From a virus, in the IMG/VR virus record IMGVR_UViG_3300046328_001165, positions 1 to 64,000 of that record: a stretch of DNA of 64,000 nt; one strand, given 5' to 3'. This document shows positions 1 through 64,000 of this stretch, in pieces (position 1 is the first letter of the stretch; each line of letters opens with the position of its first letter). The notes below the pieces were generated by a model. That model worked only from the letters and a program-made list of their open reading frames with translations, was not told where the DNA came from and searched no databases. Made by a program: the position numbers and the translations under genes.

Positions 1-907
1 GGGTTTCTTCAGTCTTCGGAGTTGTTTGTGCGGGAAAGGAATCTTCTTGGTTTAGTGACGAAGGAGCGATCGTAAAAAAATCATCCGCTCTTATCTCTGT
101 AGTAATCTCTGTAGTAATCTCTGTATATAGATTGTTTGTCTTGCCAAAGCCGTCTTGGTTGTTTTGCTTTGGCGCTCTTGATTGATTTACCAAGACATCC
201 TTGTTTGCTTTGTTTTGACAAACAGGGATGTCTTGCTCTGGCAAACACGACTCTTCCTGCGTTTTAGCGCCTTTTTGCTGGTTGCATTTTTGGTGTGCTG
301 GGCGAATATTTCCAAAGGTGTGACCACCCCCTTTACTTAATGGGATGACGTGATCAAAAGAAATCTTGCTCACGTTCATGCCGAAATCGATCGCTTGATC
401 GCACACATGGCAGTGAAGCCCATGCGTTTTAACTACATCTCTGTAGTCCACATACTGTCTCTCAGCTTGAAGCTTTGTAGCTCTCATCAGTCCCGTGCGA
501 GATAGACTCAGTAAGGACTGCTCATTTATCTCCAGAAACGTATCGAGATCGACAATCTTTTTAGTGCCAAGAATCAACTCTCGTATGGCTAAGACATTGA
601 TGCGGTAGTAAAGCTTGCAAGGAACGCCTTCTTTCTTTTCTTGTAATACACCGATGGTCTTGAGCTTCCTTCGAGCGTTTTCTTGCTCACTTCTTGTCAT
701 CCCAGTCTCTTCCTGCCATTCGGCGGCGGTCTTGTAGAACCAACCATCTTTTTCTGGCGGGAGTGTCTTAGTCCAGTAGACGGCTTGGGATAGCATTACG
801 GCGGCTACTACGCTGCCTGCGATATCCGCAAAGCATTTGTGATACGCGATAGGGCGATCAAAAAGCCTGAGTAAGGCTTGACTATCAAGAAGATCTTGAT
901 CGTACAT
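1..907 (-). CDS. Phage replication initiator (lambda O-like wHTH) with internal HNH endonuclease domain; 3' end runs off the window
   Basis: Translated by hand from ATG 907, open to position 1. N-terminus: DRPIAYHKCFADIAGSVVAAVMLSQAVYW...DGWFYKTAAEWQEETGMTRSEQENARRKL...GVPCKLYYRIN. Then HNH CHVC...DHVIPLSKGGGHTFGNIRPAHQKCNQQKG, then YTEITTEITTE. Confidence 0.85.
   Translation of the reverse strand, partial: MYDQDLLDSQALLRLFDRPIAYHKCFADIAGSVVAAVMLSQAVYWTKTLPPEKDGWFYKTAAEWQEETGMTRSEQENARRKLKTIGVLQEKKEGVPCKLYYRINVLAIRELILGTKKIVDLDTFLEINEQSLLSLSRTGLMRATKLQAERQYVDYRDVVKTHGLHCHVCDQAIDFGMNVSKISFDHVIPLSKGGGHTFGNIRPAHQKCNQQKGAKTQEESCLPEQDIPVCQNKANKDVLVNQSRAPKQNNQDGFGKTNNLYTEITTEITTEIRADDFFTIAPSSLNQEDSFPAQTTPKTEET
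93..235. repeat. Candidate intragenic origin: 12-bp tandem repeat plus 17-bp inverted repeat
   Basis: ATCTCTGTAGTA occurs twice plus a partial copy (93-125). CAAGACATCCTTGTTTG (191-207) pairs with CAAACAGGGATGTCTTG (219-235) with 1 mismatch. Confidence 0.5.
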
Positions 908-1244
908 AACTAAATTTTCCCGAAACTAAAGTGAAATAACAACCAAAGCGCCCTTGAGATACCCAAGAAATCACTCGTCTTACCAGTTTTTTCACTAATT
1001 CCCTTAAATACTCTTCACAAAGCGATCGCCATGTGTTAGAGTAATCAGGAAATTGGCGCAGTCCTAACTGGTCAAATAATGTGAAACAAAATATTTTCAA
1101 AAGATGAAAGAGCGACTTGGTGGTTGGCTCTTTTATTTTTTGCTTATTTTTAGTTGGTGGGTCTCGCATTTGCGTTTTTGGTAATCCAACAATAGCACAA
1201 CAACTTTGCGTCAACAGATCAAGACTGCGCGATCGCGTATCAGT

Positions 1245-1673
1245 CTATTCGTAGAACTCGTTAAGCTCAGAGGCATACTTCCTCGTGTCTAGCTCAATCG
1301 CGATCGCCTCTTTCAGCGACTCGTATTCAGTTTCGCCAAACACGGGTGAGACGTAAGGATCGAAATCAGAACCTTCATGGGCTAAGTGCGTCCAATAGCC
1401 TGACTTTCCTCGCCCATCAGGAGCACCGCCAAACAATGTGTTTCTTTTAAGCGCCATAGCCTCAAGCTGGCTGAGCAGGTCGGGCATATAAGCCGACTCC
1501 TCTAAGCCCTTAGCTGCTTTTAGCAAAAATTCACTACGCTCTACCTCGGATTTAGCCGCTTCGCGTAATTCGGCTACCCAGAAGAGGTATTGCCCCTTGC
1601 TTGGGGTAATTCCATCAGGTTTAGCATAGAGTGCATCCATAGCGACTTCGTAGATATTTCCGCTGCAATTCAT
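1245..1673 (-). CDS. Hypothetical early phage protein
   Basis: ORF; start moved to MNCSG, which gives an ATGA overlap with the upstream stop. Confidence 0.65.
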   Translation of the reverse strand: MNCSGNIYEVAMDALYAKPDGITPSKGQYLFWVAELREAAKSEVERSEFLLKAAKGLEESAYMPDLLSQLEAMALKRNTLFGGAPDGRGKSGYWTHLAHEGSDFDPYVSPVFGETEYESLKEAIAIELDTRKYASELNEFYE

Positions 1674-1999
1674 GACTTCTCCTCTGTTTGAGCGATTGTC
1701 CAACGCTCTTCGGCGTTGCTGATTTCCCATTCGTCCTGCCCTAGAATGGCTTCAATACGAATCCTTTGAAACTCTGTTTTGGGGTAGAAGCGCATCACAT
1801 TGGGTTGATTGTGTATACCCAACCCAATAGCTATTGCCGCACCAATGCCGCGTTCAATGGGGTCTCCCTCTTCAAAATCAGCGCCAGCTTGAAATGAGAT
1901 GCAAATATTATGGGGTATATTGTTCCAAACTGCGGTAGCCATCTCAAGCGTTTCGAGAGCTTTAACTTTTTTCTTCTTTGCGATTATCATTGCGGTCAT
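1670..1999 (-). CDS. Hypothetical early phage protein
   Basis: ORF with AGGAG RBS, in operon with neighbours. Confidence 0.7.
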   Translation of the reverse strand: MTAMIIAKKKKVKALETLEMATAVWNNIPHNICISFQAGADFEEGDPIERGIGAAIAIGLGIHNQPNVMRFYPKTEFQRIRIEAILGQDEWEISNAEERWTIAQTEEKS

Positions 2000-2029
2000 A
2001 GTTTTCTCCTTAGTTTTTTACGCGATCGC

Positions 2030-2320
2030 CTAGCCTTCTCGGACACTAGAAATATTCTCGATATCTTCCCAGTAAGCAAAGTGATCAGGGTAGCCGCGAT
2101 CTCTTGAGAAGTAGAAGCCTTGACTTGCGAGTGCCCCCAACTTCTCTACTCGATGGTGTTTAGTCCCATCTGAAAACTCAAAGGGCAGGGCTAACTCCAA
2201 AGCATCAATAAATCGATCCGAAAGTTCGTTGAATTGGTCTTTCAGGCTTCCGTCTAAATGACCAAGCTGAAGCCATTTAGCGTTGATCTCTTTAAATTCT
2301 TGCAACAACAACAAGTCCAT
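2030..2320 (-). CDS. Hypothetical early phage protein
   Basis: ORF with AGGAG RBS, downstream of the Cro-like gene. Confidence 0.7.
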   Translation of the reverse strand: MDLLLLQEFKEINAKWLQLGHLDGSLKDQFNELSDRFIDALELALPFEFSDGTKHHRVEKLGALASQGFYFSRDRGYPDHFAYWEDIENISSVREG

Positions 2321-2335
2321 AGCTTCTCCTTATTT

Positions 2336-2557
2336 TTATAACGCTTCTAAATCAGCCACATTTTCGGCTTCCACGATATCCTGAATCTTGACTTGGGGGT
2401 AAGCCTTGATAATGCGATCGCAAACATCACTAGAAGGGAAGTGTTTGGGATTGTTCTTTAGGCGGTAAACAGTGTTCTGAGGTATATCTGTGTCTTGGGC
2501 AAATCTATAACCACTGACCTTTAGCTTCTTAATCAATTCTTCAATACGATTTTTCAT
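2336..2557 (-). CDS. Cro/XRE-family HTH transcriptional regulator
   Basis: 73 aa with SGYRFAQDTDIPQNTVYRL HTH and cyanobacterial-type MKNRIEEL...DIVE; first gene of the leftward operon. Confidence 0.85.
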   Translation of the reverse strand: MKNRIEELIKKLKVSGYRFAQDTDIPQNTVYRLKNNPKHFPSSDVCDRIIKAYPQVKIQDIVEAENVADLEAL

Positions 2558-2714
2558 AGTACTTTTTAGTGGGCTACACTACGATAGTATACTATACAAA
2601 ACAATTTTGCAACACATTTTATATTATACATTTTTGTGCTATGTTATTTTTGTAAACGCGATCGCCTGTAAGTGGCAGGCAAACGCATTTAATTAAATCT
2701 AAGCGAGGTGCTTA
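2558..2714. promoter_or_regulatory. Divergent AT-rich promoter region with palindrome ATAGTATACTAT (2584-2595), possible operator
   Basis: Non-coding and very AT-rich, between divergent Cro-like and primase operons. Confidence 0.5.
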
Positions 2715-2891
2715 ATGGCTGACCAAATTTCGCAACCATATAAACTGCCAGCTAAAAGAGCAATAGTCAAGTCGAGTGTCATTATCCGAGTAGAGGGTAA
2801 GCGCTTTTTCTGTAGGTGCGGGGCGAATGTGTTCCACGAGTTTAGCGATGGCTCGCTAGGCTGTAATGCTTGCGAAACAGAGTACGAGTAA
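2715..2891 (+). CDS. Small zinc-ribbon protein (58 aa), not in ORF track
   Basis: GAGGTG RBS; MADQISQPYK...RFFCRCGANVFHEFSDGSLGCNACETEYE, with CxC...CxxC. Confidence 0.7.
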   Translation: MADQISQPYKLPAKRAIVKSSVIIRVEGKRFFCRCGANVFHEFSDGSLGCNACETEYE

Positions 2892-2900
2892 ATAGGGTTA

Positions 2901-4652
2901 ATGCTAAAAACTAAAAATTTTCGCATCCATGCCGATACGATCGCCGCAGTAAACGATAAAGCCGACATCGTAGACATCGTGAGCGAGCGGGTTGTATTGA
3001 GGCGATCTGGACGCTCGTTTCGCGGAGCTTGCCCGTTCCACAACGGAGCCAATCCCAGCGCCCTCTCAGTAGATACCAATAGGAATATGTACTACTGCCA
3101 TAACTGCCAAGCGGCGGGTGGTGCTATTAAGTTCATGATGGAGGTCGGACATCAGTCATTTCCTGATGTTGTACTCGACCTAGCTGGTCGTTACGGTATC
3201 GAAGTCAAGACCGAGGAGCCCGAACATGCAAAGGAAATTCTCAAGGAAAAGGCGCACAGAGAATATCTGTTTGACGCAATAAACGAGGTTACTCGTTATT
3301 ACCAGCAACAACTCAGCACAAAGGCTCTCACCTACTTAGAAAAGCGCAAAATAACTAGAGATACTTGTACGCAATTCAAAATCGGCTACGCGCCTGCGGG
3401 TTGGGATAATCTTGGTGGTTTGAATATACCTGTTCAAACACTGGAAGAACTGGGACTGGTACTTCCCCGAAAAGAAAGTGATGGCTATTATGATCGCTTC
3501 CGCGATCGTTTAATCATCCCGATCGCCGACATCCGTGGGCGGGTGGTCGGGTTTACTGCTCGATCGCTGGATGGTTCAGAACCAAAATATATCAACTCGC
3601 CTGAGACCGAGCTATTCAAAAAGGGTGAGTTGCTATTTGGTTTGAACAAGGCTTGTGATGCGATCGCCAAGAACGACGAAGCGGTAATTGTTGAGGGACA
3701 TCTTGATGTGATTTCTTTACACCAAAACGGGGTTACTCACGCTGTTGGATCTATGGGAACCGCGCTCAGCGACACTCAAATCAAACAAGTTCTTCGCCAC
3801 ACCGAATCTAAGCGCATAACCTGCAACTTTGACTCGGATAAGGCGGGTATTGCGGCGACTAAAAAGGCTGTTAGTCAAATTTTGAGTTTAGTAATGGATG
3901 GTACGGTTAGCCTGCGAGTTCTGACAATTGAGGGTAAGAAAGATGCCGACGAATATTTAACCAGTTACGGGGCTGAGGCTTATACCCAAATCCTTCGCGA
4001 TGCGCCATTGTATCTCGATTGGCTGATTGACCTTGAACTAAAAGAAAAGGATTTAAACAATTCTGATGACTTCCAAAAAGCTAGTCAGACGATCGCGCAG
4101 ATACTTGCCCAGCTACCAAATAATCCTAGCCGCAGTCACTACATTCATCAGTGCGCCCAAAAGCTTGCCCAAGGGAATGCTCGGCTGGCTATCCGTATTG
4201 AGGGCGATTTACATCGACTTGCGCGATCTGTATTCCGATCTGAATCGCCTCATCCCCTCGCGCCGCCCAGTTATACCGCTCTACAATTAGCCGAGATACA
4301 GGTTTTAAGAGCCTACCTGCATACCAGTGAATGGCGACCTTATATTGTGACAGCCTGTGTGGATATCGAGTTTAGCTATGAGGATCATTGTCTACTTTGG
4401 GGTAAGTTCTTGGCTGGAGATTTCTCGGATATTCCTTACGGGATTCACGAAGTAATTGAGGGAGAAATCAAAGCGATAATTGATCGTGCGATCGCCAAGA
4501 TTCAGCATATATACTGCGAGAAGCGGGAGAGGCAGTGGCTGGAGTTGTATCGGTCAGCCAGTAGCGAGGATAAGCCATACTTTCAGACTAAGCTACAACA
4601 GGAAATACTACGAAAGGCTGGGCTGGTCAAGTTGATGGCAAGTATTAATTAA
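2901..4652 (+). CDS. dnaG: DNA primase (bacterial DnaG type)
   Basis: CHC2 zinc finger CPFH...CHNC, DRFRDRLIIPI, KYINSPETELFKK, TOPRIM motifs EGHLDV and FDSDKAG. Confidence 0.97.
   Translation: MLKTKNFRIHADTIAAVNDKADIVDIVSERVVLRRSGRSFRGACPFHNGANPSALSVDTNRNMYYCHNCQAAGGAIKFMMEVGHQSFPDVVLDLAGRYGIEVKTEEPEHAKEILKEKAHREYLFDAINEVTRYYQQQLSTKALTYLEKRKITRDTCTQFKIGYAPAGWDNLGGLNIPVQTLEELGLVLPRKESDGYYDRFRDRLIIPIADIRGRVVGFTARSLDGSEPKYINSPETELFKKGELLFGLNKACDAIAKNDEAVIVEGHLDVISLHQNGVTHAVGSMGTALSDTQIKQVLRHTESKRITCNFDSDKAGIAATKKAVSQILSLVMDGTVSLRVLTIEGKKDADEYLTSYGAEAYTQILRDAPLYLDWLIDLELKEKDLNNSDDFQKASQTIAQILAQLPNNPSRSHYIHQCAQKLAQGNARLAIRIEGDLHRLARSVFRSESPHPLAPPSYTALQLAEIQVLRAYLHTSEWRPYIVTACVDIEFSYEDHCLLWGKFLAGDFSDIPYGIHEVIEGEIKAIIDRAIAKIQHIYCEKRERQWLELYRSASSEDKPYFQTKLQQEILRKAGLVKLMASIN
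4232..4245 (+). repeat. Dispersed 14-bp motif ATTCCGATCTGAAT, copy 1 (inside dnaG)
   Basis: Exact match read from the sequence. Confidence 0.8.
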
Positions 4653-4850
4653 AAAAAAGATCCGATGTGAACTACCAGACGCCGACCGCTTAGGCGGTAC
4701 AGCGCTGGCTTCCTGATTCAACGGGGATAGCGTCCAACAAAACCGAAGTTTTACCAGATCGACTTACATCTCCTCCACAGGCAGACTCGCTAGTTCCTAA
4801 CGAGATAATCCGCAAGGCTTCATTTCTAATATTTATCGCTGCATTTACAT
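4647..4850 (-). ncRNA. Predicted TnpB omega/reRNA (right end plus flanking guide); 5' boundary approximate
   Basis: Inferred from known TnpB biology. The structured right end overlaps the tnpB 3' end, and the guide would read AUCGGAUCUUUUUUUU... Confidence 0.55.
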
Positions 4851-6031
4851 CACGGTCATGGTGAGTACCACAATGCTTACAAGTCCATGCCCTAACATCA
4901 AGACTGAGATTATCAACTCGATTTAGGCATACATGGCAAGTCTTAGAGCTAGGGAACCATCGATCAATTTCGATGTATTGTCTTCCTTCACTCTCAGCCT
5001 TGTATTTAAGCATTGTGCAGAACATACCCCAGCCAACATCGCTAATCGCTTTGGCTAGATTATGGTTTTTGACCATGCCCTTGATGTTGAGATTTTCCAC
5101 TGCAATAACTTGGTTTTCGTTTACTATCTTGCGGGATAGCTTGTGCAGAAAATCTTCGCGACATCTGGCAATTTTGGAGTGAACTTTTGCCACTGCCAAT
5201 CTTGCCTTTTTACGGTTTTGGCTACCCTTCTTTTTCTTGGATAGCTTTTGTTGTTTACGCTTTAAGTTGCGTTGATGCTTGATGAAAAACCTAGGATTAT
5301 CAAACTTAGAAACGTCACTGGTAATCGCAAAGTGAGTTAATCCTACATCAATACCGATAGCTTTATCCACTGGTACTAATTCAGGATTAGCTTTGCCATC
5401 ATCAACCAAGACGGATACAAAGTGCTTACCGTCAGGATTGCGAGAAACAGTGACAGTTTTGATAGCTCCTTCAAAGTCGCGATGGCGCTGACAATGGACT
5501 AATCCGATCTTAGGTAGATTAATCTTGTCACCGTCAAACTTGACATTCTGAGGGTAACTAATTGACTGCCTACCATGCTTTGATTTGAATTTTGGCAACA
5601 TTGCCCGTTTATCAAAGAAGTTTTTGTAGGCAGTGGACAAGTTTAAAGCGACTACTTGCAAGCATTGAGAATATGGCTCAGACAGCCATTCATATTCTTT
5701 TTTGAGTGCAGGAAGTAAACCTTGGATATATCCTCTAGTTAGCCCTTTACCAGTATTTTTGTAGGTTTCTTGACACAGGTTTAGGGCATAGTTCCAGAAC
5801 CATCGCGCACAGCCAAAAGACTTGGCAAGCAAGGTTTCTTGCTCACTCGTGGGATAGATTCTGTATTTGTATGCCTTATACATTTATCAAGATTACCGAA
5901 TACTGATAAGCTAATTATAACATAGATAACTTCTATTGATTCGCTGTCGCTCAATTTATTTTCTGACTCACTTTCATCCTGTCACTCATCCTTGTAAACG
6001 GATAGAGTGCGGGACTTCCCGTTCGCGTGAG
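4667..6031 (-). mobile_element. Non-autonomous IS200/IS605-family (IS1341-like) element, tnpB only
   Basis: On the minus strand the left end CTCACGCGAACGGGAAGTCCCGCACTC... follows TTTAA. The right end ...GAAGCCAGCGCTGTACCGCCTAAGCGGTCGGCGTCTGGTAGTTCAC ends at 4667. The two flanks rejoin into one palindrome. No tnpA is present. Confidence 0.88.
4690..5883 (-). CDS. tnpB: RNA-guided endonuclease TnpB
   Basis: KAYKYRIYPT N-terminus; RuvC motifs GIDVG, VENL and DRDVNAA; Zn finger CHVC...CKHC. Confidence 0.97.
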   Translation of the reverse strand: MYKAYKYRIYPTSEQETLLAKSFGCARWFWNYALNLCQETYKNTGKGLTRGYIQGLLPALKKEYEWLSEPYSQCLQVVALNLSTAYKNFFDKRAMLPKFKSKHGRQSISYPQNVKFDGDKINLPKIGLVHCQRHRDFEGAIKTVTVSRNPDGKHFVSVLVDDGKANPELVPVDKAIGIDVGLTHFAITSDVSKFDNPRFFIKHQRNLKRKQQKLSKKKKGSQNRKKARLAVAKVHSKIARCREDFLHKLSRKIVNENQVIAVENLNIKGMVKNHNLAKAISDVGWGMFCTMLKYKAESEGRQYIEIDRWFPSSKTCHVCLNRVDNLSLDVRAWTCKHCGTHHDRDVNAAINIRNEALRIISLGTSESACGGDVSRSGKTSVLLDAIPVESGSQRCTA

Positions 6032-6057
6032 TTAAAATCGGATCTTTTTTTTTTGTT

Positions 6058-6390
6058 TTATTCTTCCGCGATCGCCTCAAACCCTTCAACAACTTCATCC
6101 TCAATCTTAAAGCCTTTCAAGATATTCTCCTGATAAGCTCTCTCTTCTCGCTCCTCAAAAAATTTCTTGAAATGCTCGTTTACATACTCCTGTGTTGCCG
6201 CCAGTTTTTTGGGCTCATGGCAGTCTTTTGGGATTAAGACCCCATGCTCCATCATAAAGCTTTCGGAAATCTTCTCAGACTTCTTCGCGCCGACCTTCAC
6301 AACGAAATAACCCTTCCCAAAACCAACTATAGAGACAATCTTGGCGGGTAGTTGTACCAATCGCCCGATCGCGGGGTGCTTCTTCAGCAT
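6058..6390 (-). CDS. Hypothetical phage protein
   Basis: ORF overlapping the upstream stop, in operon. Confidence 0.65.
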   Translation of the reverse strand: MLKKHPAIGRLVQLPAKIVSIVGFGKGYFVVKVGAKKSEKISESFMMEHGVLIPKDCHEPKKLAATQEYVNEHFKKFFEEREERAYQENILKGFKIEDEVVEGFEAIAEE

Positions 6391-6617
6391 ATCTTTTCCA
6401 GAGCTAAAGGGTTAACACCATCCAGCCTCAATCCTCCGACTTTTACGCTGTAGGTTAGTCCCGAATAATTGTTTTCCTTAACACCGATAACCACACCTGT
6501 GTGGTGAGAAAAACCTGCAACCTCTACATGATCGTCAACTTTAAGGCGATCGGGTTCCATAATTCTATTTGGGTGGACAGGTCGGGGTTTAAGTATTTGG
6601 CGAATATTCATGCTCAT
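6384..6617 (-). CDS. Hypothetical KOW/SH3-like small protein
   Basis: LKVDDHVEV...TGVVIGV pattern; start moved to the ATGA overlap. Confidence 0.6.
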   Translation of the reverse strand: MSMNIRQILKPRPVHPNRIMEPDRLKVDDHVEVAGFSHHTGVVIGVKENNYSGLTYSVKVGGLRLDGVNPLALEKIC

Positions 6618-7009
6618 ACCTCTGATTGTTTTTCTTTGTTCATCCATTTGATTGCCCGTCCCAAGACGAGGTAGTGCGGTCTACTTGAACCGAACAGCTC
6701 TCGCATCCCAGCGGGTTCAATCCTCCATGCCATCTCATAGAGCTGTTGGGCGACTCTTCGCGTGGGGTCTTCACCATCCTCGTCGTCCCTAGCCCAGTTT
6801 GGATCTAATGGCAGATCGGGATATACGCTTTCTGGGTCGATAAGCCCGTAATCGCATTCACCTCCATCAAGCCCTTGCTCTATAGCGAGTCGATCTAACT
6901 CGATGTGCGCCCAAATCCATCTTCTGTAGGCTTCAATTAGTTGATCTCTTAGTTTTGGATCGGTATCTAGCCATGGATTGTCTAACGATTTTGGTATTAC
7001 TAACGGCAT
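6614..7009 (-). CDS. Hypothetical phage protein
   Basis: ORF tightly packed in operon. Confidence 0.7.
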   Translation of the reverse strand: MPLVIPKSLDNPWLDTDPKLRDQLIEAYRRWIWAHIELDRLAIEQGLDGGECDYGLIDPESVYPDLPLDPNWARDDEDGEDPTRRVAQQLYEMAWRIEPAGMRELFGSSRPHYLVLGRAIKWMNKEKQSEV

Positions 7010-7011
7010 GA

Positions 7012-7512
7012 TTAATCAAAAAACTCCGCAATGGTGGTCTCAATTCTTAGACATTCTTCCAGATAGATTTTGTGATACCAAATCAGCGCCGATCGCAGTA
7101 TATCTGCGTGGCAAGGCTCTGGAAAACACCAGCAAATGAGGTTGATATCGCGCTGAGTAACTTCATAAGAGAGGCGAGTAAACCCGCTCTCAACTTGGGC
7201 GACACTGAATTGCTTCCATCCCGAAGCGATTTTCAAGCCTGCTGCTGTAGACAGTTTCATGGGGTCTATAAAACCCCATTGGTCTATTCGGATTTTCTGG
7301 CTTTTCATGTCGAGCCAATGGTTGATGTTCGTGAAAAGCCAGTGCTTGTAAGCCCTGATCACATGATCGCGGTTAGAGCCATTCCTATCCATCTCGTAAG
7401 GGTTGCCGAGATAGGAACCCCTGTCAACCCGAAAGTCGTTAATGCCGAAAGAGAAAGCCCCTCCGCGCATTGATCTGACTGTGATTTGTTTTAATTCTGT
7501 GCTATCGTCCAT
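7012..7512 (-). CDS. DUF4326-like phage protein
   Basis: RVDRGSYLGNPY and NLICWCFPEPCHADIL signature motifs. Confidence 0.85.
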   Translation of the reverse strand: MDDSTELKQITVRSMRGGAFSFGINDFRVDRGSYLGNPYEMDRNGSNRDHVIRAYKHWLFTNINHWLDMKSQKIRIDQWGFIDPMKLSTAAGLKIASGWKQFSVAQVESGFTRLSYEVTQRDINLICWCFPEPCHADILRSALIWYHKIYLEECLRIETTIAEFFD

Positions 7513-7579
7513 AAAGAGTCACATAGTTCTAACGTTACAAAAGAGCGTGTGTTTCGATTCTCCATCTTGTTTTGATTTT

Positions 7580-7605
7580 AACCCAGCTTAGCGGCTGGGT
7601 TTTTT
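7580..7605. terminator. Hairpin/intrinsic terminator
   Basis: AACCCAGC-ttagcg-GCTGGGTT followed by a T-run. Confidence 0.6.
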
Positions 7606-7855
7606 ATTGGAGACCTGTCAAGACGTACTGAGGGCAGAAGCCTTCGTGAAAACACTCAAGTTGCTCGCCTCGTTGATTAAAAAAGATCCACCACTGATTA
7701 ATATCAACAGCGATCGCCTCACTGTCGATATATTTTATTTTTGCGTGAAAACTGGGAAGGGGCTTCTTGGCGAGTCCAGTACCGTCCCACCAGCCAAGCG
7801 GTTTAACCGTGACACTATCCCCGACCGACAATCTCTTTCTTTTAGCCATTTTCAT
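7604..7855 (-). CDS. Hypothetical phage protein
   Basis: ATGA overlap with the methyltransferase stop; LSVGDSVTV SH3-like start. Confidence 0.65.
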   Translation of the reverse strand: MKMAKRKRLSVGDSVTVKPLGWWDGTGLAKKPLPSFHAKIKYIDSEAIAVDINQWWIFFNQRGEQLECFHEGFCPQYVLTGLQ

Positions 7856-8745
7856 CTCCTGTAAAACAATAGTTCGCCAACTCTCTGCCGCTTGGTTGCG
7901 TCAGAATTCATGCAGCCCGATCGCGTTAATTCCGCGATGTCCCAGCCAGTCCAGATTTCGCGGCTCAAAGGCGTATCGCTATTGCTCGCAAATACATGAG
8001 CGCCAAGCTCGTGCAGGCGATCGGCTTCTTGCCTAAGAAGCATTTGCTGATCGCGGCTGAAGCCCTTGGTGGTGTACTTAACAAAAGAATGTTTGGCTAC
8101 TTCTATATACGGAGGATCGAGATAAACCACATCTTTTGGCTGCACGACTTTTAAGGCATCTTCAAAGGGCTGATGGACAATGATCGCTTTCTTTAGTAGG
8201 GTAGAAAGCGCCTCCAGTCTACCCTCTGTGGGGAGGGGTATCCTTTTCTGTGAGCCGAAAGGAACGTTCATCTTTCCTTTTTTATTGACCCTCCACAAGC
8301 TATTGAAGCCTGCTTGAATTAAAAAAACCATTAATGCAGATCGTTCGTATTCGCCAACACACGCATTCTCGTCGTTAAACCGCTTCCGACATTCTATAAA
8401 AAAAGCCTTGCTGTTGGCAGACTCCTTTTTGAAAGGGATAAGCTCTTTAAGTAGCTCAAGGGGATCGTTCTGAATACAGAGCCACAGATGGATCAAATCG
8501 GGGTTACTGTCACTGATAAAAATCTTGCGATCGCCTTTAAATCCATCCGCAAAATGCAAAAACGCGCTGCCAGTTCCCGCAAAAGGATCGTGAAAGTTGC
8601 CAACCCCTTTTTTAAAGTCGATAAATCTGGGTATTGGCTCGTTCGTAAATCTTGCAGGAAAGAACTGAGCAATCTTTGGCATCAACTCGAATTTTCTTCC
8701 GACCCACTTAGTTGGAGGCTCTAGCCCCGTTATTATTTTTGGCAT
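7852..8745 (-). CDS. dam: Dam-like (D12 class) N6-adenine DNA methyltransferase, orphan
   Basis: KWVGRK, DPFAGTGS, SDSNPDLI, RVNKKGKMNVPFG, YLDPPY and SNS motifs; no cognate endonuclease nearby. Confidence 0.9.
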   Translation of the reverse strand: MPKIITGLEPPTKWVGRKFELMPKIAQFFPARFTNEPIPRFIDFKKGVGNFHDPFAGTGSAFLHFADGFKGDRKIFISDSNPDLIHLWLCIQNDPLELLKELIPFKKESANSKAFFIECRKRFNDENACVGEYERSALMVFLIQAGFNSLWRVNKKGKMNVPFGSQKRIPLPTEGRLEALSTLLKKAIIVHQPFEDALKVVQPKDVVYLDPPYIEVAKHSFVKYTTKGFSRDQQMLLRQEADRLHELGAHVFASNSDTPLSREIWTGWDIAELTRSGCMNSDATKRQRVGELLFYRR

Positions 8746-9073
8746 TTTTAATCTGTTCTATAAATTCTCTGTCTGAGATCGAGCCGCTGTTATGCTGCCT
8801 AATCAGATTGGAAGTAGTGGAAACCGTACAAAGAACCATCAGAATATACTGAGGGACTGTATATTTTGGGCTGCGATGATCGGAAAGCTGCTTGGTTAGT
8901 AGCTCATGAACTTTTGAAGTAACTTTCAGCATTTTCGAGTTTGTGGACTCCAAAATGCATTCCCTGACAAGGCTTGCGACCTCCTCAGAAATTGAGGCTG
9001 GTATAAAATCTGGTAAATCGGAGCCTTTTAATCTCGCGATCGCCACCTTTGTGTCGTGACTAGAATTTCCCAT
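8708..9073 (-). CDS. Hypothetical protein
   Basis: First ORF of the leftward operon after the divergent spacer at 9074-9250. Confidence 0.6.
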   Translation of the reverse strand: MGNSSHDTKVAIARLKGSDLPDFIPASISEEVASLVRECILESTNSKMLKVTSKVHELLTKQLSDHRSPKYTVPQYILMVLCTVSTTSNLIRQHNSGSISDREFIEQIKNAKNNNGARASN

Positions 9074-9250
9074 GAAACATTTTCGTTTTTAGTGTACTCT
9101 TGTACTAGATACGTGTTCCATATATGGATACCATAAAAGTATACCATGTATAACGAAAGAAATCACAGTATTCGCTAATCAGCCAACAAAAAGCTTAGTT
9201 TGGCAAAGCTACTCAATCCTTGGAGTACTCCCTCATGAGGATTTGTCTCA

Positions 9251-9979
9251 ATGCCATCACCTTATAGCCCCGATCCTGCGGCTCAAGCGCTTTCGTCGCT
9301 TACCTATAGTCAAACCGAAAACGTATCTACTCCGACAACTCTGGCTTTAGTTGCTCAAGCTAGCGCAAACTTCGTTGGCTCCAACAAGCGCAATACCATT
9401 GACCATTACCTGTCATTTAATCCTCTCGCGATCGCGCAGGTTTCTACCTTTACTTTTACCTGCTCAGCACCCACTGCGGCTGATGTCCTCAAGACGGTCG
9501 TAACCGACGGATCTGCGAGTCCCAAAACCCGCGAATTGGATTACATCCTCCAAGCTGGCGACACCCCCGCCGACATTGTTGAGATTCTGTTGGCTATGCT
9601 CAACATGAACCCCTACTTGTCCGCCAGTACTGAGTCACTCGCTAGTCCTTATCTGATTACCGTTAACTCAGTAATCCCTGGTCAAGCACACACAGTTGAA
9701 GTTACCGAAACGGGCACTTCGATGACGATTTCCCCAACCACCATCGCAACCCCTGCAAGTGGAGTGCCAAACTACGGAAAGATCTTCACAACGAATATCA
9801 CCGCCTCCGTATCTCCTGTTTCCACTTCAAGCCCTGATGCTTATTTTCAGGTGAACGTGGATATGCAACCCTTCGACGGCGCTCAGCCAGTCCCTGCGAG
9901 CACAAGTGGTATCATCGCTCTAGCCCCACTGAAGCACTCGCGAACCATCAAGGCATTACGTGCTGCCCGTGGAGTCTAG
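9251..9979 (+). CDS. Putative virion structural protein (S/T/P-rich beta domain)
   Basis: GAGGA RBS; the AQVSTFTF...GDTPADIVEILLAMLN domain resembles the insert in 32852..33724. Confidence 0.6.
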   Translation: MPSPYSPDPAAQALSSLTYSQTENVSTPTTLALVAQASANFVGSNKRNTIDHYLSFNPLAIAQVSTFTFTCSAPTAADVLKTVVTDGSASPKTRELDYILQAGDTPADIVEILLAMLNMNPYLSASTESLASPYLITVNSVIPGQAHTVEVTETGTSMTISPTTIATPASGVPNYGKIFTTNITASVSPVSTSSPDAYFQVNVDMQPFDGAQPVPASTSGIIALAPLKHSRTIKALRAARGV

Positions 9980-10718
9980 ATCGCTTGACGATATGGTTTT
10001 CTACCGCGCTTGGCTCTCTTTGGAGCCAAGTCGGTTAGTCTCGGCATATCCATCTTTGGGTGCGATCGCCATTTCTGAGCAGGAGGTCTTTCGGGATACC
10101 TGCTCAGACAAAATGTTTTTTGGCAAAATGAGATCGCGGGAATCGATCGCGGTGAAGATGCTAGTAGTCGCTTTATCGTTTGAAGTGTCCAACAGTGCGG
10201 AGATTGTTGCGATCGCTTCTGGCACGGACTACAAAGTTTACAAAAATTACAAGCAACGATATTTATTTCAGGCGAACGTTAGCCAAGACGGGACGGGCAG
10301 GCTAGAACCCACTCAAAGGCTAAGCACTAATTACAGAGTTGATACAACCGATCAGCCTAGAGTGCTTTGTGACAGTATTTCCCTGCGGATTGTCGATGAG
10401 TACGCCGAGGGTAATGAAGTGGCGATCGCGCCCGATGGCACATTTCAGGTCAACAGGAGCTTTTATGGGAAGAGAATTGTCGCTCAAATGGCAGTTGTTT
10501 TGGTGGACGATGTTGTTGTTAGCTCTAATTTGCCCTTACCCGCAATTGAGTTAAACCTTGTGGGCATAAAAGAAGAATTGCCGTATCATGTGGTTATCAG
10601 TAATGTTCTGCCCGTCATTGAGGCGTTTGATGCCGACGCGCAGAGCATTACTCTGAGGCTCGCTTTCGATAACCACAACGTAGCTGTAAGTGCCCTTAAT
10701 CTACCCACAAAAAATTAG
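9960..10718 (+). CDS. Putative tail structural protein (possibly tube-like fold); start uncertain
   Basis: Beta-rich composition, lies in the structural operon. Confidence 0.45.
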   Translation: MLPVESRSLDDMVFYRAWLSLEPSRLVSAYPSLGAIAISEQEVFRDTCSDKMFFGKMRSRESIAVKMLVVALSFEVSNSAEIVAIASGTDYKVYKNYKQRYLFQANVSQDGTGRLEPTQRLSTNYRVDTTDQPRVLCDSISLRIVDEYAEGNEVAIAPDGTFQVNRSFYGKRIVAQMAVVLVDDVVVSSNLPLPAIELNLVGIKEELPYHVVISNVLPVIEAFDADAQSITLRLAFDNHNVAVSALNLPTKN

Positions 10719-11424
10719 CTATGAGGACGATTCGTGGGAGTTTATCCGCGAACCGTCTTTCTATACGCGGTTTGAACTAACCCCCGTTATCGATGACATG
10801 CTGGACCTTATCAAAGGTGTGCCAGTGTACCCCCCAAACGCAATCCTCAAGGACGATATTACGGTTCATCAGTTCTTGGTTTATCGATCGCGCAAGCATT
10901 TGGAGGCGATCGCACTAATATTTCGCCGCACTCAGCCCGACAGTCTTTTACTTTTTGACAACCTCACAACGCAGTCTCGGCACGACTTCTTTTTTTGCAC
11001 CGAACCTGTAAAACCAGTTGGCTACGATCAGGAGATGCCTGGTTTATCGCAGTTGCAGTTATTGATGGGGCTAACCTACCCCGCAAAGCAAAGTCGCCAG
11101 CCCAAACAGTCCAAAGAAAAAGCTTCTGCGCCATTATCGACAGGAAATTTAGATGCTCGTATCATTGCCGCAGTTCACCTAAATTTCAAAGGGTCGGGCG
11201 ATACCGTACTCAAAAGCTTCGGCATGGGCATGGTCATGGACATTCTTGAGGAAGCCGCAAATCTTCAGCGAGACCCCAAAGATGTCGATAAAGATCAAAA
11301 ATTCCCGACTACTTCGCGAACCGTTTTGGTTGGCAAGATCGATCGGGAATTTTGGGAAGAGATTAAGGATGATGTTTTGACTGCTTTACGCGATCGTGGA
11401 GTTGACTTTCCAGATGGCTTCTAA
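10690..11424 (+). CDS. Hypothetical protein, possibly tail assembly chaperone
   Basis: ORF overlapping the upstream gene; function from position only. Confidence 0.5.
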   Translation: MPLIYPQKISYEDDSWEFIREPSFYTRFELTPVIDDMLDLIKGVPVYPPNAILKDDITVHQFLVYRSRKHLEAIALIFRRTQPDSLLLFDNLTTQSRHDFFFCTEPVKPVGYDQEMPGLSQLQLLMGLTYPAKQSRQPKQSKEKASAPLSTGNLDARIIAAVHLNFKGSGDTVLKSFGMGMVMDILEEAANLQRDPKDVDKDQKFPTTSRTVLVGKIDREFWEEIKDDVLTALRDRGVDFPDGF

Positions 11425-11708
11425 GCATCCATTAAAAATCGAAATGTGCGCTCCTTTAAAAGCGCTGAAGCTTCCTCATGGTCAATCTCGTAGAGATCTT
11501 CGTATACACCATAAGAGTATTCTTCTAAATAGATTTTACCTTTGCATCGGAATAGGCGAACACTGCCATCCGAGAAGTTTATATTAAACGAAGGATAGTC
11601 ATGGATCTGGTCTGGATGGATATCGTGTTCGCGGCGGTAATCAAGCAGGCGAACTTCGTCGGGGTCGTGAGTAGTCGCATCGTCTCTAGTGAATAGTCTT
11701 GTTTTCAT
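11421..11708 (-). CDS. Hypothetical protein on the opposite strand (moron-like)
   Basis: MKTRLFTRDD...; fills the gap between plus-strand genes. Confidence 0.55.
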   Translation of the reverse strand: MKTRLFTRDDATTHDPDEVRLLDYRREHDIHPDQIHDYPSFNINFSDGSVRLFRCKGKIYLEEYSYGVYEDLYEIDHEEASALLKERTFRFLMDA

Positions 11709-11869
11709 TTTGTTCTGATTATTTTTTAAAGCGATCGCCAGTATCTCGCCGCGTATCCTTACACTTGTCACCAGCGGTGTTCTTCCTGCCGATTGAGACT
11801 TGGCGATCGCTTAATTAATATAACTCGAATCTGTGGTAGTATCAAGTCAAATATTTCGCGATCGCTGCA

Positions 11870-12352
11870 ATGCTTACACCAACATCGATAACCCAATCGA
11901 TAAACCTCTTTATTGCCCACATCGTAAGTGAGCTGCATTTGGATACCGATGGCGATTATTACAACGTGATTGCCGACGAGATAGTTGGTGTTGCATCGAT
12001 CGGCAGTTTTGGGCGCGATCGGGATCGCCCTGACAGCCCTAACCGAAAGTATTTCACTCAAAAGATTGAAGTACTCGCGATTAAAGGGTATGTCACTGAA
12101 CAGGAATACAAGAATAAGGTTCCTGTTGAGCTAATAATGCTTCCGAGCACGATCGCGAAATACAATGCGGTAAAAATTCCCGACCCTAATTTTTATGGGG
12201 TCAGGTGGGATGGAGAGGATATAACCCCAGTACCTCGCCAGCTACTAAGAAACCAGTATGACGAATCACCTGAATGGATAATAGACATTCCTTTTGGGGT
12301 GGTTCTCCATTACCAAACAAACGTGAACAAAAACGGAGAATACATTGACTAA
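11870..12352 (+). CDS. Putative tail completion/terminator-like protein
   Basis: Size and alpha/beta pattern fit; structural context. Confidence 0.45.
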   Translation: MLTPTSITQSINLFIAHIVSELHLDTDGDYYNVIADEIVGVASIGSFGRDRDRPDSPNRKYFTQKIEVLAIKGYVTEQEYKNKVPVELIMLPSTIAKYNAVKIPDPNFYGVRWDGEDITPVPRQLLRNQYDESPEWIIDIPFGVVLHYQTNVNKNGEYID

Positions 12353-13091
12353 TACCATCACAGTGCGCGGCGTTGAGTACCCTTTTATCTCTGGAGAAGC
12401 CGCTCTCGACCCTGCCACCAAAATTATTTGGTCTCTACTAAAAATTTCGTCACCCAAAGCCTATGAAAGCGCTTTACTGACAAGAGATCCTGTTTCTGCA
12501 TTTCAAGCGCTGAACCTTGGAACGGATAACAGTGAACTGAGTTCACTTCTTCTTTACTCGCTAAATCTTGATACTGAGATTGAATCAGATCCAGTGAAGA
12601 ACCCTCGCGTTGCGCTGGAGAAGAATCTGAGAAAGTTAATCCCCTCTTTGCCCGAAGGTCTTGGGGCAACCGAGCTGATCGAATTCATTAATGCGGTGCT
12701 CCCCGATAAAGAGGAACCAACAGAAGTAACGCCAGAGATGATCGCTGTAGCCGAATACGTTGAACAGCTAGACGAAAAGCTTGCCCAAGTTATTGATCTG
12801 GCTCGAAATGTTGTTGAGTCTGAGGAGCCGACGTTGGAGGAGATCGTTGGTCGCGAAGTTTCCCCAGAAGAACTTACTGCGTTAGAGATTGAGGGTAAGC
12901 CTCTTGAAGATGCGATCGCTGCGCCACTGATACCAATCTCTGACACCGAGTTGGCTAAGCTTGGCGTAGATCTTGTCACCATCGACGAGGAGGCTATTCA
13001 ATTAGCTCTAGCGGAGCAGAGAGCTAACCGCCTTACCGTAGTCAGCTCTCCCGCGCCAACAGATATCGACGAGCTAGAAGATACGCTGTAG
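12345..13091 (+). CDS. Putative tail assembly chaperone-like acidic protein
   Basis: TITVRGVEYPF N-terminal hairpin typical of tail chaperones; acidic C-terminus. Confidence 0.45.
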   Translation: MTNTITVRGVEYPFISGEAALDPATKIIWSLLKISSPKAYESALLTRDPVSAFQALNLGTDNSELSSLLLYSLNLDTEIESDPVKNPRVALEKNLRKLIPSLPEGLGATELIEFINAVLPDKEEPTEVTPEMIAVAEYVEQLDEKLAQVIDLARNVVESEEPTLEEIVGREVSPEELTALEIEGKPLEDAIAAPLIPISDTELAKLGVDLVTIDEEAIQLALAEQRANRLTVVSSPAPTDIDELEDTL

Positions 13092-13105
13092 ATTCCGATC
13101 TGAAT
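13092..13105 (+). repeat. Dispersed 14-bp motif, copy 2
   Basis: Exact match immediately after the stop at 13091. Confidence 0.85.
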
Positions 13106-13109
13106 TACT

Positions 13110-13141
13110 CAAAACGGGGCTGCGCTTGCAGCCCCGTTTTG
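13110..13141. terminator. Bidirectional intrinsic terminator
   Basis: CAAAACGGGGCTGC-gctt-GCAGCCCCGTTTTG, a perfect stem. Confidence 0.85.
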
Positions 13142-13185
13142 CTTTTTTAGCAAGTGCACATATTTAGGTAGCGATCGCGTGTCAG

Positions 13186-14853
13186 ATGGGTGTACGCGAT
13201 CGCTACCTAAATATGTCTGAAACAGATTACACCCAAGCTTATATACGCAACGATGGAGCCATTATTGATGCGCTCTACAAAGCTGAGTACGAGGACGACA
13301 TTCAAGCCCAAAATGAGTTGGGTATTGACAGTGCAGGCGATCGGCGAAGACTGAGCAACAGGGCGCTAGAGGAGCTGTCTAGGGATTGGCTTGGCAAAAA
13401 GATTTGTTCGATATTCCCTGACGAAGCGACGAGGAAGTGGACAGAAGTAGCGATACCAAAGGACAAGGATCGCAAAATCGCAACAGCTTTTGAAGAATAC
13501 GAAGAAAGACTAGGAGCGAAATACAAGTTCAACAAAGCTGATTGGCTAGCAAACCTCTATGGCGGCTCAGCCATTTTGATTAACCTTGACGATGGACTGC
13601 CCCCCGAAAAACCAGTTGACACGACCAAGATTAAGACCATTAAGGGTATTTACGATCTTGACAGAGAAGACATCCGCCCGTATTTCCCAAACCTTGACGC
13701 TCCATCGGATGATCCTGAATTCTACCAAATCTTTTATTCTCAAGAGTCAAAATCAAAGCTGGAAAAATTGGGGGGAGATTACAAAGCCTTCAATCTTGTT
13801 CACAAATCAAGGGTTGTCCGCTTCGATGGTTCTCGTTTACCTCCAAGACTGCTGGCATCAACAGGCGGGTGGGGCGATCCACTGATTGTTTCGGCATTAA
13901 GGGAGATTGCTCGCTATACAAAAATATCCGACGCAATGGCGGAGATGATTCAGGATCACACGATTCTGCTTCATAAAATGAAGAATCTACAAAACCTGAT
14001 CAAGCAAAATATTGCCCAAGAAAAGGCGGCGGCTGGGGGGTCTACACCATCTGTTAACGGAGTCCCCAAGGTTTTGACTGTGCTCTCGGAACAGTTCCGA
14101 GCGATGAAGGTGCAGATAAGAAAAATGGGCGCGGTCTCCGTGGACTCGGAAGATGATCTTACCTACTTAGTCCGAAACTACCAAGGCTTATCGGATATAA
14201 AAGCGGGTTTTCAGGAGGATCTTGTTGCGGCTCTCGACATACCTTACACTATGATTTTTGGGCGTGGACCAAAGGGGCTAGCAGCAGGTGGTACGGGTGA
14301 GACGGAAGATCAGGTTTGGTCAAAGACCGTAGCTGTGTATCAGGAGAAGAACTACCGCTATCGCAAATTGGATATGCTTTACAAGTATATTTGGCTTGCT
14401 CAAGACGGTCCTACTAAAGGCAAAATCCCTGAAGGCTGGTCTTACACTTTTAAGCCTCTTTACGTTGACAGCCGCAAAGACGCGGTGGCAAATGAAACCG
14501 CTCACACAAATATGCTTATTGCTTTACAAACCCAGTCTGGGGCGATCACCAAAGACGAGGTTAGAGCCAGTCTTTATGGTGGTGGCGATTATTCGTACAT
14601 GGTGTCTCTTGATAACGAGGCTTGGGAAAAACAAAAGGAGGAAGAGGAATTAGCTAAACAGCGCCAAGAGGAGCTGGAGGCTCTGCAAGCCTACGGTGGT
14701 GACGAGACTGGAGGCTATTTTGGTGGGTCAGACCCTGCTCAGGGTGGTGCTACTAAGCAGGATTCCCTTTCGGCTATAGATATTGCATCTAACCTGTTTA
14801 AGGATCTTGATTCCCCGTTTGCTAAGATGTGGATTAGCGATCCCCTGAAGTAG
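13186..14853 (+). CDS. Portal protein, DUF1073/HI1409 type
   Basis: KKICSIFPDEATRKW, ANLYGGSAILI, VHKSRVVRF, GWGDPL and IPYTMIFGRGPKGL motifs. Confidence 0.88.
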   Translation: MGVRDRYLNMSETDYTQAYIRNDGAIIDALYKAEYEDDIQAQNELGIDSAGDRRRLSNRALEELSRDWLGKKICSIFPDEATRKWTEVAIPKDKDRKIATAFEEYEERLGAKYKFNKADWLANLYGGSAILINLDDGLPPEKPVDTTKIKTIKGIYDLDREDIRPYFPNLDAPSDDPEFYQIFYSQESKSKLEKLGGDYKAFNLVHKSRVVRFDGSRLPPRLLASTGGWGDPLIVSALREIARYTKISDAMAEMIQDHTILLHKMKNLQNLIKQNIAQEKAAAGGSTPSVNGVPKVLTVLSEQFRAMKVQIRKMGAVSVDSEDDLTYLVRNYQGLSDIKAGFQEDLVAALDIPYTMIFGRGPKGLAAGGTGETEDQVWSKTVAVYQEKNYRYRKLDMLYKYIWLAQDGPTKGKIPEGWSYTFKPLYVDSRKDAVANETAHTNMLIALQTQSGAITKDEVRASLYGGGDYSYMVSLDNEAWEKQKEEEELAKQRQEELEALQAYGGDETGGYFGGSDPAQGGATKQDSLSAIDIASNLFKDLDSPFAKMWISDPLK

Positions 14854-14865
14854 GCGGAGGAACAG

Positions 14866-15285
14866 ATGAAATTGCAAGTACTTGAGAAGCTAGGGTATAG
14901 AATCGACGCGATTGCTCCTCACCAGATCGATATTATGTTTGACGACGCAATGCAGGTACTCCGCGATCGCATTGCCGAAGAGAATCCTGAAGACCTGCAA
15001 AGGTTTGACGATCAGGTTGCCGACATAGAAGAGGAGGACTTACGCGATCGGATCTCCGAGATGGCGCAGGAAAACCTAGCCCCACAAATTAGGAAATTTA
15101 GCCAAGTTATTGGGCAAAAACTAAAGCAGTGGCAAGAGGAGGGGCTATCGATGGCAGAGGCTCGTGAACGTATCGACTCAATCTACAATCTTGATGAGTA
15201 CAATGACAAGGGCTTTGCGGGTGGATTGGCGGAATGGTTAGCGATCGCGGCACTTACTGGTCAAGATCTTGGCGATCAGGGCTAA
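14866..15285 (+). CDS. Small head-associated protein resembling a detached Mu gp29/DUF935 portal C-terminus
   Basis: SMAEARERIDSIY...FAGGLAEWLAIAALTG; GGAGG RBS. Confidence 0.55.
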   Translation: MKLQVLEKLGYRIDAIAPHQIDIMFDDAMQVLRDRIAEENPEDLQRFDDQVADIEEEDLRDRISEMAQENLAPQIRKFSQVIGQKLKQWQEEGLSMAEARERIDSIYNLDEYNDKGFAGGLAEWLAIAALTGQDLGDQG

Positions 15286-15865
15286 TTTCACTCGCCGACA
15301 CTCCTGATTCTACCGACCAGATCTGCTCACTAACTTTCAATCCTTTTGGGAATATCATTTCAGGGTTCTCGGTAAAGCTATCCTCCTTAATCAAGACGCA
15401 ATTCGTCGGCTGAATAGTTAGGCGATCATTATCTAGCTGAATAAATTTAAACTCCTTTGCCTGCTGAGGATAGGCTGTGAATCCGTCATCCAATGGACAA
15501 ACGGTGAACAGGTAATTCCCCTCAAGGGCGAGATCGGAATTGATGGCGGCTTTACATTTCAAACCAGCGAGGTAAGTGTATTCAATTGCTGACCAATTTT
15601 GACTGTAGCAGTCCCACCTCTGGGCATCTTTGGCTTCCCAAACCTCTTGCTGGGGATTCTTGCTGAAAGCGATCGCCTGCGGAGGGAGGTTTCGGAAGAT
15701 TGCGCCACATTCGAGCAAAACATGAATTCCCCATACCCTGCCAGCGACACTATTAAGCCCGAACCAGACGGCAGGGATAAAACCAATCGGCTCTTTGTGT
15801 ATGAATTTTGAGTCAACCCAGACATATAGGTGTCTGGGGATATTGCCAATTGCGATCGACTTCAT
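15254..15865 (-). CDS. Conserved hypothetical phage protein
   Basis: GNIPRHLYVWVD...PAVWFGL...LLECGAIFRNLP...WDCYS...QPTN; start moved to MKSIAI. Confidence 0.7.
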   Translation of the reverse strand: MKSIAIGNIPRHLYVWVDSKFIHKEPIGFIPAVWFGLNSVAGRVWGIHVLLECGAIFRNLPPQAIAFSKNPQQEVWEAKDAQRWDCYSQNWSAIEYTYLAGLKCKAAINSDLALEGNYLFTVCPLDDGFTAYPQQAKEFKFIQLDNDRLTIQPTNCVLIKEDSFTENPEMIFPKGLKVSEQIWSVESGVSASEISPDRQDLDQ

Positions 15866-15881
15866 AATATTTAGCTGGTTT

Positions 15882-16664
15882 TTAGCTTGAGATTTTTTTG
15901 TGGCTCGACATTTTGGTGTTGAGTACTTCAATTGGCATAGGTCTACCCCAAAGCCAGCCTTGCCCGTATTGAGCGCCGAGCTGAAGGAATGCGTCTCGCT
16001 GCCAGCCATTCTCTATACCCTCAACGATTACTCCGATTTCACCCGTCGGGCAATTTTTCATGCTAGAAATTATCGATTGCGCGAACCACCGATAATTAGT
16101 ATCGAGAATGCTGTTGGCAAAACTAATATCCAGCTTAACCATCACGTAATCGTTGCTGGGAAACATTTTGAGTACTTGGGCAACTTGTAGGAAACTGGAT
16201 TCCGCGATCCCAAAGTCGTCAACAAATGCGCCAACACCCGTCTCTCTTGTTCTTATAAAATAAGGCTTAATCACCTCATAATCACAGAGCGATCGCTCTG
16301 TGATTTCCAAGAAGAAAGTAGGACGATCTCCGACTAGGACAGAAGCCTCCAGAGCTTTCCAGAAACGGTTTTGGGCTAAAGATGAAGGGGAGATATTAAC
16401 GGAGACAAAATCGCCCTCCAAGAATTCGCGGTCAACAGATGATTGCCTTACAACGAACTCGCAGATCTCAACCATGATTGACGGGTCGGCTTCGCACTGG
16501 GGTATGAAGTCACAGGGAGATCTCAGTACATCTTCGGGGTGATACCAGCGAATCAAAGCCTCGTGACCCGCAATCCTGTCGGTCGCTAACTCGATTATCG
16601 GATGATAATGAAGCTTAAATTCCCCCTTCTCAATCCCTCTTAGGACCTCACGTTTTAGATTCAC
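15882..16664 (-). CDS. Stand-alone EAL-domain c-di-GMP phosphodiesterase
   Basis: HEALIRW, VSVNISP, LEITE, DDFG, KLD, VEGIE and QG motifs are all present. Confidence 0.92.
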   Translation of the reverse strand: MNLKREVLRGIEKGEFKLHYHPIIELATDRIAGHEALIRWYHPEDVLRSPCDFIPQCEADPSIMVEICEFVVRQSSVDREFLEGDFVSVNISPSSLAQNRFWKALEASVLVGDRPTFFLEITERSLCDYEVIKPYFIRTRETGVGAFVDDFGIAESSFLQVAQVLKMFPSNDYVMVKLDISFANSILDTNYRWFAQSIISSMKNCPTGEIGVIVEGIENGWQRDAFLQLGAQYGQGWLWGRPMPIEVLNTKMSSHKKISS

Positions 16665-17380
16665 TTTATTAACCCCTCAACAGGCGATCGCTGCAACAGC
16701 AGGTAGTACATGGTGCTACAAACCTGCTTTATTCTCTGCCTCAAATCGATAGCAGAAAGATAGTCCACATGGGCTGTGTAATTAAAATGCAGGGCTAGAA
16801 TCCAAGCCGTGCTGTTTTGCTCGCCAATTTTGTAGTAGATAACGTATGCAACCCCGTAGTTGTTTAAAAATCCCTGATACTGATTTGCGTCAGAGATTTG
16901 CTCTGTCTCTCGATTTATAAACGAGTCGTCGTTGAATCTTTGCAGGATTTTTTTGACGCAATCTGCTTGATTATCCTTTGCTGAGAAGGTAATCTTCGCG
17001 ATTCCATTGTGAATAACTTCTTGCGCGACAGCAAGCATAGTACCCCTTTTGGAATCAACTTCCATCAACACAGCTCGATCTGCCCCCGTTTCACCTCGAA
17101 CTGTCTGCAATCCATTAGAGATTGCTTCTAGGTTCTCTTGAGGTCGTTTTAGCCTCGTAAGCCAAACGTACTGCCTTGGTTTAACATGGAGATCGTATAT
17201 TTTCCATGCTAGTAGTCCCGCAGAACTACAAAGCACGGTAAATATTGTCCCCCAAGATACTGAGGACGGAATATCCCAAGCTGGCGGAGGCTGCAACTGC
17301 TCAATCCTTGGCTGAGTTGTTTGTGCGATCGCCGAGTCAAAGGGGAAATCCTTGAACTCTATAACTTCTTCCCAGTTCAT
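16661..17380 (-). CDS. Single-TM protein with GAF-like domain (T4 holin T-like architecture, or a sensor)
   Basis: TM WGTIFTVLCSSAGLLAW followed by LQTVRGETGADRAVL...FLNNYGVAYVIYYKI...WILALHF, a GAF pattern. Confidence 0.65.
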   Translation of the reverse strand: MNWEEVIEFKDFPFDSAIAQTTQPRIEQLQPPPAWDIPSSVSWGTIFTVLCSSAGLLAWKIYDLHVKPRQYVWLTRLKRPQENLEAISNGLQTVRGETGADRAVLMEVDSKRGTMLAVAQEVIHNGIAKITFSAKDNQADCVKKILQRFNDDSFINRETEQISDANQYQGFLNNYGVAYVIYYKIGEQNSTAWILALHFNYTAHVDYLSAIDLRQRIKQVCSTMYYLLLQRSPVEGLIK

Positions 17381-17419
17381 AATTCCAAAGCAACCTTGCT
17401 TTCGTAGACACTCATCAGT

Positions 17420-17839
17420 TTAACCACCGAACAGCTTTGAAATGAGTTTGACCCCAGATTTGGCGAGGCTAGGCTTCCCAGTAAGGTCTACAAGGCTGGC
17501 TACTAGGCTAGGCGTTTGAAGAACCTGATCAAGTGTTGAGTGCGACGTTTTGGCGATCTCGGTGGCTTGGGCTAAGGTAATATTGGTAATCGCCTGCGCT
17601 TTGCCGCGTATAAATGGCAAGTCGGAGTACAGGTTCCCATGCTTATTGATTTCGTTCCTTGCATCGAGGAGCCCCTGAGCGATCGCGCCAAGGAATAAAA
17701 AGCCCGATGGAATTGTGAGTAAACCGACAGCCGCCATTGCGGGGTATGCGAGGGATAGAGTTGCGATCGTCTTGACTAAGATTGTCAAAAATTCCACGCT
17801 GAAGAAAAAGGGGTGGGGCTGACGTTCCAGTGTTTTCAT
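17420..17839 (-). CDS. Holin-like membrane protein
   Basis: Two hydrophobic segments in the N-terminal half and a basic amphipathic C-terminus. Confidence 0.5.
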   Translation of the reverse strand: MKTLERQPHPFFFSVEFLTILVKTIATLSLAYPAMAAVGLLTIPSGFLFLGAIAQGLLDARNEINKHGNLYSDLPFIRGKAQAITNITLAQATEIAKTSHSTLDQVLQTPSLVASLVDLTGKPSLAKSGVKLISKLFGG

Positions 17840-18300
17840 AGTAAGTGGAACTCCTCTGCATTGGCAGTAAAAGTAGTGATCTGTTCGGGCGTTAGGAAGT
17901 TTTTTAAGATGTCAAAACTGCCAGAGCCGTTGATATTGGAGAATGCCATCTTATTAAAAGGCTTATTCCAAAAACTGCCCTCTAAAATGGCACAAGCCGT
18001 AGTTAGCGCGGCATTTGCGCTAACAGGGTTGAGCGCTAGCATTATGACTGGAATGTAAACCTGATGATAAAGGGTGTTGGCGGGACTAGAATCAGCCAGT
18101 CCGTACAGCTTCTCTCTGAAATTCAGCGGCTGTGGCTTCGGCGTAAAACTGGCTTCTAGTTCCGCGATCTTGGCGTTTATTTCTGCTTCAGTAAAAGACG
18201 CTAATCCGTTTTGCCACTGGATATTTTGGTAAGTTGCTTCTCCCAAAATCGCCCAACCAGTAGCGCCTAAAGCTCCTAATGCTTGCTCCAGTGTAGTCAT
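17836..18300 (-). CDS. XkdW-like/tail fibre assembly protein
   Basis: WAILGEATYQNIQW...TEAEINAKIAELEA motif following fibre genes. Confidence 0.6.
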   Translation of the reverse strand: MTTLEQALGALGATGWAILGEATYQNIQWQNGLASFTEAEINAKIAELEASFTPKPQPLNFREKLYGLADSSPANTLYHQVYIPVIMLALNPVSANAALTTACAILEGSFWNKPFNKMAFSNINGSGSFDILKNFLTPEQITTFTANAEEFHLL

Positions 18301-18791
18301 GATGCAACCTCCATAACAGTAATAAAGCAGGCGGATCGAATCGTTGCATCCACTGAATCACGATTCATATATAAAAAATTGTCGGGTGGATCTATAAATA
18401 CGGCAGTGGCTTTATATGTGCGTATATCTGTATTTGCAGCGTTATCAATGTATCGATAACTGGCTTTGATGGATTCGATAAAATTAGCGTCATAATCAGG
18501 TCTTGTCCGAAGCCCAGTATCAAAACCAAGCAAGGAGCCTACATTACCGACAGGGCTAGAGTCTTTAAAAAGCCCAAAAAGAGGCGGGTTATTAAAGCCA
18601 GAAGCGTAATATCCACTAAAATCAACGTTAATCAGCAATTCACTTGCGGCACTTACTGGCGTGTAGGCAACCTCTAAGCCATTGATAGCGGTCTGCATAT
18701 TTTGGATAAAGGTTTGCGATGTGGCGGTAGCAAGCCTGAAAGACTCAAAACCTAAAAGCTTACCGCCATTAGGCAAAGCAATGTGTGTCAT
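18297..18791 (-). CDS. Tail fibre/receptor-binding jelly-roll domain protein
   Basis: GLEVAYTPVSAASELLINV...TYK...YMNR...ITVMEVA, a common phage fibre-tip pattern. Confidence 0.7.
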   Translation of the reverse strand: MTHIALPNGGKLLGFESFRLATATSQTFIQNMQTAINGLEVAYTPVSAASELLINVDFSGYYASGFNNPPLFGLFKDSSPVGNVGSLLGFDTGLRTRPDYDANFIESIKASYRYIDNAANTDIRTYKATAVFIDPPDNFLYMNRDSVDATIRSACFITVMEVAS

Positions 18792-19219
18792 TATCGCACC
18801 TCAATAATAACAAGTGTTGTTCCTGTAGCGTCATAGGAGACGCTGTTAAGAGTATCGTTATTAGGCGCTTGCCAAGAGTATGTCATGCCTGCGGCAATTA
18901 GCTCCCCCTGGACAGTTCCAGCAGCAATACCTGAATTTGCGATTGAGAGGCTTCTCGCGCCAGCGGCGACAGTCCCAGAAGAGGATTCCACAGTTACGTT
19001 CGCATCTCTGACCGTTGTGGGTAAGGAGGTTATGCCGACATTATTGATTACAATGTCACCACTAAGAGCGACCCCGATCGCCTGCTGAAAGACAGCACGT
19101 TTGTACGATAGCTCAAAGTAAAGCTCTGGATCTGTGCCTATTTCTATATTTGTCAGCTTTGCGTCAATGGCAGCTAATTGTGCCGTTAATGCGTCTGATA
19201 CTGTTGGAAATTTTGCCAT
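18791..19219 (-). CDS. Hypothetical virion/fibre-associated protein
   Basis: Beta-rich C-terminus; start moved to MAKFPT. Confidence 0.6.
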   Translation of the reverse strand: MAKFPTVSDALTAQLAAIDAKLTNIEIGTDPELYFELSYKRAVFQQAIGVALSGDIVINNVGITSLPTTVRDANVTVESSSGTVAAGARSLSIANSGIAAGTVQGELIAAGMTYSWQAPNNDTLNSVSYDATGTTLVIIEVR

Positions 19220-19306
19220 AGCGATCGCACAAGTAAATGTCGTAATACTAGCGATCGCCACCACGGAGAGTTTAGAAAGGGCGTATTTGGCGATCAAAGC
19301 AGACGT

Positions 19307-19762
19307 TTAAGCAGGAATGGCGATCGGCATATTATTGGTCTCTGCGGAATTTTTAAGTCGATTTCTCTGCCCTTCACTCAGCAACCCAACAATGCTATCC
19401 ACCCTGAATTGCAGATTCCGAATGTCATTTTCGGTCAACGTCTGAGAAAGCGCCGAACGGCACAGGGAATATATTCCTTCAGCCTGATCTGCTACTGTTA
19501 AAGCGAGTTCAGCGCCGCCATAAACAGCATTTCTATTGTCGAAAATAAGCTCTGCATACAAGCTATCTAAATCGGTTAAAAATTGCTGATAACTTGGCTG
19601 CGATTCGCTTGGGATATCTTCGATTTCCACCGTTTTTAAACTAAATATTTCTTCAGCCTTTTTTGCTTTACTATTTTTGTCAAGTAAACACAAATTTGCA
19701 TCAGACTTGTTTGAGAATTGGATTATTTCTGATTGATTAAAGACTTCATACAGTGTTCTCAT
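19307..19762 (-). CDS. Putative fibre assembly chaperone
   Basis: Directly follows the fibre gene; start moved to MRTLYE. Confidence 0.5.
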   Translation of the reverse strand: MRTLYEVFNQSEIIQFSNKSDANLCLLDKNSKAKKAEEIFSLKTVEIEDIPSESQPSYQQFLTDLDSLYAELIFDNRNAVYGGAELALTVADQAEGIYSLCRSALSQTLTENDIRNLQFRVDSIVGLLSEGQRNRLKNSAETNNMPIAIPA

Positions 19763-19766
19763 AGTT

Positions 19767-20876
19767 TTATTTGTTGATATATATTCTGTGAACGCTATCG
19801 TCAAGAAAAACAGGGCGTATGTTTGAGCCTACGAGCTTGGCAAGCCTATAGGCTAAACCAGTATTTCTTCCACTAGCTACAGGTATATTGGTGTCGATGC
19901 TGCCAACAAATACACCACCAATAAAGAAATCTGCTCTAGTACCCGACCTATTAACTTCTGTTCTGTATTTGCGCCAATTTTCTGCGCCTTGCGTGACAGG
20001 CACAGTTGTTACTATAGTTGTTCTGATTGAATTAGAAGAACAAACTAATCTCCAAAAGTTGCCGCTAACAGCCTCATCGTACTCAAAGTAAACGCCATCC
20101 TGTACCACTACCCCCGCAGATTGATCCAGATATCCAAACTGAAGTCTGAACCTCTCTGTGGCTGTGGACAGATTTTGGATTGCTAGGGAAGTTTCATGGA
20201 CAAACAGCTTATTGCTGCCGAAAATAATACCGCCGCCTGTGCTGTTTTTCCACATGGTTACGATACCTGTCGCGGTAGAACCTGTGGTCATAAACACACT
20301 GCCTACCCTATTAACATTGGCTAAAGACAAGGTGGCACTTGCGCCAGCACCGTTTTGTGCGGTTGACCAGCTATCTTGACCCGCCGTAGAAAAACCTAGC
20401 CAGTCCTCTATTTGCTCAAGCATTTTCGAGTTGTCAGGTCTGGATATTTTCTGTACCCAAACACCTTGATCGGTTGTGTTATCTACCAAAGTGAATCGAA
20501 TTTCGTTGTAAGGCTCTAACCTTGCAATATCAGTGTTAGCACCATTCTGAACAACCACAATTTCTGTGTTATCGCTTAAAACGGTGATTATTTTACCGAT
20601 TGGCAGGGTAGTAGCATCGGGGAAGCTTATAGCAAAAAATTCGGCAGTGCCTCGAACAACAACAGAGCTGGTGGTAGCAGAAAGGGCGATCGCGCCAGAG
20701 GCTGTGCTTGTGACAACCAAACTTTCTGGCGCGAAGGATAGGAAGGTGTTATCTATCTTGCCAGCCGAATTAGTTGCAACGATCTTTCCGCTATCGCCAG
20801 CCCCTAAAGAGCTGGCGATAGCGGTGATCAGTTGCAACTGATTCCCAATGTAGGTAAGTAGCTGATTTAAAGCCAT
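19767..20876 (-). CDS. Tail/head fibre protein with lectin-like C-terminal domain
   Basis: N-terminus paralogous to 20881..21393; FPDATTLPIGK and DGVYFEY...DFFIGG...TNIP motifs. Confidence 0.75.
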   Translation of the reverse strand: MALNQLLTYIGNQLQLITAIASSLGAGDSGKIVATNSAGKIDNTFLSFAPESLVVTSTASGAIALSATTSSVVVRGTAEFFAISFPDATTLPIGKIITVLSDNTEIVVVQNGANTDIARLEPYNEIRFTLVDNTTDQGVWVQKISRPDNSKMLEQIEDWLGFSTAGQDSWSTAQNGAGASATLSLANVNRVGSVFMTTGSTATGIVTMWKNSTGGGIIFGSNKLFVHETSLAIQNLSTATERFRLQFGYLDQSAGVVVQDGVYFEYDEAVSGNFWRLVCSSNSIRTTIVTTVPVTQGAENWRKYRTEVNRSGTRADFFIGGVFVGSIDTNIPVASGRNTGLAYRLAKLVGSNIRPVFLDDSVHRIYINK

Positions 20877-20880
20877 TTGA

Positions 20881-21393
20881 TTAGGCGACGTATACGGCTT
20901 GAGTGGGTTGAAATGCGATCGCTGTAGTCGATACGGCAAAGCCTAAGCCTTGGATAACGTTACCACTGACAAAAGCGGGAACGTTAGGGTCAACCGATCC
21001 TGCGGGGGCTCCCAAGTAATAGTATTCCCCAACATCTAGCCCAGTCAGGGCTGTATTGGAGCCGCTACGATAAACTGTCGCATTTGCTGCGCTAGCAACA
21101 GCACCCAACACGAAGCCATTGGCGGGGCGACCATTATCTGCATCTGCTTTGCGAACGTTAGGGGTTCCTGCGTTGTCGTAAACATTAACAAAATCGCCGC
21201 CCGACAGAGCTTCCGATGCGAGGACAGTCTGAGTATCGGGAGCTAAACCGACGGGCATGAAAGTTAGGTCAAGTCTACCTGAAGCATCAGTTTGAGGGAT
21301 TTTGTTACCATCTGCCGCACCCGAACTAGAAACAATTGAAGTTACCAGTTGAAGGGCATTTCCGATGTAAGTGAGAAATTGATTAGCTGCCAT
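20881..21393 (-). CDS. Fibre-base/cement-like structural protein
   Basis: ASEALSGGDFVNVY...RKADA...ANGFV...GEYYYL beta-tulip-like pattern. Confidence 0.7.
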   Translation of the reverse strand: MAANQFLTYIGNALQLVTSIVSSSGAADGNKIPQTDASGRLDLTFMPVGLAPDTQTVLASEALSGGDFVNVYDNAGTPNVRKADADNGRPANGFVLGAVASAANATVYRSGSNTALTGLDVGEYYYLGAPAGSVDPNVPAFVSGNVIQGLGFAVSTTAIAFQPTQAVYVA

Positions 21394-22262
21394 TAGTTTA
21401 TTTGAACTCCTTGAGAGATTTTTAGGTTGATAGTCGTCGGTGCTTCGGCATTGCCGATGGGCACAATGTATCCAGAAACAGGGACGATCGTAGTGATATC
21501 CCCGCTAGAGCCAAGGTACAGCGGTGCGCCCCTTGCCCAATTCCAACTAGGGTCTGTCACCAATCCGCTAAGCACTACGGTGGGTGCAACGCCGCCAGAA
21601 ACAGCCTGAAAAGTTAAGCCCAAAACTGTTGCGTCACTAGAACTGTCGGCATATACAAGTTGATCTAAGTTATTAAGCTTTATCAATTTAAGGGCGCTTA
21701 GCGCCGCTCCTGCCAAATACGATTGGGTTGTGGATTGGGATTTTAGGGAGGGCTTGACTACCCAGCTAGCTCCAAAGTTGGAGACAACAACATCCCCTTT
21801 GTCTCCATCGGTAACACTTCCTTCTATACCTCGTTCACCCCGCTCACCTTGCTCACCCTGTTCGCCTTTGACTAGGGTAAGAACCGAAGCCAGAACCTCA
21901 ACGGGTACGCTAGAAATTCCTATGTCAAGGATTATGTCGTAACCCGTGTTTATAGAGTCGTTGCTAGGAGTTGATGAGGGGTTTACATAAGCGATCGCCA
22001 AAGTAAAACTCTTAACACCGAAAGAGCTGTCATCGAGGAACAACTGAAGAGGGTAGGGACGTGCGGAGACCAAAAAAGCGGATCTGTCTGAGGAGATTTG
22101 GAATCTAAAAACTCTGGGGTCTGCGGTGGGTTCAGGGATAAAGATATCGCCAAACATTGACAGCTTAATTTCTTGAAGCCCCAAGATATCGTAATTGGCA
22201 TCAAGTCTAATGCCAATCGTATAGCTATCGCCCTGCCGAAAACTGAAAGTGGTCGCCGCCAT
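21393..22262 (-). CDS. Fibre protein with short collagen-like stretch and cement-like C-terminus
   Basis: KGEQGEQGERGERG, DGDKGDVVVS and GAPLYLG motifs; start moved to MAATT. Confidence 0.75.
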   Translation of the reverse strand: MAATTFSFRQGDSYTIGIRLDANYDILGLQEIKLSMFGDIFIPEPTADPRVFRFQISSDRSAFLVSARPYPLQLFLDDSSFGVKSFTLAIAYVNPSSTPSNDSINTGYDIILDIGISSVPVEVLASVLTLVKGEQGEQGERGERGIEGSVTDGDKGDVVVSNFGASWVVKPSLKSQSTTQSYLAGAALSALKLIKLNNLDQLVYADSSSDATVLGLTFQAVSGGVAPTVVLSGLVTDPSWNWARGAPLYLGSSGDITTIVPVSGYIVPIGNAEAPTTINLKISQGVQIN

Positions 22263-22358
22263 CTGGCTCAAAAGGAAAGAATAGATCCAAAATAGCAATT
22301 CGCGTTTATAGCGCTGAGGCTCTCACTGTATTGGCGATCGCCTACTATTAGCCGAAGT

Positions 22359-22372
22359 ATTCCGATCTGAAT
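22359..22372 (+). repeat. Dispersed 14-bp motif, copy 3
   Basis: Exact match, followed by C-ATG (22374). Confidence 0.85.
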
Positions 22373-22373
22373 C

Positions 22374-22943
22374 ATGGCTAAATGCGGTAAAGGCTATATA
22401 TCAGCAGGTAAGCGCTGTCTCAAGCAAGGCGAGGGCGGTGGTGTTTCCTATGCTGGTCACACTTTCCCTGGCTTTAACAAGCCAGTTAAGTCATGGCGAC
22501 CAGGCAAGAAACGTGCCGTATTAGTCAAAAAGGGCGATCGCGTCAAGGTTGTGCATTACGGCGCAACTGGATATCAGAACAACTACAGCGCCGAAGCCAA
22601 GAAAAGTTACTTAGCGCGATCGGCGGGTATTAAGAACAAGTCGGGCGGCTCCACGGCTAACGACGTATTTAGTCCGAATCATTGGGCGAGAAAAGATTTG
22701 TGGTCAAAAAAGCTCCCTCCCGATGGCAGTAACAAATATAAGGTGGATTCTATGGATGGCAAATGCGGATGCTCTGACTGTAAGAAGAAGGGCTCAACCA
22801 AGTCTGAGTGCGGCTGCGGCGACAAAGAAGAAGTGCCGAACTACAAGAAGCCCTTAATTCGGAAAAGAGTTGATTCGACCAAACCCGCTGAATATCAAGC
22901 CGCCTACCTAGAAGTGAAAAGAAGTTATGCCCGATCTCGATAA
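22374..22943 (+). CDS. Basic virion-associated protein (CGKGYIS..KRC motif plus DUF5754-like domain)
   Basis: KKRAVLVKKGDRVKVVHYG...YLARS...SPNHWARKDLW; KVD and RVD motifs. Confidence 0.6.
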   Translation: MAKCGKGYISAGKRCLKQGEGGGVSYAGHTFPGFNKPVKSWRPGKKRAVLVKKGDRVKVVHYGATGYQNNYSAEAKKSYLARSAGIKNKSGGSTANDVFSPNHWARKDLWSKKLPPDGSNKYKVDSMDGKCGCSDCKKKGSTKSECGCGDKEEVPNYKKPLIRKRVDSTKPAEYQAAYLEVKRSYARSR

Positions 22944-25900
22944 AAACTACCTTGCTGGTTTATACCTAGACGAAATTACTCTTGATGTTATGCCTCAAGA
23001 GTATATTGATGCAGCCTTAGAAGTGAAGCTCCGTTATGACGCTTGCCCCCCAAGATCAGGGTATAACTGCGTTCAGGATAGACGAGTCAAAGGTGGTTTT
23101 TACTATCGGAAAGCCCCTCAAGGGCAGGGAGTGAACGCCCTACCTCCATCAAAAATGGAGCGAGCTTTGGCGCGATCGCGAGAACAACCCACACAGAGAT
23201 CGGGTATAGGTTTTCTCGGCAAAGCGGCGATCGGGGCTGGTGTGGCGATCGGGGGGCTGGCGCTAACTGGCGCTCTGGTAAATGCTGGTCGATCAAGTGA
23301 GCCTTATCAAGAACCCGCTAGACAGAAGCCTGAAAAAGCGAAGACTTCTTACACTGCCGCGACTGTTGGCGTGAGCGCTGCTGCGGCGACGGTTGGTGCG
23401 GCAGTGTTTGGTCTGGGTAGAAAGCCCCAGCCTCAAGAGGTTGATGAGACAATTAAGCCACAAGAATCGGCAAAGCCTCCCCAAACAACTGAGGAGGCTC
23501 AGAGAGGGGAGGGGGCGAGCGAAGCTGCATACGATATTGCGGCAATAAAAGAGGTGGCTTCAGTTCCTCTTATCTCCGCAATGAAAGCTTATGAGAATGC
23601 TTTAGCTCCAAAATACGTGGGTAAAGCAGGGCTTGGAGGGCTTGATCTTGCTCAGGCTAGAGCAAAAGCTGCTTCGTATGGGAAGCCCGAAGGTGACGAG
23701 GACTTTGTAAGGGTCTCAGACATGGAGAAGGGCAGACCCACGAAGCCAACAAAAGCTAGTCGAGAAGAAACCTCGGCGAATCTACAAAAAATCTATGACA
23801 AGCTTGAAGAGTATGGCTTAGATGACTCAATCGAGTTTAGAAACACCCGTAGTCAGGCTCGTGGCAGGATGGGACAGGAGTTGACATCGCCATCCGCCAA
23901 TCCATATACCGTTACGAGAGGTGGTGTAACAACAAATTTTGGTGAAATAAGGTTCACACGATCGCCAAAGGATATTCAAAAGGCGATTGCTGAAAAGATT
24001 AAGAGTCAAGCTGAACCGAAAGAAAGAGTCAGAGAGAAGCCCCCTGAGCCGCCAGCTATTGCCGAAATCCCTGATTGGCTAAAAGAAGGTAGGGTTTACG
24101 GGAGCAAGGCAGGCGATCGTCCTGATGCAACACCTGCCGATGATCCCAATCCCGATACTGTGCAGGTTTCTTTGTCAGAGGCTAAAGCCCAGAAAGAGCA
24201 GGCGCAAGGTGCTTTGGCTAGGGAAATTAGACGTGGCGCTTCTGCCGCTGATGGGTTTGTAAACCAGTCAAGCCTCATGAACGACAAAGTTCTGAAAGGT
24301 CGTCTTTATGGCAATGACCCTGCAACGCTAATCGCTGAGGGGATAGATGAAGGGCGCATCCAAACCAAAAAGGTGGGCAGGAATACTTGTGTCCGCGACA
24401 TAGAGGCTATACCTCTAAAGGATTTTATCGCAGAAGCCAAGGGCTTGTCGGATGTAAAGGATTTGAATGGTGATCGCAGAGTTAAAGATCTCAACGATGC
24501 CCTTAATTACAAATCCCTAAAAGCGAGTAATGACGATGAGAGGGCTGGAGTTGTTGAGCTTAGAGCAGCGATCGCGAATATCCAAGAGGTTAAACCTGAG
24601 CAGCGTGGAGGTAAAGAACCGCCTGTATCAAAGCCTAATGGCGAAAGTGGAGAGGGCGGAGGTAAAAGGGTAAGAGGAGAGGGCTCAAAAACATCAAATG
24701 CTGCGAAGAATCTCAAAAGCCAGAAGCCAGTCGAAGAAGAATCCCCGATAATACCAATCAGTGATGAGCAGGCGATCGCCTTGACACAAAAAGACTTGGC
24801 GGAAAGACGGGCGCGACAAGAAAGGTTATCCATGTCAAGATCTGGTGTACCAACAAGACCAGACAATTACATCTCTCCAAAAAAAGCTGTAGAAGAAGAA
24901 GGTAAAAAACTTCGGGAACAGCTCGCAGAAGAAGGGGATGGTATAGACGTAGATGCTTTTAACAAAAAGATAAAGGCGTTACGCAATAACACAGTTATTG
25001 AAGGGCAGGTAGACTCGGACAGCAAGATTCGGGAGCTAACGGAAGAGTACGAACAAAGTCTAGCTGAAAAAAGAAGCTCGCTTGCCAGCGCCCGTGACAA
25101 GAAATCGGCTGATGCAATCAGATCCGAGATCTCTAAGCTTCAGGCGGAGGGTAAGGGGGCTGTCACCGCAAGAAAGAGCGAGATATACGAGAGCTTTGGA
25201 ATACCACCCCTCCTAGAGAATGAGAAAAAGAAGCCAGCCGCCGAGAAGACTCCATTAGAAACTCCCACTCCCAAACCAACCCCTGAATCAATGTCAACCA
25301 CACCTATCACCCCAGTGCCAAAAGCGGCTTCTGAGGAAAATGCCGCTGCGGTGTCGAAGGTAAGCAAAAAAAAGACCCCTCCAGTTAGAGAAGAGGAAAA
25401 TAGTAGCCCTACAGTAATCAAGCCAAAGGTGCAAGACATAGCAAGAATTGAGGATGTATATAATTCCCAAATCAAAGATGCGGAGGCTATTGGCGATAAG
25501 GCGCTAAAAGCTAGGGCTAAGCAAATCGCCTTTGAGGACAGGGAAAGAGCGATCGCGGCTCTAAGCAGCCCACCCGAACCTAGCGTTGCGCCAGCACCGC
25601 CAGTATCCGAAACTCCTAAGAGTTCAAGAGCAAAGCGTCAGCCAGTAAGCGTCGCAACCAATACCCCCGTAGAGATACCCCCTGTAAACCTAAAGACTCT
25701 ACAAAGTAATATTGATGCGACAAAGACTGCTGTAGCTAAGCTGGAGAAGAGCTTGGCGAGAATGGAATCTGGCGGAGATCCCTACAAGTCCGCGATAGAT
25801 ATTATGGGGACAAAGCAGGAGGAGCTGGACGGAATCACCAGAGAAAAGCTTATGAGTAAGCTAAAAAAGGCGATCGCCAAGAACAAAGAACGGGTCGCGG

Positions 25901-26022
25901 AAATGGAAAAGGAAGGTCGAGACTATATCGATAGTCAGACAAATAAAGACGCGATCGCCACATCAGAAGCCTACCTCAGCGCATATCACGAAACTCGTGA
26001 CAAATATCGGAGGGCTGGCTAG
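22927..26022 (+). CDS. Large low-complexity putative internal virion protein (RxD cargo family)
   Basis: 1031 aa; LRYD, a Cys pair, two Gly/Ala hydrophobic helices and a K/E/P-rich body; directly upstream of MuF. Confidence 0.7.
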   Translation: MPDLDKNYLAGLYLDEITLDVMPQEYIDAALEVKLRYDACPPRSGYNCVQDRRVKGGFYYRKAPQGQGVNALPPSKMERALARSREQPTQRSGIGFLGKAAIGAGVAIGGLALTGALVNAGRSSEPYQEPARQKPEKAKTSYTAATVGVSAAAATVGAAVFGLGRKPQPQEVDETIKPQESAKPPQTTEEAQRGEGASEAAYDIAAIKEVASVPLISAMKAYENALAPKYVGKAGLGGLDLAQARAKAASYGKPEGDEDFVRVSDMEKGRPTKPTKASREETSANLQKIYDKLEEYGLDDSIEFRNTRSQARGRMGQELTSPSANPYTVTRGGVTTNFGEIRFTRSPKDIQKAIAEKIKSQAEPKERVREKPPEPPAIAEIPDWLKEGRVYGSKAGDRPDATPADDPNPDTVQVSLSEAKAQKEQAQGALAREIRRGASAADGFVNQSSLMNDKVLKGRLYGNDPATLIAEGIDEGRIQTKKVGRNTCVRDIEAIPLKDFIAEAKGLSDVKDLNGDRRVKDLNDALNYKSLKASNDDERAGVVELRAAIANIQEVKPEQRGGKEPPVSKPNGESGEGGGKRVRGEGSKTSNAAKNLKSQKPVEEESPIIPISDEQAIALTQKDLAERRARQERLSMSRSGVPTRPDNYISPKKAVEEEGKKLREQLAEEGDGIDVDAFNKKIKALRNNTVIEGQVDSDSKIRELTEEYEQSLAEKRSSLASARDKKSADAIRSEISKLQAEGKGAVTARKSEIYESFGIPPLLENEKKKPAAEKTPLETPTPKPTPESMSTTPITPVPKAASEENAAAVSKVSKKKTPPVREEENSSPTVIKPKVQDIARIEDVYNSQIKDAEAIGDKALKARAKQIAFEDRERAIAALSSPPEPSVAPAPPVSETPKSSRAKRQPVSVATNTPVEIPPVNLKTLQSNIDATKTAVAKLEKSLARMESGGDPYKSAIDIMGTKQEELDGITREKLMSKLKKAIAKNKERVAEMEKEGRDYIDSQTNKDAIATSEAYLSAYHETRDKYRRAG

Positions 26023-26726
26023 TGGCAATACCTGAGTACCTCAAGTTAAAACCTGTTGACGCGATCGCTGCATTACGCGATCGCTTAGCTATACCAGTGT
26101 CCAGTCGAGCAATTACGGATGCCCGTTTTTACGACTATGCTTTTACAATTTCTGGTCTAATGCGAGCAGATTTGCTTGAGGCGACTAAGTGGCTAATCGA
26201 CAAATCCCTTGAGGATGGCACATCTTTTGAGAAGTTTACCCGCAGCTTCAACCGCCGCATCGGTCGCGCAGGATATCAGCCAAGTGGTCAGAGGATTAAG
26301 TTGATATTTGATACAAATATCAATAAGTCCTATTGGCAGGGACGGGAAAAGGTTATGCGGAGTCCTGAGATGCTAGCTAAAAGACCCTTGTGGTTGTGGC
26401 GCTGGCGGGACTCTGTAACTCCTCGCCCTGAGCACCAAGCTTTAAATAACAAAGCTATTCGGGCTGATCACCCATTCTGGAAGTCAATATCTTTCCCGTG
26501 TGGATTTGGCTGTCGCTGTTCTGTGTTCGCGGTGACGGAAGACTACTGCAAGCGCAACGGGATCGAAATTCTTGATAATCCGCCAGATCCTAAGATCATT
26601 GTCGATCCTAACTTTCGGCGTGGTACTGATATCAAAACTAGGGAGCAGATATTAGAACAGGGCTTGAAGAGATTGTCGCCAGACCTGCGATCGCAGGTTG
26701 AAAAACAGATTAAGGTGAAGAAATGA
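26022..26726 (+). CDS. Phage minor head protein, Mu gpF (MuF) family
   Basis: AFTISG, RIKLIFDTN, PRPEH and DHPFW...FPCGFGCRC motifs. Confidence 0.92.
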   Translation: MAIPEYLKLKPVDAIAALRDRLAIPVSSRAITDARFYDYAFTISGLMRADLLEATKWLIDKSLEDGTSFEKFTRSFNRRIGRAGYQPSGQRIKLIFDTNINKSYWQGREKVMRSPEMLAKRPLWLWRWRDSVTPRPEHQALNNKAIRADHPFWKSISFPCGFGCRCSVFAVTEDYCKRNGIEILDNPPDPKIIVDPNFRRGTDIKTREQILEQGLKRLSPDLRSQVEKQIKVKK

Positions 26727-26844
26727 GTAGTTGTGACCAAGGCAGGATGGACGTATGAGAGCTCGAACGAACGCGAAGGTCGAACGACTCATTTTGATTG
26801 ATCGGCGTTAAGCGATAATAATTAGTAGTAGTTAGGAGTTGAGA

Positions 26845-27024
26845 ATGCTGTCAAAAGAAGAACGTATGTTCGTAGCTAGAGCTTTTGCCGCCTCCAAATC
26901 GGTAGAGCAGTTTGATCGTGCAATAGCGAGAAAAGGTTTAATTAGTCCAGAACAGACAAAGGAAGTGTCCGATCTTGTCTTCGCGATCGCCACTAACAAA
27001 CCCGTGCCGAAAAGCAATGGCTGA
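26845..27024 (+). CDS. Small hypothetical protein
   Basis: AGGAG RBS; overlaps the next gene. Confidence 0.55.
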   Translation: MLSKEERMFVARAFAASKSVEQFDRAIARKGLISPEQTKEVSDLVFAIATNKPVPKSNG

Positions 27025-27454
27025 CCCCGTAATCTCGCTCACCTACGACGACAAATCCATCCAGAAGCGATTGCAGAGGTTGGTCAAAAAAGTATCCGAC
27101 CTCACTCCAGTCATGAATGAGATCGGACAGCAATTGCTGCTAAGTACAGACCAGCGATTTGAGAAAGAGGTTGACCCTGACGGTGTGCCTTGGAAGCCCA
27201 ATACGCCATACACCCGCAGGCTCAAAAAAGCTAAGGGGCTTATCGGCAAAATCCTCCAAGCGTCAGGGCGTGGTCGAGCCTCAATTAATTATGGGGCAAC
27301 GAAAGATCGCGTCGTTGTGGGTACGAATGTCGAATACATGCGTAAACACCAGCTTGGGCTAGAAGGCTTGCCCGTTCGTAAATTCTTGGGTATATCCAAG
27401 GAAGACGCGGCAGAAATCGGGATCATTCTGGATGGCTACCTTAACGGCGACTAA
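27017..27454 (+). CDS. Phage virion morphogenesis protein (Mu gpG-like)
   Basis: DLTPVMNEIG...RFEKEVDPDGVPW...VGTNVEY..HQLG...P.RKFLG. Confidence 0.9.
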   Translation: MADPVISLTYDDKSIQKRLQRLVKKVSDLTPVMNEIGQQLLLSTDQRFEKEVDPDGVPWKPNTPYTRRLKKAKGLIGKILQASGRGRASINYGATKDRVVVGTNVEYMRKHQLGLEGLPVRKFLGISKEDAAEIGIILDGYLNGD

Positions 27455-27457
27455 TTT

Positions 27458-29332
27458 CTAATGCTTGAATAAGCTTTCAGGAAACTCAGTCCGATCGCAC
27501 CAACGAGAAACTAGATCCAACTGAGTTGGGGTCTGCACGAGGTAGTCACATCGATAGCCGAGGGATTTTGCTGCAACTACGACCTCGCCGCTGAAGGCGA
27601 AAGGGTCTAAGAAAGACTCGTTAGCATCCCCGAAAGAGGTCAGGATATTATGTAATGGTTCTAATGCCATCTTGGGAAGGGCTGATCGTAGTGGTAAAGG
27701 GGTGTCCTCTTGGGTAGTAAACAGCAGCAATTCCTCGTAGTCTTGGTGTATGAGTGTGCGGCTTGAAGAGGCGATCGCGAGTCTGGGTTTTTCGTCGTGA
27801 GAGTATATACCGCCGTCCAAACCCCGTAAATACAATCGATTGGCACTAGATACCTTACACTCCATTTCATTGATCACCGCCAAGGAGTATCTGTGCGGCA
27901 ATATCAGGGCGAACACTCCATCCTCAGCAAGCATCCTGTATATGTAGTCTTCGTTCTGGAATAGGTCTTCCATTCCGCTACTGCCGAGGCGTGAGAGTAT
28001 AAGTCCGTACTGCTTTGGCTCGTGAAAAGCGTAGTCGCGCAAGGATGAAACGATCCCCTTGGGTTGGTACTGCTCTTCAATCCAAACACGCTTCTCGGTG
28101 GCTAACTTAGAAGCCGCTGGTGTAGCCTTCACCTGCACGGGGTTGGGCTCAGAACTTTTTGGGGGTGGGGCGATTGTTAGGACTTCCTGCTGAATGTGTG
28201 TTGTACCCTCAATCTTTCTAAAGTTGTCGTACTTTTGATCGATGTAAGCGTAGCGATCAATTACGGTGCGAGCAGCTTCAGCGACATCGACGAGCCTATA
28301 AAATTTGGCGCTACGAGTTTCTATCTGCCTGATCAGCTCAGCGCGAAATTCTTCCTTGAGATTCGCGACCTTCTCTTCAGCCTTGCCTGCCACTACTTCG
28401 TGGTATTTGTGAATAAAGGGTAGATCCTGAGATTCATAGGTTTTGTTCACCTCGCAAATTAGCTGCGGCAGCAGTGTTTTTGCTAGTTGCGATTCGTCGT
28501 TAGCCGCGCACTGGCTGGCAATCTCTCCACGAATATATTCCCATCGAAGCCAGTCGCCCCAGCGATCAGGGTAGGAAGTGGATCTATTTAGCAGGTCCTT
28601 AGCTTCTTTGATAGTGTTTGCGAGCTTAGTTCGTTGATTTGCTGTGATCAGCGTGTGGTGGCGTAAGTAGAATTCTGCAATCCAAAGCTGATCCTCTTTA
28701 TCAAAATACATAAACTCAACCACGCGATCGGTGGTTCTGAACAGTCCATTTTTAGGTTCGGTCAGAACTTCAACGTCTTGCAGATCCTTGTTAGGCGAGT
28801 TTGCGGCAACATAGTCTACGAACTTACAAGCTTGGATGAATCTGGAAATCCGAGACGAGTTATACCCCACCTTTTTGGCATAATCGGGCTGGGGCATCCC
28901 CGTCTCAACGCAGGTATAATAAGCCAGCCGAGCCAGCCTCCAGTTCTCCATTCTGCGCTGCGTGTTCAGGGTTGAAAGCTTGATTAGAGCGTCCTCTTCA
29001 GTCAACTCTTCATCCACGATCGCGGGAATGTAGTCTTGCTCAATCTCCCTAAGAACCCTCGTGAGCATCCACATAGCGACAAAGCGATGGTTGCCTTCAA
29101 CAGCCTGTAAGCGATCACCTACAGGTCTTAGCAACATAGGCTTATTAGGGTTGTAGCCCTGAACCCGTAAAAGCTCGATTAGCGCTTCAACTTGAGCTTC
29201 TTCAACTTTTACTGGGTAGCCTAATATCTCACTGTATTTTTGCGAAACAGGGGCTGGATTCTGCGGATGGGTAACAATTAGGTCGATAGGTGCTTTGACC
29301 AAGCTACCAGAGGGGAGTGGCTCGTAGGGCAT
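27458..29332 (-). CDS. ParB N-terminal domain + HTH + degenerate methyltransferase-fold protein
   Basis: HPQNP...PMLLRP...VEGNHRFVA (ParBc), YAKKVGYNSSRISR (HTH), C-terminal FLDPFAFSG; no DPPY motif. Confidence 0.8.
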   Translation of the reverse strand: MPYEPLPSGSLVKAPIDLIVTHPQNPAPVSQKYSEILGYPVKVEEAQVEALIELLRVQGYNPNKPMLLRPVGDRLQAVEGNHRFVAMWMLTRVLREIEQDYIPAIVDEELTEEDALIKLSTLNTQRRMENWRLARLAYYTCVETGMPQPDYAKKVGYNSSRISRFIQACKFVDYVAANSPNKDLQDVEVLTEPKNGLFRTTDRVVEFMYFDKEDQLWIAEFYLRHHTLITANQRTKLANTIKEAKDLLNRSTSYPDRWGDWLRWEYIRGEIASQCAANDESQLAKTLLPQLICEVNKTYESQDLPFIHKYHEVVAGKAEEKVANLKEEFRAELIRQIETRSAKFYRLVDVAEAARTVIDRYAYIDQKYDNFRKIEGTTHIQQEVLTIAPPPKSSEPNPVQVKATPAASKLATEKRVWIEEQYQPKGIVSSLRDYAFHEPKQYGLILSRLGSSGMEDLFQNEDYIYRMLAEDGVFALILPHRYSLAVINEMECKVSSANRLYLRGLDGGIYSHDEKPRLAIASSSRTLIHQDYEELLLFTTQEDTPLPLRSALPKMALEPLHNILTSFGDANESFLDPFAFSGEVVVAAKSLGYRCDYLVQTPTQLDLVSRWCDRTEFPESLFKH

Positions 29333-29349
29333 GATGATTTTTCTTGATG

Positions 29350-29363
29350 ATTCCGATCTGAAT
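29350..29363 (+). repeat. Dispersed 14-bp motif, copy 4
   Basis: Exact match in the spacer upstream of the ParB-like gene. Confidence 0.85.
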
Positions 29364-29582
29364 TTAGATTGAGATTTTAGCCGCCGTAACCTTGGGGCGC
29401 GATCGCTTAATCTTCAATTGCTCTTCAAGCGCTAGGTATAACCTTATAGCTTGAGGCAAGATGATTTCTTCTTCGCTGTGAGAGTGGAGGATTAGCACTA
29501 GCCCTGGTAACTCTACAACCGTAACTAGCAGCTCGCCACCCTCGCGGCTTTCTCTCACGATAGTACCACTGAAATTACTCAT
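29364..29582 (-). CDS. HicB-like small protein
   Basis: EGGELLVTVVELPG...QAIRLYL pattern. Confidence 0.55.
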   Translation of the reverse strand: MSNFSGTIVRESREGGELLVTVVELPGLVLILHSHSEEEIILPQAIRLYLALEEQLKIKRSRPKVTAAKISI

Positions 29583-30136
29583 AGATATTTACTCACACCT
29601 TCGGGAAAGGACAGACCTTCAGAGCAAAAAACGACCGCAATTTTATTGCGATCGCTGACGTGCCGATATTTTTGGATACCCTCGATGCTTCGACCTAGAT
29701 ATTGGTAGGGGGAAAAAGGATCGTTGCTTTCCGCCAAGGCATTTAGCTTGTTAGGGAAGAATGCCTCCATTGGTACGCCCAGAGCGATGCTAAACAATCT
29801 CAGTTCGACCGCTTGCATGATGCGATCGCTATTCTCGACCTTGGACATCCAAGACACGTCGCCCGAAACCTCTGTGTCTATGCCTACATCATGCAGGTCG
29901 TCCCGTAATTTGTTTAGGTCTGCGGCTAAATCTTTTTGTCGCTTACCTTGAAACTCTCGAAACTTGGTGAGGTTTGCAGCGACACCTATCTCTAGCGCGG
30001 TAACAACCTCTGAGAATGAGGTTATCTTGTGCATCTCATTGATGACATCTTGCTGACCGCAATCAGCGTCCGTGCGCTCCTCCTCCAACCTTCGCCCGAC
30101 GTGGGCGCTAAGCCTGACCTTATTTTTTGCTGACAT
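29579..30136 (-). CDS. XRE-family HTH regulator with insertions
   Basis: RQKDLAADL...WMSKVENSDR...ELRLFSIALGVPMEAFF. Confidence 0.75.
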   Translation of the reverse strand: MSAKNKVRLSAHVGRRLEEERTDADCGQQDVINEMHKITSFSEVVTALEIGVAANLTKFREFQGKRQKDLAADLNKLRDDLHDVGIDTEVSGDVSWMSKVENSDRIMQAVELRLFSIALGVPMEAFFPNKLNALAESNDPFSPYQYLGRSIEGIQKYRHVSDRNKIAVVFCSEGLSFPEGVSKYL

Positions 30137-30228
30137 ATTTTAACTGGTAACTCTATCTAGATTCTCGCACCGAAACGTGGCTTTATGGCGGTTTTGTGGT
30201 AGTATTCAAGAAAATTAGGAGAAATCTC

Positions 30229-30684
30229 ATGGGCGATAAAGTGGATTTGAACTTGCGGTTGAAGGTGGCGACTTTTGATGGCTATCACGATTTTCGCACT
30301 CACATGCCGCAGAACAGGATTAGCGCGAGAGAAGATGTTGGCGGTAGATTTATAGAGGTTCCCTATTACGAGCTTTCTCTTGATGTGATCGCCGAAGCTT
30401 GCGATCGGCACAATATAGGCTTTAGTCTTAAAGGGGCTGTGGATGCTAAAGAGGGGTACGAGTATGTTGCTACCTGCACGAATGCCGAGCCCATAAGTGG
30501 CGCTGGATCTACCAGAGCGATCGCTGTATGCCACTTATTTGTCGCTGTCATGACTGAGCGATCGCTGGAGAAGGAAAGGGCTATGAAGCGCGATCGCCTC
30601 GGCAGGAAGATCGCCGAAGAAGCGTTAGAGATGGCTTCTCAGTGCCTTGATTTTGAGCAGGTCTATACTCCTTCGTTTTTTTGA
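30229..30684 (+). CDS. Phage ABA-sandwich/BC1872-like protein, copy 1
   Basis: LRLKVA...VPYYELSLDVI...GSTRAIAVCHLFVAVM; AGGAG RBS. Confidence 0.65.
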   Translation: MGDKVDLNLRLKVATFDGYHDFRTHMPQNRISAREDVGGRFIEVPYYELSLDVIAEACDRHNIGFSLKGAVDAKEGYEYVATCTNAEPISGAGSTRAIAVCHLFVAVMTERSLEKERAMKRDRLGRKIAEEALEMASQCLDFEQVYTPSFF

Positions 30685-31273
30685 CGCGATTGGTTTACGC
30701 AAAAAAGTTGCGGCACTGGCTGGTTGGGTTGATATTTGCCATCACTCAACAGTGGGCAGTCATGAGCTACTCGCAAAACGTCAAAAAGGTTCTGATATTT
30801 CTCAGGTTCCTCGCTATGAGGAAAGTTTTGACGCGATCGCTTCGTTACTGTCTGGGTACGGCATATTGTTTACCCTTAGCGGTATGGAGGATATGCCCAC
30901 TTTGGTGGGTAATACCCCTCCAACACTGATCTACAGAGAGATTGGGACTGAGATTGAGGGGCGTGGCAAAACAGAGGCGATCGCTCTATGCAGCCTTTTT
31001 ATCGCTGTGATGAGTAGTCCTTCCGTGGAATCCATTCCTAGCGATCACTATCGAGAGTCCTCAATCAAGCAGGCGTTAATAAAGATTGGAACTCCTTTTA
31101 CCCGAACTATTCTTCAGCACATAAGGGAGAAAGCCAGTTCGCAGACTAACTCTTGGGGTGGGCTTGATTGGGTTGAAGCGCATCGGGATATATCTCGCGC
31201 TGCCGACAGGCTTGACGCGATGCTAGCCAGAAAGGAGTTGATTGAGCTTACCTTTCAAACCGAGGCAGGTTAA
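30647..31273 (+). CDS. Phage ABA-sandwich/BC1872-like domain, copy 2 (probably a frameshifted continuation of the previous gene)
   Basis: LRKKVA...VPRYEESFDAI...GKTEAIALCSLFIAVM; no convincing start of its own. Confidence 0.6.
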   Translation: MILSRSILLRFFDAIGLRKKVAALAGWVDICHHSTVGSHELLAKRQKGSDISQVPRYEESFDAIASLLSGYGILFTLSGMEDMPTLVGNTPPTLIYREIGTEIEGRGKTEAIALCSLFIAVMSSPSVESIPSDHYRESSIKQALIKIGTPFTRTILQHIREKASSQTNSWGGLDWVEAHRDISRAADRLDAMLARKELIELTFQTEAG

Positions 31274-31323
31274 TCGCTAATTTCCACAAAACTGAATAGT
31301 ACTCTTGACAGAAAGAGAAAGTA

Positions 31324-32838
31324 ATGCCATTGAACCGAGTTATCGAGCCAATGGCATTTCGTTTTGATGATGTAAGTTTTGCGACACGCACTGAGATGCG
31401 TGAGGACGGTCTGTATGCATACAGCACCGTTTGTCGTGACGGGATACTAACGTATTTCCGAGGTGACGGCAAGCGAGTCCGTGAATTGCGACCTGCTTCG
31501 GCAAACCGCGATCGCGACTTCCTTGAAGCGCTGAAAGATCTGCCGATGACCGTCGAACATCCGACCTCTTTATTAAGGGGGAAACGAGATAGTTCTATTG
31601 GTGAGTTAACAAGGGCGGGTGAGTACAACGATTCTGAGGGGGTTGTACAGAATATTGCCCGAATCTCTAACCCCGACTTTGCTCAGTCTGTAAGGGCTGG
31701 CAAAAAGAACGGTTTGAGCCTTGGGTATGAATGCGAAATTGTTGAAGCTCCTGGCGGGGTCTGGTTCGATGCGATCGACCAGATTACCTATAAGGGCGAT
31801 TTCGATCGCGTTCAAACCAAGATTCGACCAGACCATTGCGCCGCAACCGACAACCCACGCGGGGGGAGCGATGTCAGGATGCACCTAGACAGCGCCGATA
31901 CCGATGAGGACTCAGTTGTTGGTCTAGAGCGGTTTGACTCAATCCAAGTTGACCGTCCTAGTCCGAACAGCGTTGTTGTTATTTCCACAAACAAAAATGA
32001 GGGTAGCTCCGCTATGTCCGATTTAAAGACGAAAACCTTGCGCGTGGATGGCGCTGATTATTTGGTGGAGGAAGTAGCAGCCTACCCTCTAAGTCAAAAG
32101 CTTGCCGAACTATCCACAATTAAAGCGCGTGTAGATTCTCTTGAGGCTGAACTCAAAGAGAGGATCGATACTATTGGCGAACTCACTTCTGATGTTAACC
32201 GCGCCAAGGGTCGTGCCGACGCTCTTGAAGATGAGTTAACCGAAACACTATCCGAGCTTGAAACCGCCCGTGCCGACGGAGAAAAGATGGCTAAGGAAGA
32301 CGAAGAAGGTGATGAAGATGAAGACGGCGATGAAATGCCCGACTTTATCAAGAAAAAGATGAAGAAGAAGATGAAGTCTGGCGAGAAGATGGATGCCTCT
32401 GATCTGGCAATCATCCTCGACTCTGACCAAGTTCGTGAATTTATAGCCGAAGAAATTAACAACCAGACCGCAGATCGTCTTCACGCTATTGGCAAAGCCA
32501 ATGATTTACTTTCCGCTAAGGGGGTAAAGATTGAGGACGCGGGTATCGTAACCACGATGGATTCTACCGAGATTCGTCGGGCTGCGCTCAAAGCTATCAA
32601 TCCTGATAGTGATCTAAGCGATCGCAACGACAGCTACATCGAAGCTCGCTTTGATAGCGCTGTTGAGTATGCTGCTCAAGCCCCTGCTACTAGCCATGCT
32701 GATCGTCTTGAGACCGCCGTAAAAGCTGGACGCACTACTCGTGGTGATTCTGAGCAGAAGAAGGATGCAGCAGAAGCCAACAACGAGCGCTACGGTGAGA
32801 ACCACAAAAAGCCCTTAACTCGTTCTACCAAGAAATAG
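31324..32838 (+). CDS. DUF2213 prohead protease fused to coiled-coil scaffold (alternative start 31351)
   Basis: RDGILTY, LPMTVEHP, LSLGY and QTKIRPDHCA...PRGG motifs, followed by an acidic coiled coil. Confidence 0.9.
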   Translation: MPLNRVIEPMAFRFDDVSFATRTEMREDGLYAYSTVCRDGILTYFRGDGKRVRELRPASANRDRDFLEALKDLPMTVEHPTSLLRGKRDSSIGELTRAGEYNDSEGVVQNIARISNPDFAQSVRAGKKNGLSLGYECEIVEAPGGVWFDAIDQITYKGDFDRVQTKIRPDHCAATDNPRGGSDVRMHLDSADTDEDSVVGLERFDSIQVDRPSPNSVVVISTNKNEGSSAMSDLKTKTLRVDGADYLVEEVAAYPLSQKLAELSTIKARVDSLEAELKERIDTIGELTSDVNRAKGRADALEDELTETLSELETARADGEKMAKEDEEGDEDEDGDEMPDFIKKKMKKKMKSGEKMDASDLAIILDSDQVREFIAEEINNQTADRLHAIGKANDLLSAKGVKIEDAGIVTTMDSTEIRRAALKAINPDSDLSDRNDSYIEARFDSAVEYAAQAPATSHADRLETAVKAGRTTRGDSEQKKDAAEANNERYGENHKKPLTRSTKK

Positions 32839-32851
32839 GAGCAACTAGAAA

Positions 32852-33724
32852 ATGCAAAAGAATTATCGCCAGTATTTTACTCAGGCTCTCGCTGGAATGG
32901 TTGAGGGTATGGGTGTCGGCTCCGTTGAAGCTTATCACAACGACAGCGGCTACACCAAGGAAGTTTGGACGGTTACAACCCCTGTAACTCCCGTAACAGC
33001 AACCCTGTATAGCATCACTTTGTATGACAAGGACACCTCTGATAGCCCTATCACCATCTCTTTCACGACCGCTTCAACCTCTCGCGCCGATCTAGCAACA
33101 GGCTTGTTTAACGCTTTCCGCGCTAACCTTCGCGCTAGTCAGATCACTTCTGTGGTTAACGGTACTTCTACCCTGACCTTTACCCATCGCAAAGACAACA
33201 CCCCAATGTTTGTCAGTGTTGGCGGCGGCGGCGCAGCTCCATTGACCGTGCCTACCACTCCAACCACCGCAGCGGCAGCGCCAACCCGCATTCTTTTTGG
33301 TGTATTTCTCACCAAAGTTGCTGGCGTAGCTCCCCGCGTTGTGGGCAACCTGACTGGCGGCAGCATTCGCCTCCCTAATGCTGGAGATGCGATTACTGCA
33401 ATTTGTGGTCTAGCTCGCTTAAACACCTCCGTTCAAAAGGATGTTGTTGGCGAATTGGCAACCGCAGGTTACGAAGCCAATCAGTTGGCGGTTGATGTTC
33501 AGCGCCGATTGGGAGATCTCTCAGGTATGTGGGTTCCTACGCTGGAAACCAGCATTCTTGAGTCCGATCCTGTCTACATCTCTGTTGCCGCTGGTTCTAA
33601 GGGCTTTGCCCAGAAGACCAATGCTAACAGCGCGATCGACGCTTCAAGCCGCGCTTTTTTCCGCTCTGATGTTGTTACAGACATCAACAACAATCGAGTT
33701 GTTCTAGTTTACGCAAACTTCTAG
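32852..33724 (+). CDS. Capsid decoration/cement protein with inserted domain
   Basis: Lies between scaffold and capsid genes; QALAGM, ILFG and DPVYI motifs. Confidence 0.75.
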   Translation: MQKNYRQYFTQALAGMVEGMGVGSVEAYHNDSGYTKEVWTVTTPVTPVTATLYSITLYDKDTSDSPITISFTTASTSRADLATGLFNAFRANLRASQITSVVNGTSTLTFTHRKDNTPMFVSVGGGGAAPLTVPTTPTTAAAAPTRILFGVFLTKVAGVAPRVVGNLTGGSIRLPNAGDAITAICGLARLNTSVQKDVVGELATAGYEANQLAVDVQRRLGDLSGMWVPTLETSILESDPVYISVAAGSKGFAQKTNANSAIDASSRAFFRSDVVTDINNNRVVLVYANF

Positions 33725-33734
33725 GAGGAGTCCA

Positions 33735-34640
33735 ATGGCTACTGAAATTAAAAACGATGACTGGTCAGTGGGCTACTTTAAAGAGCAGCTCGTTGAACTT
33801 GAGCAGACGATGGAAAAAGAAGAGTACGAAGAGCTTTATTGGGCTAATGGTACTCTCGTTCCTCGCGAGGACTGGAATAAGCCTTGGCTTGAAGAAACTG
33901 GCTACCGCAAGGTGACTGGTATCGGTCGGTGGGAAGCTGCTCGCGATTACACTACTCACGTCCCTAACGTTGAGATCGTATCGAGAGAGTTCCGCCAGCG
34001 CGTTTCCGAGCACATCGGTGGCTACACTGTTAACGACAAAGAGCTTGAGCTTTCTCAGCAATTTGGCACAGGCATTGACGCTGAGAAAGTTCAGATCGTG
34101 CTTGAGGCGGGTCAGCAATATCTCGATAAGATGGTATTCCTTGGTGATGGGCAGCTTCGTGGCTTCTTCAACCACCCTGACACCCTGAAGTCTTATTCAG
34201 CGTATCGCTTTGACAGCAATGCTACTGTTGCTCAGATGCTGGCTGTGTTGAACGACACTGGCAACTCTATGCGTCGCTTGACTCGTAATATCGAGACCCC
34301 CGACACCATCTTGTTTGCTCAGGCTGTTCACGACGAAATCAGCTTCCGTCGTTTGTCCGACTTCAATAGCGACTCGGTTCTTGACTATTACCTCAGTAAA
34401 GCGACTTACATCAAAGATGTAATGGCTTTACTACCTCTTGAGGGTGTTGGTGATGGTAATTCCAACGTGTCCTGCTATTACAAGCGCGACCCCAAGAAGA
34501 TCAAGTTCCGCATCACCGAGCCCTTCCAATTCAAGAAGTGGATCGAACTTCCTCGCGGTATGCAGCGCACTGCTCGCATGAGGTACGGTGGATTGATCAT
34601 CAAACGCCCTTACTCTGTGAACTGGGTTCACGGCATGTAA
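33735..34640 (+). CDS. Major capsid protein, DUF2184 (HK97/encapsulin-like) family
   Basis: VFLGD..LRGFFNHP, PDTIL, YKRDP and RYGGLIIKRPYS motifs; GGAGGAG RBS. Confidence 0.92.
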   Translation: MATEIKNDDWSVGYFKEQLVELEQTMEKEEYEELYWANGTLVPREDWNKPWLEETGYRKVTGIGRWEAARDYTTHVPNVEIVSREFRQRVSEHIGGYTVNDKELELSQQFGTGIDAEKVQIVLEAGQQYLDKMVFLGDGQLRGFFNHPDTLKSYSAYRFDSNATVAQMLAVLNDTGNSMRRLTRNIETPDTILFAQAVHDEISFRRLSDFNSDSVLDYYLSKATYIKDVMALLPLEGVGDGNSNVSCYYKRDPKKIKFRITEPFQFKKWIELPRGMQRTARMRYGGLIIKRPYSVNWVHGM

Positions 34641-34652
34641 ATGGCGATCGCC

Positions 34653-34689
34653 AATATCGAGTGTGGACATATCCACACTCGATATTTTT
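34653..34689 (+). terminator. Intrinsic terminator after the major capsid gene
   Basis: AATATCGAGTGTGGA-cata-TCCACACTCGATATT followed by a T-run. Confidence 0.85.
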
Positions 34690-34703
34690 GTATCTATTGA
34701 GCT

Positions 34704-35141
34704 ATGAAACAGAACCCCGATCACCTCCTCCTTAACGCGCCATTTCTGCGGAATTTTACCTACAGCGATCGCGTAATCGTCGGAACCATCGCCGACGAGT
34801 TTGATGTGGTAGTCAAAAACCACGCCGACACTATCCTTCACGCCAATCGCAATCACATTGGCGAGAGGGGCGTAATCATGTCCTGCTTTAGCGACCAATT
34901 CGGTTTGATCGCAAGGTTTATGAAGCCAGAGACACTGCGAGAACAGGCTGAGGAAGTTCAGGGCGAATCCTATGACGTACTGACTACTTACGATCCGCTT
35001 GAGGCAATCGCAATAATGCATATCGGCTGGGACAGCCAACCCCACACCGAAGCGGTATTAATTACGAAGCTTCAAGAGTATGTAGCCAAAAGCAATACTC
35101 TGCAAAAACCGAAGTCAGACATCCTTTATTTACCCGCATAA
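34704..35141 (+). CDS. Hypothetical protein
   Basis: ORF in the head operon. Confidence 0.65.
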   Translation: MKQNPDHLLLNAPFLRNFTYSDRVIVGTIADEFDVVVKNHADTILHANRNHIGERGVIMSCFSDQFGLIARFMKPETLREQAEEVQGESYDVLTTYDPLEAIAIMHIGWDSQPHTEAVLITKLQEYVAKSNTLQKPKSDILYLPA

Positions 35142-35152
35142 CAGAAGAAATC

Positions 35153-35761
35153 ATGCCAGAAGATATCAAAGAAACAGCACCTAAAGGGAAAGCCTCCGCA
35201 GTCGCCTTGGCGGAGCCACCAGCCCCAGAAGTTACGACTGAAGATCCAGATTCCTATGTAATTTGGCTATTTAAGCATAGCGAGCTCCGCAATGCGCCAT
35301 TCTGTATTCAGTTTCCCCCCAACGATCGCGCTAGAGATATTCTTGCCGATGTTAACGTGCCAAAGGGGATGAGTTCATTGCCATTAACAAGCGAGTGGAT
35401 TAACTTTGGTCCCAACAAGCTCAAGCTTAGCGTCGTGAGAGCAATTCAGTCCCACCCAGCCAGTGCCGCTCACGTTGAGCGCCTTGTCAAAGAAGGTCTA
35501 CTGCAAATCATGACTCCCGATCGCGCAGATATTGAAGGCATCTCTAACGACACTGCAATGTCGATCCATTTCACCGAAGAAAAGGCGATCGCGTTGGTTA
35601 ACGCCTCTTACGATAAGGCTGAGCTGGAACTTTGGAACAGCCGCGAATCCTCTGCCCGTCCCAACGTCTCTCGCTCGATCACAGCAAGACTCAAGGCGAT
35701 AAGAGAAGATGAGGAGGAAAGCCTCCGCAGTGCTGAACGCGCTCACGTAGATACGGTCTAA
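35153..35761 (+). CDS. Hypothetical head-assembly protein
   Basis: C-terminal EEKAIALV...LELW...RPNV..I helical motif, typical of genes following the capsid gene. Confidence 0.65.
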   Translation: MPEDIKETAPKGKASAVALAEPPAPEVTTEDPDSYVIWLFKHSELRNAPFCIQFPPNDRARDILADVNVPKGMSSLPLTSEWINFGPNKLKLSVVRAIQSHPASAAHVERLVKEGLLQIMTPDRADIEGISNDTAMSIHFTEEKAIALVNASYDKAELELWNSRESSARPNVSRSITARLKAIREDEEESLRSAERAHVDTV

Positions 35762-35765
35762 ATAC

Positions 35766-36185
35766 ATGGCAACATTCCCCGTCGTTACCTCAGACACCTT
35801 TACCTCCGACGCTACGTTTTCGGATTTTATTGGTGAGTCACCAACCTTTATCCAGAGTTGGCTAAACGTTTATTCGCGTTTCTGCTCGATCGAAGAGTGG
35901 GGTGATAATGCGGAAATGGCGGTAATGTTGCTGACCGCCCACTATTTAGCTCTAAACACTGAAGAAGGTACGGTCACGATTTCCAATGCCAAGGCGATCG
36001 ATACTGGCGAGTCTATGTCGAATAGACGGACTTCAACCCCCGCCAACAGTAACGGCAAATTCTCCGATGTCTATCTATCGCGAACTACCTATGGGCAGCA
36101 ACTCTTGATGATCAAGGAATTGATATTGTCGGGTGGTTTTATGGGTGACAGTATCCCTGCCGTGCCGCCGTTTATTGCTTTCTAG
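35766..36185 (+). CDS. Head-tail adaptor, DUF4054-like
   Basis: MAVMLLTAHYLAL...YLSRTTYGQQLL. Confidence 0.85.
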   Translation: MATFPVVTSDTFTSDATFSDFIGESPTFIQSWLNVYSRFCSIEEWGDNAEMAVMLLTAHYLALNTEEGTVTISNAKAIDTGESMSNRRTSTPANSNGKFSDVYLSRTTYGQQLLMIKELILSGGFMGDSIPAVPPFIAF

Positions 36186-36212
36186 CCTCATGTACCACGA
36201 GTACAATGAGAT

Positions 36213-36246
36213 CAAAAGCCCTAGAGAATCTTCTCTAGGGCTTTTG
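36213..36246. terminator. Bidirectional terminator
   Basis: CAAAAGCCCTAGAGAA / TTCTCTAGGGCTTTTG perfect inverted repeat between convergent genes. Confidence 0.85.
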
Positions 36247-36275
36247 CGATAGATTATACTGCGGCAATATCTTCT

Positions 36276-36752
36276 CTAGCCAAAGATTTCCTTTCTCCTT
36301 TCTTTGCTCAGGGACATCACCTCTTTGCGCGATACGTCTTTCCCTGTGGCGACAGACTTGGCGATTGCGCCTACAACCTTTATGTCGTCCGTAACTGCGG
36401 TAGCAGATCTCTTGACTACATTTTTAGCGGCTCTCGCCACACTGCCAACACCACTTTTGACTTCACCTAAGTTCTGCTTTCTCTCTTGGCTTAAATCGTT
36501 AGTTCTACCTCCAAGTAATCTGAGATCGTCTTTTACCGCCTCAGCGGATCTCCCTACCACTTTTTTTTACGGCAGAGCCAAGACCACCAGATCCTACCTT
36601 ACACTTTTCAAGCATAGGTATACAGCGCGAACCACAGGGTTTATTGCCAATCTTGCATTTTGGTGCGTCCTCCCTTTTTTTTTTATCGAAGCCTCTGCAT
36701 CTATACGCACTTGGAACTGGGAGATCGCGTATTTAACACTAGAATTAGACAC
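36276..36752 (-). pseudogene. RxD cargo-family paralog broken by two homopolymer frameshifts
   Basis: GAGGA RBS and GTG start. Reconstructed protein: ...VRIDAEASIKK|REDAPKCKIGNKPCGSRCIPMLEKC...AVKK|VVGRSAEAVKDD. Shifts fall at A10 (36675-36684) and A8 (36561-36568). Confidence 0.75.
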
Positions 36753-36891
36753 GGTATAATCCTCAACGTTGATATAAGCAATTAAGACTTGTCGATTAGC
36801 AAAAAATACCACTTAATCTCAATTAGCGATCACACTATTAATATCTACGGCGATCGCTAATCTCCCAAGAAGGCTGCTTGTCCACACATTC

Positions 36892-37296
36892 GTGCCGAAC
36901 AATATCGTTATGTCGCTAGCTAACAAGATCACCACGAAACTTCAAGGATTGCGCGATCGCCTCGCAGGAGGTGCGATCGGTGCGCCTAATGTGTTGCCAT
37001 TGACAGTTGTGACTCGCACCGCATCGGGTGAAACCAGTCTTGAAATCTTGCCGCATCCCACGATTCTGCGGGTAAACCCTAAAACTGTAGCCCTGTTTGA
37101 AAGTACCAATATCAAGGTTGGTGTTGACGATTTTCAGATCAGCGGTATATCTGCGGCGTACACCGAGGCTCAGCTTACGGGCAAGGGTAAATATTACATC
37201 GTTGATGGGCGAATCAAGTGCAACGAGGTGATGGGCACTATCGAGAATAAGAGTTTTTCTTGGGAAATTATTTTGACGAGGATGCCAAACAGATGA
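36892..37296 (+). CDS. Putative head closure/stopper-like protein
   Basis: Size, beta-rich pattern, position after the adaptor. Confidence 0.5.
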   Translation: MPNNIVMSLANKITTKLQGLRDRLAGGAIGAPNVLPLTVVTRTASGETSLEILPHPTILRVNPKTVALFESTNIKVGVDDFQISGISAAYTEAQLTGKGKYYIVDGRIKCNEVMGTIENKSFSWEIILTRMPNR

Positions 37297-37706
37297 ACAC
37301 CATTTACGCAAGAATTGACACTCTTATTGACCAGCTCCGCGAAGATGCAAAGTGCGGATCGGGCAGTAAATCCTGCGGCAAGGTCTGCATCCCCCAAGAG
37401 AAGAATTGCTTAGGCGAAACAGCAAAAGCTTTTGGTGGTGGTGCGGCTCAAGCCCTTGCGGGTCCACTTGGCAGTGGCACTTATCGGGCGTTGAGATCGC
37501 AGGGTCGTAGTCGAAGGACTTCTATTGCGGGTGCGATCGGAGCGAATGTAGCCGCTTCTGTGGGCAGTGTAGCTCTCGCTTCTTATGCGATGAACAAGGC
37601 TAAAGAAGGGCTTCGAGATCCTGTTAACAAGGGTGTAAGTCTTGGCAAAGGTATAACCAAGATGGCTGACAAAGATTTCGAGAAAGCCAAGAAAAAGGGT
37701 AAGTAA
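37293..37706 (+). CDS. RxD cargo-family protein (Cys4 module plus hydrophobic helices)
   Basis: ATGA overlap; YARID..LREDAKCGSGSKSCGKVCIPQEKNC. Confidence 0.7.
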   Translation: MNTIYARIDTLIDQLREDAKCGSGSKSCGKVCIPQEKNCLGETAKAFGGGAAQALAGPLGSGTYRALRSQGRSRRTSIAGAIGANVAASVGSVALASYAMNKAKEGLRDPVNKGVSLGKGITKMADKDFEKAKKKGK

Positions 37707-37708
37707 TT

Positions 37709-39553
37709 ATGTACGAGATCGCATCTCTATCAAAGGTAGTCCGCCACGATGTCCAAACAGAGGTTAAGGTTCCAGCGCAGAACGGACGTAAGGCTTACTC
37801 GTATTTTCGCAATGCTAGCGCAGTTAAGAAAGGCGCTGCGGGTGTTGGCGCAGCTCTTGCTATTGGCGGACTGACTGCGGCGGCGATCGCGCTCAGGAAG
37901 AAGTCAGAAGAGTCAAATGCTTTGCCAGCACCAGTTGGGGTTCTCACTCCTATCGTTGCACCTCAATCCACTGCAAGTCGAGCTGGTGAGTTCGCCAAGA
38001 AAGCGGCGATCAAGGCTGGTAGGGTCGCAGGCGGAGCAGTCCTTAATGCTGCGGGAGCCGTAGTTATTGGTCAGGTCTCTGGACGTGTTATCAAGGAAGC
38101 AGTAAAAGACAGAAGATCTCCTGAGCAAAAAGCGGCAGCTTGGAAGCAAAAGGAGGAAGAAGAAAGAGAAGGGAGGGAAGCTCGATACGCCGCGTTTTTG
38201 CAATCAGATCCTAGGGCTACGGCGAAAGATAATATTGAATATCAAGAGGGGATGGCTCAGAGGGTCGTCGAAAGAGTTCGAGGCGAGGAGCTAGCGCCCC
38301 TCATTGAGCAGGATGTATCAAAATATCTCAAAGAAGTGGAAGTGGCGGAAAAAGATCTTCTAAGCAAGATGTCTAGACCCGATCGCCTGCCACCACCAAA
38401 GCCAAGACTAGAGGTTGGCGGAGCATTAGCCCCTGTCAACCAACCTCAAACCACTACACCCCCTATTCCAGATCGATTGCCATACAATCCTCGCGCACCC
38501 AAGGTGTCTACTAGCGGACTAACTTTTGCTGCAAGCGAACCTTCGGCACAACCTCAAAAACCCAAATTCGTCCAAGTTGCTGGTCAGGCTGGCGCTGCTT
38601 TGGGGCGCTTATATCGGCAAAGTAAAGAGCGGGATCGTATGGCTAGAGAAAATCTGGCGAATAATACCGTAGATCTTAATAAAGTCGCTGAAGGTGTAGG
38701 TCGAGGCGCTAGGTCTGTGTTGAGTGCTGTTGAGGGGTTCGCCCGTAAAGCCAAGCAAAGAGTTTCTGAAGATATCCAAACAATTGACATAAAAGCCGAA
38801 GAGGTAAAAGAGTCGAAGGCATCTGAGGATCTCAAGGGAGTTCAGACCAACGCGCTTCCCGAAGGTGGCAAGAGAAAACCTGGTCGCCCGAAGACCAAGT
38901 TTACGCCTAAAGATTTTATTAGCCCAGACAGTAAACGGGCGAGAAACAACTCCATTTATATGCGTATTGACAGCTTTGTTGATCGGCTCCGCAAGGATAC
39001 CCAAATCGAAGTCAAAGTCCCAGCGCAGAACGGGCGCAAGGCTTACTCGTATTTCCGCGAAGGCAATGAAGGCGAGGTGGGTTCTCCACGGATACCCTCC
39101 CGCAAAATTGTAGCGGGTGTTGGAGGCGCGATTGCGGCGGCTGGGTTGGCTGGATTAGCAGCGATCGCACTGAGAAACAGATCGGAAGCGATGAAGACTG
39201 TTGCGCCCGATGCGAAGCCTAAAAAAGCGATTGATATCAAAAAAGATATTGTTATCCCTTCAGTGATTGGGGCGAGTAAAATCGTTTTAACCGCAGAACT
39301 GGTGAAAGGTCTTAATGGTGTGGTATCTAAAGTTAGGGGAGTTAAACCCTCGGTGAAGGAAGAGTCGAAGACTGTTCCCGATCTGAAAGCCCCCAAGCCC
39401 GATCCTAGTGGCAAGGAAACGATTACGCCCGAAGAATCGGCAAAAGTAGATCCAGTAGTGGAAGTACCCTCCTTACCCGCCGAGCCAGAAGAGTCGAAGG
39501 TAGTTGCTCCAAAACGAGGAAGGAAGCCTCGCGCTGTCAAGCAGGCTTCGTAA
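37709..39553 (+). CDS. RxD cargo-family protein with two tandem modules
   Basis: R[HK]D..EVKVPAQNGRKAYSYFR plus a Gly/Ala helix occurs twice. Confidence 0.75.
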   Translation: MYEIASLSKVVRHDVQTEVKVPAQNGRKAYSYFRNASAVKKGAAGVGAALAIGGLTAAAIALRKKSEESNALPAPVGVLTPIVAPQSTASRAGEFAKKAAIKAGRVAGGAVLNAAGAVVIGQVSGRVIKEAVKDRRSPEQKAAAWKQKEEEEREGREARYAAFLQSDPRATAKDNIEYQEGMAQRVVERVRGEELAPLIEQDVSKYLKEVEVAEKDLLSKMSRPDRLPPPKPRLEVGGALAPVNQPQTTTPPIPDRLPYNPRAPKVSTSGLTFAASEPSAQPQKPKFVQVAGQAGAALGRLYRQSKERDRMARENLANNTVDLNKVAEGVGRGARSVLSAVEGFARKAKQRVSEDIQTIDIKAEEVKESKASEDLKGVQTNALPEGGKRKPGRPKTKFTPKDFISPDSKRARNNSIYMRIDSFVDRLRKDTQIEVKVPAQNGRKAYSYFREGNEGEVGSPRIPSRKIVAGVGGAIAAAGLAGLAAIALRNRSEAMKTVAPDAKPKKAIDIKKDIVIPSVIGASKIVLTAELVKGLNGVVSKVRGVKPSVKEESKTVPDLKAPKPDPSGKETITPEESAKVDPVVEVPSLPAEPEESKVVAPKRGRKPRAVKQAS

Positions 39554-39580
39554 TCACAGAAAAATGGCAGACAGGTAATC

Positions 39581-42208
39581 ATGTACGCGATCGCACCAAC
39601 ACCAGTAATTCAAAACGCAGATCCACTCGCAGCCAGAAAGATAATCGCGAGAATATTAACTCGCATAATTTCTCGCGCTTACGGAAGCATCGACCAAATC
39701 GTTAGTATCGACATTGCTGATGATGGTCTGATTACCTGTCTATTTCGTGACGACGACAAAGATCGAAAGTTAATTCGATTAGTGTTAGGCGATCGCGCTG
39801 AATACAGACAAATTCTTGATGGGCGTAATGATTCGCTAAATATCGATACAGATCAGTATTTAGTCGCGTATGCCAATAGTATTGGTCAGCGTACCGACAA
39901 GGTATCTAAACCGAATAACTGCAAAATAGGTACATCCTGTAAGGGCGCTTGCATCTCTAAGACCGATGTTTGTCGTGTCGATGTACCAGAGGTTTTGAAT
40001 AGGCAGGAGATTTCCGATCTGAATGACGCGGTAAACGACGTTCAGAGGGCAAAATTTGTTGGTGTTGCGCCAGTTTCGGACGAACTTGATAGCAAGAATA
40101 TTCGCGAATTGAAGGATGAAGCCCGTAAAAGGGGCGTGTACCGCTATTCGTACATGAATCAATCTCAGTTGCGAGAGTCTATTCGTTTGCAACAGGCTAA
40201 TCCCGAACGCCAAAATATTGTGCGAGAAGGGCTAAGCCGTAATGCGGCGAGTAAGAAAGCGCTCAAAAGCTTACTGCCTCAGCCTGTGGCTGGAGCATGG
40301 AAAGACATTGAGAAAATCAGTAAATTCTTTGGCGACAATCGCCCTGCGGCAGGAGTATTGGCGGCAAGCGTATTGCTAGGTATTCCATCGTCGGTAATGC
40401 TTTCAGCTCGCGATCGCTACAAAGAAGGCTTACCCGAATCGGCACTAATGGCATATCAAAGATCGCAAACCACCCCCGTAGAGCCAACTAGCAAACCTCA
40501 AATCACTTTTGCTGTAGGTGGGTTCTCTAATCTCGGATCTTCGGGCAGTAAAGTTGCTGAATACTTGAAGACACCTTTAGACACATCGAAGCGCGAGCAG
40601 TGGTTTAACAAGACCCAAGAAATCATCGCCTTTGATAGTCCTGAATTTAATGTTCCTCCTACAAAAATCGACAAAAAAGACAAGGATGGTAAATACAATC
40701 CGTTGTACTTGGGGTATGTTGCCAAGGAAAGTTTTGGTAAATATCTAAGCAATGTTGTAGGCGGCAGAAATGAAGCTGCTGTAGACTTGGCTTCCAAGTT
40801 ATATGCTTATGGCTCCAAGTACCGTAACAAACCTTTAAACGTCGTTAGCTATGGTTCTGGTGGCAATGTAATCGACGAAGCTGCGGAAATCGTTAGCCGC
40901 ATCAAGCCAGAAAAGGGGCTTGATGGCAGGGAGATCTTAAAGCGGCTAAATATTGCCAGACTTGGCGGAGCCTCTTTTGGTTTAACTGGTGGCACAACTC
41001 AAGACGAAAAGAACTGGGCAAGTATTAATAACCGTACTATCACGTCAAAAAACGATCCGTTTTCGATCCTACCCAAGAGGTTCTCTCAATTTGTTAGCTC
41101 TGTAAAGGGTGGTGAGATTGAGGATTACCTGACGAATAGCGATGCTAGAGACAAGATTCGTGAGGTGTTTGGCTTCTTCTCCAACTCTGCTGCGGGAAGT
41201 AAGATAACCAATGAAGCGAGTGACGAGATCAAGAAATCCTTGAAGGATGTAGCTAAGACGATCAATCCAAAGCTCGGAAAGTTGGCGAACCTGATTGACG
41301 GCATCTCGTCGAAATACTCAAACAACCCCGTAGCGGCGGCGATCGATACTGCTGGGGCTTTAGCTGTCACGGGTGTTGCCGTGGTCGCTAAGTCCAAGCT
41401 TAATTACAAAGAGAATCTTGGCAACTCGGCAAGCAAAGCTCAGGAGATGGTTTCTAGTGGGCAGGTCTCCCCCATCTCCATTTCCAAGCCCAACGTTATT
41501 ATCACTGTCGGAGATGCCGAGATAGATGGCGATGAGATGAAGAGAAAAATCGAAGGCGCAAAACAAAGCTCTGGGCGGGGGTTGGTAGCGAATAACTACC
41601 TAAATAACAGTGAAGTAATTGCATTTGACAGACCTTTTCTAACACCGCCCTCAAGGAATAAATTTATGGCTCCTGTAGATCTAATGGCAAAGACCTATGA
41701 AGCTGTTATGAATAGAACGCTAGCAGCGGGTACAGATCCAGAAGCCATTCGACTGGCTGCAAATATTTACGCGATCGCAAACACCCCCTACGCGGGTACT
41801 GCTAACTCCTATCCGTCTGTCTCCGTCGTGGGACTGAAGCAGGGTGGCGAAACAACGAAAAGGGCTTTGGATATTTTGGAAAAAATGACCAAGGTTCAGG
41901 TTGGGGCAAAGGCAGATCCCAATATAGTTGGTGGAAGATCTGTTTCCTCTGGTCAGGTGCATATCATCACGTTAGGAACCCCTGAACTCGATTTCGGGGG
42001 TAAAGGCGCAAACGCCGCTAGAAATGATTTATGGGTAGATGGGGACATATTTGGGCAAACACCTTTAAAAGGGTCTGCCCCATCGTACATCTCTACACAA
42101 GGTAATGGCAGTGCTAGTGATTACCTTGAAGCTCCTGTGGTTGCGGATCTATTGGGCAAGCTATCCTCAACCTCGTTTGCGAGAGCGAAGAAAAATAGGA
42201 GGCAGTAA
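39581..42208 (+). CDS. RxD cargo-family protein: Cys4 module, Rho-N-like HeH and two degenerate alpha/beta-hydrolase-like repeats
   Basis: QRTD..CKIGTSCKGACISKTDVC; KNIRELKDEARKRGVYRYSYMNQSQL; KPQITFAVGG / KPNVIITVGD, VVSYGSGG / VVGLKQGG. Confidence 0.7.
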   Translation: MYAIAPTPVIQNADPLAARKIIARILTRIISRAYGSIDQIVSIDIADDGLITCLFRDDDKDRKLIRLVLGDRAEYRQILDGRNDSLNIDTDQYLVAYANSIGQRTDKVSKPNNCKIGTSCKGACISKTDVCRVDVPEVLNRQEISDLNDAVNDVQRAKFVGVAPVSDELDSKNIRELKDEARKRGVYRYSYMNQSQLRESIRLQQANPERQNIVREGLSRNAASKKALKSLLPQPVAGAWKDIEKISKFFGDNRPAAGVLAASVLLGIPSSVMLSARDRYKEGLPESALMAYQRSQTTPVEPTSKPQITFAVGGFSNLGSSGSKVAEYLKTPLDTSKREQWFNKTQEIIAFDSPEFNVPPTKIDKKDKDGKYNPLYLGYVAKESFGKYLSNVVGGRNEAAVDLASKLYAYGSKYRNKPLNVVSYGSGGNVIDEAAEIVSRIKPEKGLDGREILKRLNIARLGGASFGLTGGTTQDEKNWASINNRTITSKNDPFSILPKRFSQFVSSVKGGEIEDYLTNSDARDKIREVFGFFSNSAAGSKITNEASDEIKKSLKDVAKTINPKLGKLANLIDGISSKYSNNPVAAAIDTAGALAVTGVAVVAKSKLNYKENLGNSASKAQEMVSSGQVSPISISKPNVIITVGDAEIDGDEMKRKIEGAKQSSGRGLVANNYLNNSEVIAFDRPFLTPPSRNKFMAPVDLMAKTYEAVMNRTLAAGTDPEAIRLAANIYAIANTPYAGTANSYPSVSVVGLKQGGETTKRALDILEKMTKVQVGAKADPNIVGGRSVSSGQVHIITLGTPELDFGGKGANAARNDLWVDGDIFGQTPLKGSAPSYISTQGNGSASDYLEAPVVADLLGKLSSTSFARAKKNRRQ

Positions 42209-42666
42209 TGAAATTAGATACCAAAATCAAGGTTGACGTGCCAGCAGCGCAAGGGCGAAAAGCGTACAGCTACGCTTTAGCTCTTAAAAGCCTAAAGCGA
42301 CGCGAAAAAAGGGCTCAGTCTAATTCAGACTCAAGCAGATTAGACACAACATGCGATCGCGGCAAACCATGCCAAGGCGAAGACGGACAAACTTACTGCA
42401 TCCCCCAAGGGGCTACCTGCGGTAAAGGCAAGGTCGGCAGAATCATCAAAGGTGTTGCTGGCGCGGTTGGTCGCGGCGTGATTACTGGCTTAACTGCCGC
42501 CGCGATCGCCAAACTTGCTAGCAAGGGTAAGGCTGGGTTGAAAGAGGATTTTAATACGGCGAAGATCATTTTTAATGCGGGTCGCACCACTGGCAAGATT
42601 GAGTCCAAGGTGGCGAATGGGGTCAAAGCTGTTAGTCGGATAATTAAGAACCGAGGTAAGAAATGA
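42208..42666 (+). CDS. RxD cargo-family protein carrying both module types
   Basis: KLD..VDVPAAQGRKAYSY; RLDTTCDRGKPC...CIPQGATC; hydrophobic helix. Confidence 0.7.
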   Translation: MKLDTKIKVDVPAAQGRKAYSYALALKSLKRREKRAQSNSDSSRLDTTCDRGKPCQGEDGQTYCIPQGATCGKGKVGRIIKGVAGAVGRGVITGLTAAAIAKLASKGKAGLKEDFNTAKIIFNAGRTTGKIESKVANGVKAVSRIIKNRGKK

Positions 42667-43778
42667 CAAGAGATTTAGCGGACGACCTAGCCTACCTTGA
42701 GGGGCAGATATCCGTGGCTCTACGCCATGATGCTGGCAGAAAGCTCAAATGTAAAGAAGGCTACGTTCAGCGCGGGAATGCCTGCCAAAAAGTCACTAAG
42801 AAGGCTTCTGGAGGTAATCTCGCGAGGAGTATTGGTACGGGCTTGGGTGTTGCGGCTTTAGCTGGAGGTGCGGCGGCTGGAGTGGCGATCGCGTCAAGAC
42901 GGGGCAGTCAATCAGGCAATTCGCCTGTAAGCAAACCAGATACTTTGCCTGCAAAAATCGAGACGGTTTCCTCGGCTTTACTCCCCAAAAGAAGAGAATT
43001 GATCGCGTATAAAGCGTCAAAGGTGCTCTCAGATAAGCGGGTTCGCAAAGCGGCGATCGCGGCAGGTAGTACTGGAGCTGTAATTGCAACAGTTGTCGGA
43101 ATAGGCAGTGTAAAGCTAACCAAAGATTATGCGGTTAAAGACATTGCATTGATAATGACCTACAAGCAGAGCTTGATACTAGGGAAAGCCGCAGATCGCA
43201 TCCTAGATAAATCCGATATAAACCCAGACTTAAAAGGTAAGGCTAAGGACTTGATTGGTATGACCAAATTAGCCTTGGCTAGAAAAACTATGTCCGTCAA
43301 GGGTCGCGACCTTATCGATGTGGATAAGGAGTCAAACAGCTTTACATATAGAGACAGAAAGAATGGAGGGATTTATACAGTAGCTTCTGTTGGTCCAGCC
43401 TTGTATACCTTTACCAGCGTGTTTAAAAAAGAGGTTTCCGCAGGGAAAGTTTACGAGGTTTCTTTTGCTATAAACGAATCCAACAATAGGGAAGAATCAG
43501 CGAATCTTGGGGCTTCAGGAGCTAAGCAAATTATAAGATTAACAAGACAGTCTTTCGACAAGCATGTTGAAGCCGTGCCCGACAATGTAATTCTAACCGC
43601 AGGTGCTTACGACAAAGATGGTGCAGGAAAAAAGCGTAAAAACATCTATGAGAATGTCGGTTTTGCCCCTATGGAGGGTCAAGATCCTATGGTCTTGTAC
43701 GCAGCAAAGAAGGATGGAAAACTTCAGCCGCTGTCGAGTGTCTACAGCGTGAAGAAACCCCCAGAAGCTAAGACTTAA
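42663..43778 (+). CDS. RxD cargo-family protein with C-terminal GNAT-like domain
   Basis: LRHDA..KCKEGYVQRGNAC; two hydrophobic helices; YEVSFAIN...KRKNIYENVGF. Confidence 0.65.
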   Translation: MTRDLADDLAYLEGQISVALRHDAGRKLKCKEGYVQRGNACQKVTKKASGGNLARSIGTGLGVAALAGGAAAGVAIASRRGSQSGNSPVSKPDTLPAKIETVSSALLPKRRELIAYKASKVLSDKRVRKAAIAAGSTGAVIATVVGIGSVKLTKDYAVKDIALIMTYKQSLILGKAADRILDKSDINPDLKGKAKDLIGMTKLALARKTMSVKGRDLIDVDKESNSFTYRDRKNGGIYTVASVGPALYTFTSVFKKEVSAGKVYEVSFAINESNNREESANLGASGAKQIIRLTRQSFDKHVEAVPDNVILTAGAYDKDGAGKKRKNIYENVGFAPMEGQDPMVLYAAKKDGKLQPLSSVYSVKKPPEAKT

Positions 43779-43836
43779 TCATGAGGTTTATAACAGGCGA
43801 TGATCGCGCTATAATGCCACAAAACTATGTAAAGCG

Positions 43837-44181
43837 ATGAGAAAGATCTTAATCGGATTAACGGGTGGATTGGCAGCTATTATAGTTTTCAACCACATTC
43901 GCGCTGACCTTGCAGCCTCAGCCATACACAAGGAATACAAGCGATGTGAAACAGGCTATAAGCTTCTAGGTAAAAAGGAGCGCTTTTTAAAAAATCTTGC
44001 AGAATCAGGCGAGAGTCAGGAAAAACATGCATCCACAATAAAAAGCATGGATGAGGTGGAGGATAGTTGTGCAAAATACAGTAAATACTTCGGCGAGTGG
44101 GGCGAAGGGAGAATCAAGCCATCAGACAATCTGGTATGGGCGTTATTGTCGCGATATGAGCCAGAAAAATTAAAGCAGTAG
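43837..44181 (+). CDS. Small N-terminally anchored membrane/secreted protein (moron-like)
   Basis: MRKILIGLTGGLAAIIVF; TATAAT upstream and a hairpin downstream. Confidence 0.7.
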   Translation: MRKILIGLTGGLAAIIVFNHIRADLAASAIHKEYKRCETGYKLLGKKERFLKNLAESGESQEKHASTIKSMDEVEDSCAKYSKYFGEWGEGRIKPSDNLVWALLSRYEPEKLKQ

Positions 44182-44191
44182 TGAACACCAT

Positions 44192-44227
44192 AAAAATAAC
44201 TGAGAAGAATATTTCTCGGTTATTTTT
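44192..44227. terminator. Hairpin terminator
   Basis: AAAAATAACTGAGAA...TTCTCGGTTATTTTT. Confidence 0.6.
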
Positions 44228-47200
44228 ATGGCTTCCCAGCAAACAAACGTTGTCGAGATCTTAATACAAGCCAAAGATCAAGCCTCAAAGACGATTGGCA
44301 CATTAAGCGACTCACTTGGCACGGCTGGAGCCGCAGCTCAGTTTGCTCAGGGAAAAATAACAGCTCTTGGTGGCGCATTGCTCACCACGTCTGTTTCTGG
44401 TATCAAGTCTTTAGGGTTGTTAGGTAGCGCGATTCAGTCGATTCGCTCGTCACTGGATACCCCTGTTGGGCAAACATTGATCCAACAGATCTCCTTGGCA
44501 GCGGACGAGGCTCTTGGCAAAGCAGCTAAACTCTCGACGCTAGTTAAAGAAGTATCTGGTGTATCCAAGGATTTTGGATCGGGCTTTGCGTCAAGGTCTT
44601 CGAGTAGCACGATTCAGCTATTCGACCCGTCGGTAACTGGGAAGCAGTTAGAAAACGTAGTTATCAAGACGGCTGATACATTTTCTAGGTCTCTTGAACA
44701 AAAGGTTAGAAATTCCGATCTAGCAACAGCGTTTGAATCCAAACTCGGCGTAAGTATAGATTCGATCGCTTCTCAGTTGGACAGCTCACTGTCTGAAACT
44801 CTTCTTTCAGGATTTGTGGGTAAGACGCTACCCAGCGCCCTTGACACGGCGTTAGGTAGCGTCTTCGGCGTGAACCTCACCTCAAAAATTGTTCAATCTA
44901 TACAAGCCGCAGGTAAGTCAAACCTTCTTGGCGGAGCTGTTGGTAAACTGGCTCAGGGGTCCGTAAGCGGGGCGGCAAGAGAATTGGTGATCGGAGAGCT
45001 AACCCCAAATCTTGAAGGGGCGCAGTTGGCTGGAGCCAAACTGTCTAATGTCTTTGGTAAGAAAGTAGCTCAAGCGGTATTAGGAGAAAGAACTCCTGCT
45101 AGCGCAGAATTTAAGCAGATTGACGAGCAATTAGGTGGGGCGCTTGGTGATGTCATTAGCCGCCTTGGGCAAAGATTCCCTGATGTTCTTGGAAAAAGCG
45201 ACCTCCCTATCGGCAAGTTACTTGCCACCAAGTTGAGGGGGCTTGCTGAGGTTACATCAAAAAACGAATTACAGGCAGCAGGGAATCTGTTTGTTGAAAC
45301 AGCCTTTTCTGGGTTAAGGGGCATTCGCAAGGACTTTTTGGGCGACGACTTGAATGCGGTTTTTGATCTTGTCATAGCACCAGCTTTCGACGCTCAGAAG
45401 GAAAACCTGAAAAAGCTGATTGGCATAGATTCCGACACATTTTCTCAAGGGTTTTTAGACCCGCTCAAAAAAGCGTCTAAAAATCTAGCGAAGGGCTTTG
45501 ACGACAGCTTAGAGGCAGGGCTTGGTGCGCTAGGGAATGGAGGTGCAATCGCCGAGTACTTGGGGGATGTTGATGAGTTTTTAGGTGGTGGGATAACAGA
45601 AGCCTTATCTCTTGCGGGGAATAAAGCCGCCTCCAGTTTTGCTGACGGGTTTAGAAGCGCAATTTTTGAGGAAATTACTGGCGTAATCGACAATGTTGAC
45701 GCTTTTGTTCTGGGAAATTTAGAACAGGTTAAACAGATCCCCCAGAAGCTTACACAGCCCGTTGGCTTGGTGTCATTGGTTGCAGATCCACTCGCGGGTG
45801 CTACCGAGCCGCTAGAGCTTTTTGAGTTGCTTGAAGCGGGTGCGGGTAAGGCAACCAACGCCATTTTTGAGGTTTCTCAGCGACTAACATTCCTTTCTTT
45901 TGGCTTTCAAGCTCTCCAAGGTTTCGTTCAAAACGGTCCATTCGATCTGCTTATTGGGCAGAATGCGAGACTGCAAGAACAACTTCTAGCGACACAGGCG
46001 AGCCTTGTAGCCACAAACAAGATTCTTCAGAATGGCGTCGTAATTTCCGATCCGACAGCAGCTATCAAGGCTTTGGGTCCTGCGGTTGAAGGTGCGATCG
46101 CCAAAATTCGGAAAGACTCACTAGAGCTTGTCGGCGTAACCTCCAAAGATCTCGTAGATTTATTTCAGATTGTTGCTGGTCAGGCAAGTAATATTGGGGC
46201 GAACCTAGATCAGTCCGCCAATATTGTCACGTCAACCGCTGCTGCGCTCGGAACTCTAGGCATCCCTTTGTTTCAGGCAAGGCAAGAAATCACCTCAATC
46301 GTGCAGGGGACGATTGACCAAAACTCTTTGCTAGCCAAAAACTTGAATCTCAACAATGAGATGGTCAACAAGTGGAAGGCACAGGGAACCTTCGTTGACG
46401 AGCTGTTAAAAAGACTGGAAGCGTTTAGGGCGGGGAACAAACTCGCCAGTCAGACGATATCGGGGATTACGAGTAACATTACCGAACTTTTTGATGAGAT
46501 TGGACGCAAGGCAGGGGCTAAATTTTTAAGCCCGATTGTCAAGGAATTGGACAATGTTTATCAGTTTCTTGCGGCAAACCAAGAGACGATTTCAGCCCAA
46601 GTTGAGCAGCTTGTTTCTACGTTATTCGTAGCCTTTGACAAGATCGTAGTCCTGTTTAAGTCTTTGGGAGATCCGATCGCCAAAATCTTTGGTGGCATTC
46701 CTGCTTACTTAACAGGTTCGTTGGTCGGGGCTATTACCGCGTTCTCTGATGCAATAGTTTTTACCGTAAACGTTCTCAAGCCAGCTATCTCTGTGTTTGC
46801 CGAGGTTTTTAAACTTATTGCGCCGCTAGGGGGCTTATTTATAACGGCTTCCATCGGTGCAAAGGTCCTATCCGCAGGGATACTAGGTCTGGGGCAAGGG
46901 TTTGGGTTTCTCGCAAAACTTCTACCTGGTCTTGGCGAACTACTCTTTCTTGTTGATAAGAGATCTAACAGTCTTTTTAATCAGTTTCTAAACCTTACAT
47001 CGGTATTAGGTAATAGGGGAGCGGCAGGTTTTCTAACCTTTGCGGCAAATTTAGACAAGATACCTGGAGCCGCAGGTTTCGCTACCAAGCAATTGCAGGG
47101 TCTTCTTGGTAGTCTAGCTCCTTTGTCTGGGTTTCTGGTCTCTTTAGCGCCTCAAGTCGGGGGGTTGGGAATAAAGCTGGCGGGTTTAGCCCAGGCGTTT

Positions 47201-50200
47201 CCTGCCCTTAAAAATGTTTTTGAGAAGGCTTTTATTGGCGCTCCAGGCGCTTTGTTGGTCTTGTCGAGAGTCGTTGGCAAGAGCGAGATCTTTGGAAGTC
47301 TCGCCCCCCTCATTGGGGATGCATCAAAGCAGCTTGCGAAGTTTACGGGTATTGCTGGTAATGCGGAGAAGGCGAATTCCTTACTCGCCAAGAGCTTGCA
47401 ACTAGGTGGCGCAGCCGCTAGAGAGTTCGCCGTAAATAGCGTATTACTTGGCGCTGGAATTGGTATCGGGTTCATCTTCTTTGACCAGCTAATCCTAAAG
47501 AATAAGGGTCTCCAAAAAATTATTCAAGACCTAATAGGAACTATCCGTAAATTTGCGGACACGGTGGGTGCGGTTCTTGGTCCAGTGTTTAAACTGATTG
47601 GCGACACAATTTTGCCGCTGTTTACTTTTGGGGAGAATTCTAATCCTTTCCAGAAGATTGTTGGTGGATTGCTGATTGCGATCGCGGTTGTAAAACTTTT
47701 TGGTGGAACGATAACCAATGTATTTAAAACCGTAAACGTCAGTATCGGAACTCTTGGGACTGGCATTTCGGAGACTTTTACTAAAATCAAGAGGGCTAAT
47801 GACAGCCTAAAGGAAATACTGGGGCTTGCAAGCGAGGAGGGTAAAAGCAAGACTTTTACCAGCCCCGTCCTAGAGGAAGACCCAAAGAAAAGAAGGGAAG
47901 CTAGATCTGCTCTACTCAAGGAAGCTTTGGCAGCTAAGAAGCAAGAGTCGCTCGCTTTAAGTTCTGGGGAAGCTGAAGCCGCAAGGAGTAAAAAGAATTC
48001 ACTTACGCAGGTAGCGCAATCCTTGGTAACAGGGGAGGCAAAAATTTCGATCCCTTCGGCGGGGATTATAACTCAGCGGGATGTGACCCAAGCCAAACTG
48101 CGTGTATCCGAGATAACAAAAGATATCATTCGGTTCTCGAAAGAGGCTAGACAGAGCGCGACCGTAGACCCTGTGGCTTCAAGTATCGCAACAGCGAGAA
48201 GGGAGTTTGCGATCGCTCAGGCAAATGCGGTTAGAGCAGGTATAGAGAATCAGAAACTTATAGCCCCTTTAAGTCAGTTGCTGTTTGAGAAGCCCACTGC
48301 TTTACTGTTTCAGCTCGGAGCTTCTGCATCTGAAGGGTTCAGATCAAACCTTTTGAAAGCTGGAGACGCGATTAATAATTTCGCCCTGAGAGGTGGGTTC
48401 GCATTATTAGAGCTTGAAAACAAAATAAGAAGTGTCCCAAAAGTCTTTAACGACATAGCTTTGAAAGGAGGCTTTGCTCTGCTGAGCCTTGAAAACGGAT
48501 TGAGAAACATTCCAAAATCCCTTGATACTATAACCACAAAAGCTGGGTTTGCCTTGCTAAGCCTTGAAAACGGTCTTAGAAATATTCCCAAGACTTTTGA
48601 CAACATTGCTCTGCGAGGAGGGTTTGCCTTACTAGAAATAGAGAAGGGTTTAAGAAACATTCCCACGGCTTTTTCTGGGGCGATCGCCTCTGTTGATCAG
48701 AAAATCAAAAGCCTGTTTAGTGGTGGAGCAAAAAGGTTTGATTTCGGCGAGGCTCTCAGGGACTTGGATACAAGGGCAGGCAACTTTGTCGATCCTGACC
48801 GAGCAGAAAGGCTGAAAACTCTAGAAGAAATAAAATCCTTTAACGAAAAGCGCAAAGCACTCATTGCTGACGCTAAAACCATAGATGCTGGTACAGGGCT
48901 GTCTGCGGAGGGCTTTACCGCCGAGAAGATCGGGAAGGAAGTCCAAAGTGTAGATGCTAATATTCAGGCGTTAAGCGCAAAAGCTGAGCAGCTAGATATT
49001 CCCGTAAGAAAAGCGGCGAAGGGGCTTGTCAACTCCTTTAAAAACGTTATTGCAGAAATCGGTCCAACCTTACTGCTCACGGCTTTGTTCGCTGGCATTA
49101 CTACCTATATCGGTTTCATTGATGAGCAGTCAAAAATTGCCGCCGACGGCGCTGAGCGATTAGGTAACACCCTCAGAGAAAGTAAGGCGAAACTCGATAT
49201 CCTCAACAAGTCTCAGGGTAGAGATGCTTTGGGTGAACTAACAAAGCTTACTGCGGAAAGACAAAGGTATGTAGATGCTATCAAAGATCCTAAAGTACTT
49301 AATGACGACCCAACCCTAAAGCTTTACGATCGCCAAATAAAGAAACTTCAAGAACTTAGGGCATTACAAGCTAAACCTGTAAATGCCGAAGGACAAATCA
49401 GACAGGAGACAGACAAGGAATTTGAGTCCTTCGATAAGAAGTTTATCTCCTTCTTGGGTGGTCTCACTGGAACCAACGTAAAGGAATCAACCAATCAGGT
49501 AAAGATAGCCTCAGAGAATGTCAACTTAGCCCAAAGCCAAGCTGAGGGTCGTGAGCTGAGGTCTCAGCTTCGCGAACAAGCAGCTTTGCAGGAAGGGCTG
49601 ATCAAGCTTGAACAGAGAAAGAATCTGCTTCAAGGGCAAGGTGACAGCGACGGGGTGGCTCAGATAGAGATTGAAATAGAGACACAGAAAGAATCCATCG
49701 CGGTAAGAAAGAGCTTTCTTGATACGGTTATCAAGGGTGTTGAAACCAATAAGTTAGACAGCCAAAGTAAAAGAGATCTTTTGGAAGATCTAAAAAAGCT
49801 TAAAGTTGCCTACGATCCCGCTAACTTAAAAATCGCACCTATCGACCTACCTCGTATTGGTGGTGCTATTGAACAGGCTGCGTCGAGATACCAAGCTGCG
49901 GTTACGGCGCTTGCTAGATCTGCTGGAGATCCAACCCTGTTTAAGACAAAAATAACAGAGCTGCTCGAAACGGCAACCGCATTACAAGATGCAGGTATAT
50001 TGCGAGCCGATGAAGTAGCCAAAAACTTTATCGGTATCGCTGCCAACGTATCTGCTGATCGCGATCAGCAGATTAAAGCCCAGCAAGCTATCACTGAGGC
50101 TTACCAGAAAGAGTCTCAGAAGCGTATTGCTACGATCGATGCACAGCAGGCGAAGATCCAAGCTTTGCTCGCTACTGGGAAGATCTCTGAGTCTGAAGCC

Positions 50201-52999
50201 AGCTTACTAACAGGTAAGAATGAAATAGATAAAATCGACGCTCAACTTGAAGCGGAAAGGAAAGCATTTGAAGCGAGGAGGGCGATTAGAGAGCGAACTG
50301 CCAAGGATCAGCAGGAGCAAATTAGCCGCGATCGCCTTATAGCTGAGGCTCAGGTTGCTGCGGCAACTGGCGATCCTTCCAAGATTCAAGCCCTTCGAGA
50401 TCAACAGGCTCCAATACTTGATGAGAAACTATCTAAGTTAAATCAAGAGTTAAAGGCTGAGCAAGCCAAGAGAGACTCTTTGGACTCACTCAACAAGAGT
50501 GGATTGGGGACATCCGAAAGCGTCAAACAGTTTGACGCGGCTTCTACTTCCATTAGCAACCTTGAAAAGCAGATATCGGGTATTACCGAACAAAGAGGAA
50601 AAATTGACTCAGCCTTGAAGATAAGCACTGGCACTCAAAAAGAGCTGAATGATATCACAGCGCAACTAGGTGGAACCAGTAAAGCTCTTGCTAATGCTAG
50701 ATCTGAAAGGGATCGTTTCCAGAAGGCTGTTGAGAAGCCTTTGTTAAAAGCTAGATTCCTGTCTGTAGACGAAATTACGAGTGTAGGCAAAGAAGCTAGG
50801 AAGTCCGAGTTTGAGCCACCAACCGTGGAAGACACGGACAGAGTTGTAGAAAAACGCAGGGATGCTGCCGCAAAAAGGGTTGCGGAGTTAGAACTACAAG
50901 AAAGAACCCAGTCAGAACGTAAAACCCAACTCGAAGATATTGCTAAGAAGAACCCCGAAGCCGAAGCTCGTGGCAGGGCTACGATCGCCAGCCTCAAGAA
51001 GGCGGGAGATGATGCCACGGCTTTTGCTCTTGCTCAGAAAAAGGAGGAGGAGAGGAAATTTAACGAAGTCGCTCAGGTTGCGGCGGCGAACAGGGCTAAA
51101 GCTTTAGCCGAACAGGAGCTAAGAACCCTTGATGCTCGTATTAAGGAAACCCTCCAAGCCGAAAAAGTGGGTGAGACTCAGCGCCTCGCTCAGATTACTC
51201 AGCTTCGCAAATCAGGTATTAAACTTGAATCCGAAATCAAGCTTCAAGAAACCGCTGAACGCAAGCGCAGCATAGCTCTTGAGCTACAGCTTGAGCAGCA
51301 AAAGCAGAAGCAGATTGAGGATCTGGAAAAGAAGGGTATTGGCGTTAACCAAGAAACTCAGAACGCCAATCGAATCAAAGTTGCTGAACTGACCAAGACC
51401 CTCGCCGAAGCCGAACTCGCCGCGATTGAGGGGCTAGTTTCCGCAGTGCGCGATCGCCTTAATCTTGAGGCTCAAAAGTATGCAGCCACAATCGAGCAGC
51501 AAAACCTCAAGCTTGAGCGCCAAAAGCTGCTGTTTACCGCATTGGAAAAGGGACTTGAAAATCAAAGCCGTCTTTCCGAATCGACCAACAAGCTAGCTCA
51601 GTCAACGGTAGCTCTGCGCGAGTCTGAGCTTAATACCCTCAACAAGATCTTTGACCGCCAACAAGCCGCCATCCGAAAAGCGGGTGGTGAAGGTAACTTT
51701 GCCGACCTTGAACTCGAAGAGAAAAAGCTGATTCTTGCCGAAAAGTTGGCTGTACTCAAACTGAATTCCCTCAAGGAGCAGCAGAAATTTGAGGCTGAGT
51801 CCTTAGAGCGCGATATTCAGAAGCGTGATTTAGCGCTGGAACGAAAGAGGGTTGAGAATGAAATCGCGATCGAGAGGAAGAAGGTTGACATCGCGGCACA
51901 GGATGCTGTAATCAAATCTGCCGAGCTTGAGGTTAAACAGCGCCCTGAATCCGAGGAAGCCAAGTTAAAGCTAGCTCAGGCAAGGTTGGGACAAGACAAG
52001 AACCTTCTTGAACTTGGCGGTTTGCAGCAGGAAAAGGGCTTTATCGGCGACGAAGCTAGAGTCGGTGAACTTGTTAACAACAACGATCGCCGTAATCTCG
52101 CTATCAATCAAGAGGCTCAAACTAATAACGCGATCGGTGACGTTATCGGGGCAACGAGAGACCCTGCACTGCAAGAGCGGTTACAACAGGAGCAGCTTAC
52201 TCGCATATCCCAAAATACTGGGCAGGGCGCATTGACCAGTACCGATGTAAGCAATGCGGTAGCTTTGGCGAGTCAACCTATCAACATTCGTGGAGCCAGT
52301 TTCAAAAACCCTACATCTGCTTTGCTTGGACAGGTAGAGCAGGGCGGATTTACGGCGGCGAAGGTAGACAAACCAGAAAATACACCATTTGCCACCAGCT
52401 TTGAGGAGCTGGCTGCTAGGTATCCTGACAAGAGTATCGCGAGTAGCTTTGACGACTTAAATAAAAAATATCCTGTTCAGGTCAACTCTTTTGAGGAACT
52501 CAATAATAAGTTCAGTGGCAAGCCTGAGCCTGAACAGCCAATTGTTTCTTCGTTTGACAAGTTGACTACGCAGATAAACGAAGGCTTTTTCAAAGTACTG
52601 GTCGCCCCAGACATCAAGGTGAGAGACTTGACTTTGAGCTTAGAGGCTGAGTTTGAGAGGGTGTCAAAGAAAATCAGCGAGAATCCCGTCAAGCTAGAAA
52701 TCGACGAGAAGCGCTTAGAGCAGATTCGCGAAGAATACAAGAAGCCTTTAGCTGTGTTTGACGAAAGGCAGTTGGAACGGCTTGAGGGTATTGTTGGCGC
52801 TCTAGGCAAGGGCGAGGCTAATATCGCCAACTCAGGTATAGTTGGCGCTGCCGCAGGTGGAAACCTAACTATCAATGCACCAACAACAATTAATTCTCAG
52901 GGTGGTGGTGTCACGGATAGCGAAGTCAAGAAAGCTGTCAATGATTCACTAGACAGGATACTAAAGGGTGTTGGGCGCGTTACCAGCAACGTGAGGTAG
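44228..52999 (+). CDS. Tail tape measure protein (2923 aa)
   Basis: VEILIQAKDQASKTI N-terminus; A/G/L-rich helical body with a hydrophobic middle, long coiled coil and NLTINAP C-terminus. Confidence 0.92.
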   Translation: MASQQTNVVEILIQAKDQASKTIGTLSDSLGTAGAAAQFAQGKITALGGALLTTSVSGIKSLGLLGSAIQSIRSSLDTPVGQTLIQQISLAADEALGKAAKLSTLVKEVSGVSKDFGSGFASRSSSSTIQLFDPSVTGKQLENVVIKTADTFSRSLEQKVRNSDLATAFESKLGVSIDSIASQLDSSLSETLLSGFVGKTLPSALDTALGSVFGVNLTSKIVQSIQAAGKSNLLGGAVGKLAQGSVSGAARELVIGELTPNLEGAQLAGAKLSNVFGKKVAQAVLGERTPASAEFKQIDEQLGGALGDVISRLGQRFPDVLGKSDLPIGKLLATKLRGLAEVTSKNELQAAGNLFVETAFSGLRGIRKDFLGDDLNAVFDLVIAPAFDAQKENLKKLIGIDSDTFSQGFLDPLKKASKNLAKGFDDSLEAGLGALGNGGAIAEYLGDVDEFLGGGITEALSLAGNKAASSFADGFRSAIFEEITGVIDNVDAFVLGNLEQVKQIPQKLTQPVGLVSLVADPLAGATEPLELFELLEAGAGKATNAIFEVSQRLTFLSFGFQALQGFVQNGPFDLLIGQNARLQEQLLATQASLVATNKILQNGVVISDPTAAIKALGPAVEGAIAKIRKDSLELVGVTSKDLVDLFQIVAGQASNIGANLDQSANIVTSTAAALGTLGIPLFQARQEITSIVQGTIDQNSLLAKNLNLNNEMVNKWKAQGTFVDELLKRLEAFRAGNKLASQTISGITSNITELFDEIGRKAGAKFLSPIVKELDNVYQFLAANQETISAQVEQLVSTLFVAFDKIVVLFKSLGDPIAKIFGGIPAYLTGSLVGAITAFSDAIVFTVNVLKPAISVFAEVFKLIAPLGGLFITASIGAKVLSAGILGLGQGFGFLAKLLPGLGELLFLVDKRSNSLFNQFLNLTSVLGNRGAAGFLTFAANLDKIPGAAGFATKQLQGLLGSLAPLSGFLVSLAPQVGGLGIKLAGLAQAFPALKNVFEKAFIGAPGALLVLSRVVGKSEIFGSLAPLIGDASKQLAKFTGIAGNAEKANSLLAKSLQLGGAAAREFAVNSVLLGAGIGIGFIFFDQLILKNKGLQKIIQDLIGTIRKFADTVGAVLGPVFKLIGDTILPLFTFGENSNPFQKIVGGLLIAIAVVKLFGGTITNVFKTVNVSIGTLGTGISETFTKIKRANDSLKEILGLASEEGKSKTFTSPVLEEDPKKRREARSALLKEALAAKKQESLALSSGEAEAARSKKNSLTQVAQSLVTGEAKISIPSAGIITQRDVTQAKLRVSEITKDIIRFSKEARQSATVDPVASSIATARREFAIAQANAVRAGIENQKLIAPLSQLLFEKPTALLFQLGASASEGFRSNLLKAGDAINNFALRGGFALLELENKIRSVPKVFNDIALKGGFALLSLENGLRNIPKSLDTITTKAGFALLSLENGLRNIPKTFDNIALRGGFALLEIEKGLRNIPTAFSGAIASVDQKIKSLFSGGAKRFDFGEALRDLDTRAGNFVDPDRAERLKTLEEIKSFNEKRKALIADAKTIDAGTGLSAEGFTAEKIGKEVQSVDANIQALSAKAEQLDIPVRKAAKGLVNSFKNVIAEIGPTLLLTALFAGITTYIGFIDEQSKIAADGAERLGNTLRESKAKLDILNKSQGRDALGELTKLTAERQRYVDAIKDPKVLNDDPTLKLYDRQIKKLQELRALQAKPVNAEGQIRQETDKEFESFDKKFISFLGGLTGTNVKESTNQVKIASENVNLAQSQAEGRELRSQLREQAALQEGLIKLEQRKNLLQGQGDSDGVAQIEIEIETQKESIAVRKSFLDTVIKGVETNKLDSQSKRDLLEDLKKLKVAYDPANLKIAPIDLPRIGGAIEQAASRYQAAVTALARSAGDPTLFKTKITELLETATALQDAGILRADEVAKNFIGIAANVSADRDQQIKAQQAITEAYQKESQKRIATIDAQQAKIQALLATGKISESEASLLTGKNEIDKIDAQLEAERKAFEARRAIRERTAKDQQEQISRDRLIAEAQVAAATGDPSKIQALRDQQAPILDEKLSKLNQELKAEQAKRDSLDSLNKSGLGTSESVKQFDAASTSISNLEKQISGITEQRGKIDSALKISTGTQKELNDITAQLGGTSKALANARSERDRFQKAVEKPLLKARFLSVDEITSVGKEARKSEFEPPTVEDTDRVVEKRRDAAAKRVAELELQERTQSERKTQLEDIAKKNPEAEARGRATIASLKKAGDDATAFALAQKKEEERKFNEVAQVAAANRAKALAEQELRTLDARIKETLQAEKVGETQRLAQITQLRKSGIKLESEIKLQETAERKRSIALELQLEQQKQKQIEDLEKKGIGVNQETQNANRIKVAELTKTLAEAELAAIEGLVSAVRDRLNLEAQKYAATIEQQNLKLERQKLLFTALEKGLENQSRLSESTNKLAQSTVALRESELNTLNKIFDRQQAAIRKAGGEGNFADLELEEKKLILAEKLAVLKLNSLKEQQKFEAESLERDIQKRDLALERKRVENEIAIERKKVDIAAQDAVIKSAELEVKQRPESEEAKLKLAQARLGQDKNLLELGGLQQEKGFIGDEARVGELVNNNDRRNLAINQEAQTNNAIGDVIGATRDPALQERLQQEQLTRISQNTGQGALTSTDVSNAVALASQPINIRGASFKNPTSALLGQVEQGGFTAAKVDKPENTPFATSFEELAARYPDKSIASSFDDLNKKYPVQVNSFEELNNKFSGKPEPEQPIVSSFDKLTTQINEGFFKVLVAPDIKVRDLTLSLEAEFERVSKKISENPVKLEIDEKRLEQIREEYKKPLAVFDERQLERLEGIVGALGKGEANIANSGIVGAAAGGNLTINAPTTINSQGGGVTDSEVKKAVNDSLDRILKGVGRVTSNVR
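48360..48665 (+). repeat. Four tandem 75-bp (25-aa) repeats within the tape measure gene; boundaries approximate
   Basis: GGFALLxLENGLRNIPK-type unit repeated 4 times. Confidence 0.85.
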
Positions 53000-53032
53000 G
53001 GGGCGATTCCTGATTTCGCAACAATCAAACAT

Positions 53033-53074
53033 CAAAAAGGCGATTGCACCTTAAATAAAGCGATCGCCTTTTTG
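53033..53074. terminator. HIP1-containing hairpin after the tape measure gene
   Basis: CAAAAAGGCGATTGC ... GCGATCGCCTTTTTG. Confidence 0.6.
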
Positions 53075-53082
53075 GTGCGCCA

Positions 53083-54534
53083 ATGATATCCCTCCTGCAA
53101 TTCGACAACTTCGCGATCGCGCCAGATGGTATTCAGTTTGGCGAGGCGGAGTCAAGGGAATTTACCAAACAAGGCGAAACCAATCTTCAGAAGTTCAGGG
53201 CTTACCGCCCAAATATCGGAATAACCATTACTGGGGTTACGGATTCTGATGTTGTCTTTTATCAGTCCGCAGTAGAGGCGGGTTCTGATTTCCGTGAGAT
53301 CATTTCTTATGGCGGTCGCGGCTTGACGGGTTGCCGCTTAATCTCGGCAGAGGTATCAAATATATTGCAAGTTGGCGACATCCAATTAGTTGATACTCTT
53401 AGACTTCTTTACGAGAGCAATACATGGACGCATGGGGTCGCTTTTGAAAGGTTTAAGGGCTTTGTTGTTGACTTGGATGGTATTCAGTTCGGCGATGGCG
53501 ATTCAATTAGTGTTCAATACGCGGATTCGGGCGTGGTTCGTACCGCTATTGTTAAACGTCGAAAAGTGGGAATCACTTTAAAAGGTACTTCTCCATCCGA
53601 CTATCAGACATTCCTCAGCTTGCTTAACAGCGATCTGCTAAACCCCCTGACCGAGGATATTACTCTGGGTGGTATCACCTTAAACGATGCAGTATTAACG
53701 TCGGTAACGCCAACCGCATCAATTACCACAGGTTTAGGAGAGATTAGTGACTCATTGGTGCTTGAATACGAGACTAGGAATTATGATGTCCCATTCTCTC
53801 AGGGGACTTTCGATGGCTTCCCGATCGCGAATATTAATGTTAGCGCTGACACAAAGATATTTGTAATCAATCAGTCGGGTTCAGGGCGGCGAGATGTTCC
53901 GACATTTAAGCGGAAGATATCTTTCTCAGTCATTGGTACTCCAGCGGAGTATGCGGTTGGCTATATAAGCAAGGTTGAAAATGTTGCCGACGCGCTCAAT
54001 CCTGAGATTATCTCGCTGACAGTTGCGGGTTACACGATTGCTTCAGCGATTCTTGTTAATGTCACCCCGTCGGAGACTGTGGCCGTAGGTGGAAGGGAGA
54101 TACGGGCATCAACGCAGCTAGAGTTTATTAGTAGGTACTGGTCTTACGATCTGACTGGCGAAGGAGAAGCCAATTTCTTTGATGGATATGAAGTTGACTC
54201 GTTTTCGCTTAACGATGTTGACGGTCAACAGGTTTTACTTAATCGCAACGGTGTTCAGTCGCAGGTCGCCATAGCTCGCCAGTCTGCAACTATAGGGCTG
54301 GCAGGTGTTAAGGTTAGCGATGTTGTTTTGTGGAGATCCGCAGCCGCTGCATCGAGGAGAAATCTAGTTAATGGCTCTTCCCCTGACCTGAGATCTGTGG
54401 GTTTACTTGGGGTAGCACTGGATAGCTGCTACCTTATTAGCGCCGTGCCTTCGGGTAAAGAATACCTTGTTGGGACGGAGAAGCTCGTTGACTCAATAAC
54501 CCTGATCTACGAAACTCTTGAATGGAACTACTAA
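53083..54534 (+). CDS. Putative distal-tail (Dit-like) protein built of four tandem ~120-aa repeats
   Basis: Follows the tape measure; each repeat starts F[DK][NG][FY] and ends L.[YF][EI]...[WY]. Confidence 0.65.
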   Translation: MISLLQFDNFAIAPDGIQFGEAESREFTKQGETNLQKFRAYRPNIGITITGVTDSDVVFYQSAVEAGSDFREIISYGGRGLTGCRLISAEVSNILQVGDIQLVDTLRLLYESNTWTHGVAFERFKGFVVDLDGIQFGDGDSISVQYADSGVVRTAIVKRRKVGITLKGTSPSDYQTFLSLLNSDLLNPLTEDITLGGITLNDAVLTSVTPTASITTGLGEISDSLVLEYETRNYDVPFSQGTFDGFPIANINVSADTKIFVINQSGSGRRDVPTFKRKISFSVIGTPAEYAVGYISKVENVADALNPEIISLTVAGYTIASAILVNVTPSETVAVGGREIRASTQLEFISRYWSYDLTGEGEANFFDGYEVDSFSLNDVDGQQVLLNRNGVQSQVAIARQSATIGLAGVKVSDVVLWRSAAAASRRNLVNGSSPDLRSVGLLGVALDSCYLISAVPSGKEYLVGTEKLVDSITLIYETLEWNY

Positions 54535-54548
54535 ATTCAGATCGGAAT
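54535..54548 (-). repeat. Dispersed 14-bp motif, copy 5 (inverted)
   Basis: ATTCAGATCGGAAT fills the spacer between the stop at 54534 and C-ATG at 54550. Confidence 0.85.
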
Positions 54549-54549
54549 C

Positions 54550-55401
54550 ATGTTTAAGTTAACCTCCAACGATCTCCCTGCCATCGCGCTGCCTAGCCTG
54601 TCACAGCCTAGCGCTAGTTTTACACGGCTGTGGAACGGAGCATCTCGAAGCATGGCTCCAATTGCTAATTGCGACTATCTTGCCCTTTACGCAAACGCGG
54701 TTGGATTGCAGCCAGTCGTTTACCATGCGATCTCACCTATTTATTCAGGTGTTCACTACCGATACGCTTTCCCATTCACAGCCTCACTTGTATCCGTAAC
54801 GGGATCTAGCGAGGTGGAGCCAAGGTTGGCTACACCTTATTCGTTTTGGCTGAACACCGACTCAAACACCGTCCATATATATCGACCTAGAAAAGGGGAG
54901 ATCATAGAATTGGATATACTGGTGTCGGCAACCGCGATCGCTACAAACACTGCAAACGTATATCGCATTGACACATCGACATGGGGGGCTTTTACCAGCC
55001 CCGACCCGATCTCTGTGGATGGTATCCTCTTCCCCTATTCAGCCATTCTTGGGGTTGCAGGAACTTATGGTATCGAAGCTGGGGCGATATTCGTTTATTC
55101 GACCGCACCATTCCCCAATGGTGCTACATTGCTCCATCTACAGCAAGATCTGGAACTGGAGCCCGTAGCTGCGATCGCCACTTACGAACTGACCAACTTT
55201 GCGCTGGTCTGCGATTTTGCGGGACGCACATATTTTAGAGCCGCAGATTTACAATCTCCTGAAATCTACGAATTTCTTTCTGACGATGAAAGGTATGTTT
55301 CGCTGTATATGCCAATCTCGTCGCTTACAGCAATTCAGATTGAGCCGCTCAAGCCCGTGGGTGGTATACAGGCAGTGGGCAGTATTACCTACAACTCCTA
55401 A
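54550..55401 (+). CDS. Minor tail protein
   Basis: Aromatic and beta-rich; tail-tip operon. Confidence 0.6.
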   Translation: MFKLTSNDLPAIALPSLSQPSASFTRLWNGASRSMAPIANCDYLALYANAVGLQPVVYHAISPIYSGVHYRYAFPFTASLVSVTGSSEVEPRLATPYSFWLNTDSNTVHIYRPRKGEIIELDILVSATAIATNTANVYRIDTSTWGAFTSPDPISVDGILFPYSAILGVAGTYGIEAGAIFVYSTAPFPNGATLLHLQQDLELEPVAAIATYELTNFALVCDFAGRTYFRAADLQSPEIYEFLSDDERYVSLYMPISSLTAIQIEPLKPVGGIQAVGSITYNS

Positions 55402-55416
55402 TAAACACCCAAAAAT

Positions 55417-57867
55417 ATGTCAACAGTCACCCAAAAACTATCAAATTACCCTTTATTGCCCTACCCTTTGCAGGTGGGCAATTTGCAATGGTCAGAGAAA
55501 CTAGAAGACTACCCATCGGGCGAGATTCTATATAAGGGGAATACCTTGGAAGTCGCCAACGCGATCGCCGCAGCATACCCAGATCTCAAGGTCGTAACTA
55601 TCGAAGGTATCGGCTTTGTAGTTGCCCCTGCTGGCGTATCGGTCAAGAGATCTCGTTTTGGTCGAGGTGATATTGAAACTTATGATGTAACTGTGCAGCT
55701 AGAATCAAAGTGGAAAGCTAAGTGTCAGCGCAAGATCGGTATCGCTCCATTCTTACAAAGAGATGCATTCTCGAAGTTCAAATATGCATCTAGTGTCAGT
55801 GTTAGCGCGATCGCCTCTTTCTTGGGTATCTCGTATATTGGACCAGCCATTTTCTACTCACCTGAACAAATCGAAACGACTTTTGAAGAAATACTGAGGA
55901 CTAATTGCAGGAGGCTTGGGTGTTTTATTAGCTTTTCAAACCCTCAAGCAGTTAAATTGGTAGCGATCGATGGTGTCGGAGATTATGCATTTCCAAATTC
56001 GGTAGTGATCGATAGTGGCAGTAGTAAAAGAGATCCTGTCCTGCCGATCATTGATAATGTCCTTGTAACAGGTAAATTTTCTAGAGATCCTTTCGATGAG
56101 CAGGATGCCTTATTACTGCCATTGGAACCAGTTCGGGAAGTGATTAAACAGGGTGAAGATGCTAGCAGGTTAACCGAAAAGGAAAGCTACGGAACGCTGA
56201 CCAATCTGGACTTAAATTTTGACGTATCTGGACCAAAAAAAGTCTACACAGAGACAACTTTTATCGACAATATCGTTGTTAAGGAGATTAGTAAAACTTA
56301 CGGGTTTGCGTACAGAGGTATTGATATTGCAGTCTTTGGCAATATTCAGGGCGTGAATACGATTATCAAGTTAAACGGTTCCCCTCAACTTTATTGGACG
56401 CAAGTTGAGGAACAGATTACAGACTACAACTATGAATCGATAACTTCTGACTTTAATGTGATTGCCACTTATGAAGGTCGGACAGTCTCTATCTATGTAA
56501 ATCCAGACTCCGTAAATATCCTGTCGGTAAATGGCAACCAAGTTTTTTTAAAAAATGCCAAATACCTTTTAGGCACTAAAACGTCTGGATGGAAACTTGT
56601 ACGCCTCCAAAAAGAAGAGACAAAGCCTTTGGGGTCTTGGGTCAAAGCCCCTCCAGCGGTAAGTGCTCAGACGTATCAAACGCTAAGATATGGGGCTGAA
56701 CTTTGTCGGTTCAACAAGGTTGAAATAAGAGGCAGCTCTGGTGTTGAGGTTGAACCGCTAAGAAAACTTTATGGGAAATCTACGCCAATACCTTTCACTT
56801 TAGAGGTCAAAAAATACACCGATCTTGATCCAAGTACGATTACAAGGGCGGGAATTCCAGCAAGACTTATAGAGCGTAATGGCGTTATGGTCGTTGACCC
56901 TGAGTATGTCGTGGGGATAGTTAGCGCAAATGTTTCTGATTCAGAACCGTACTGGCTAAAATCGGAGTCGAGTTTTAGATCGGCGTTTACTTACGGCAAG
57001 AGCCCGAAATACAACCCCTACCTCCCAGACAACACACAAAAGCTGCGGAAAGCTGGCGATGTTAGCCCTGAATATATCTTTGCAGGGGACGAAAGCTACA
57101 CCAGCGCGGTTCGCAGGGTTTTTGTTGATTCCAAAGACCAGAATATTACGGGTAAATCCTCTTCGGAGCCTTTTGATTACGCCGAGCTTTACGAAGAAGT
57201 CCTGCTGAACGACACAGCTCAGGGACCCAATTTCTTGGAAGCAGCAAGTGAAGCGACCAAGGAAATAAAAAGAGGTAAACCCCCGATCGCTCAGGTTCAG
57301 CTCAAGCGTTGGGGGACAGCCAAGGAAAAAGCCCGAATTGCCAGCCCAAACAGTGTTCGTCGCTACACTTATGCAAAATACTACGCAACATCGGATTTGC
57401 TGACCACATTCCCTGCGGATATTATTTTGAGGTACACCGACAGCGATGTGATCGATCTCCCTTACGCCAACACCGTGCAAGAAGCTCAAAAGACTCTGGA
57501 AACTGATTTGCGGGTAGCTGGCATGAATAATGCGATCGCTGCAAAGAAATTGGCATGGTATTACCCAAATATCCGCGTGGGCGATCGCGTTACGTTTAGC
57601 GAAGGTCGGCTACGAGCTATTTCAGTGTCGAACAACCTTGAGTATAGGGGCTTGCAAAATGGGGCGTTGATGGTTGTTTCTGAGGGTACGCAGGTAGAAT
57701 GTGGGTATGACAAAGCCCGATCTGTTACGATAAAACAGGCGACCTACAGCCGTAACCTTGACAGCGAGATCGCCCCTGATGTCAGAATCAAGGGTAACGA
57801 CAGCATATCGGCTGGCGAGTTTGTCTACAACACTTCTAGGAGGAGGGACTTCAATGCCAAGCGATAA
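55417..57867 (+). CDS. Tail tip hub-like protein
   Basis: 816 aa; C-terminal PNIRVGDRVTF...ISVS hub-type motif. Confidence 0.7.
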   Translation: MSTVTQKLSNYPLLPYPLQVGNLQWSEKLEDYPSGEILYKGNTLEVANAIAAAYPDLKVVTIEGIGFVVAPAGVSVKRSRFGRGDIETYDVTVQLESKWKAKCQRKIGIAPFLQRDAFSKFKYASSVSVSAIASFLGISYIGPAIFYSPEQIETTFEEILRTNCRRLGCFISFSNPQAVKLVAIDGVGDYAFPNSVVIDSGSSKRDPVLPIIDNVLVTGKFSRDPFDEQDALLLPLEPVREVIKQGEDASRLTEKESYGTLTNLDLNFDVSGPKKVYTETTFIDNIVVKEISKTYGFAYRGIDIAVFGNIQGVNTIIKLNGSPQLYWTQVEEQITDYNYESITSDFNVIATYEGRTVSIYVNPDSVNILSVNGNQVFLKNAKYLLGTKTSGWKLVRLQKEETKPLGSWVKAPPAVSAQTYQTLRYGAELCRFNKVEIRGSSGVEVEPLRKLYGKSTPIPFTLEVKKYTDLDPSTITRAGIPARLIERNGVMVVDPEYVVGIVSANVSDSEPYWLKSESSFRSAFTYGKSPKYNPYLPDNTQKLRKAGDVSPEYIFAGDESYTSAVRRVFVDSKDQNITGKSSSEPFDYAELYEEVLLNDTAQGPNFLEAASEATKEIKRGKPPIAQVQLKRWGTAKEKARIASPNSVRRYTYAKYYATSDLLTTFPADIILRYTDSDVIDLPYANTVQEAQKTLETDLRVAGMNNAIAAKKLAWYYPNIRVGDRVTFSEGRLRAISVSNNLEYRGLQNGALMVVSEGTQVECGYDKARSVTIKQATYSRNLDSEIAPDVRIKGNDSISAGEFVYNTSRRRDFNAKR

Positions 57868-58027
57868 CGATATTGTCCAGAGATTTACTGAAATAATCAA
57901 GCAAGCCTCCCCAAGCGTCACAAGATCGCCGTCTGGTATATCTATAACCCAAGGCGAGCAAACTTACGAGATTCCCTTTAGGATTGATGCCACATCCGTA
58001 GCTAAAGTGGTCTTACTAAAAAAATGA
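57854..58027 (+). CDS. Small tail-associated protein
   Basis: GGAGG RBS, MPSDND start; overlaps both neighbours. Confidence 0.6.
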   Translation: MPSDNDIVQRFTEIIKQASPSVTRSPSGISITQGEQTYEIPFRIDATSVAKVVLLKK

Positions 58028-60342
58028 GCACCCCCGAAGAGCTGCTAGTTCAAATTCTGGCGAATGATAAGAAAATTGCTTTTGGGACAACTCTTGGTAC
58101 TGACGTTAATGATAATTGTACCGTCCAGACAACAAGTGGCAGTATTTTGGCGCGATCGCCTGATCGTATATCTGCGGGTAATTGTATAGCTCTTAAAACT
58201 GATGACGGTGAATGGTATGCCCTTTCCGCCAGCCTTTCTGGGAGTGTGCAAAAATCTACAATATTCAAGAAGGTAAACAGGACTGAAAAAGGCGATCGGG
58301 GGACAACTGAGGTTATTTTTCTTTTTCAAAAGACCAACGGGAATATTCTTGATTTTTATGTTGGGGGAGACAGGGATAGCCCCGAAGTTTTTTACAGGAT
58401 AGAGAAATTTAAGGTAGGTAAGGTTCTGTCGCTTGTTTACGGGTCGATTCAGAAAACAGGGATTTATAAAAACAGCTTTGTCGTAAATCTGCTTATAAAA
58501 GAAGATCCTTATGTCGCTAGGTTTGACGACATCACGGAGCCTTCTACTTACTATCTATACACCATCAGAAGTATAGATGAAGGCAGTAAAGAGGAAGATG
58601 CCGAGATTGATGCCTTAGACGATTCAAGGCTTGAGGATGGCATTTACCTCTCACCAACGTTAAGCGCTTTTAAACAGAGCTTGGTTTTACCTCGATACCC
58701 AAGTCGTGATGGGTCTCAATTGTTGCAAAACTTCAGAGCTACATTAAGCGATCGCGGCTTTTACTTTGGCTTTGGTGAACCAGACCCGCAAGAGGTTAAA
58801 GGCTTCGCCGATTTTATTTTTCAATACGGATATTTTGGCAGCTTTGAGATTGGGCTAGGAACTATATCTGAGAATCGCAGTGGAGCGTGGCACGAATTAA
58901 ATATCCCCTTTGACGAGATCCCTGTCGGCTCGGTTATTCCAAGCGCAAACCTCGACTCTATTCCCCAGTTTTCGCCTGGTCAACTCAAATATCAGCAAGA
59001 ACCTTTCCAGACGGAATACGACTACACCCATGTTAAGAACCAGTATGTCGATCCACCAGTCGGGGCAGGCGTTTTTTACCGTGTGTATTTGCAGGTACAG
59101 TCAAGATCGGATTCTCAGTATGGGGGTGCGACTCTGTACGTTACCTCAGCCAGTCCTGGCGGTAATAGGCTTTTAAACCCTCCCACAAATTTATTTATAA
59201 GAACCTCTGGTTTTCGGCTTGCAGGTCCCGTTTCGGTCGTGGGTTATCGAGACACTCTTAATGTTGGCAACCAGAACGGGACAAGTACGACTAGAGGGCA
59301 AGGTATAGAATTTTCGACTGGGAATGGCAATGTAATTGTATTTGCTGGTATTTACAACTTTGACGACCCTCCCTTTAGTGGGACTGGCGACACTGTTGAA
59401 GGAACTGCATCAGTTTACAAAATACTCAGAGAGGATGGTCCAGAAGGCGATGATGGATGTAGCGACGTTGATGCGAATAACTATGTTGAAAGACAGCCTC
59501 CTCAATATCCAGATGAGTATGATTTTGAGGATGACAGGCGAACACCAAAAACTTGTACTTACAACCCTTTTGTAGTCAGAGCAAACCAACGTACTGTCGA
59601 ATGTTCTTTCGAGTTGGATACTGATATCGAAGTAGATGTTTTGCCTGAGCCAGAAATTACGCCAACCCAGCAGATATTCTCCTTTAACAATCCAATCCGA
59701 ACGCTCACAACAACTTTCCCTGACGAAGAGATCCTTGACACTCGCGAATACAGTATCCCGATCGCTGGCGGAGGGCTAACTTCGCAACAAATTGTCGTAA
59801 CCCACATCCCTAGAGATCCTTTTACCATTGGCAGGGTCGAACCACAGAGGTTACTTTTTGAGGGAGAGTATTTTGATACAAAATTTTTGACTGTCAGCCA
59901 TGATAAGCAGACTGTTTTGGTGAAAAAGCTTCCTAAGTACCCGACAGAAATCCAGAATGAGATTGAGGCGACAACGATCGGTAACACCCCAACGATAAGC
60001 TCTGAGCAGATCGCCTTGCGGGATACTGTGGTTACTGGGCTAGGTCAGGATATACCTTATTCTCAGTTTAAGATACCGAGCAACTTCTTTGATGCCCCCA
60101 GCATAAACAATGGCAACTACATCTTTGACCTTTACTCTGCAAATTTTGCGTTCGATGACACTATTTTTGTTGTGGCAGCGATCGCTATTCCCGAAGATGG
60201 TAAAACTATTGAAATTATAAAAACCAAGACAAGAACACCTCAAGGGGCTATATCAATCAGTCACGAACCACTATATAGCGATTTCGTTGGTGATACGATT
60301 GGAGATATCGTTGATGCCAGCGCTTTCTTCGAGGCAGATTAA
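58024..60342 (+). CDS. Tail tip/spike-associated protein
   Basis: 772 aa; OB-like N-terminus, FYVGGDR motif, acidic beta-rich body. Confidence 0.65.
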   Translation: MSTPEELLVQILANDKKIAFGTTLGTDVNDNCTVQTTSGSILARSPDRISAGNCIALKTDDGEWYALSASLSGSVQKSTIFKKVNRTEKGDRGTTEVIFLFQKTNGNILDFYVGGDRDSPEVFYRIEKFKVGKVLSLVYGSIQKTGIYKNSFVVNLLIKEDPYVARFDDITEPSTYYLYTIRSIDEGSKEEDAEIDALDDSRLEDGIYLSPTLSAFKQSLVLPRYPSRDGSQLLQNFRATLSDRGFYFGFGEPDPQEVKGFADFIFQYGYFGSFEIGLGTISENRSGAWHELNIPFDEIPVGSVIPSANLDSIPQFSPGQLKYQQEPFQTEYDYTHVKNQYVDPPVGAGVFYRVYLQVQSRSDSQYGGATLYVTSASPGGNRLLNPPTNLFIRTSGFRLAGPVSVVGYRDTLNVGNQNGTSTTRGQGIEFSTGNGNVIVFAGIYNFDDPPFSGTGDTVEGTASVYKILREDGPEGDDGCSDVDANNYVERQPPQYPDEYDFEDDRRTPKTCTYNPFVVRANQRTVECSFELDTDIEVDVLPEPEITPTQQIFSFNNPIRTLTTTFPDEEILDTREYSIPIAGGGLTSQQIVVTHIPRDPFTIGRVEPQRLLFEGEYFDTKFLTVSHDKQTVLVKKLPKYPTEIQNEIEATTIGNTPTISSEQIALRDTVVTGLGQDIPYSQFKIPSNFFDAPSINNGNYIFDLYSANFAFDDTIFVVAAIAIPEDGKTIEIIKTKTRTPQGAISISHEPLYSDFVGDTIGDIVDASAFFEAD

Positions 60343-60396
60343 TCGTTCATTCCGCCACAAAAATACAACGCGATCGCTGCATCGTAAAATCAAAAT

Positions 60397-62748
60397 ATGA
60401 GATATCAATATCAAGGCACACCAGAAACCCCGCCAGCACTTCAATTAAGCCTATTCTCTGGCAGTAGCGGTGTGGGGGGTGAAAAATACTTTTGGCTCCA
60501 ATACCGTAACCGCGCTGGGTATAGTGCGGTTGGTCAGGTGTCCTCAATTAATGCGATTAATGGGACGATTTCGATTACTATCCCTTCAGGCGCAAAGCCT
60601 CTCGCGAATGGCACTGTTTTTGGCGTTGATATTCAAGAGTATGTAATCCTCTCTTCTAAAACGAATGACCCTAGCTCGGCATTTGTTATTGCAACGTTCC
60701 CTGGGTATCAAGTCGATGGGACACCTTATGAGCTTCCCGCAGTTGTAAGCGTATTTGGATACCCTGAAGTCTCGGAATTGACCGTAGCAAACGAAGCGGC
60801 GCTGCCACTTAACCCTATTCATGGCATGAGAAGGGCGGTCGCCAATCCAAGCCAAGTCTTTGCCTATGACGCAATATTTAGCCCTATCGGATGGAAACCA
60901 GCTTACCCACCACTACTCTCGACTTACGTTTTAAACACTCAGTTTGAGAATGGTGCTGACATACCTATTTCCGACATTGTTGACGGGTCGGTGGTTATAA
61001 CTCCAAGTTACGGGGTGGATGGGACTTTCAGCAAATCGGTCGGATTCTGGCTGGTTAACGACAGCAACAACGAAATTCCAGAAGGCATTCAAATTGGTGT
61101 CTCTTTTGATCTTGACAACGTAGATGTTTCGAGCCAGTTCATCGGTCTAGCCTCAATCACCTTTCAAGGCTATGTGGATACGAATACAGGAACTTTGGAT
61201 GTGTCGGGCATGATTGTGAATACGAGCGTTCCCTATTCGGGCGCACAGACTGGCATGGTTTTGCAGAAAGCCTTGCCAGTTGGTATCGCAATCCTAATCC
61301 AATTCCAGTTAAATTTTAGGGCTTTTCAATTAGCTAACCGCCCAGTACAAGGATCTGTACTCAGGGTTTCTCCATACATTTATTCTGAGGTTGCTAGATT
61401 CGATCCAAATGGGGCGATCAATGGCTCATTAATTGCGGCAGAGTTTGGGCGGCGAAGAATCGTGCCAACCGCAGGAGCAAATGCCGCCAAAGCCTTAAAA
61501 GGGACTGGAAATATATCGATCGCAGGAGTAGGCGCTTATACTTTTACGGGCGTGACAGAATTGGATGTGATTGGATTAGAACCAAATACAGCTAACCAGA
61601 AAGCGTTTATTTCAATCAATGGTCCCCTCTATGTCGCCGACTCCACGATCGCAGGAGCAAGGCAACGTGCTTTAATCGGCACAATTGATGGCATTGGGCA
61701 TATCACCGATTGGAGTGGAAGCTATGCCCTTGACGAGACAAAAGCCCTACAAGTTGTAGCTACCTATCCTGCAAACATCTCAAATATCTACCCCGATGTA
61801 GTCTCAGGAAATTCGGACGGAATTTTTAACGCCTCCGATATTCGGGTCTATGTGCGACCTGTTGGTGGTGGAGATATAAAATCATTCGATACCAGTGTTA
61901 CAGTTGGTGCGCCGCAAAATTTTGTTGTGGGTATAACTGGTACTGGCTCTGTAGATACCATTCCGCCAACTCCTGCTGATAACTTTGGCTTGTACCGAGC
62001 CGAAGATGGAGTTTACGATGTCAGCGTTATCCTTACGACCAGCGACTTTGTGGCTGGTAATTACGAGATCGCGATCGCCTATGTGTTCAGTGGTAAAGTA
62101 ACCAGCATTAGCCATAGTACCGATGACGGCAATATCTATGAAGCTTCGGGGACATGGGCAGAATTGTATCAAGCCGCCGACTACTGGAAATACGCCGTAA
62201 CTAACCCAGCAGCACTTAGGGCTTTGCCTTCTGCGGGGTATGTCAATTTCCATAGACGGGCGATCGCTAGTTTAGGATTAGAGGTTGTCTGGAATGCTTT
62301 GTCGGTGGAAGTTGATGATGGTATTAATTTCTTCAAGCCTAGCGATCGGGATGTTTTGCAGCCTGGTCGCTATGAAGCGATCATCGCTCAGCTAAACAAA
62401 AGCCAAACCTATCGGGCGGCTCAATCTGTTCAAGTTGTTGAATACATCGCAGTACTCGGTGGTACAACCACCATTGACTTATCCGCAGGGAATGCGCGAG
62501 TTGTCTTTGAGGCAACGGGTGATACGGCGATCTCCTTTATTAACTCTTTTGATGGCGGGTCTTGGGTTATCCACCTTATTCAGCCCGATACAGGGGCGCT
62601 CTGTAATATTGAGTGGATAGACCTATTTATTGACTGGGGTGTTTTTGGTGAACCACCTCTAAGTGAAAATAAGCGAGATATAGTCACATTGGTCGGAGAT
62701 AGTGGTTTGCTATTCGGCTTTTCAACCCCAAACTTTAGGAGGGTGTAA
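60397..62748 (+). CDS. Tail fibre/structural protein
   Basis: YFWLQYRNRAGYS; DDGINFFKP..PGRY; C-terminal TIDLSAGN...W..P.LS...DIV fibre domain. Confidence 0.7.
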   Translation: MRYQYQGTPETPPALQLSLFSGSSGVGGEKYFWLQYRNRAGYSAVGQVSSINAINGTISITIPSGAKPLANGTVFGVDIQEYVILSSKTNDPSSAFVIATFPGYQVDGTPYELPAVVSVFGYPEVSELTVANEAALPLNPIHGMRRAVANPSQVFAYDAIFSPIGWKPAYPPLLSTYVLNTQFENGADIPISDIVDGSVVITPSYGVDGTFSKSVGFWLVNDSNNEIPEGIQIGVSFDLDNVDVSSQFIGLASITFQGYVDTNTGTLDVSGMIVNTSVPYSGAQTGMVLQKALPVGIAILIQFQLNFRAFQLANRPVQGSVLRVSPYIYSEVARFDPNGAINGSLIAAEFGRRRIVPTAGANAAKALKGTGNISIAGVGAYTFTGVTELDVIGLEPNTANQKAFISINGPLYVADSTIAGARQRALIGTIDGIGHITDWSGSYALDETKALQVVATYPANISNIYPDVVSGNSDGIFNASDIRVYVRPVGGGDIKSFDTSVTVGAPQNFVVGITGTGSVDTIPPTPADNFGLYRAEDGVYDVSVILTTSDFVAGNYEIAIAYVFSGKVTSISHSTDDGNIYEASGTWAELYQAADYWKYAVTNPAALRALPSAGYVNFHRRAIASLGLEVVWNALSVEVDDGINFFKPSDRDVLQPGRYEAIIAQLNKSQTYRAAQSVQVVEYIAVLGGTTTIDLSAGNARVVFEATGDTAISFINSFDGGSWVIHLIQPDTGALCNIEWIDLFIDWGVFGEPPLSENKRDIVTLVGDSGLLFGFSTPNFRRV

Positions 62749-63800
62749 TGGGATTTCCTCAACTACCTTTTAGCGCGTTCAGAAACAGGCGAGGTTTGCC
62801 CAATATTGTCGCGAGGCTCCTGCCTCGAACTAAGGGAGAGCGAGATAAAACCATGTTTGCGAGGTTGATTACTCGAAATACGTCAAGTGTATTAACCTCA
62901 TTGCTTATGCGTTTGACAGGTGGCGCGAGTACAGAGAGAGACGCAACTATGTTTTCAAGGCTGATTGCTAGAGGGTCTGCCGCGATCCAAGTCTTAAACG
63001 AAATCGCTGGCAAATACATCGCTTACTGGGCTTTTGAGAGCTACACAAGCGACTTCAACTCAGGTATTTATCAGTGGAATGATTCAACACCCAGCAATAT
63101 CGGGTTAAACCCAAGCAATACTAATTTTGTTCAAGACGGGGTGACGGCTGGGCTTATCGGCAATGGATCTAAATCAATTGGGGGAGCATATCAGCCACCA
63201 AACTATGCTCCTGTTTCTGTACCTTTAACCTCTTACCCTTATTTTGTTTTTACGGGATGGATTAAATTTGACGGCATATTTACGGCTGAGGACGCTGACG
63301 AAACTTCGGGAAGGCAGTTCACGCCCGAATCATATAGTTTTCAGTTGCTTAATGTAAATGTTGCTCCAAACTCCCTTTTTATAAATGTAGTTGCAGTACC
63401 TGGGGTTACTGGAGGAAGCGTTTTTGAAGAGCCTGGAGGAATGAGAACCAATGCAATTAGGGTTAACTACTATTACAACAGTGCGCTGGCTAGTATAGAT
63501 ATTCGATTCACAAACCAGTGGGTTTTTATATACGCAGAAATGGATGTGAGCAACAGGATACTTACTTTGGAGGTGAACGACAGCAGCCAGACAATTAATG
63601 GCTCTGGCTCCCCATCAGCAACCTTTACCGACGACATAATCGATGCTGTCGGTATTACTGTTAGTGGGTACAGTGGATACCAAGGCGATGATTTTATCGT
63701 GTTGATAGACGAAATGGGTTTCACTAACAACAGGCTAACGCCAGCAGAAAGAAGTTACATTTACAACAACGGCGCAGGGCGCACTTATCCATTCAGCTAA
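62748..63800 (+). CDS. LamG/concanavalin-like tail protein
   Basis: IAYWAFE...FTGWIKF...IDEMGF.NRLT..E...IYN.GAG. Confidence 0.8.
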   Translation: MGFPQLPFSAFRNRRGLPNIVARLLPRTKGERDKTMFARLITRNTSSVLTSLLMRLTGGASTERDATMFSRLIARGSAAIQVLNEIAGKYIAYWAFESYTSDFNSGIYQWNDSTPSNIGLNPSNTNFVQDGVTAGLIGNGSKSIGGAYQPPNYAPVSVPLTSYPYFVFTGWIKFDGIFTAEDADETSGRQFTPESYSFQLLNVNVAPNSLFINVVAVPGVTGGSVFEEPGGMRTNAIRVNYYYNSALASIDIRFTNQWVFIYAEMDVSNRILTLEVNDSSQTINGSGSPSATFTDDIIDAVGITVSGYSGYQGDDFIVLIDEMGFTNNRLTPAERSYIYNNGAGRTYPFS

Positions 63801-63809
63801 ACTAAAACT

Positions 63810-64000
63810 ATGTCTCAGTCTACTTATTTAAAGGAAGAAGATGTCAAGTGGGTAAGGAATGTTGGGGCGTATGCGCCACCGCCCACTTCCTTGTGGATAT
63901 CAATTCACGATGGCAATCCTCTACTTACAGGTGCGAACGAAATAGCTTTTTCCCGTGTTGAGGCAACCAGCTTTGGGGCTATTGTCACAAGCGACATTCT
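63810..64000 (+). CDS. Minor tail/fibre protein, truncated by window end (not in ORF track)
   Basis: MSQSTYLKEE...PTSLWISIHDGNP..GANE..FSRV. Confidence 0.7.
   Translation, partial: MSQSTYLKEEDVKWVRNVGAYAPPPTSLWISIHDGNPLLTGANEIAFSRVEATSFGAIVTSDI

Follow-up and report, generated by a model that had tools for sequence, protein, structure and literature searches.

The internal head proteins of phages T4 and phiKZ are ejected with the DNA. Those of T4 carry a capsid-targeting sequence that is cut by gp21 at L/I-x-E, the motif that also marks the scaffold degradation sites of this phage, and the inner-body proteins of phiKZ are cut by gp175 at S/A/G-x-E. Temperate phages reportedly carry MuF polymorphic toxins, which Jamet et al. 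are said to have described in 2017 as a head-associated N-terminal part joined to variable toxic or enzymatic C-terminal domains. Polyvalent proteins of phages and conjugative elements have been predicted to be coinjected with DNA and to be processed from multidomain polypeptides (Iyer, Burroughs, Anand, de Souza, Aravind, 2017; PMC5512222); the text of that study makes no mention of cysteine motifs, transmembrane segments, cyanophages or an R-x-D motif. Direct homologues of the proteins analysed here, with the same units at the same genome position, occur in the cyanophages CL131 (ORF044-048) and PaV-LD; the published annotations list them as structural proteins, hypothetical or unidentified, and describe neither a family or motif nor polyproteins or a link to a protease (PMC6293099; GenBank annotations). 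Our literature search found no description of an R-x-D/Cys4 family.

We analysed a window of 64,000 nucleotides, which is part of a 92.7-kb IMG/VR virus record whose kin are PaV-LD and CL131. The sequence-only reading that preceded this work had framed the element as a prophage, which was not supported, as it is a viral contig and not a demonstrated prophage. A cassette of related genes lies here inside the structural operon, where start and stop codons overlap. The window also has plus-strand genes for a DUF2213 head maturation protease fused to a scaffold (31324-32838; phrog_530) and for the major capsid protein (33735-34640; PF09950, formerly DUF2184). Directly downstream of the cassette is the gene for a 2923-aa protein (44228-52999, plus strand), which found no match of its own in Pfam and PHROG searches and occupies the position of the tape-measure proteins PaV-LD ORF088 and CL131 ORF049. 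Neither megablast of the cassette region nor tblastn of 42208 found a match among phages, and tblastn of 37293 returned only a weak PaV-LD match.

The family is built from a common set of parts. In sequence order, a unit has an optional N-terminal domain (ND) of about 100 residues, the junction motif R-x-D-(A/S/T), in many cases twice, a small adaptor, a membrane-type helix rich in Gly and Ala (in this clade) and an exchangeable payload. The adaptor is a Cys4 knuckle (C-x(5-6)-C-G-x2-C-I-x5-C), a 2-Cys hairpin or a VPAxxGRKAYSY module. In the window, these parts make up 37293, 37709, 39581, 42208, 42663, an inverted copy at 36276-36752 and the pair 22374/22927, and every motif listed in the earlier reading was found at its gene.

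The simplest arrangement is that of a minimal unit of 137 aa and pI 9.9 (37293-37706, plus strand). Its leader contains RID and RED, its Cys4 motif spans 37353-37409 and its TM-like helix 37518-37595; an ESM Atlas search with this protein gave no usable match. The 614-aa protein that comes next (37709-39553, plus strand; pI 10.0) contains two units separated by a disordered Pro/Lys-rich linker: RHD, VPAxxGRKAYSY (37763-37804) and a TM helix (37832-37894) in unit 1, and RID..RKD, a second VPAxxGRKAYSY (39011-39052) and a TM helix (39107-39172) in unit 2. An 875-aa protein (39581-42208, plus strand) starts with the N-domain (aa 1-100) and carries two near-invariant R-x-D motifs, RND (39824-39832) and RTD (39890-39898), then a Cys4 motif (39920-39973), a SAP/Rho_N-like helix pair, a TM-like helix (40343-40408) and alpha/beta-hydrolase-like repeats at about 40451-41200 and 41441-42205. 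The AF2 model of this protein puts each of the two R-x-D motifs into a linker of low confidence that connects folded elements. Two adaptors stand in tandem in a 152-aa protein of pI 10.3 (42208-42666, plus strand), where KLD precedes VPAxxGRKAYSY (42232-42273) and RLD precedes an expanded Cys4 (42352-42420) that is followed by a Gly/Ala amphipathic helix. The 371-aa protein at 42663-43778 (plus strand; pI 9.8) has RHD before a 2-Cys hairpin (42750-42785), TM-like helices at 42828-42896 and 43050-43112, and a GNAT-like predicted C-terminal domain at about 43300-43740. The copy at 36276-36752 had been listed as gene 36752, a description that we revised: it is an inverted paralogue on the minus strand, in which the leader has R-x-D twice, the Cys4 motif spans 36601-36657 and the tail is basic. 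Two compensating frameshifts apparently disrupt it, one in a run of ten A (A10, 36675-36684) and one in a run of eight (A8, 36561-36568). It is missing in one relative (L003), and its slot is taken by a Tad2-like gene in two others (L004 and L005). All cassette proteins are basic (pI 9.3-10.3) whereas the other structural proteins are acidic, and the same holds in CL131.

An [RK]xD motif lies within 16 residues upstream of all modules in the window except the N-terminal one of 22374, and upstream of 61 of the 73 unique Cys4 units found in 27 related loci. Within 14 residues upstream of a random position in the window proteins, the motif occurs at a rate of 8.7% (61/73 vs 8.7%). Chance or low complexity as the origin of the pattern was ruled out by these statistics together with cross-clade conservation. 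Because three unrelated adaptor types all come after R-x-D, the motif belongs to the junction and is no piece of a single fold; its assignment to one adaptor fold was rejected. The residue after the Asp was small at 33 of 38 scaffold sites and 144 of 228 unit sites. Leaders range from 4 to more than 100 residues, the short extreme being Met-Arg-Leu-Asp immediately before the Cys4 motif in L004; because some are this short, the leader itself cannot be the packaging signal.

Neither the adaptor modules nor the N-domain matched a family in Pfam, PHROGs or NCBIfam, and Cys4 also had no PDB sequence match. Across 38 diverse Cys4 units, the four Cys are invariant and one Gly and one Ile near-invariant; the AF2 model has three short strands (pLDDT 66-79), and the module may be a zinc knuckle or zinc ribbon-like mini-domain, its Cys binding metal or forming disulfides. 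Compared with solved structures, the N-domain model gave Foldseek E-values of at least 0.35 and a best VIA-align Z of 5.2 (rmsd 3.9, 70 aligned). Its best VIA-align resemblances were to VirB8/cystatin/NTF2-like arrangements, none of them convincing. Gly/Ala-rich, uncharged helices bounded by K/R were found in 37293, 37709 (three), 39581, 42663 (two) and 22927 (two). The hydrophobic helix, said to occur in most members, is not universal, as it follows 22 of the 73 units and is absent from the PaV-LD clade.

A second family site adjoins MuF (22374-26726, plus strand). Gene 22374 has a 2-Cys hairpin at its N-terminus (22383-22418) and matches positions 512-623 of phrog_220, and 22927 carries RYD with a 2-Cys motif (23044-23070) as well as two TM-like helices, and its long tail is disordered or coiled. 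The MuF gene (26022-26726; PF04233, E=1.5e-9) corresponds to phrog_220 positions 895-1110 and the portal (13186-14853) to positions 52-465. Together, the portal and the genes at 22374-26726 make up a fusion of portal and MuF, the 'minor head protein and DNA pilot', that is split into separate pieces here.

We fetched related loci with the major capsid protein as anchor and ran an HMM built from the R-x-D plus Cys4 unit on the 27 loci obtained by this capsid homology. It gave 104 matches (73 unique), at a density that reaches 8 per 20 kb; the inverted paralogue of the window is the only copy not on the capsid strand. Searched against 1.84 billion protein representatives, the unit profile recovered 564 clusters at E<=1e-3, among which polyproteins of 1,000-3,600 aa (up to 3,641 aa) were frequent, many with 3-7 units and the motif at unit boundaries. 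In close relatives (capsids 91-92% identical), units were fused, split and swapped at the R-x-D junction, the same leader preceded Cys4 instead of KAYSY, and additional units and payloads were present. For example, in L003-L005 the 37293 unit is fused to the C-terminal end of the first half of the 37709 homologue, and the 42208 homologue starts directly at Met-(x)-Arg-Leu-Asp before Cys4. In the course of evolution, units are fused into polyproteins, split into separate genes and recombined at the R-x-D junction. This HMM spread, the shuffling and the differing Pfam matches of the payloads support the proposed paralogous, modular, payload-swapping family tied to DUF2213/PF09950 heads. The cassette is characteristic of one cyanophage clade, comprising PaV-LD, CL131, Nodularia phages and a Pseudanabaena-associated phage. 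The module was absent at E<=1e-6 from 300 other sampled cyanobacterial genomes, and the idea of a common prophage cassette was dropped.

Payload Pfam matches vary by member and include DUF676/Lipase_3/DUF900, ART, DnaJ, GNAT, LRAT and NlpC/P60. The payloads in the window, mostly on separate genes, are disordered tails, two alpha/beta-hydrolase-like folds and one GNAT-like domain; elsewhere they include active-looking esterases and ART, LRAT/NlpC-P60, DnaJ, ParB/Srx and zincin-motif domains. Among the structural matches in BFVD are ParB/Srx and DUF3626 proteins from Nodularia phages. In relatives, several disparate domains can share one polypeptide: CL131 ORF048 has several alpha/beta-hydrolase units, P0004 combines DnaJ, alpha/beta-hydrolase and GNAT, and L047 15192-19292 combines LRAT with NlpC/P60. 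The JAB/RadC-like payloads of L003/L004 and CL131 ORF044 showed only an H-N-H-P...S-x-x-D motif and no Pfam match. MuF was not matched at E<=0.1 in any of seven family members, and PDB sequence searches with 39581 and 42663 returned nothing at E<=1.

The duplicated hydrolase-like payload, that of 39581, was upheld as to its homology, as the protein aligns with CL131 ORF048 (E=6e-40), whose homologous units match DUF676, Lipase_3 and DUF900. However, both repeats lack the nucleophile Ser (Gly in repeat 1, Lys in repeat 2) and the triad His (Gly in both), with only the Asp kept, and 39581 thus does not show a G-x-S-x-G nucleophile elbow with catalytic Ser, Asp and His. The hydrolase fold is likely retained, and activity appears unlikely. 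In CL131 ORF047, the Ser is intact. As for the GNAT-like payload of 42663, the AF2 model of aa 150-371 (pLDDT 78) retrieved GNAT toxins as top Foldseek matches (E 5e-3 to 2e-2), but no Pfam match was found, and the VIA-align scores of residues 66-207 against GNAT chains (Z 7.2-7.7, rmsd 3.3-4.2, 104-124 aligned) fall within the usual noise band. BLASTP against a GNAT-bearing relative was not significant, the two proteins having in common only a short Y-x-x-x-G-F type motif. A GNAT-like fold of this predicted domain is moderately supported.

Published proteomics bears on where these proteins go. All five cassette proteins of CL131, ORF044-048, were detected by LC-MS/MS in CsCl-purified virions, with 123 PSMs for ORF045 and 175 for ORF048 (PMC6293099 Table S5). 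Four of the five (ORF044, 045, 047 and 048) carry a Cys4 unit. The search covered fully tryptic peptides only and the supplement gives no band sizes, so that these data are silent on processing (PMC6293099). The claim that the cassette is packaged in virions stands for homologues, the detected proteins being those of a relative and not of the window phage. In PaV-LD, units occur in ORF061/065/078-081/085.

The link to the DUF2213 protease comes from motif statistics. The 31324 protein matches PF09979 (E=2e-11) and phrog_530, 'head maturation protease' (E=1.5e-46), and its candidate catalytic residues His79, Ser132 and His171 do not vary among 12 homologues, the most distant of which is 29% identical. 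R-x-D occurs 13 times in this protease-scaffold, in 11 cases as R-x-D-[SGAT], for which the shuffled mean is 1.24. The corresponding values were 12 vs 1.07 in PaV-LD, 4 vs 0.58 in CL131, 10 vs 0.93 in the Pseudanabaena contig and 5 vs 0.61 in S-CBS4, a 7-11-fold enrichment in five phages of the group; no shuffle reached the observed count, except 0.18% of them for CL131. Control motifs (RxE, KxD, DxR, and RxD followed by a non-small residue) were not enriched, and the protease-scaffold is the outlier for R-x-D-[SGAT] among 53 window proteins. No enrichment was seen in the DUF2213 homologues of Pam3, Vibrio and Erwinia phages, which have no Cys4 units. Distant homologues, too, invariably have an R-[FL]-D where the DUF2213 domain starts, so not every R-x-D is a site. 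The S-CBS4 scaffold is rich in R-x-D, yet no Cys4 unit was detected in that phage, which counts against the reading that follows. Five enriched scaffolds set against three unenriched homologues without a cassette provide indirect but strong support for the proposed processing by DUF2213 at predicted sites; the enrichment supports R-x-D-[SGAT] as a putative maturation site.

On balance, we favour, if by a modest degree of confidence, the view that the cassette encodes modular basic virion cargo that is loaded into the prohead, cut at R-x-D by the DUF2213 protease and leaves with the DNA to act on the host. In the relative CL131, the proteins are incorporated into virions. The cargo would be loaded into the prohead, and the DUF2213 serine protease would cut it at R-x-D before a small residue, as the motif statistics suggest, and would also degrade its own R-x-D-rich scaffold. 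The cuts would separate units and trim leaders. Judging from composition, helices and payload types, the basic products would then exit with the DNA, the hydrophobic helices would enter host membranes and the payloads would act on the host. The helix-free PaV-LD clade and the predicted inactivity of the window hydrolase-like payloads count against this reading. A more specific version we put forward tentatively, as short of probable: a widespread and undescribed cyanophage cargo system of at least 564 protein clusters, in which a DUF2213 protease specific for Arg-x-Asp followed by a small residue would dismantle the scaffold and cut the polyproteins, the Cys4 knuckle and membrane helix of each unit would, once ejected, plant exchangeable enzymes (esterases, ART, LRAT, DnaJ, GNAT, ParB) in or at host membranes, and R-x-D would double as the recombination point for payload swapping.

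Alternatively, R-x-D-small could be a docking or targeting motif, with the cargo mimicking the scaffold repeat to bind the capsid interior, the portal or the protease, and being uncut or cut elsewhere. The motif is common to scaffold and cargo, its invariant copy in the DUF2213 N-terminus is probably structural, and it is kept with as few as 1-4 residues ahead, where cutting would achieve little. In several genes (in L004, L003 and P0029) R-x-D lies 2-5 residues from the initiator Met, which is odd for a pure domain-separation site, counts against cleavage and fits a docking motif or a defined new N-terminus. Nevertheless, at least 10 copies per scaffold, each with a small residue after the Asp, form the pattern of scaffold degradation, and processing more readily accounts for polyproteins of up to 3,641 aa that have the motif at every unit boundary. 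We regard docking in place of cleavage as unlikely, and both may be true together.

A role in the tail lumen, with the cassette proteins being tape-measure-associated pilot proteins that assemble with the 2923-aa protein, are not packaged in the head and carry an R-x-D unrelated to the head protease, appears rather improbable to us. The position directly upstream of the tape-measure-like gene is also compatible with a tail-lumen location and counts against head loading; in the window, PaV-LD, CL131 and the Pseudanabaena contig alike, the cassette lies between head-tail connector genes and this gene. Tape-measure and ejection proteins typically have hydrophobic helices rich in Gly and Ala, and in the CL131 annotation ORF047 weakly matches a 'tape measure domain protein'. 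On the other hand, units also adjoin portal and MuF in the window and PaV-LD, PaV-LD ORF079/085 join units to ART domains of the MuF-type 'minor head protein' kind, the motif is shared by cargo and scaffold, and the tape-measure-like protein itself shows no excess of R-x-D (5 observed vs 6.5 expected). That these are non-virion late proteins of the host membrane (e.g., for lysis control or superinfection exclusion), sharing motifs by common descent only, would suit the TM-like helices and basic flanks but is hardly credible given homologues abundant in purified CL131 virions, genes embedded in a structural operon and payloads that match the injected polyvalent-protein repertoire (PMC5512222).

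The prohead-loaded cargo reading gives a name and an anatomy to many 'hypothetical structural proteins' of bloom-relevant cyanophages (of Planktothrix, Aphanizomenon, Nodularia and Pseudanabaena hosts) and, for a head protease family that has been little studied, predicts a cleavage specificity that is both concrete and unusual. R-x-D plus Cys4 is also a simple sequence handle for injected effectors and swapped payloads in viral metagenomes.

Compared with the known systems, the cassette proteins resemble the internal proteins of T4 and phiKZ in being basic, in their short N-terminal leader ending in a three-residue acidic motif and in the occurrence of this motif throughout the scaffold or core. 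They differ in that the protease family is DUF2213 (phrog_530), without sequence homology, and the proposed P1 is Asp, with Arg at P3; in addition, leaders go down to four residues, as opposed to about 10 in the T4 capsid-targeting leader, and so are not targeting elements. As in MuF polymorphic toxins, a conserved part is joined to variable domains and diversified by recombination, but the cassette proteins have no MuF domain, MuF being a separate gene (26022); their conserved part is a 40-residue junction plus knuckle, and no immunity genes were seen. With polyvalent proteins, the cassette and its sister units share linkage to virion, MuF and portal, and their relatives also share the combination of many unrelated enzymatic domains (ART, zincin, ParB/Srx, hydrolases; PMC5512222). 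Unlike in polyvalent proteins, each payload comes with its own R-x-D junction and a Cys4, 2-Cys or KAYSY adaptor, often with a membrane helix, units exist as separate genes or polyproteins, and processing is attributed to the head protease and not to an embedded zincin. Our verdict is that the cassette represents a new form of virion-borne polyvalent effectors.

The window carries, between 36276 and 43778, a cassette of genes from a modular family whose unit combines an R-x-D junction, an adaptor (a Cys4 knuckle, a 2-Cys hairpin or the VPAxxGRKAYSY motif, KAYSY), often a Gly/Ala-rich hydrophobic helix, and a variable payload. Every motif listed in the sequence-only reading was found again in the window genes. 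Five of its six cassette genes (37293, 37709, 39581, 42208 and 42663, named by start coordinate) stand on the plus strand, closely packed with overlapping stop and start codons, and in each an [RK]-x-D precedes a four-Cys, two-Cys or VPAxxGRKAYSY motif by no more than 16 residues. In 37293, 37709, 39581, 42663 and the more distant 22927, the adaptor is followed by an uncharged Gly/Ala-rich helix of 20–26 residues with K/R at both ends. All family members in the window have a pI of 8.8–10.3, and the remaining structural proteins are acidic. The sixth gene (36276–36752) is on the minus strand and frameshifted; since it can be read only with two mutually compensating frameshifts at coding-strand homopolymers, an A8 run (36561–36568) and an A10 run (36675–36684), it could be a pseudogene, a homopolymer assembly error or a slippage-dependent gene. 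The slot equivalent to its location (36186–36891) holds a Tad2-like gene (Thoeris anti-defence 2-like, PF11195, E=1.6e-23) in the close IMG/VR relatives L004 (12480–12731) and L005 (8744–8995) and is empty in a third, L003; it looks like a variable moron slot within the structural operon.

The parent IMG/VR record is linear, 92,683 bp long and 69% complete (CheckV estimate), and no unit was found in it outside the window. The late region encodes a portal (13186–14853, phrog_146), a MuF protein (26022–26726, PF04233), a DUF2213 protein (31324–32838; PF09979, phrog_530 "head maturation protease") whose long C-terminal scaffold part is acidic and coiled, the major capsid protein (33735–34640, PF09950), a DUF4054 connector (35766–36185) and a 2923-aa protein in the tape measure position (44228–52999). 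By capsid, the closest isolates are Planktothrix phage PaV-LD and Aphanizomenon phage vB_AphaS-CL131 (~33% identity), and the closest named sequence is the Pseudanabaena sp. "Roaring Creek" contig (66.6 kb, 49%); three IMG/VR contigs have capsids 91–92% identical.

Units are present in seven PaV-LD proteins (ORF061, 065, 078, 079, 080, 081 and 085) and in CL131 ORF044, 045 and 047, with four more copies within the 1811-aa ORF048. An HMM built from 17 units and run on loci fetched through the capsid gave 104 matches (73 unique) in 27 loci, up to eight per 20 kb, all on the capsid strand except the window's inverted paralogue. Chance as the origin of the motif is excluded by the background rate: [RK]-x-D precedes 61 of the 73 unique units within 16 residues, against 8.7% of random positions in window proteins (within 14 residues). 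Across 38 diverse units the four Cys never vary; the Asp is kept in at least 90%, as is the Gly that follows the second Cys. Searching 1.84 billion cluster representatives with a profile returned 564 proteins at E≤1e-3, of which 71 scored E≤1e-10. Many of these proteins are long polyproteins (1,000–3,641 aa) in which three to seven units recur; most units have R-x-D in front, and a hydrophobic helix often comes after them. A sample of 300 other cyanobacterial genomes yielded no unit, and no model in Pfam, NCBIfam or PHROG covers it. A few matches lack R-x-D, being Cys-rich proteins that are either small and secreted or built of tandem copies; the knuckle thus seems to occur outside phage cargo. 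P0012 (527 aa) has ten tandem copies of bare C-x-x-G-x-P-C-G-x-x-C-I, and the small P0050 (128 aa) has the same motif and a signal-peptide-like N-terminus. Because both carry it without R-x-D, the bare Cys4 motif seems to predate the phage unit and to be more widely distributed.

That the cassette proteins belong to the virion, as first proposed, is directly supported by published data on homologues in a relative. LC-MS/MS of CsCl-purified CL131 identified 23 structural proteins, including ORF044, 045, 046, 047 and 048, with PSM counts for ORF045 and ORF048 among the highest (PMC6293099, Table S5); all five have a pI of 9.1–10.2. A location in the head is suggested: phrog_220 ("minor head protein and DNA pilot") begins with the portal, and successive parts of it are matched by 22374, 22927 and MuF; in PaV-LD, units adjoin MuF-type ART domains or are fused with them. 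The matched phrog_220 stretches are 52–465 (portal), 512–623 (22374) and 895–1110 (MuF). In CL131, the portal–22374–MuF equivalents form a single 1393-aa gene; in the window, a ~7-kb minus-strand fibre-like block (15254–22298) separates the portal from the 22374–26726 pieces.

The junction motif is shared with the DUF2213 protease-scaffold. We counted R-x-D-[SGAT] against 3,000–5,000 shuffles per protein and found 11 in the window protein (shuffled mean 1.24), 12 in PaV-LD ORF071 (1.07), 4 in CL131 ORF038 (0.58), 10 in the Pseudanabaena homologue (0.93) and 5 in Synechococcus phage S-CBS4 gp022 (0.61). Shuffles never reached these counts, except for CL131 (0.18%). Homologues from Pam3 (1, mean 0.90), Vibrio phage 1.016.O (0, 0.39) and Erwinia phage SNUABM_27 (1, 0.55) were not enriched, and their whole genomes contain no Cys4 unit. 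Nor was one found in the S-CBS4 genome despite the gp022 enrichment; any cargo there may use a different adaptor. The control motifs RxE, KxD, DxR and R-x-D before a non-small residue were not enriched in the protease-scaffolds. The residue that follows the Asp is small at 33 of the 38 sites in scaffolds and at 144 of the 228 in units. The protease-scaffold stands out clearly from the other window proteins (53 compared in all); 11870–12352 (2 vs 0.10), 37293 (2 vs 0.12), 14866–15285 (2 vs 0.19) and, with 3 vs 0.69, the portal come next and are possible additional substrates.

Head proteases of T4 (L/I-x-E) and phiKZ recognise a short motif that is dense in the scaffold and also found at cargo boundaries. 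As R-x-D is likewise frequent throughout the scaffold and placed at cargo boundaries, the simplest reading of these motif statistics, from which the link to the protease is drawn, is a maturation site, R-x-D|small. Within the DUF2213 domain (31324–31938), His79, Ser132 and His171 are invariant in homologues down to 29% identity and are candidates for the active site of a Ser protease; an R-[FL]-D close to the N-terminus of the domain is equally invariant and probably structural. R-x-D is kept even 2–5 residues from the start Met, which argues for an extra or alternative docking role and indicates that the leader is not the packaging signal.

Variable payloads and their swapping, both anticipated, were recovered among relatives. 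Payloads include several alpha/beta-hydrolase families (CL131 ORF048 and the profile match P0002), ART (PaV-LD ORF079), DnaJ (P0002, P0004, P0013 and P0156), GNAT (P0004), LRAT and NlpC/P60 (P0009 and a Pseudanabaena polyprotein), H-E-x-x-H motifs (PaV-LD ORF080/081), ParB/Srx and DUF3626 (Nodularia phage proteins), and long disordered or coiled tails (37709 and 22927). Between phages with 91–92% identical capsids, the cassette is reordered at the R-x-D junction. In L003–L005 the leader of the second 37709 KAYSY module runs into the Cys4 unit of 37293 as one fused gene; L004 has a separate gene headed by the second KAYSY unit with a different payload; L003 has an additional 2-Cys-led gene, and its 42663 homologue carries an insertion of ~1.1 kb. 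The KAYSY adaptor, which can also be joined to a DnaJ payload, is found only in the Pseudanabaena contig and the window's sub-clade.

39581 begins with a ~100-residue N-domain common to the starts of PaV-LD proteins; in CL131-clade polyproteins it is internal, always upstream of R-x-D-Cys4. Its alignment has two conserved R-x-D ~20 residues apart (R82/D84 and R104 in at least 90% of rows, D106 invariant), a doubling that recurs in the short leaders of 37293 and 37709. An AF2 model (pLDDT 72.5) predicts a four-stranded sheet with a helix packed against it, then a second helix and a small three-stranded knuckle, with both R-x-D in low-confidence linkers; comparison with solved structures gave no convincing match. 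By predicted structure, Nodularia phage ParB/Srx and DUF3626 proteins have the N-domain and knuckle in common with the family. 39581 aligns with CL131 ORF048 (E=6e-40), and its duplicated payload was correctly labelled hydrolase-like. In the alignment of units, the nucleophile Ser and the His are gone from both repeats, and G-H-S-A-G is kept in CL131 units 1 and 2 and ORF047; the 39581 domains are probably not enzymes. The 42663 C-domain has only two relatives among 5.8 billion proteins, and its model (pLDDT 78) gave weak, consistent matches to GNAT chains.

We propose that the cargo is loaded into the prohead, would be cut at R-x-D by the DUF2213 protease and would exit with the DNA, after which the Gly/Ala helices may insert into a membrane and the payloads act on the host. 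The adaptor could bind metal or form disulfides, could bind DNA via its Lys-rich flanks, or could be the true incorporation signal.

The unit genes are annotated as hypothetical in the CL131 and PaV-LD records. The proposed system works like the internal proteins of T4 and phiKZ. MuF toxins follow a similar logic, but the cassette proteins are not MuF fusions. In how it works, the system also resembles the polyvalent proteins described by Iyer et al., whose paper refers to neither cysteine motifs nor cyanophages (PMC5512222). Unlike polyvalent proteins, the cassette has a junction–adaptor–helix unit for each payload, its units interchange between single genes and polyproteins, and its processing would be carried out by the head protease.
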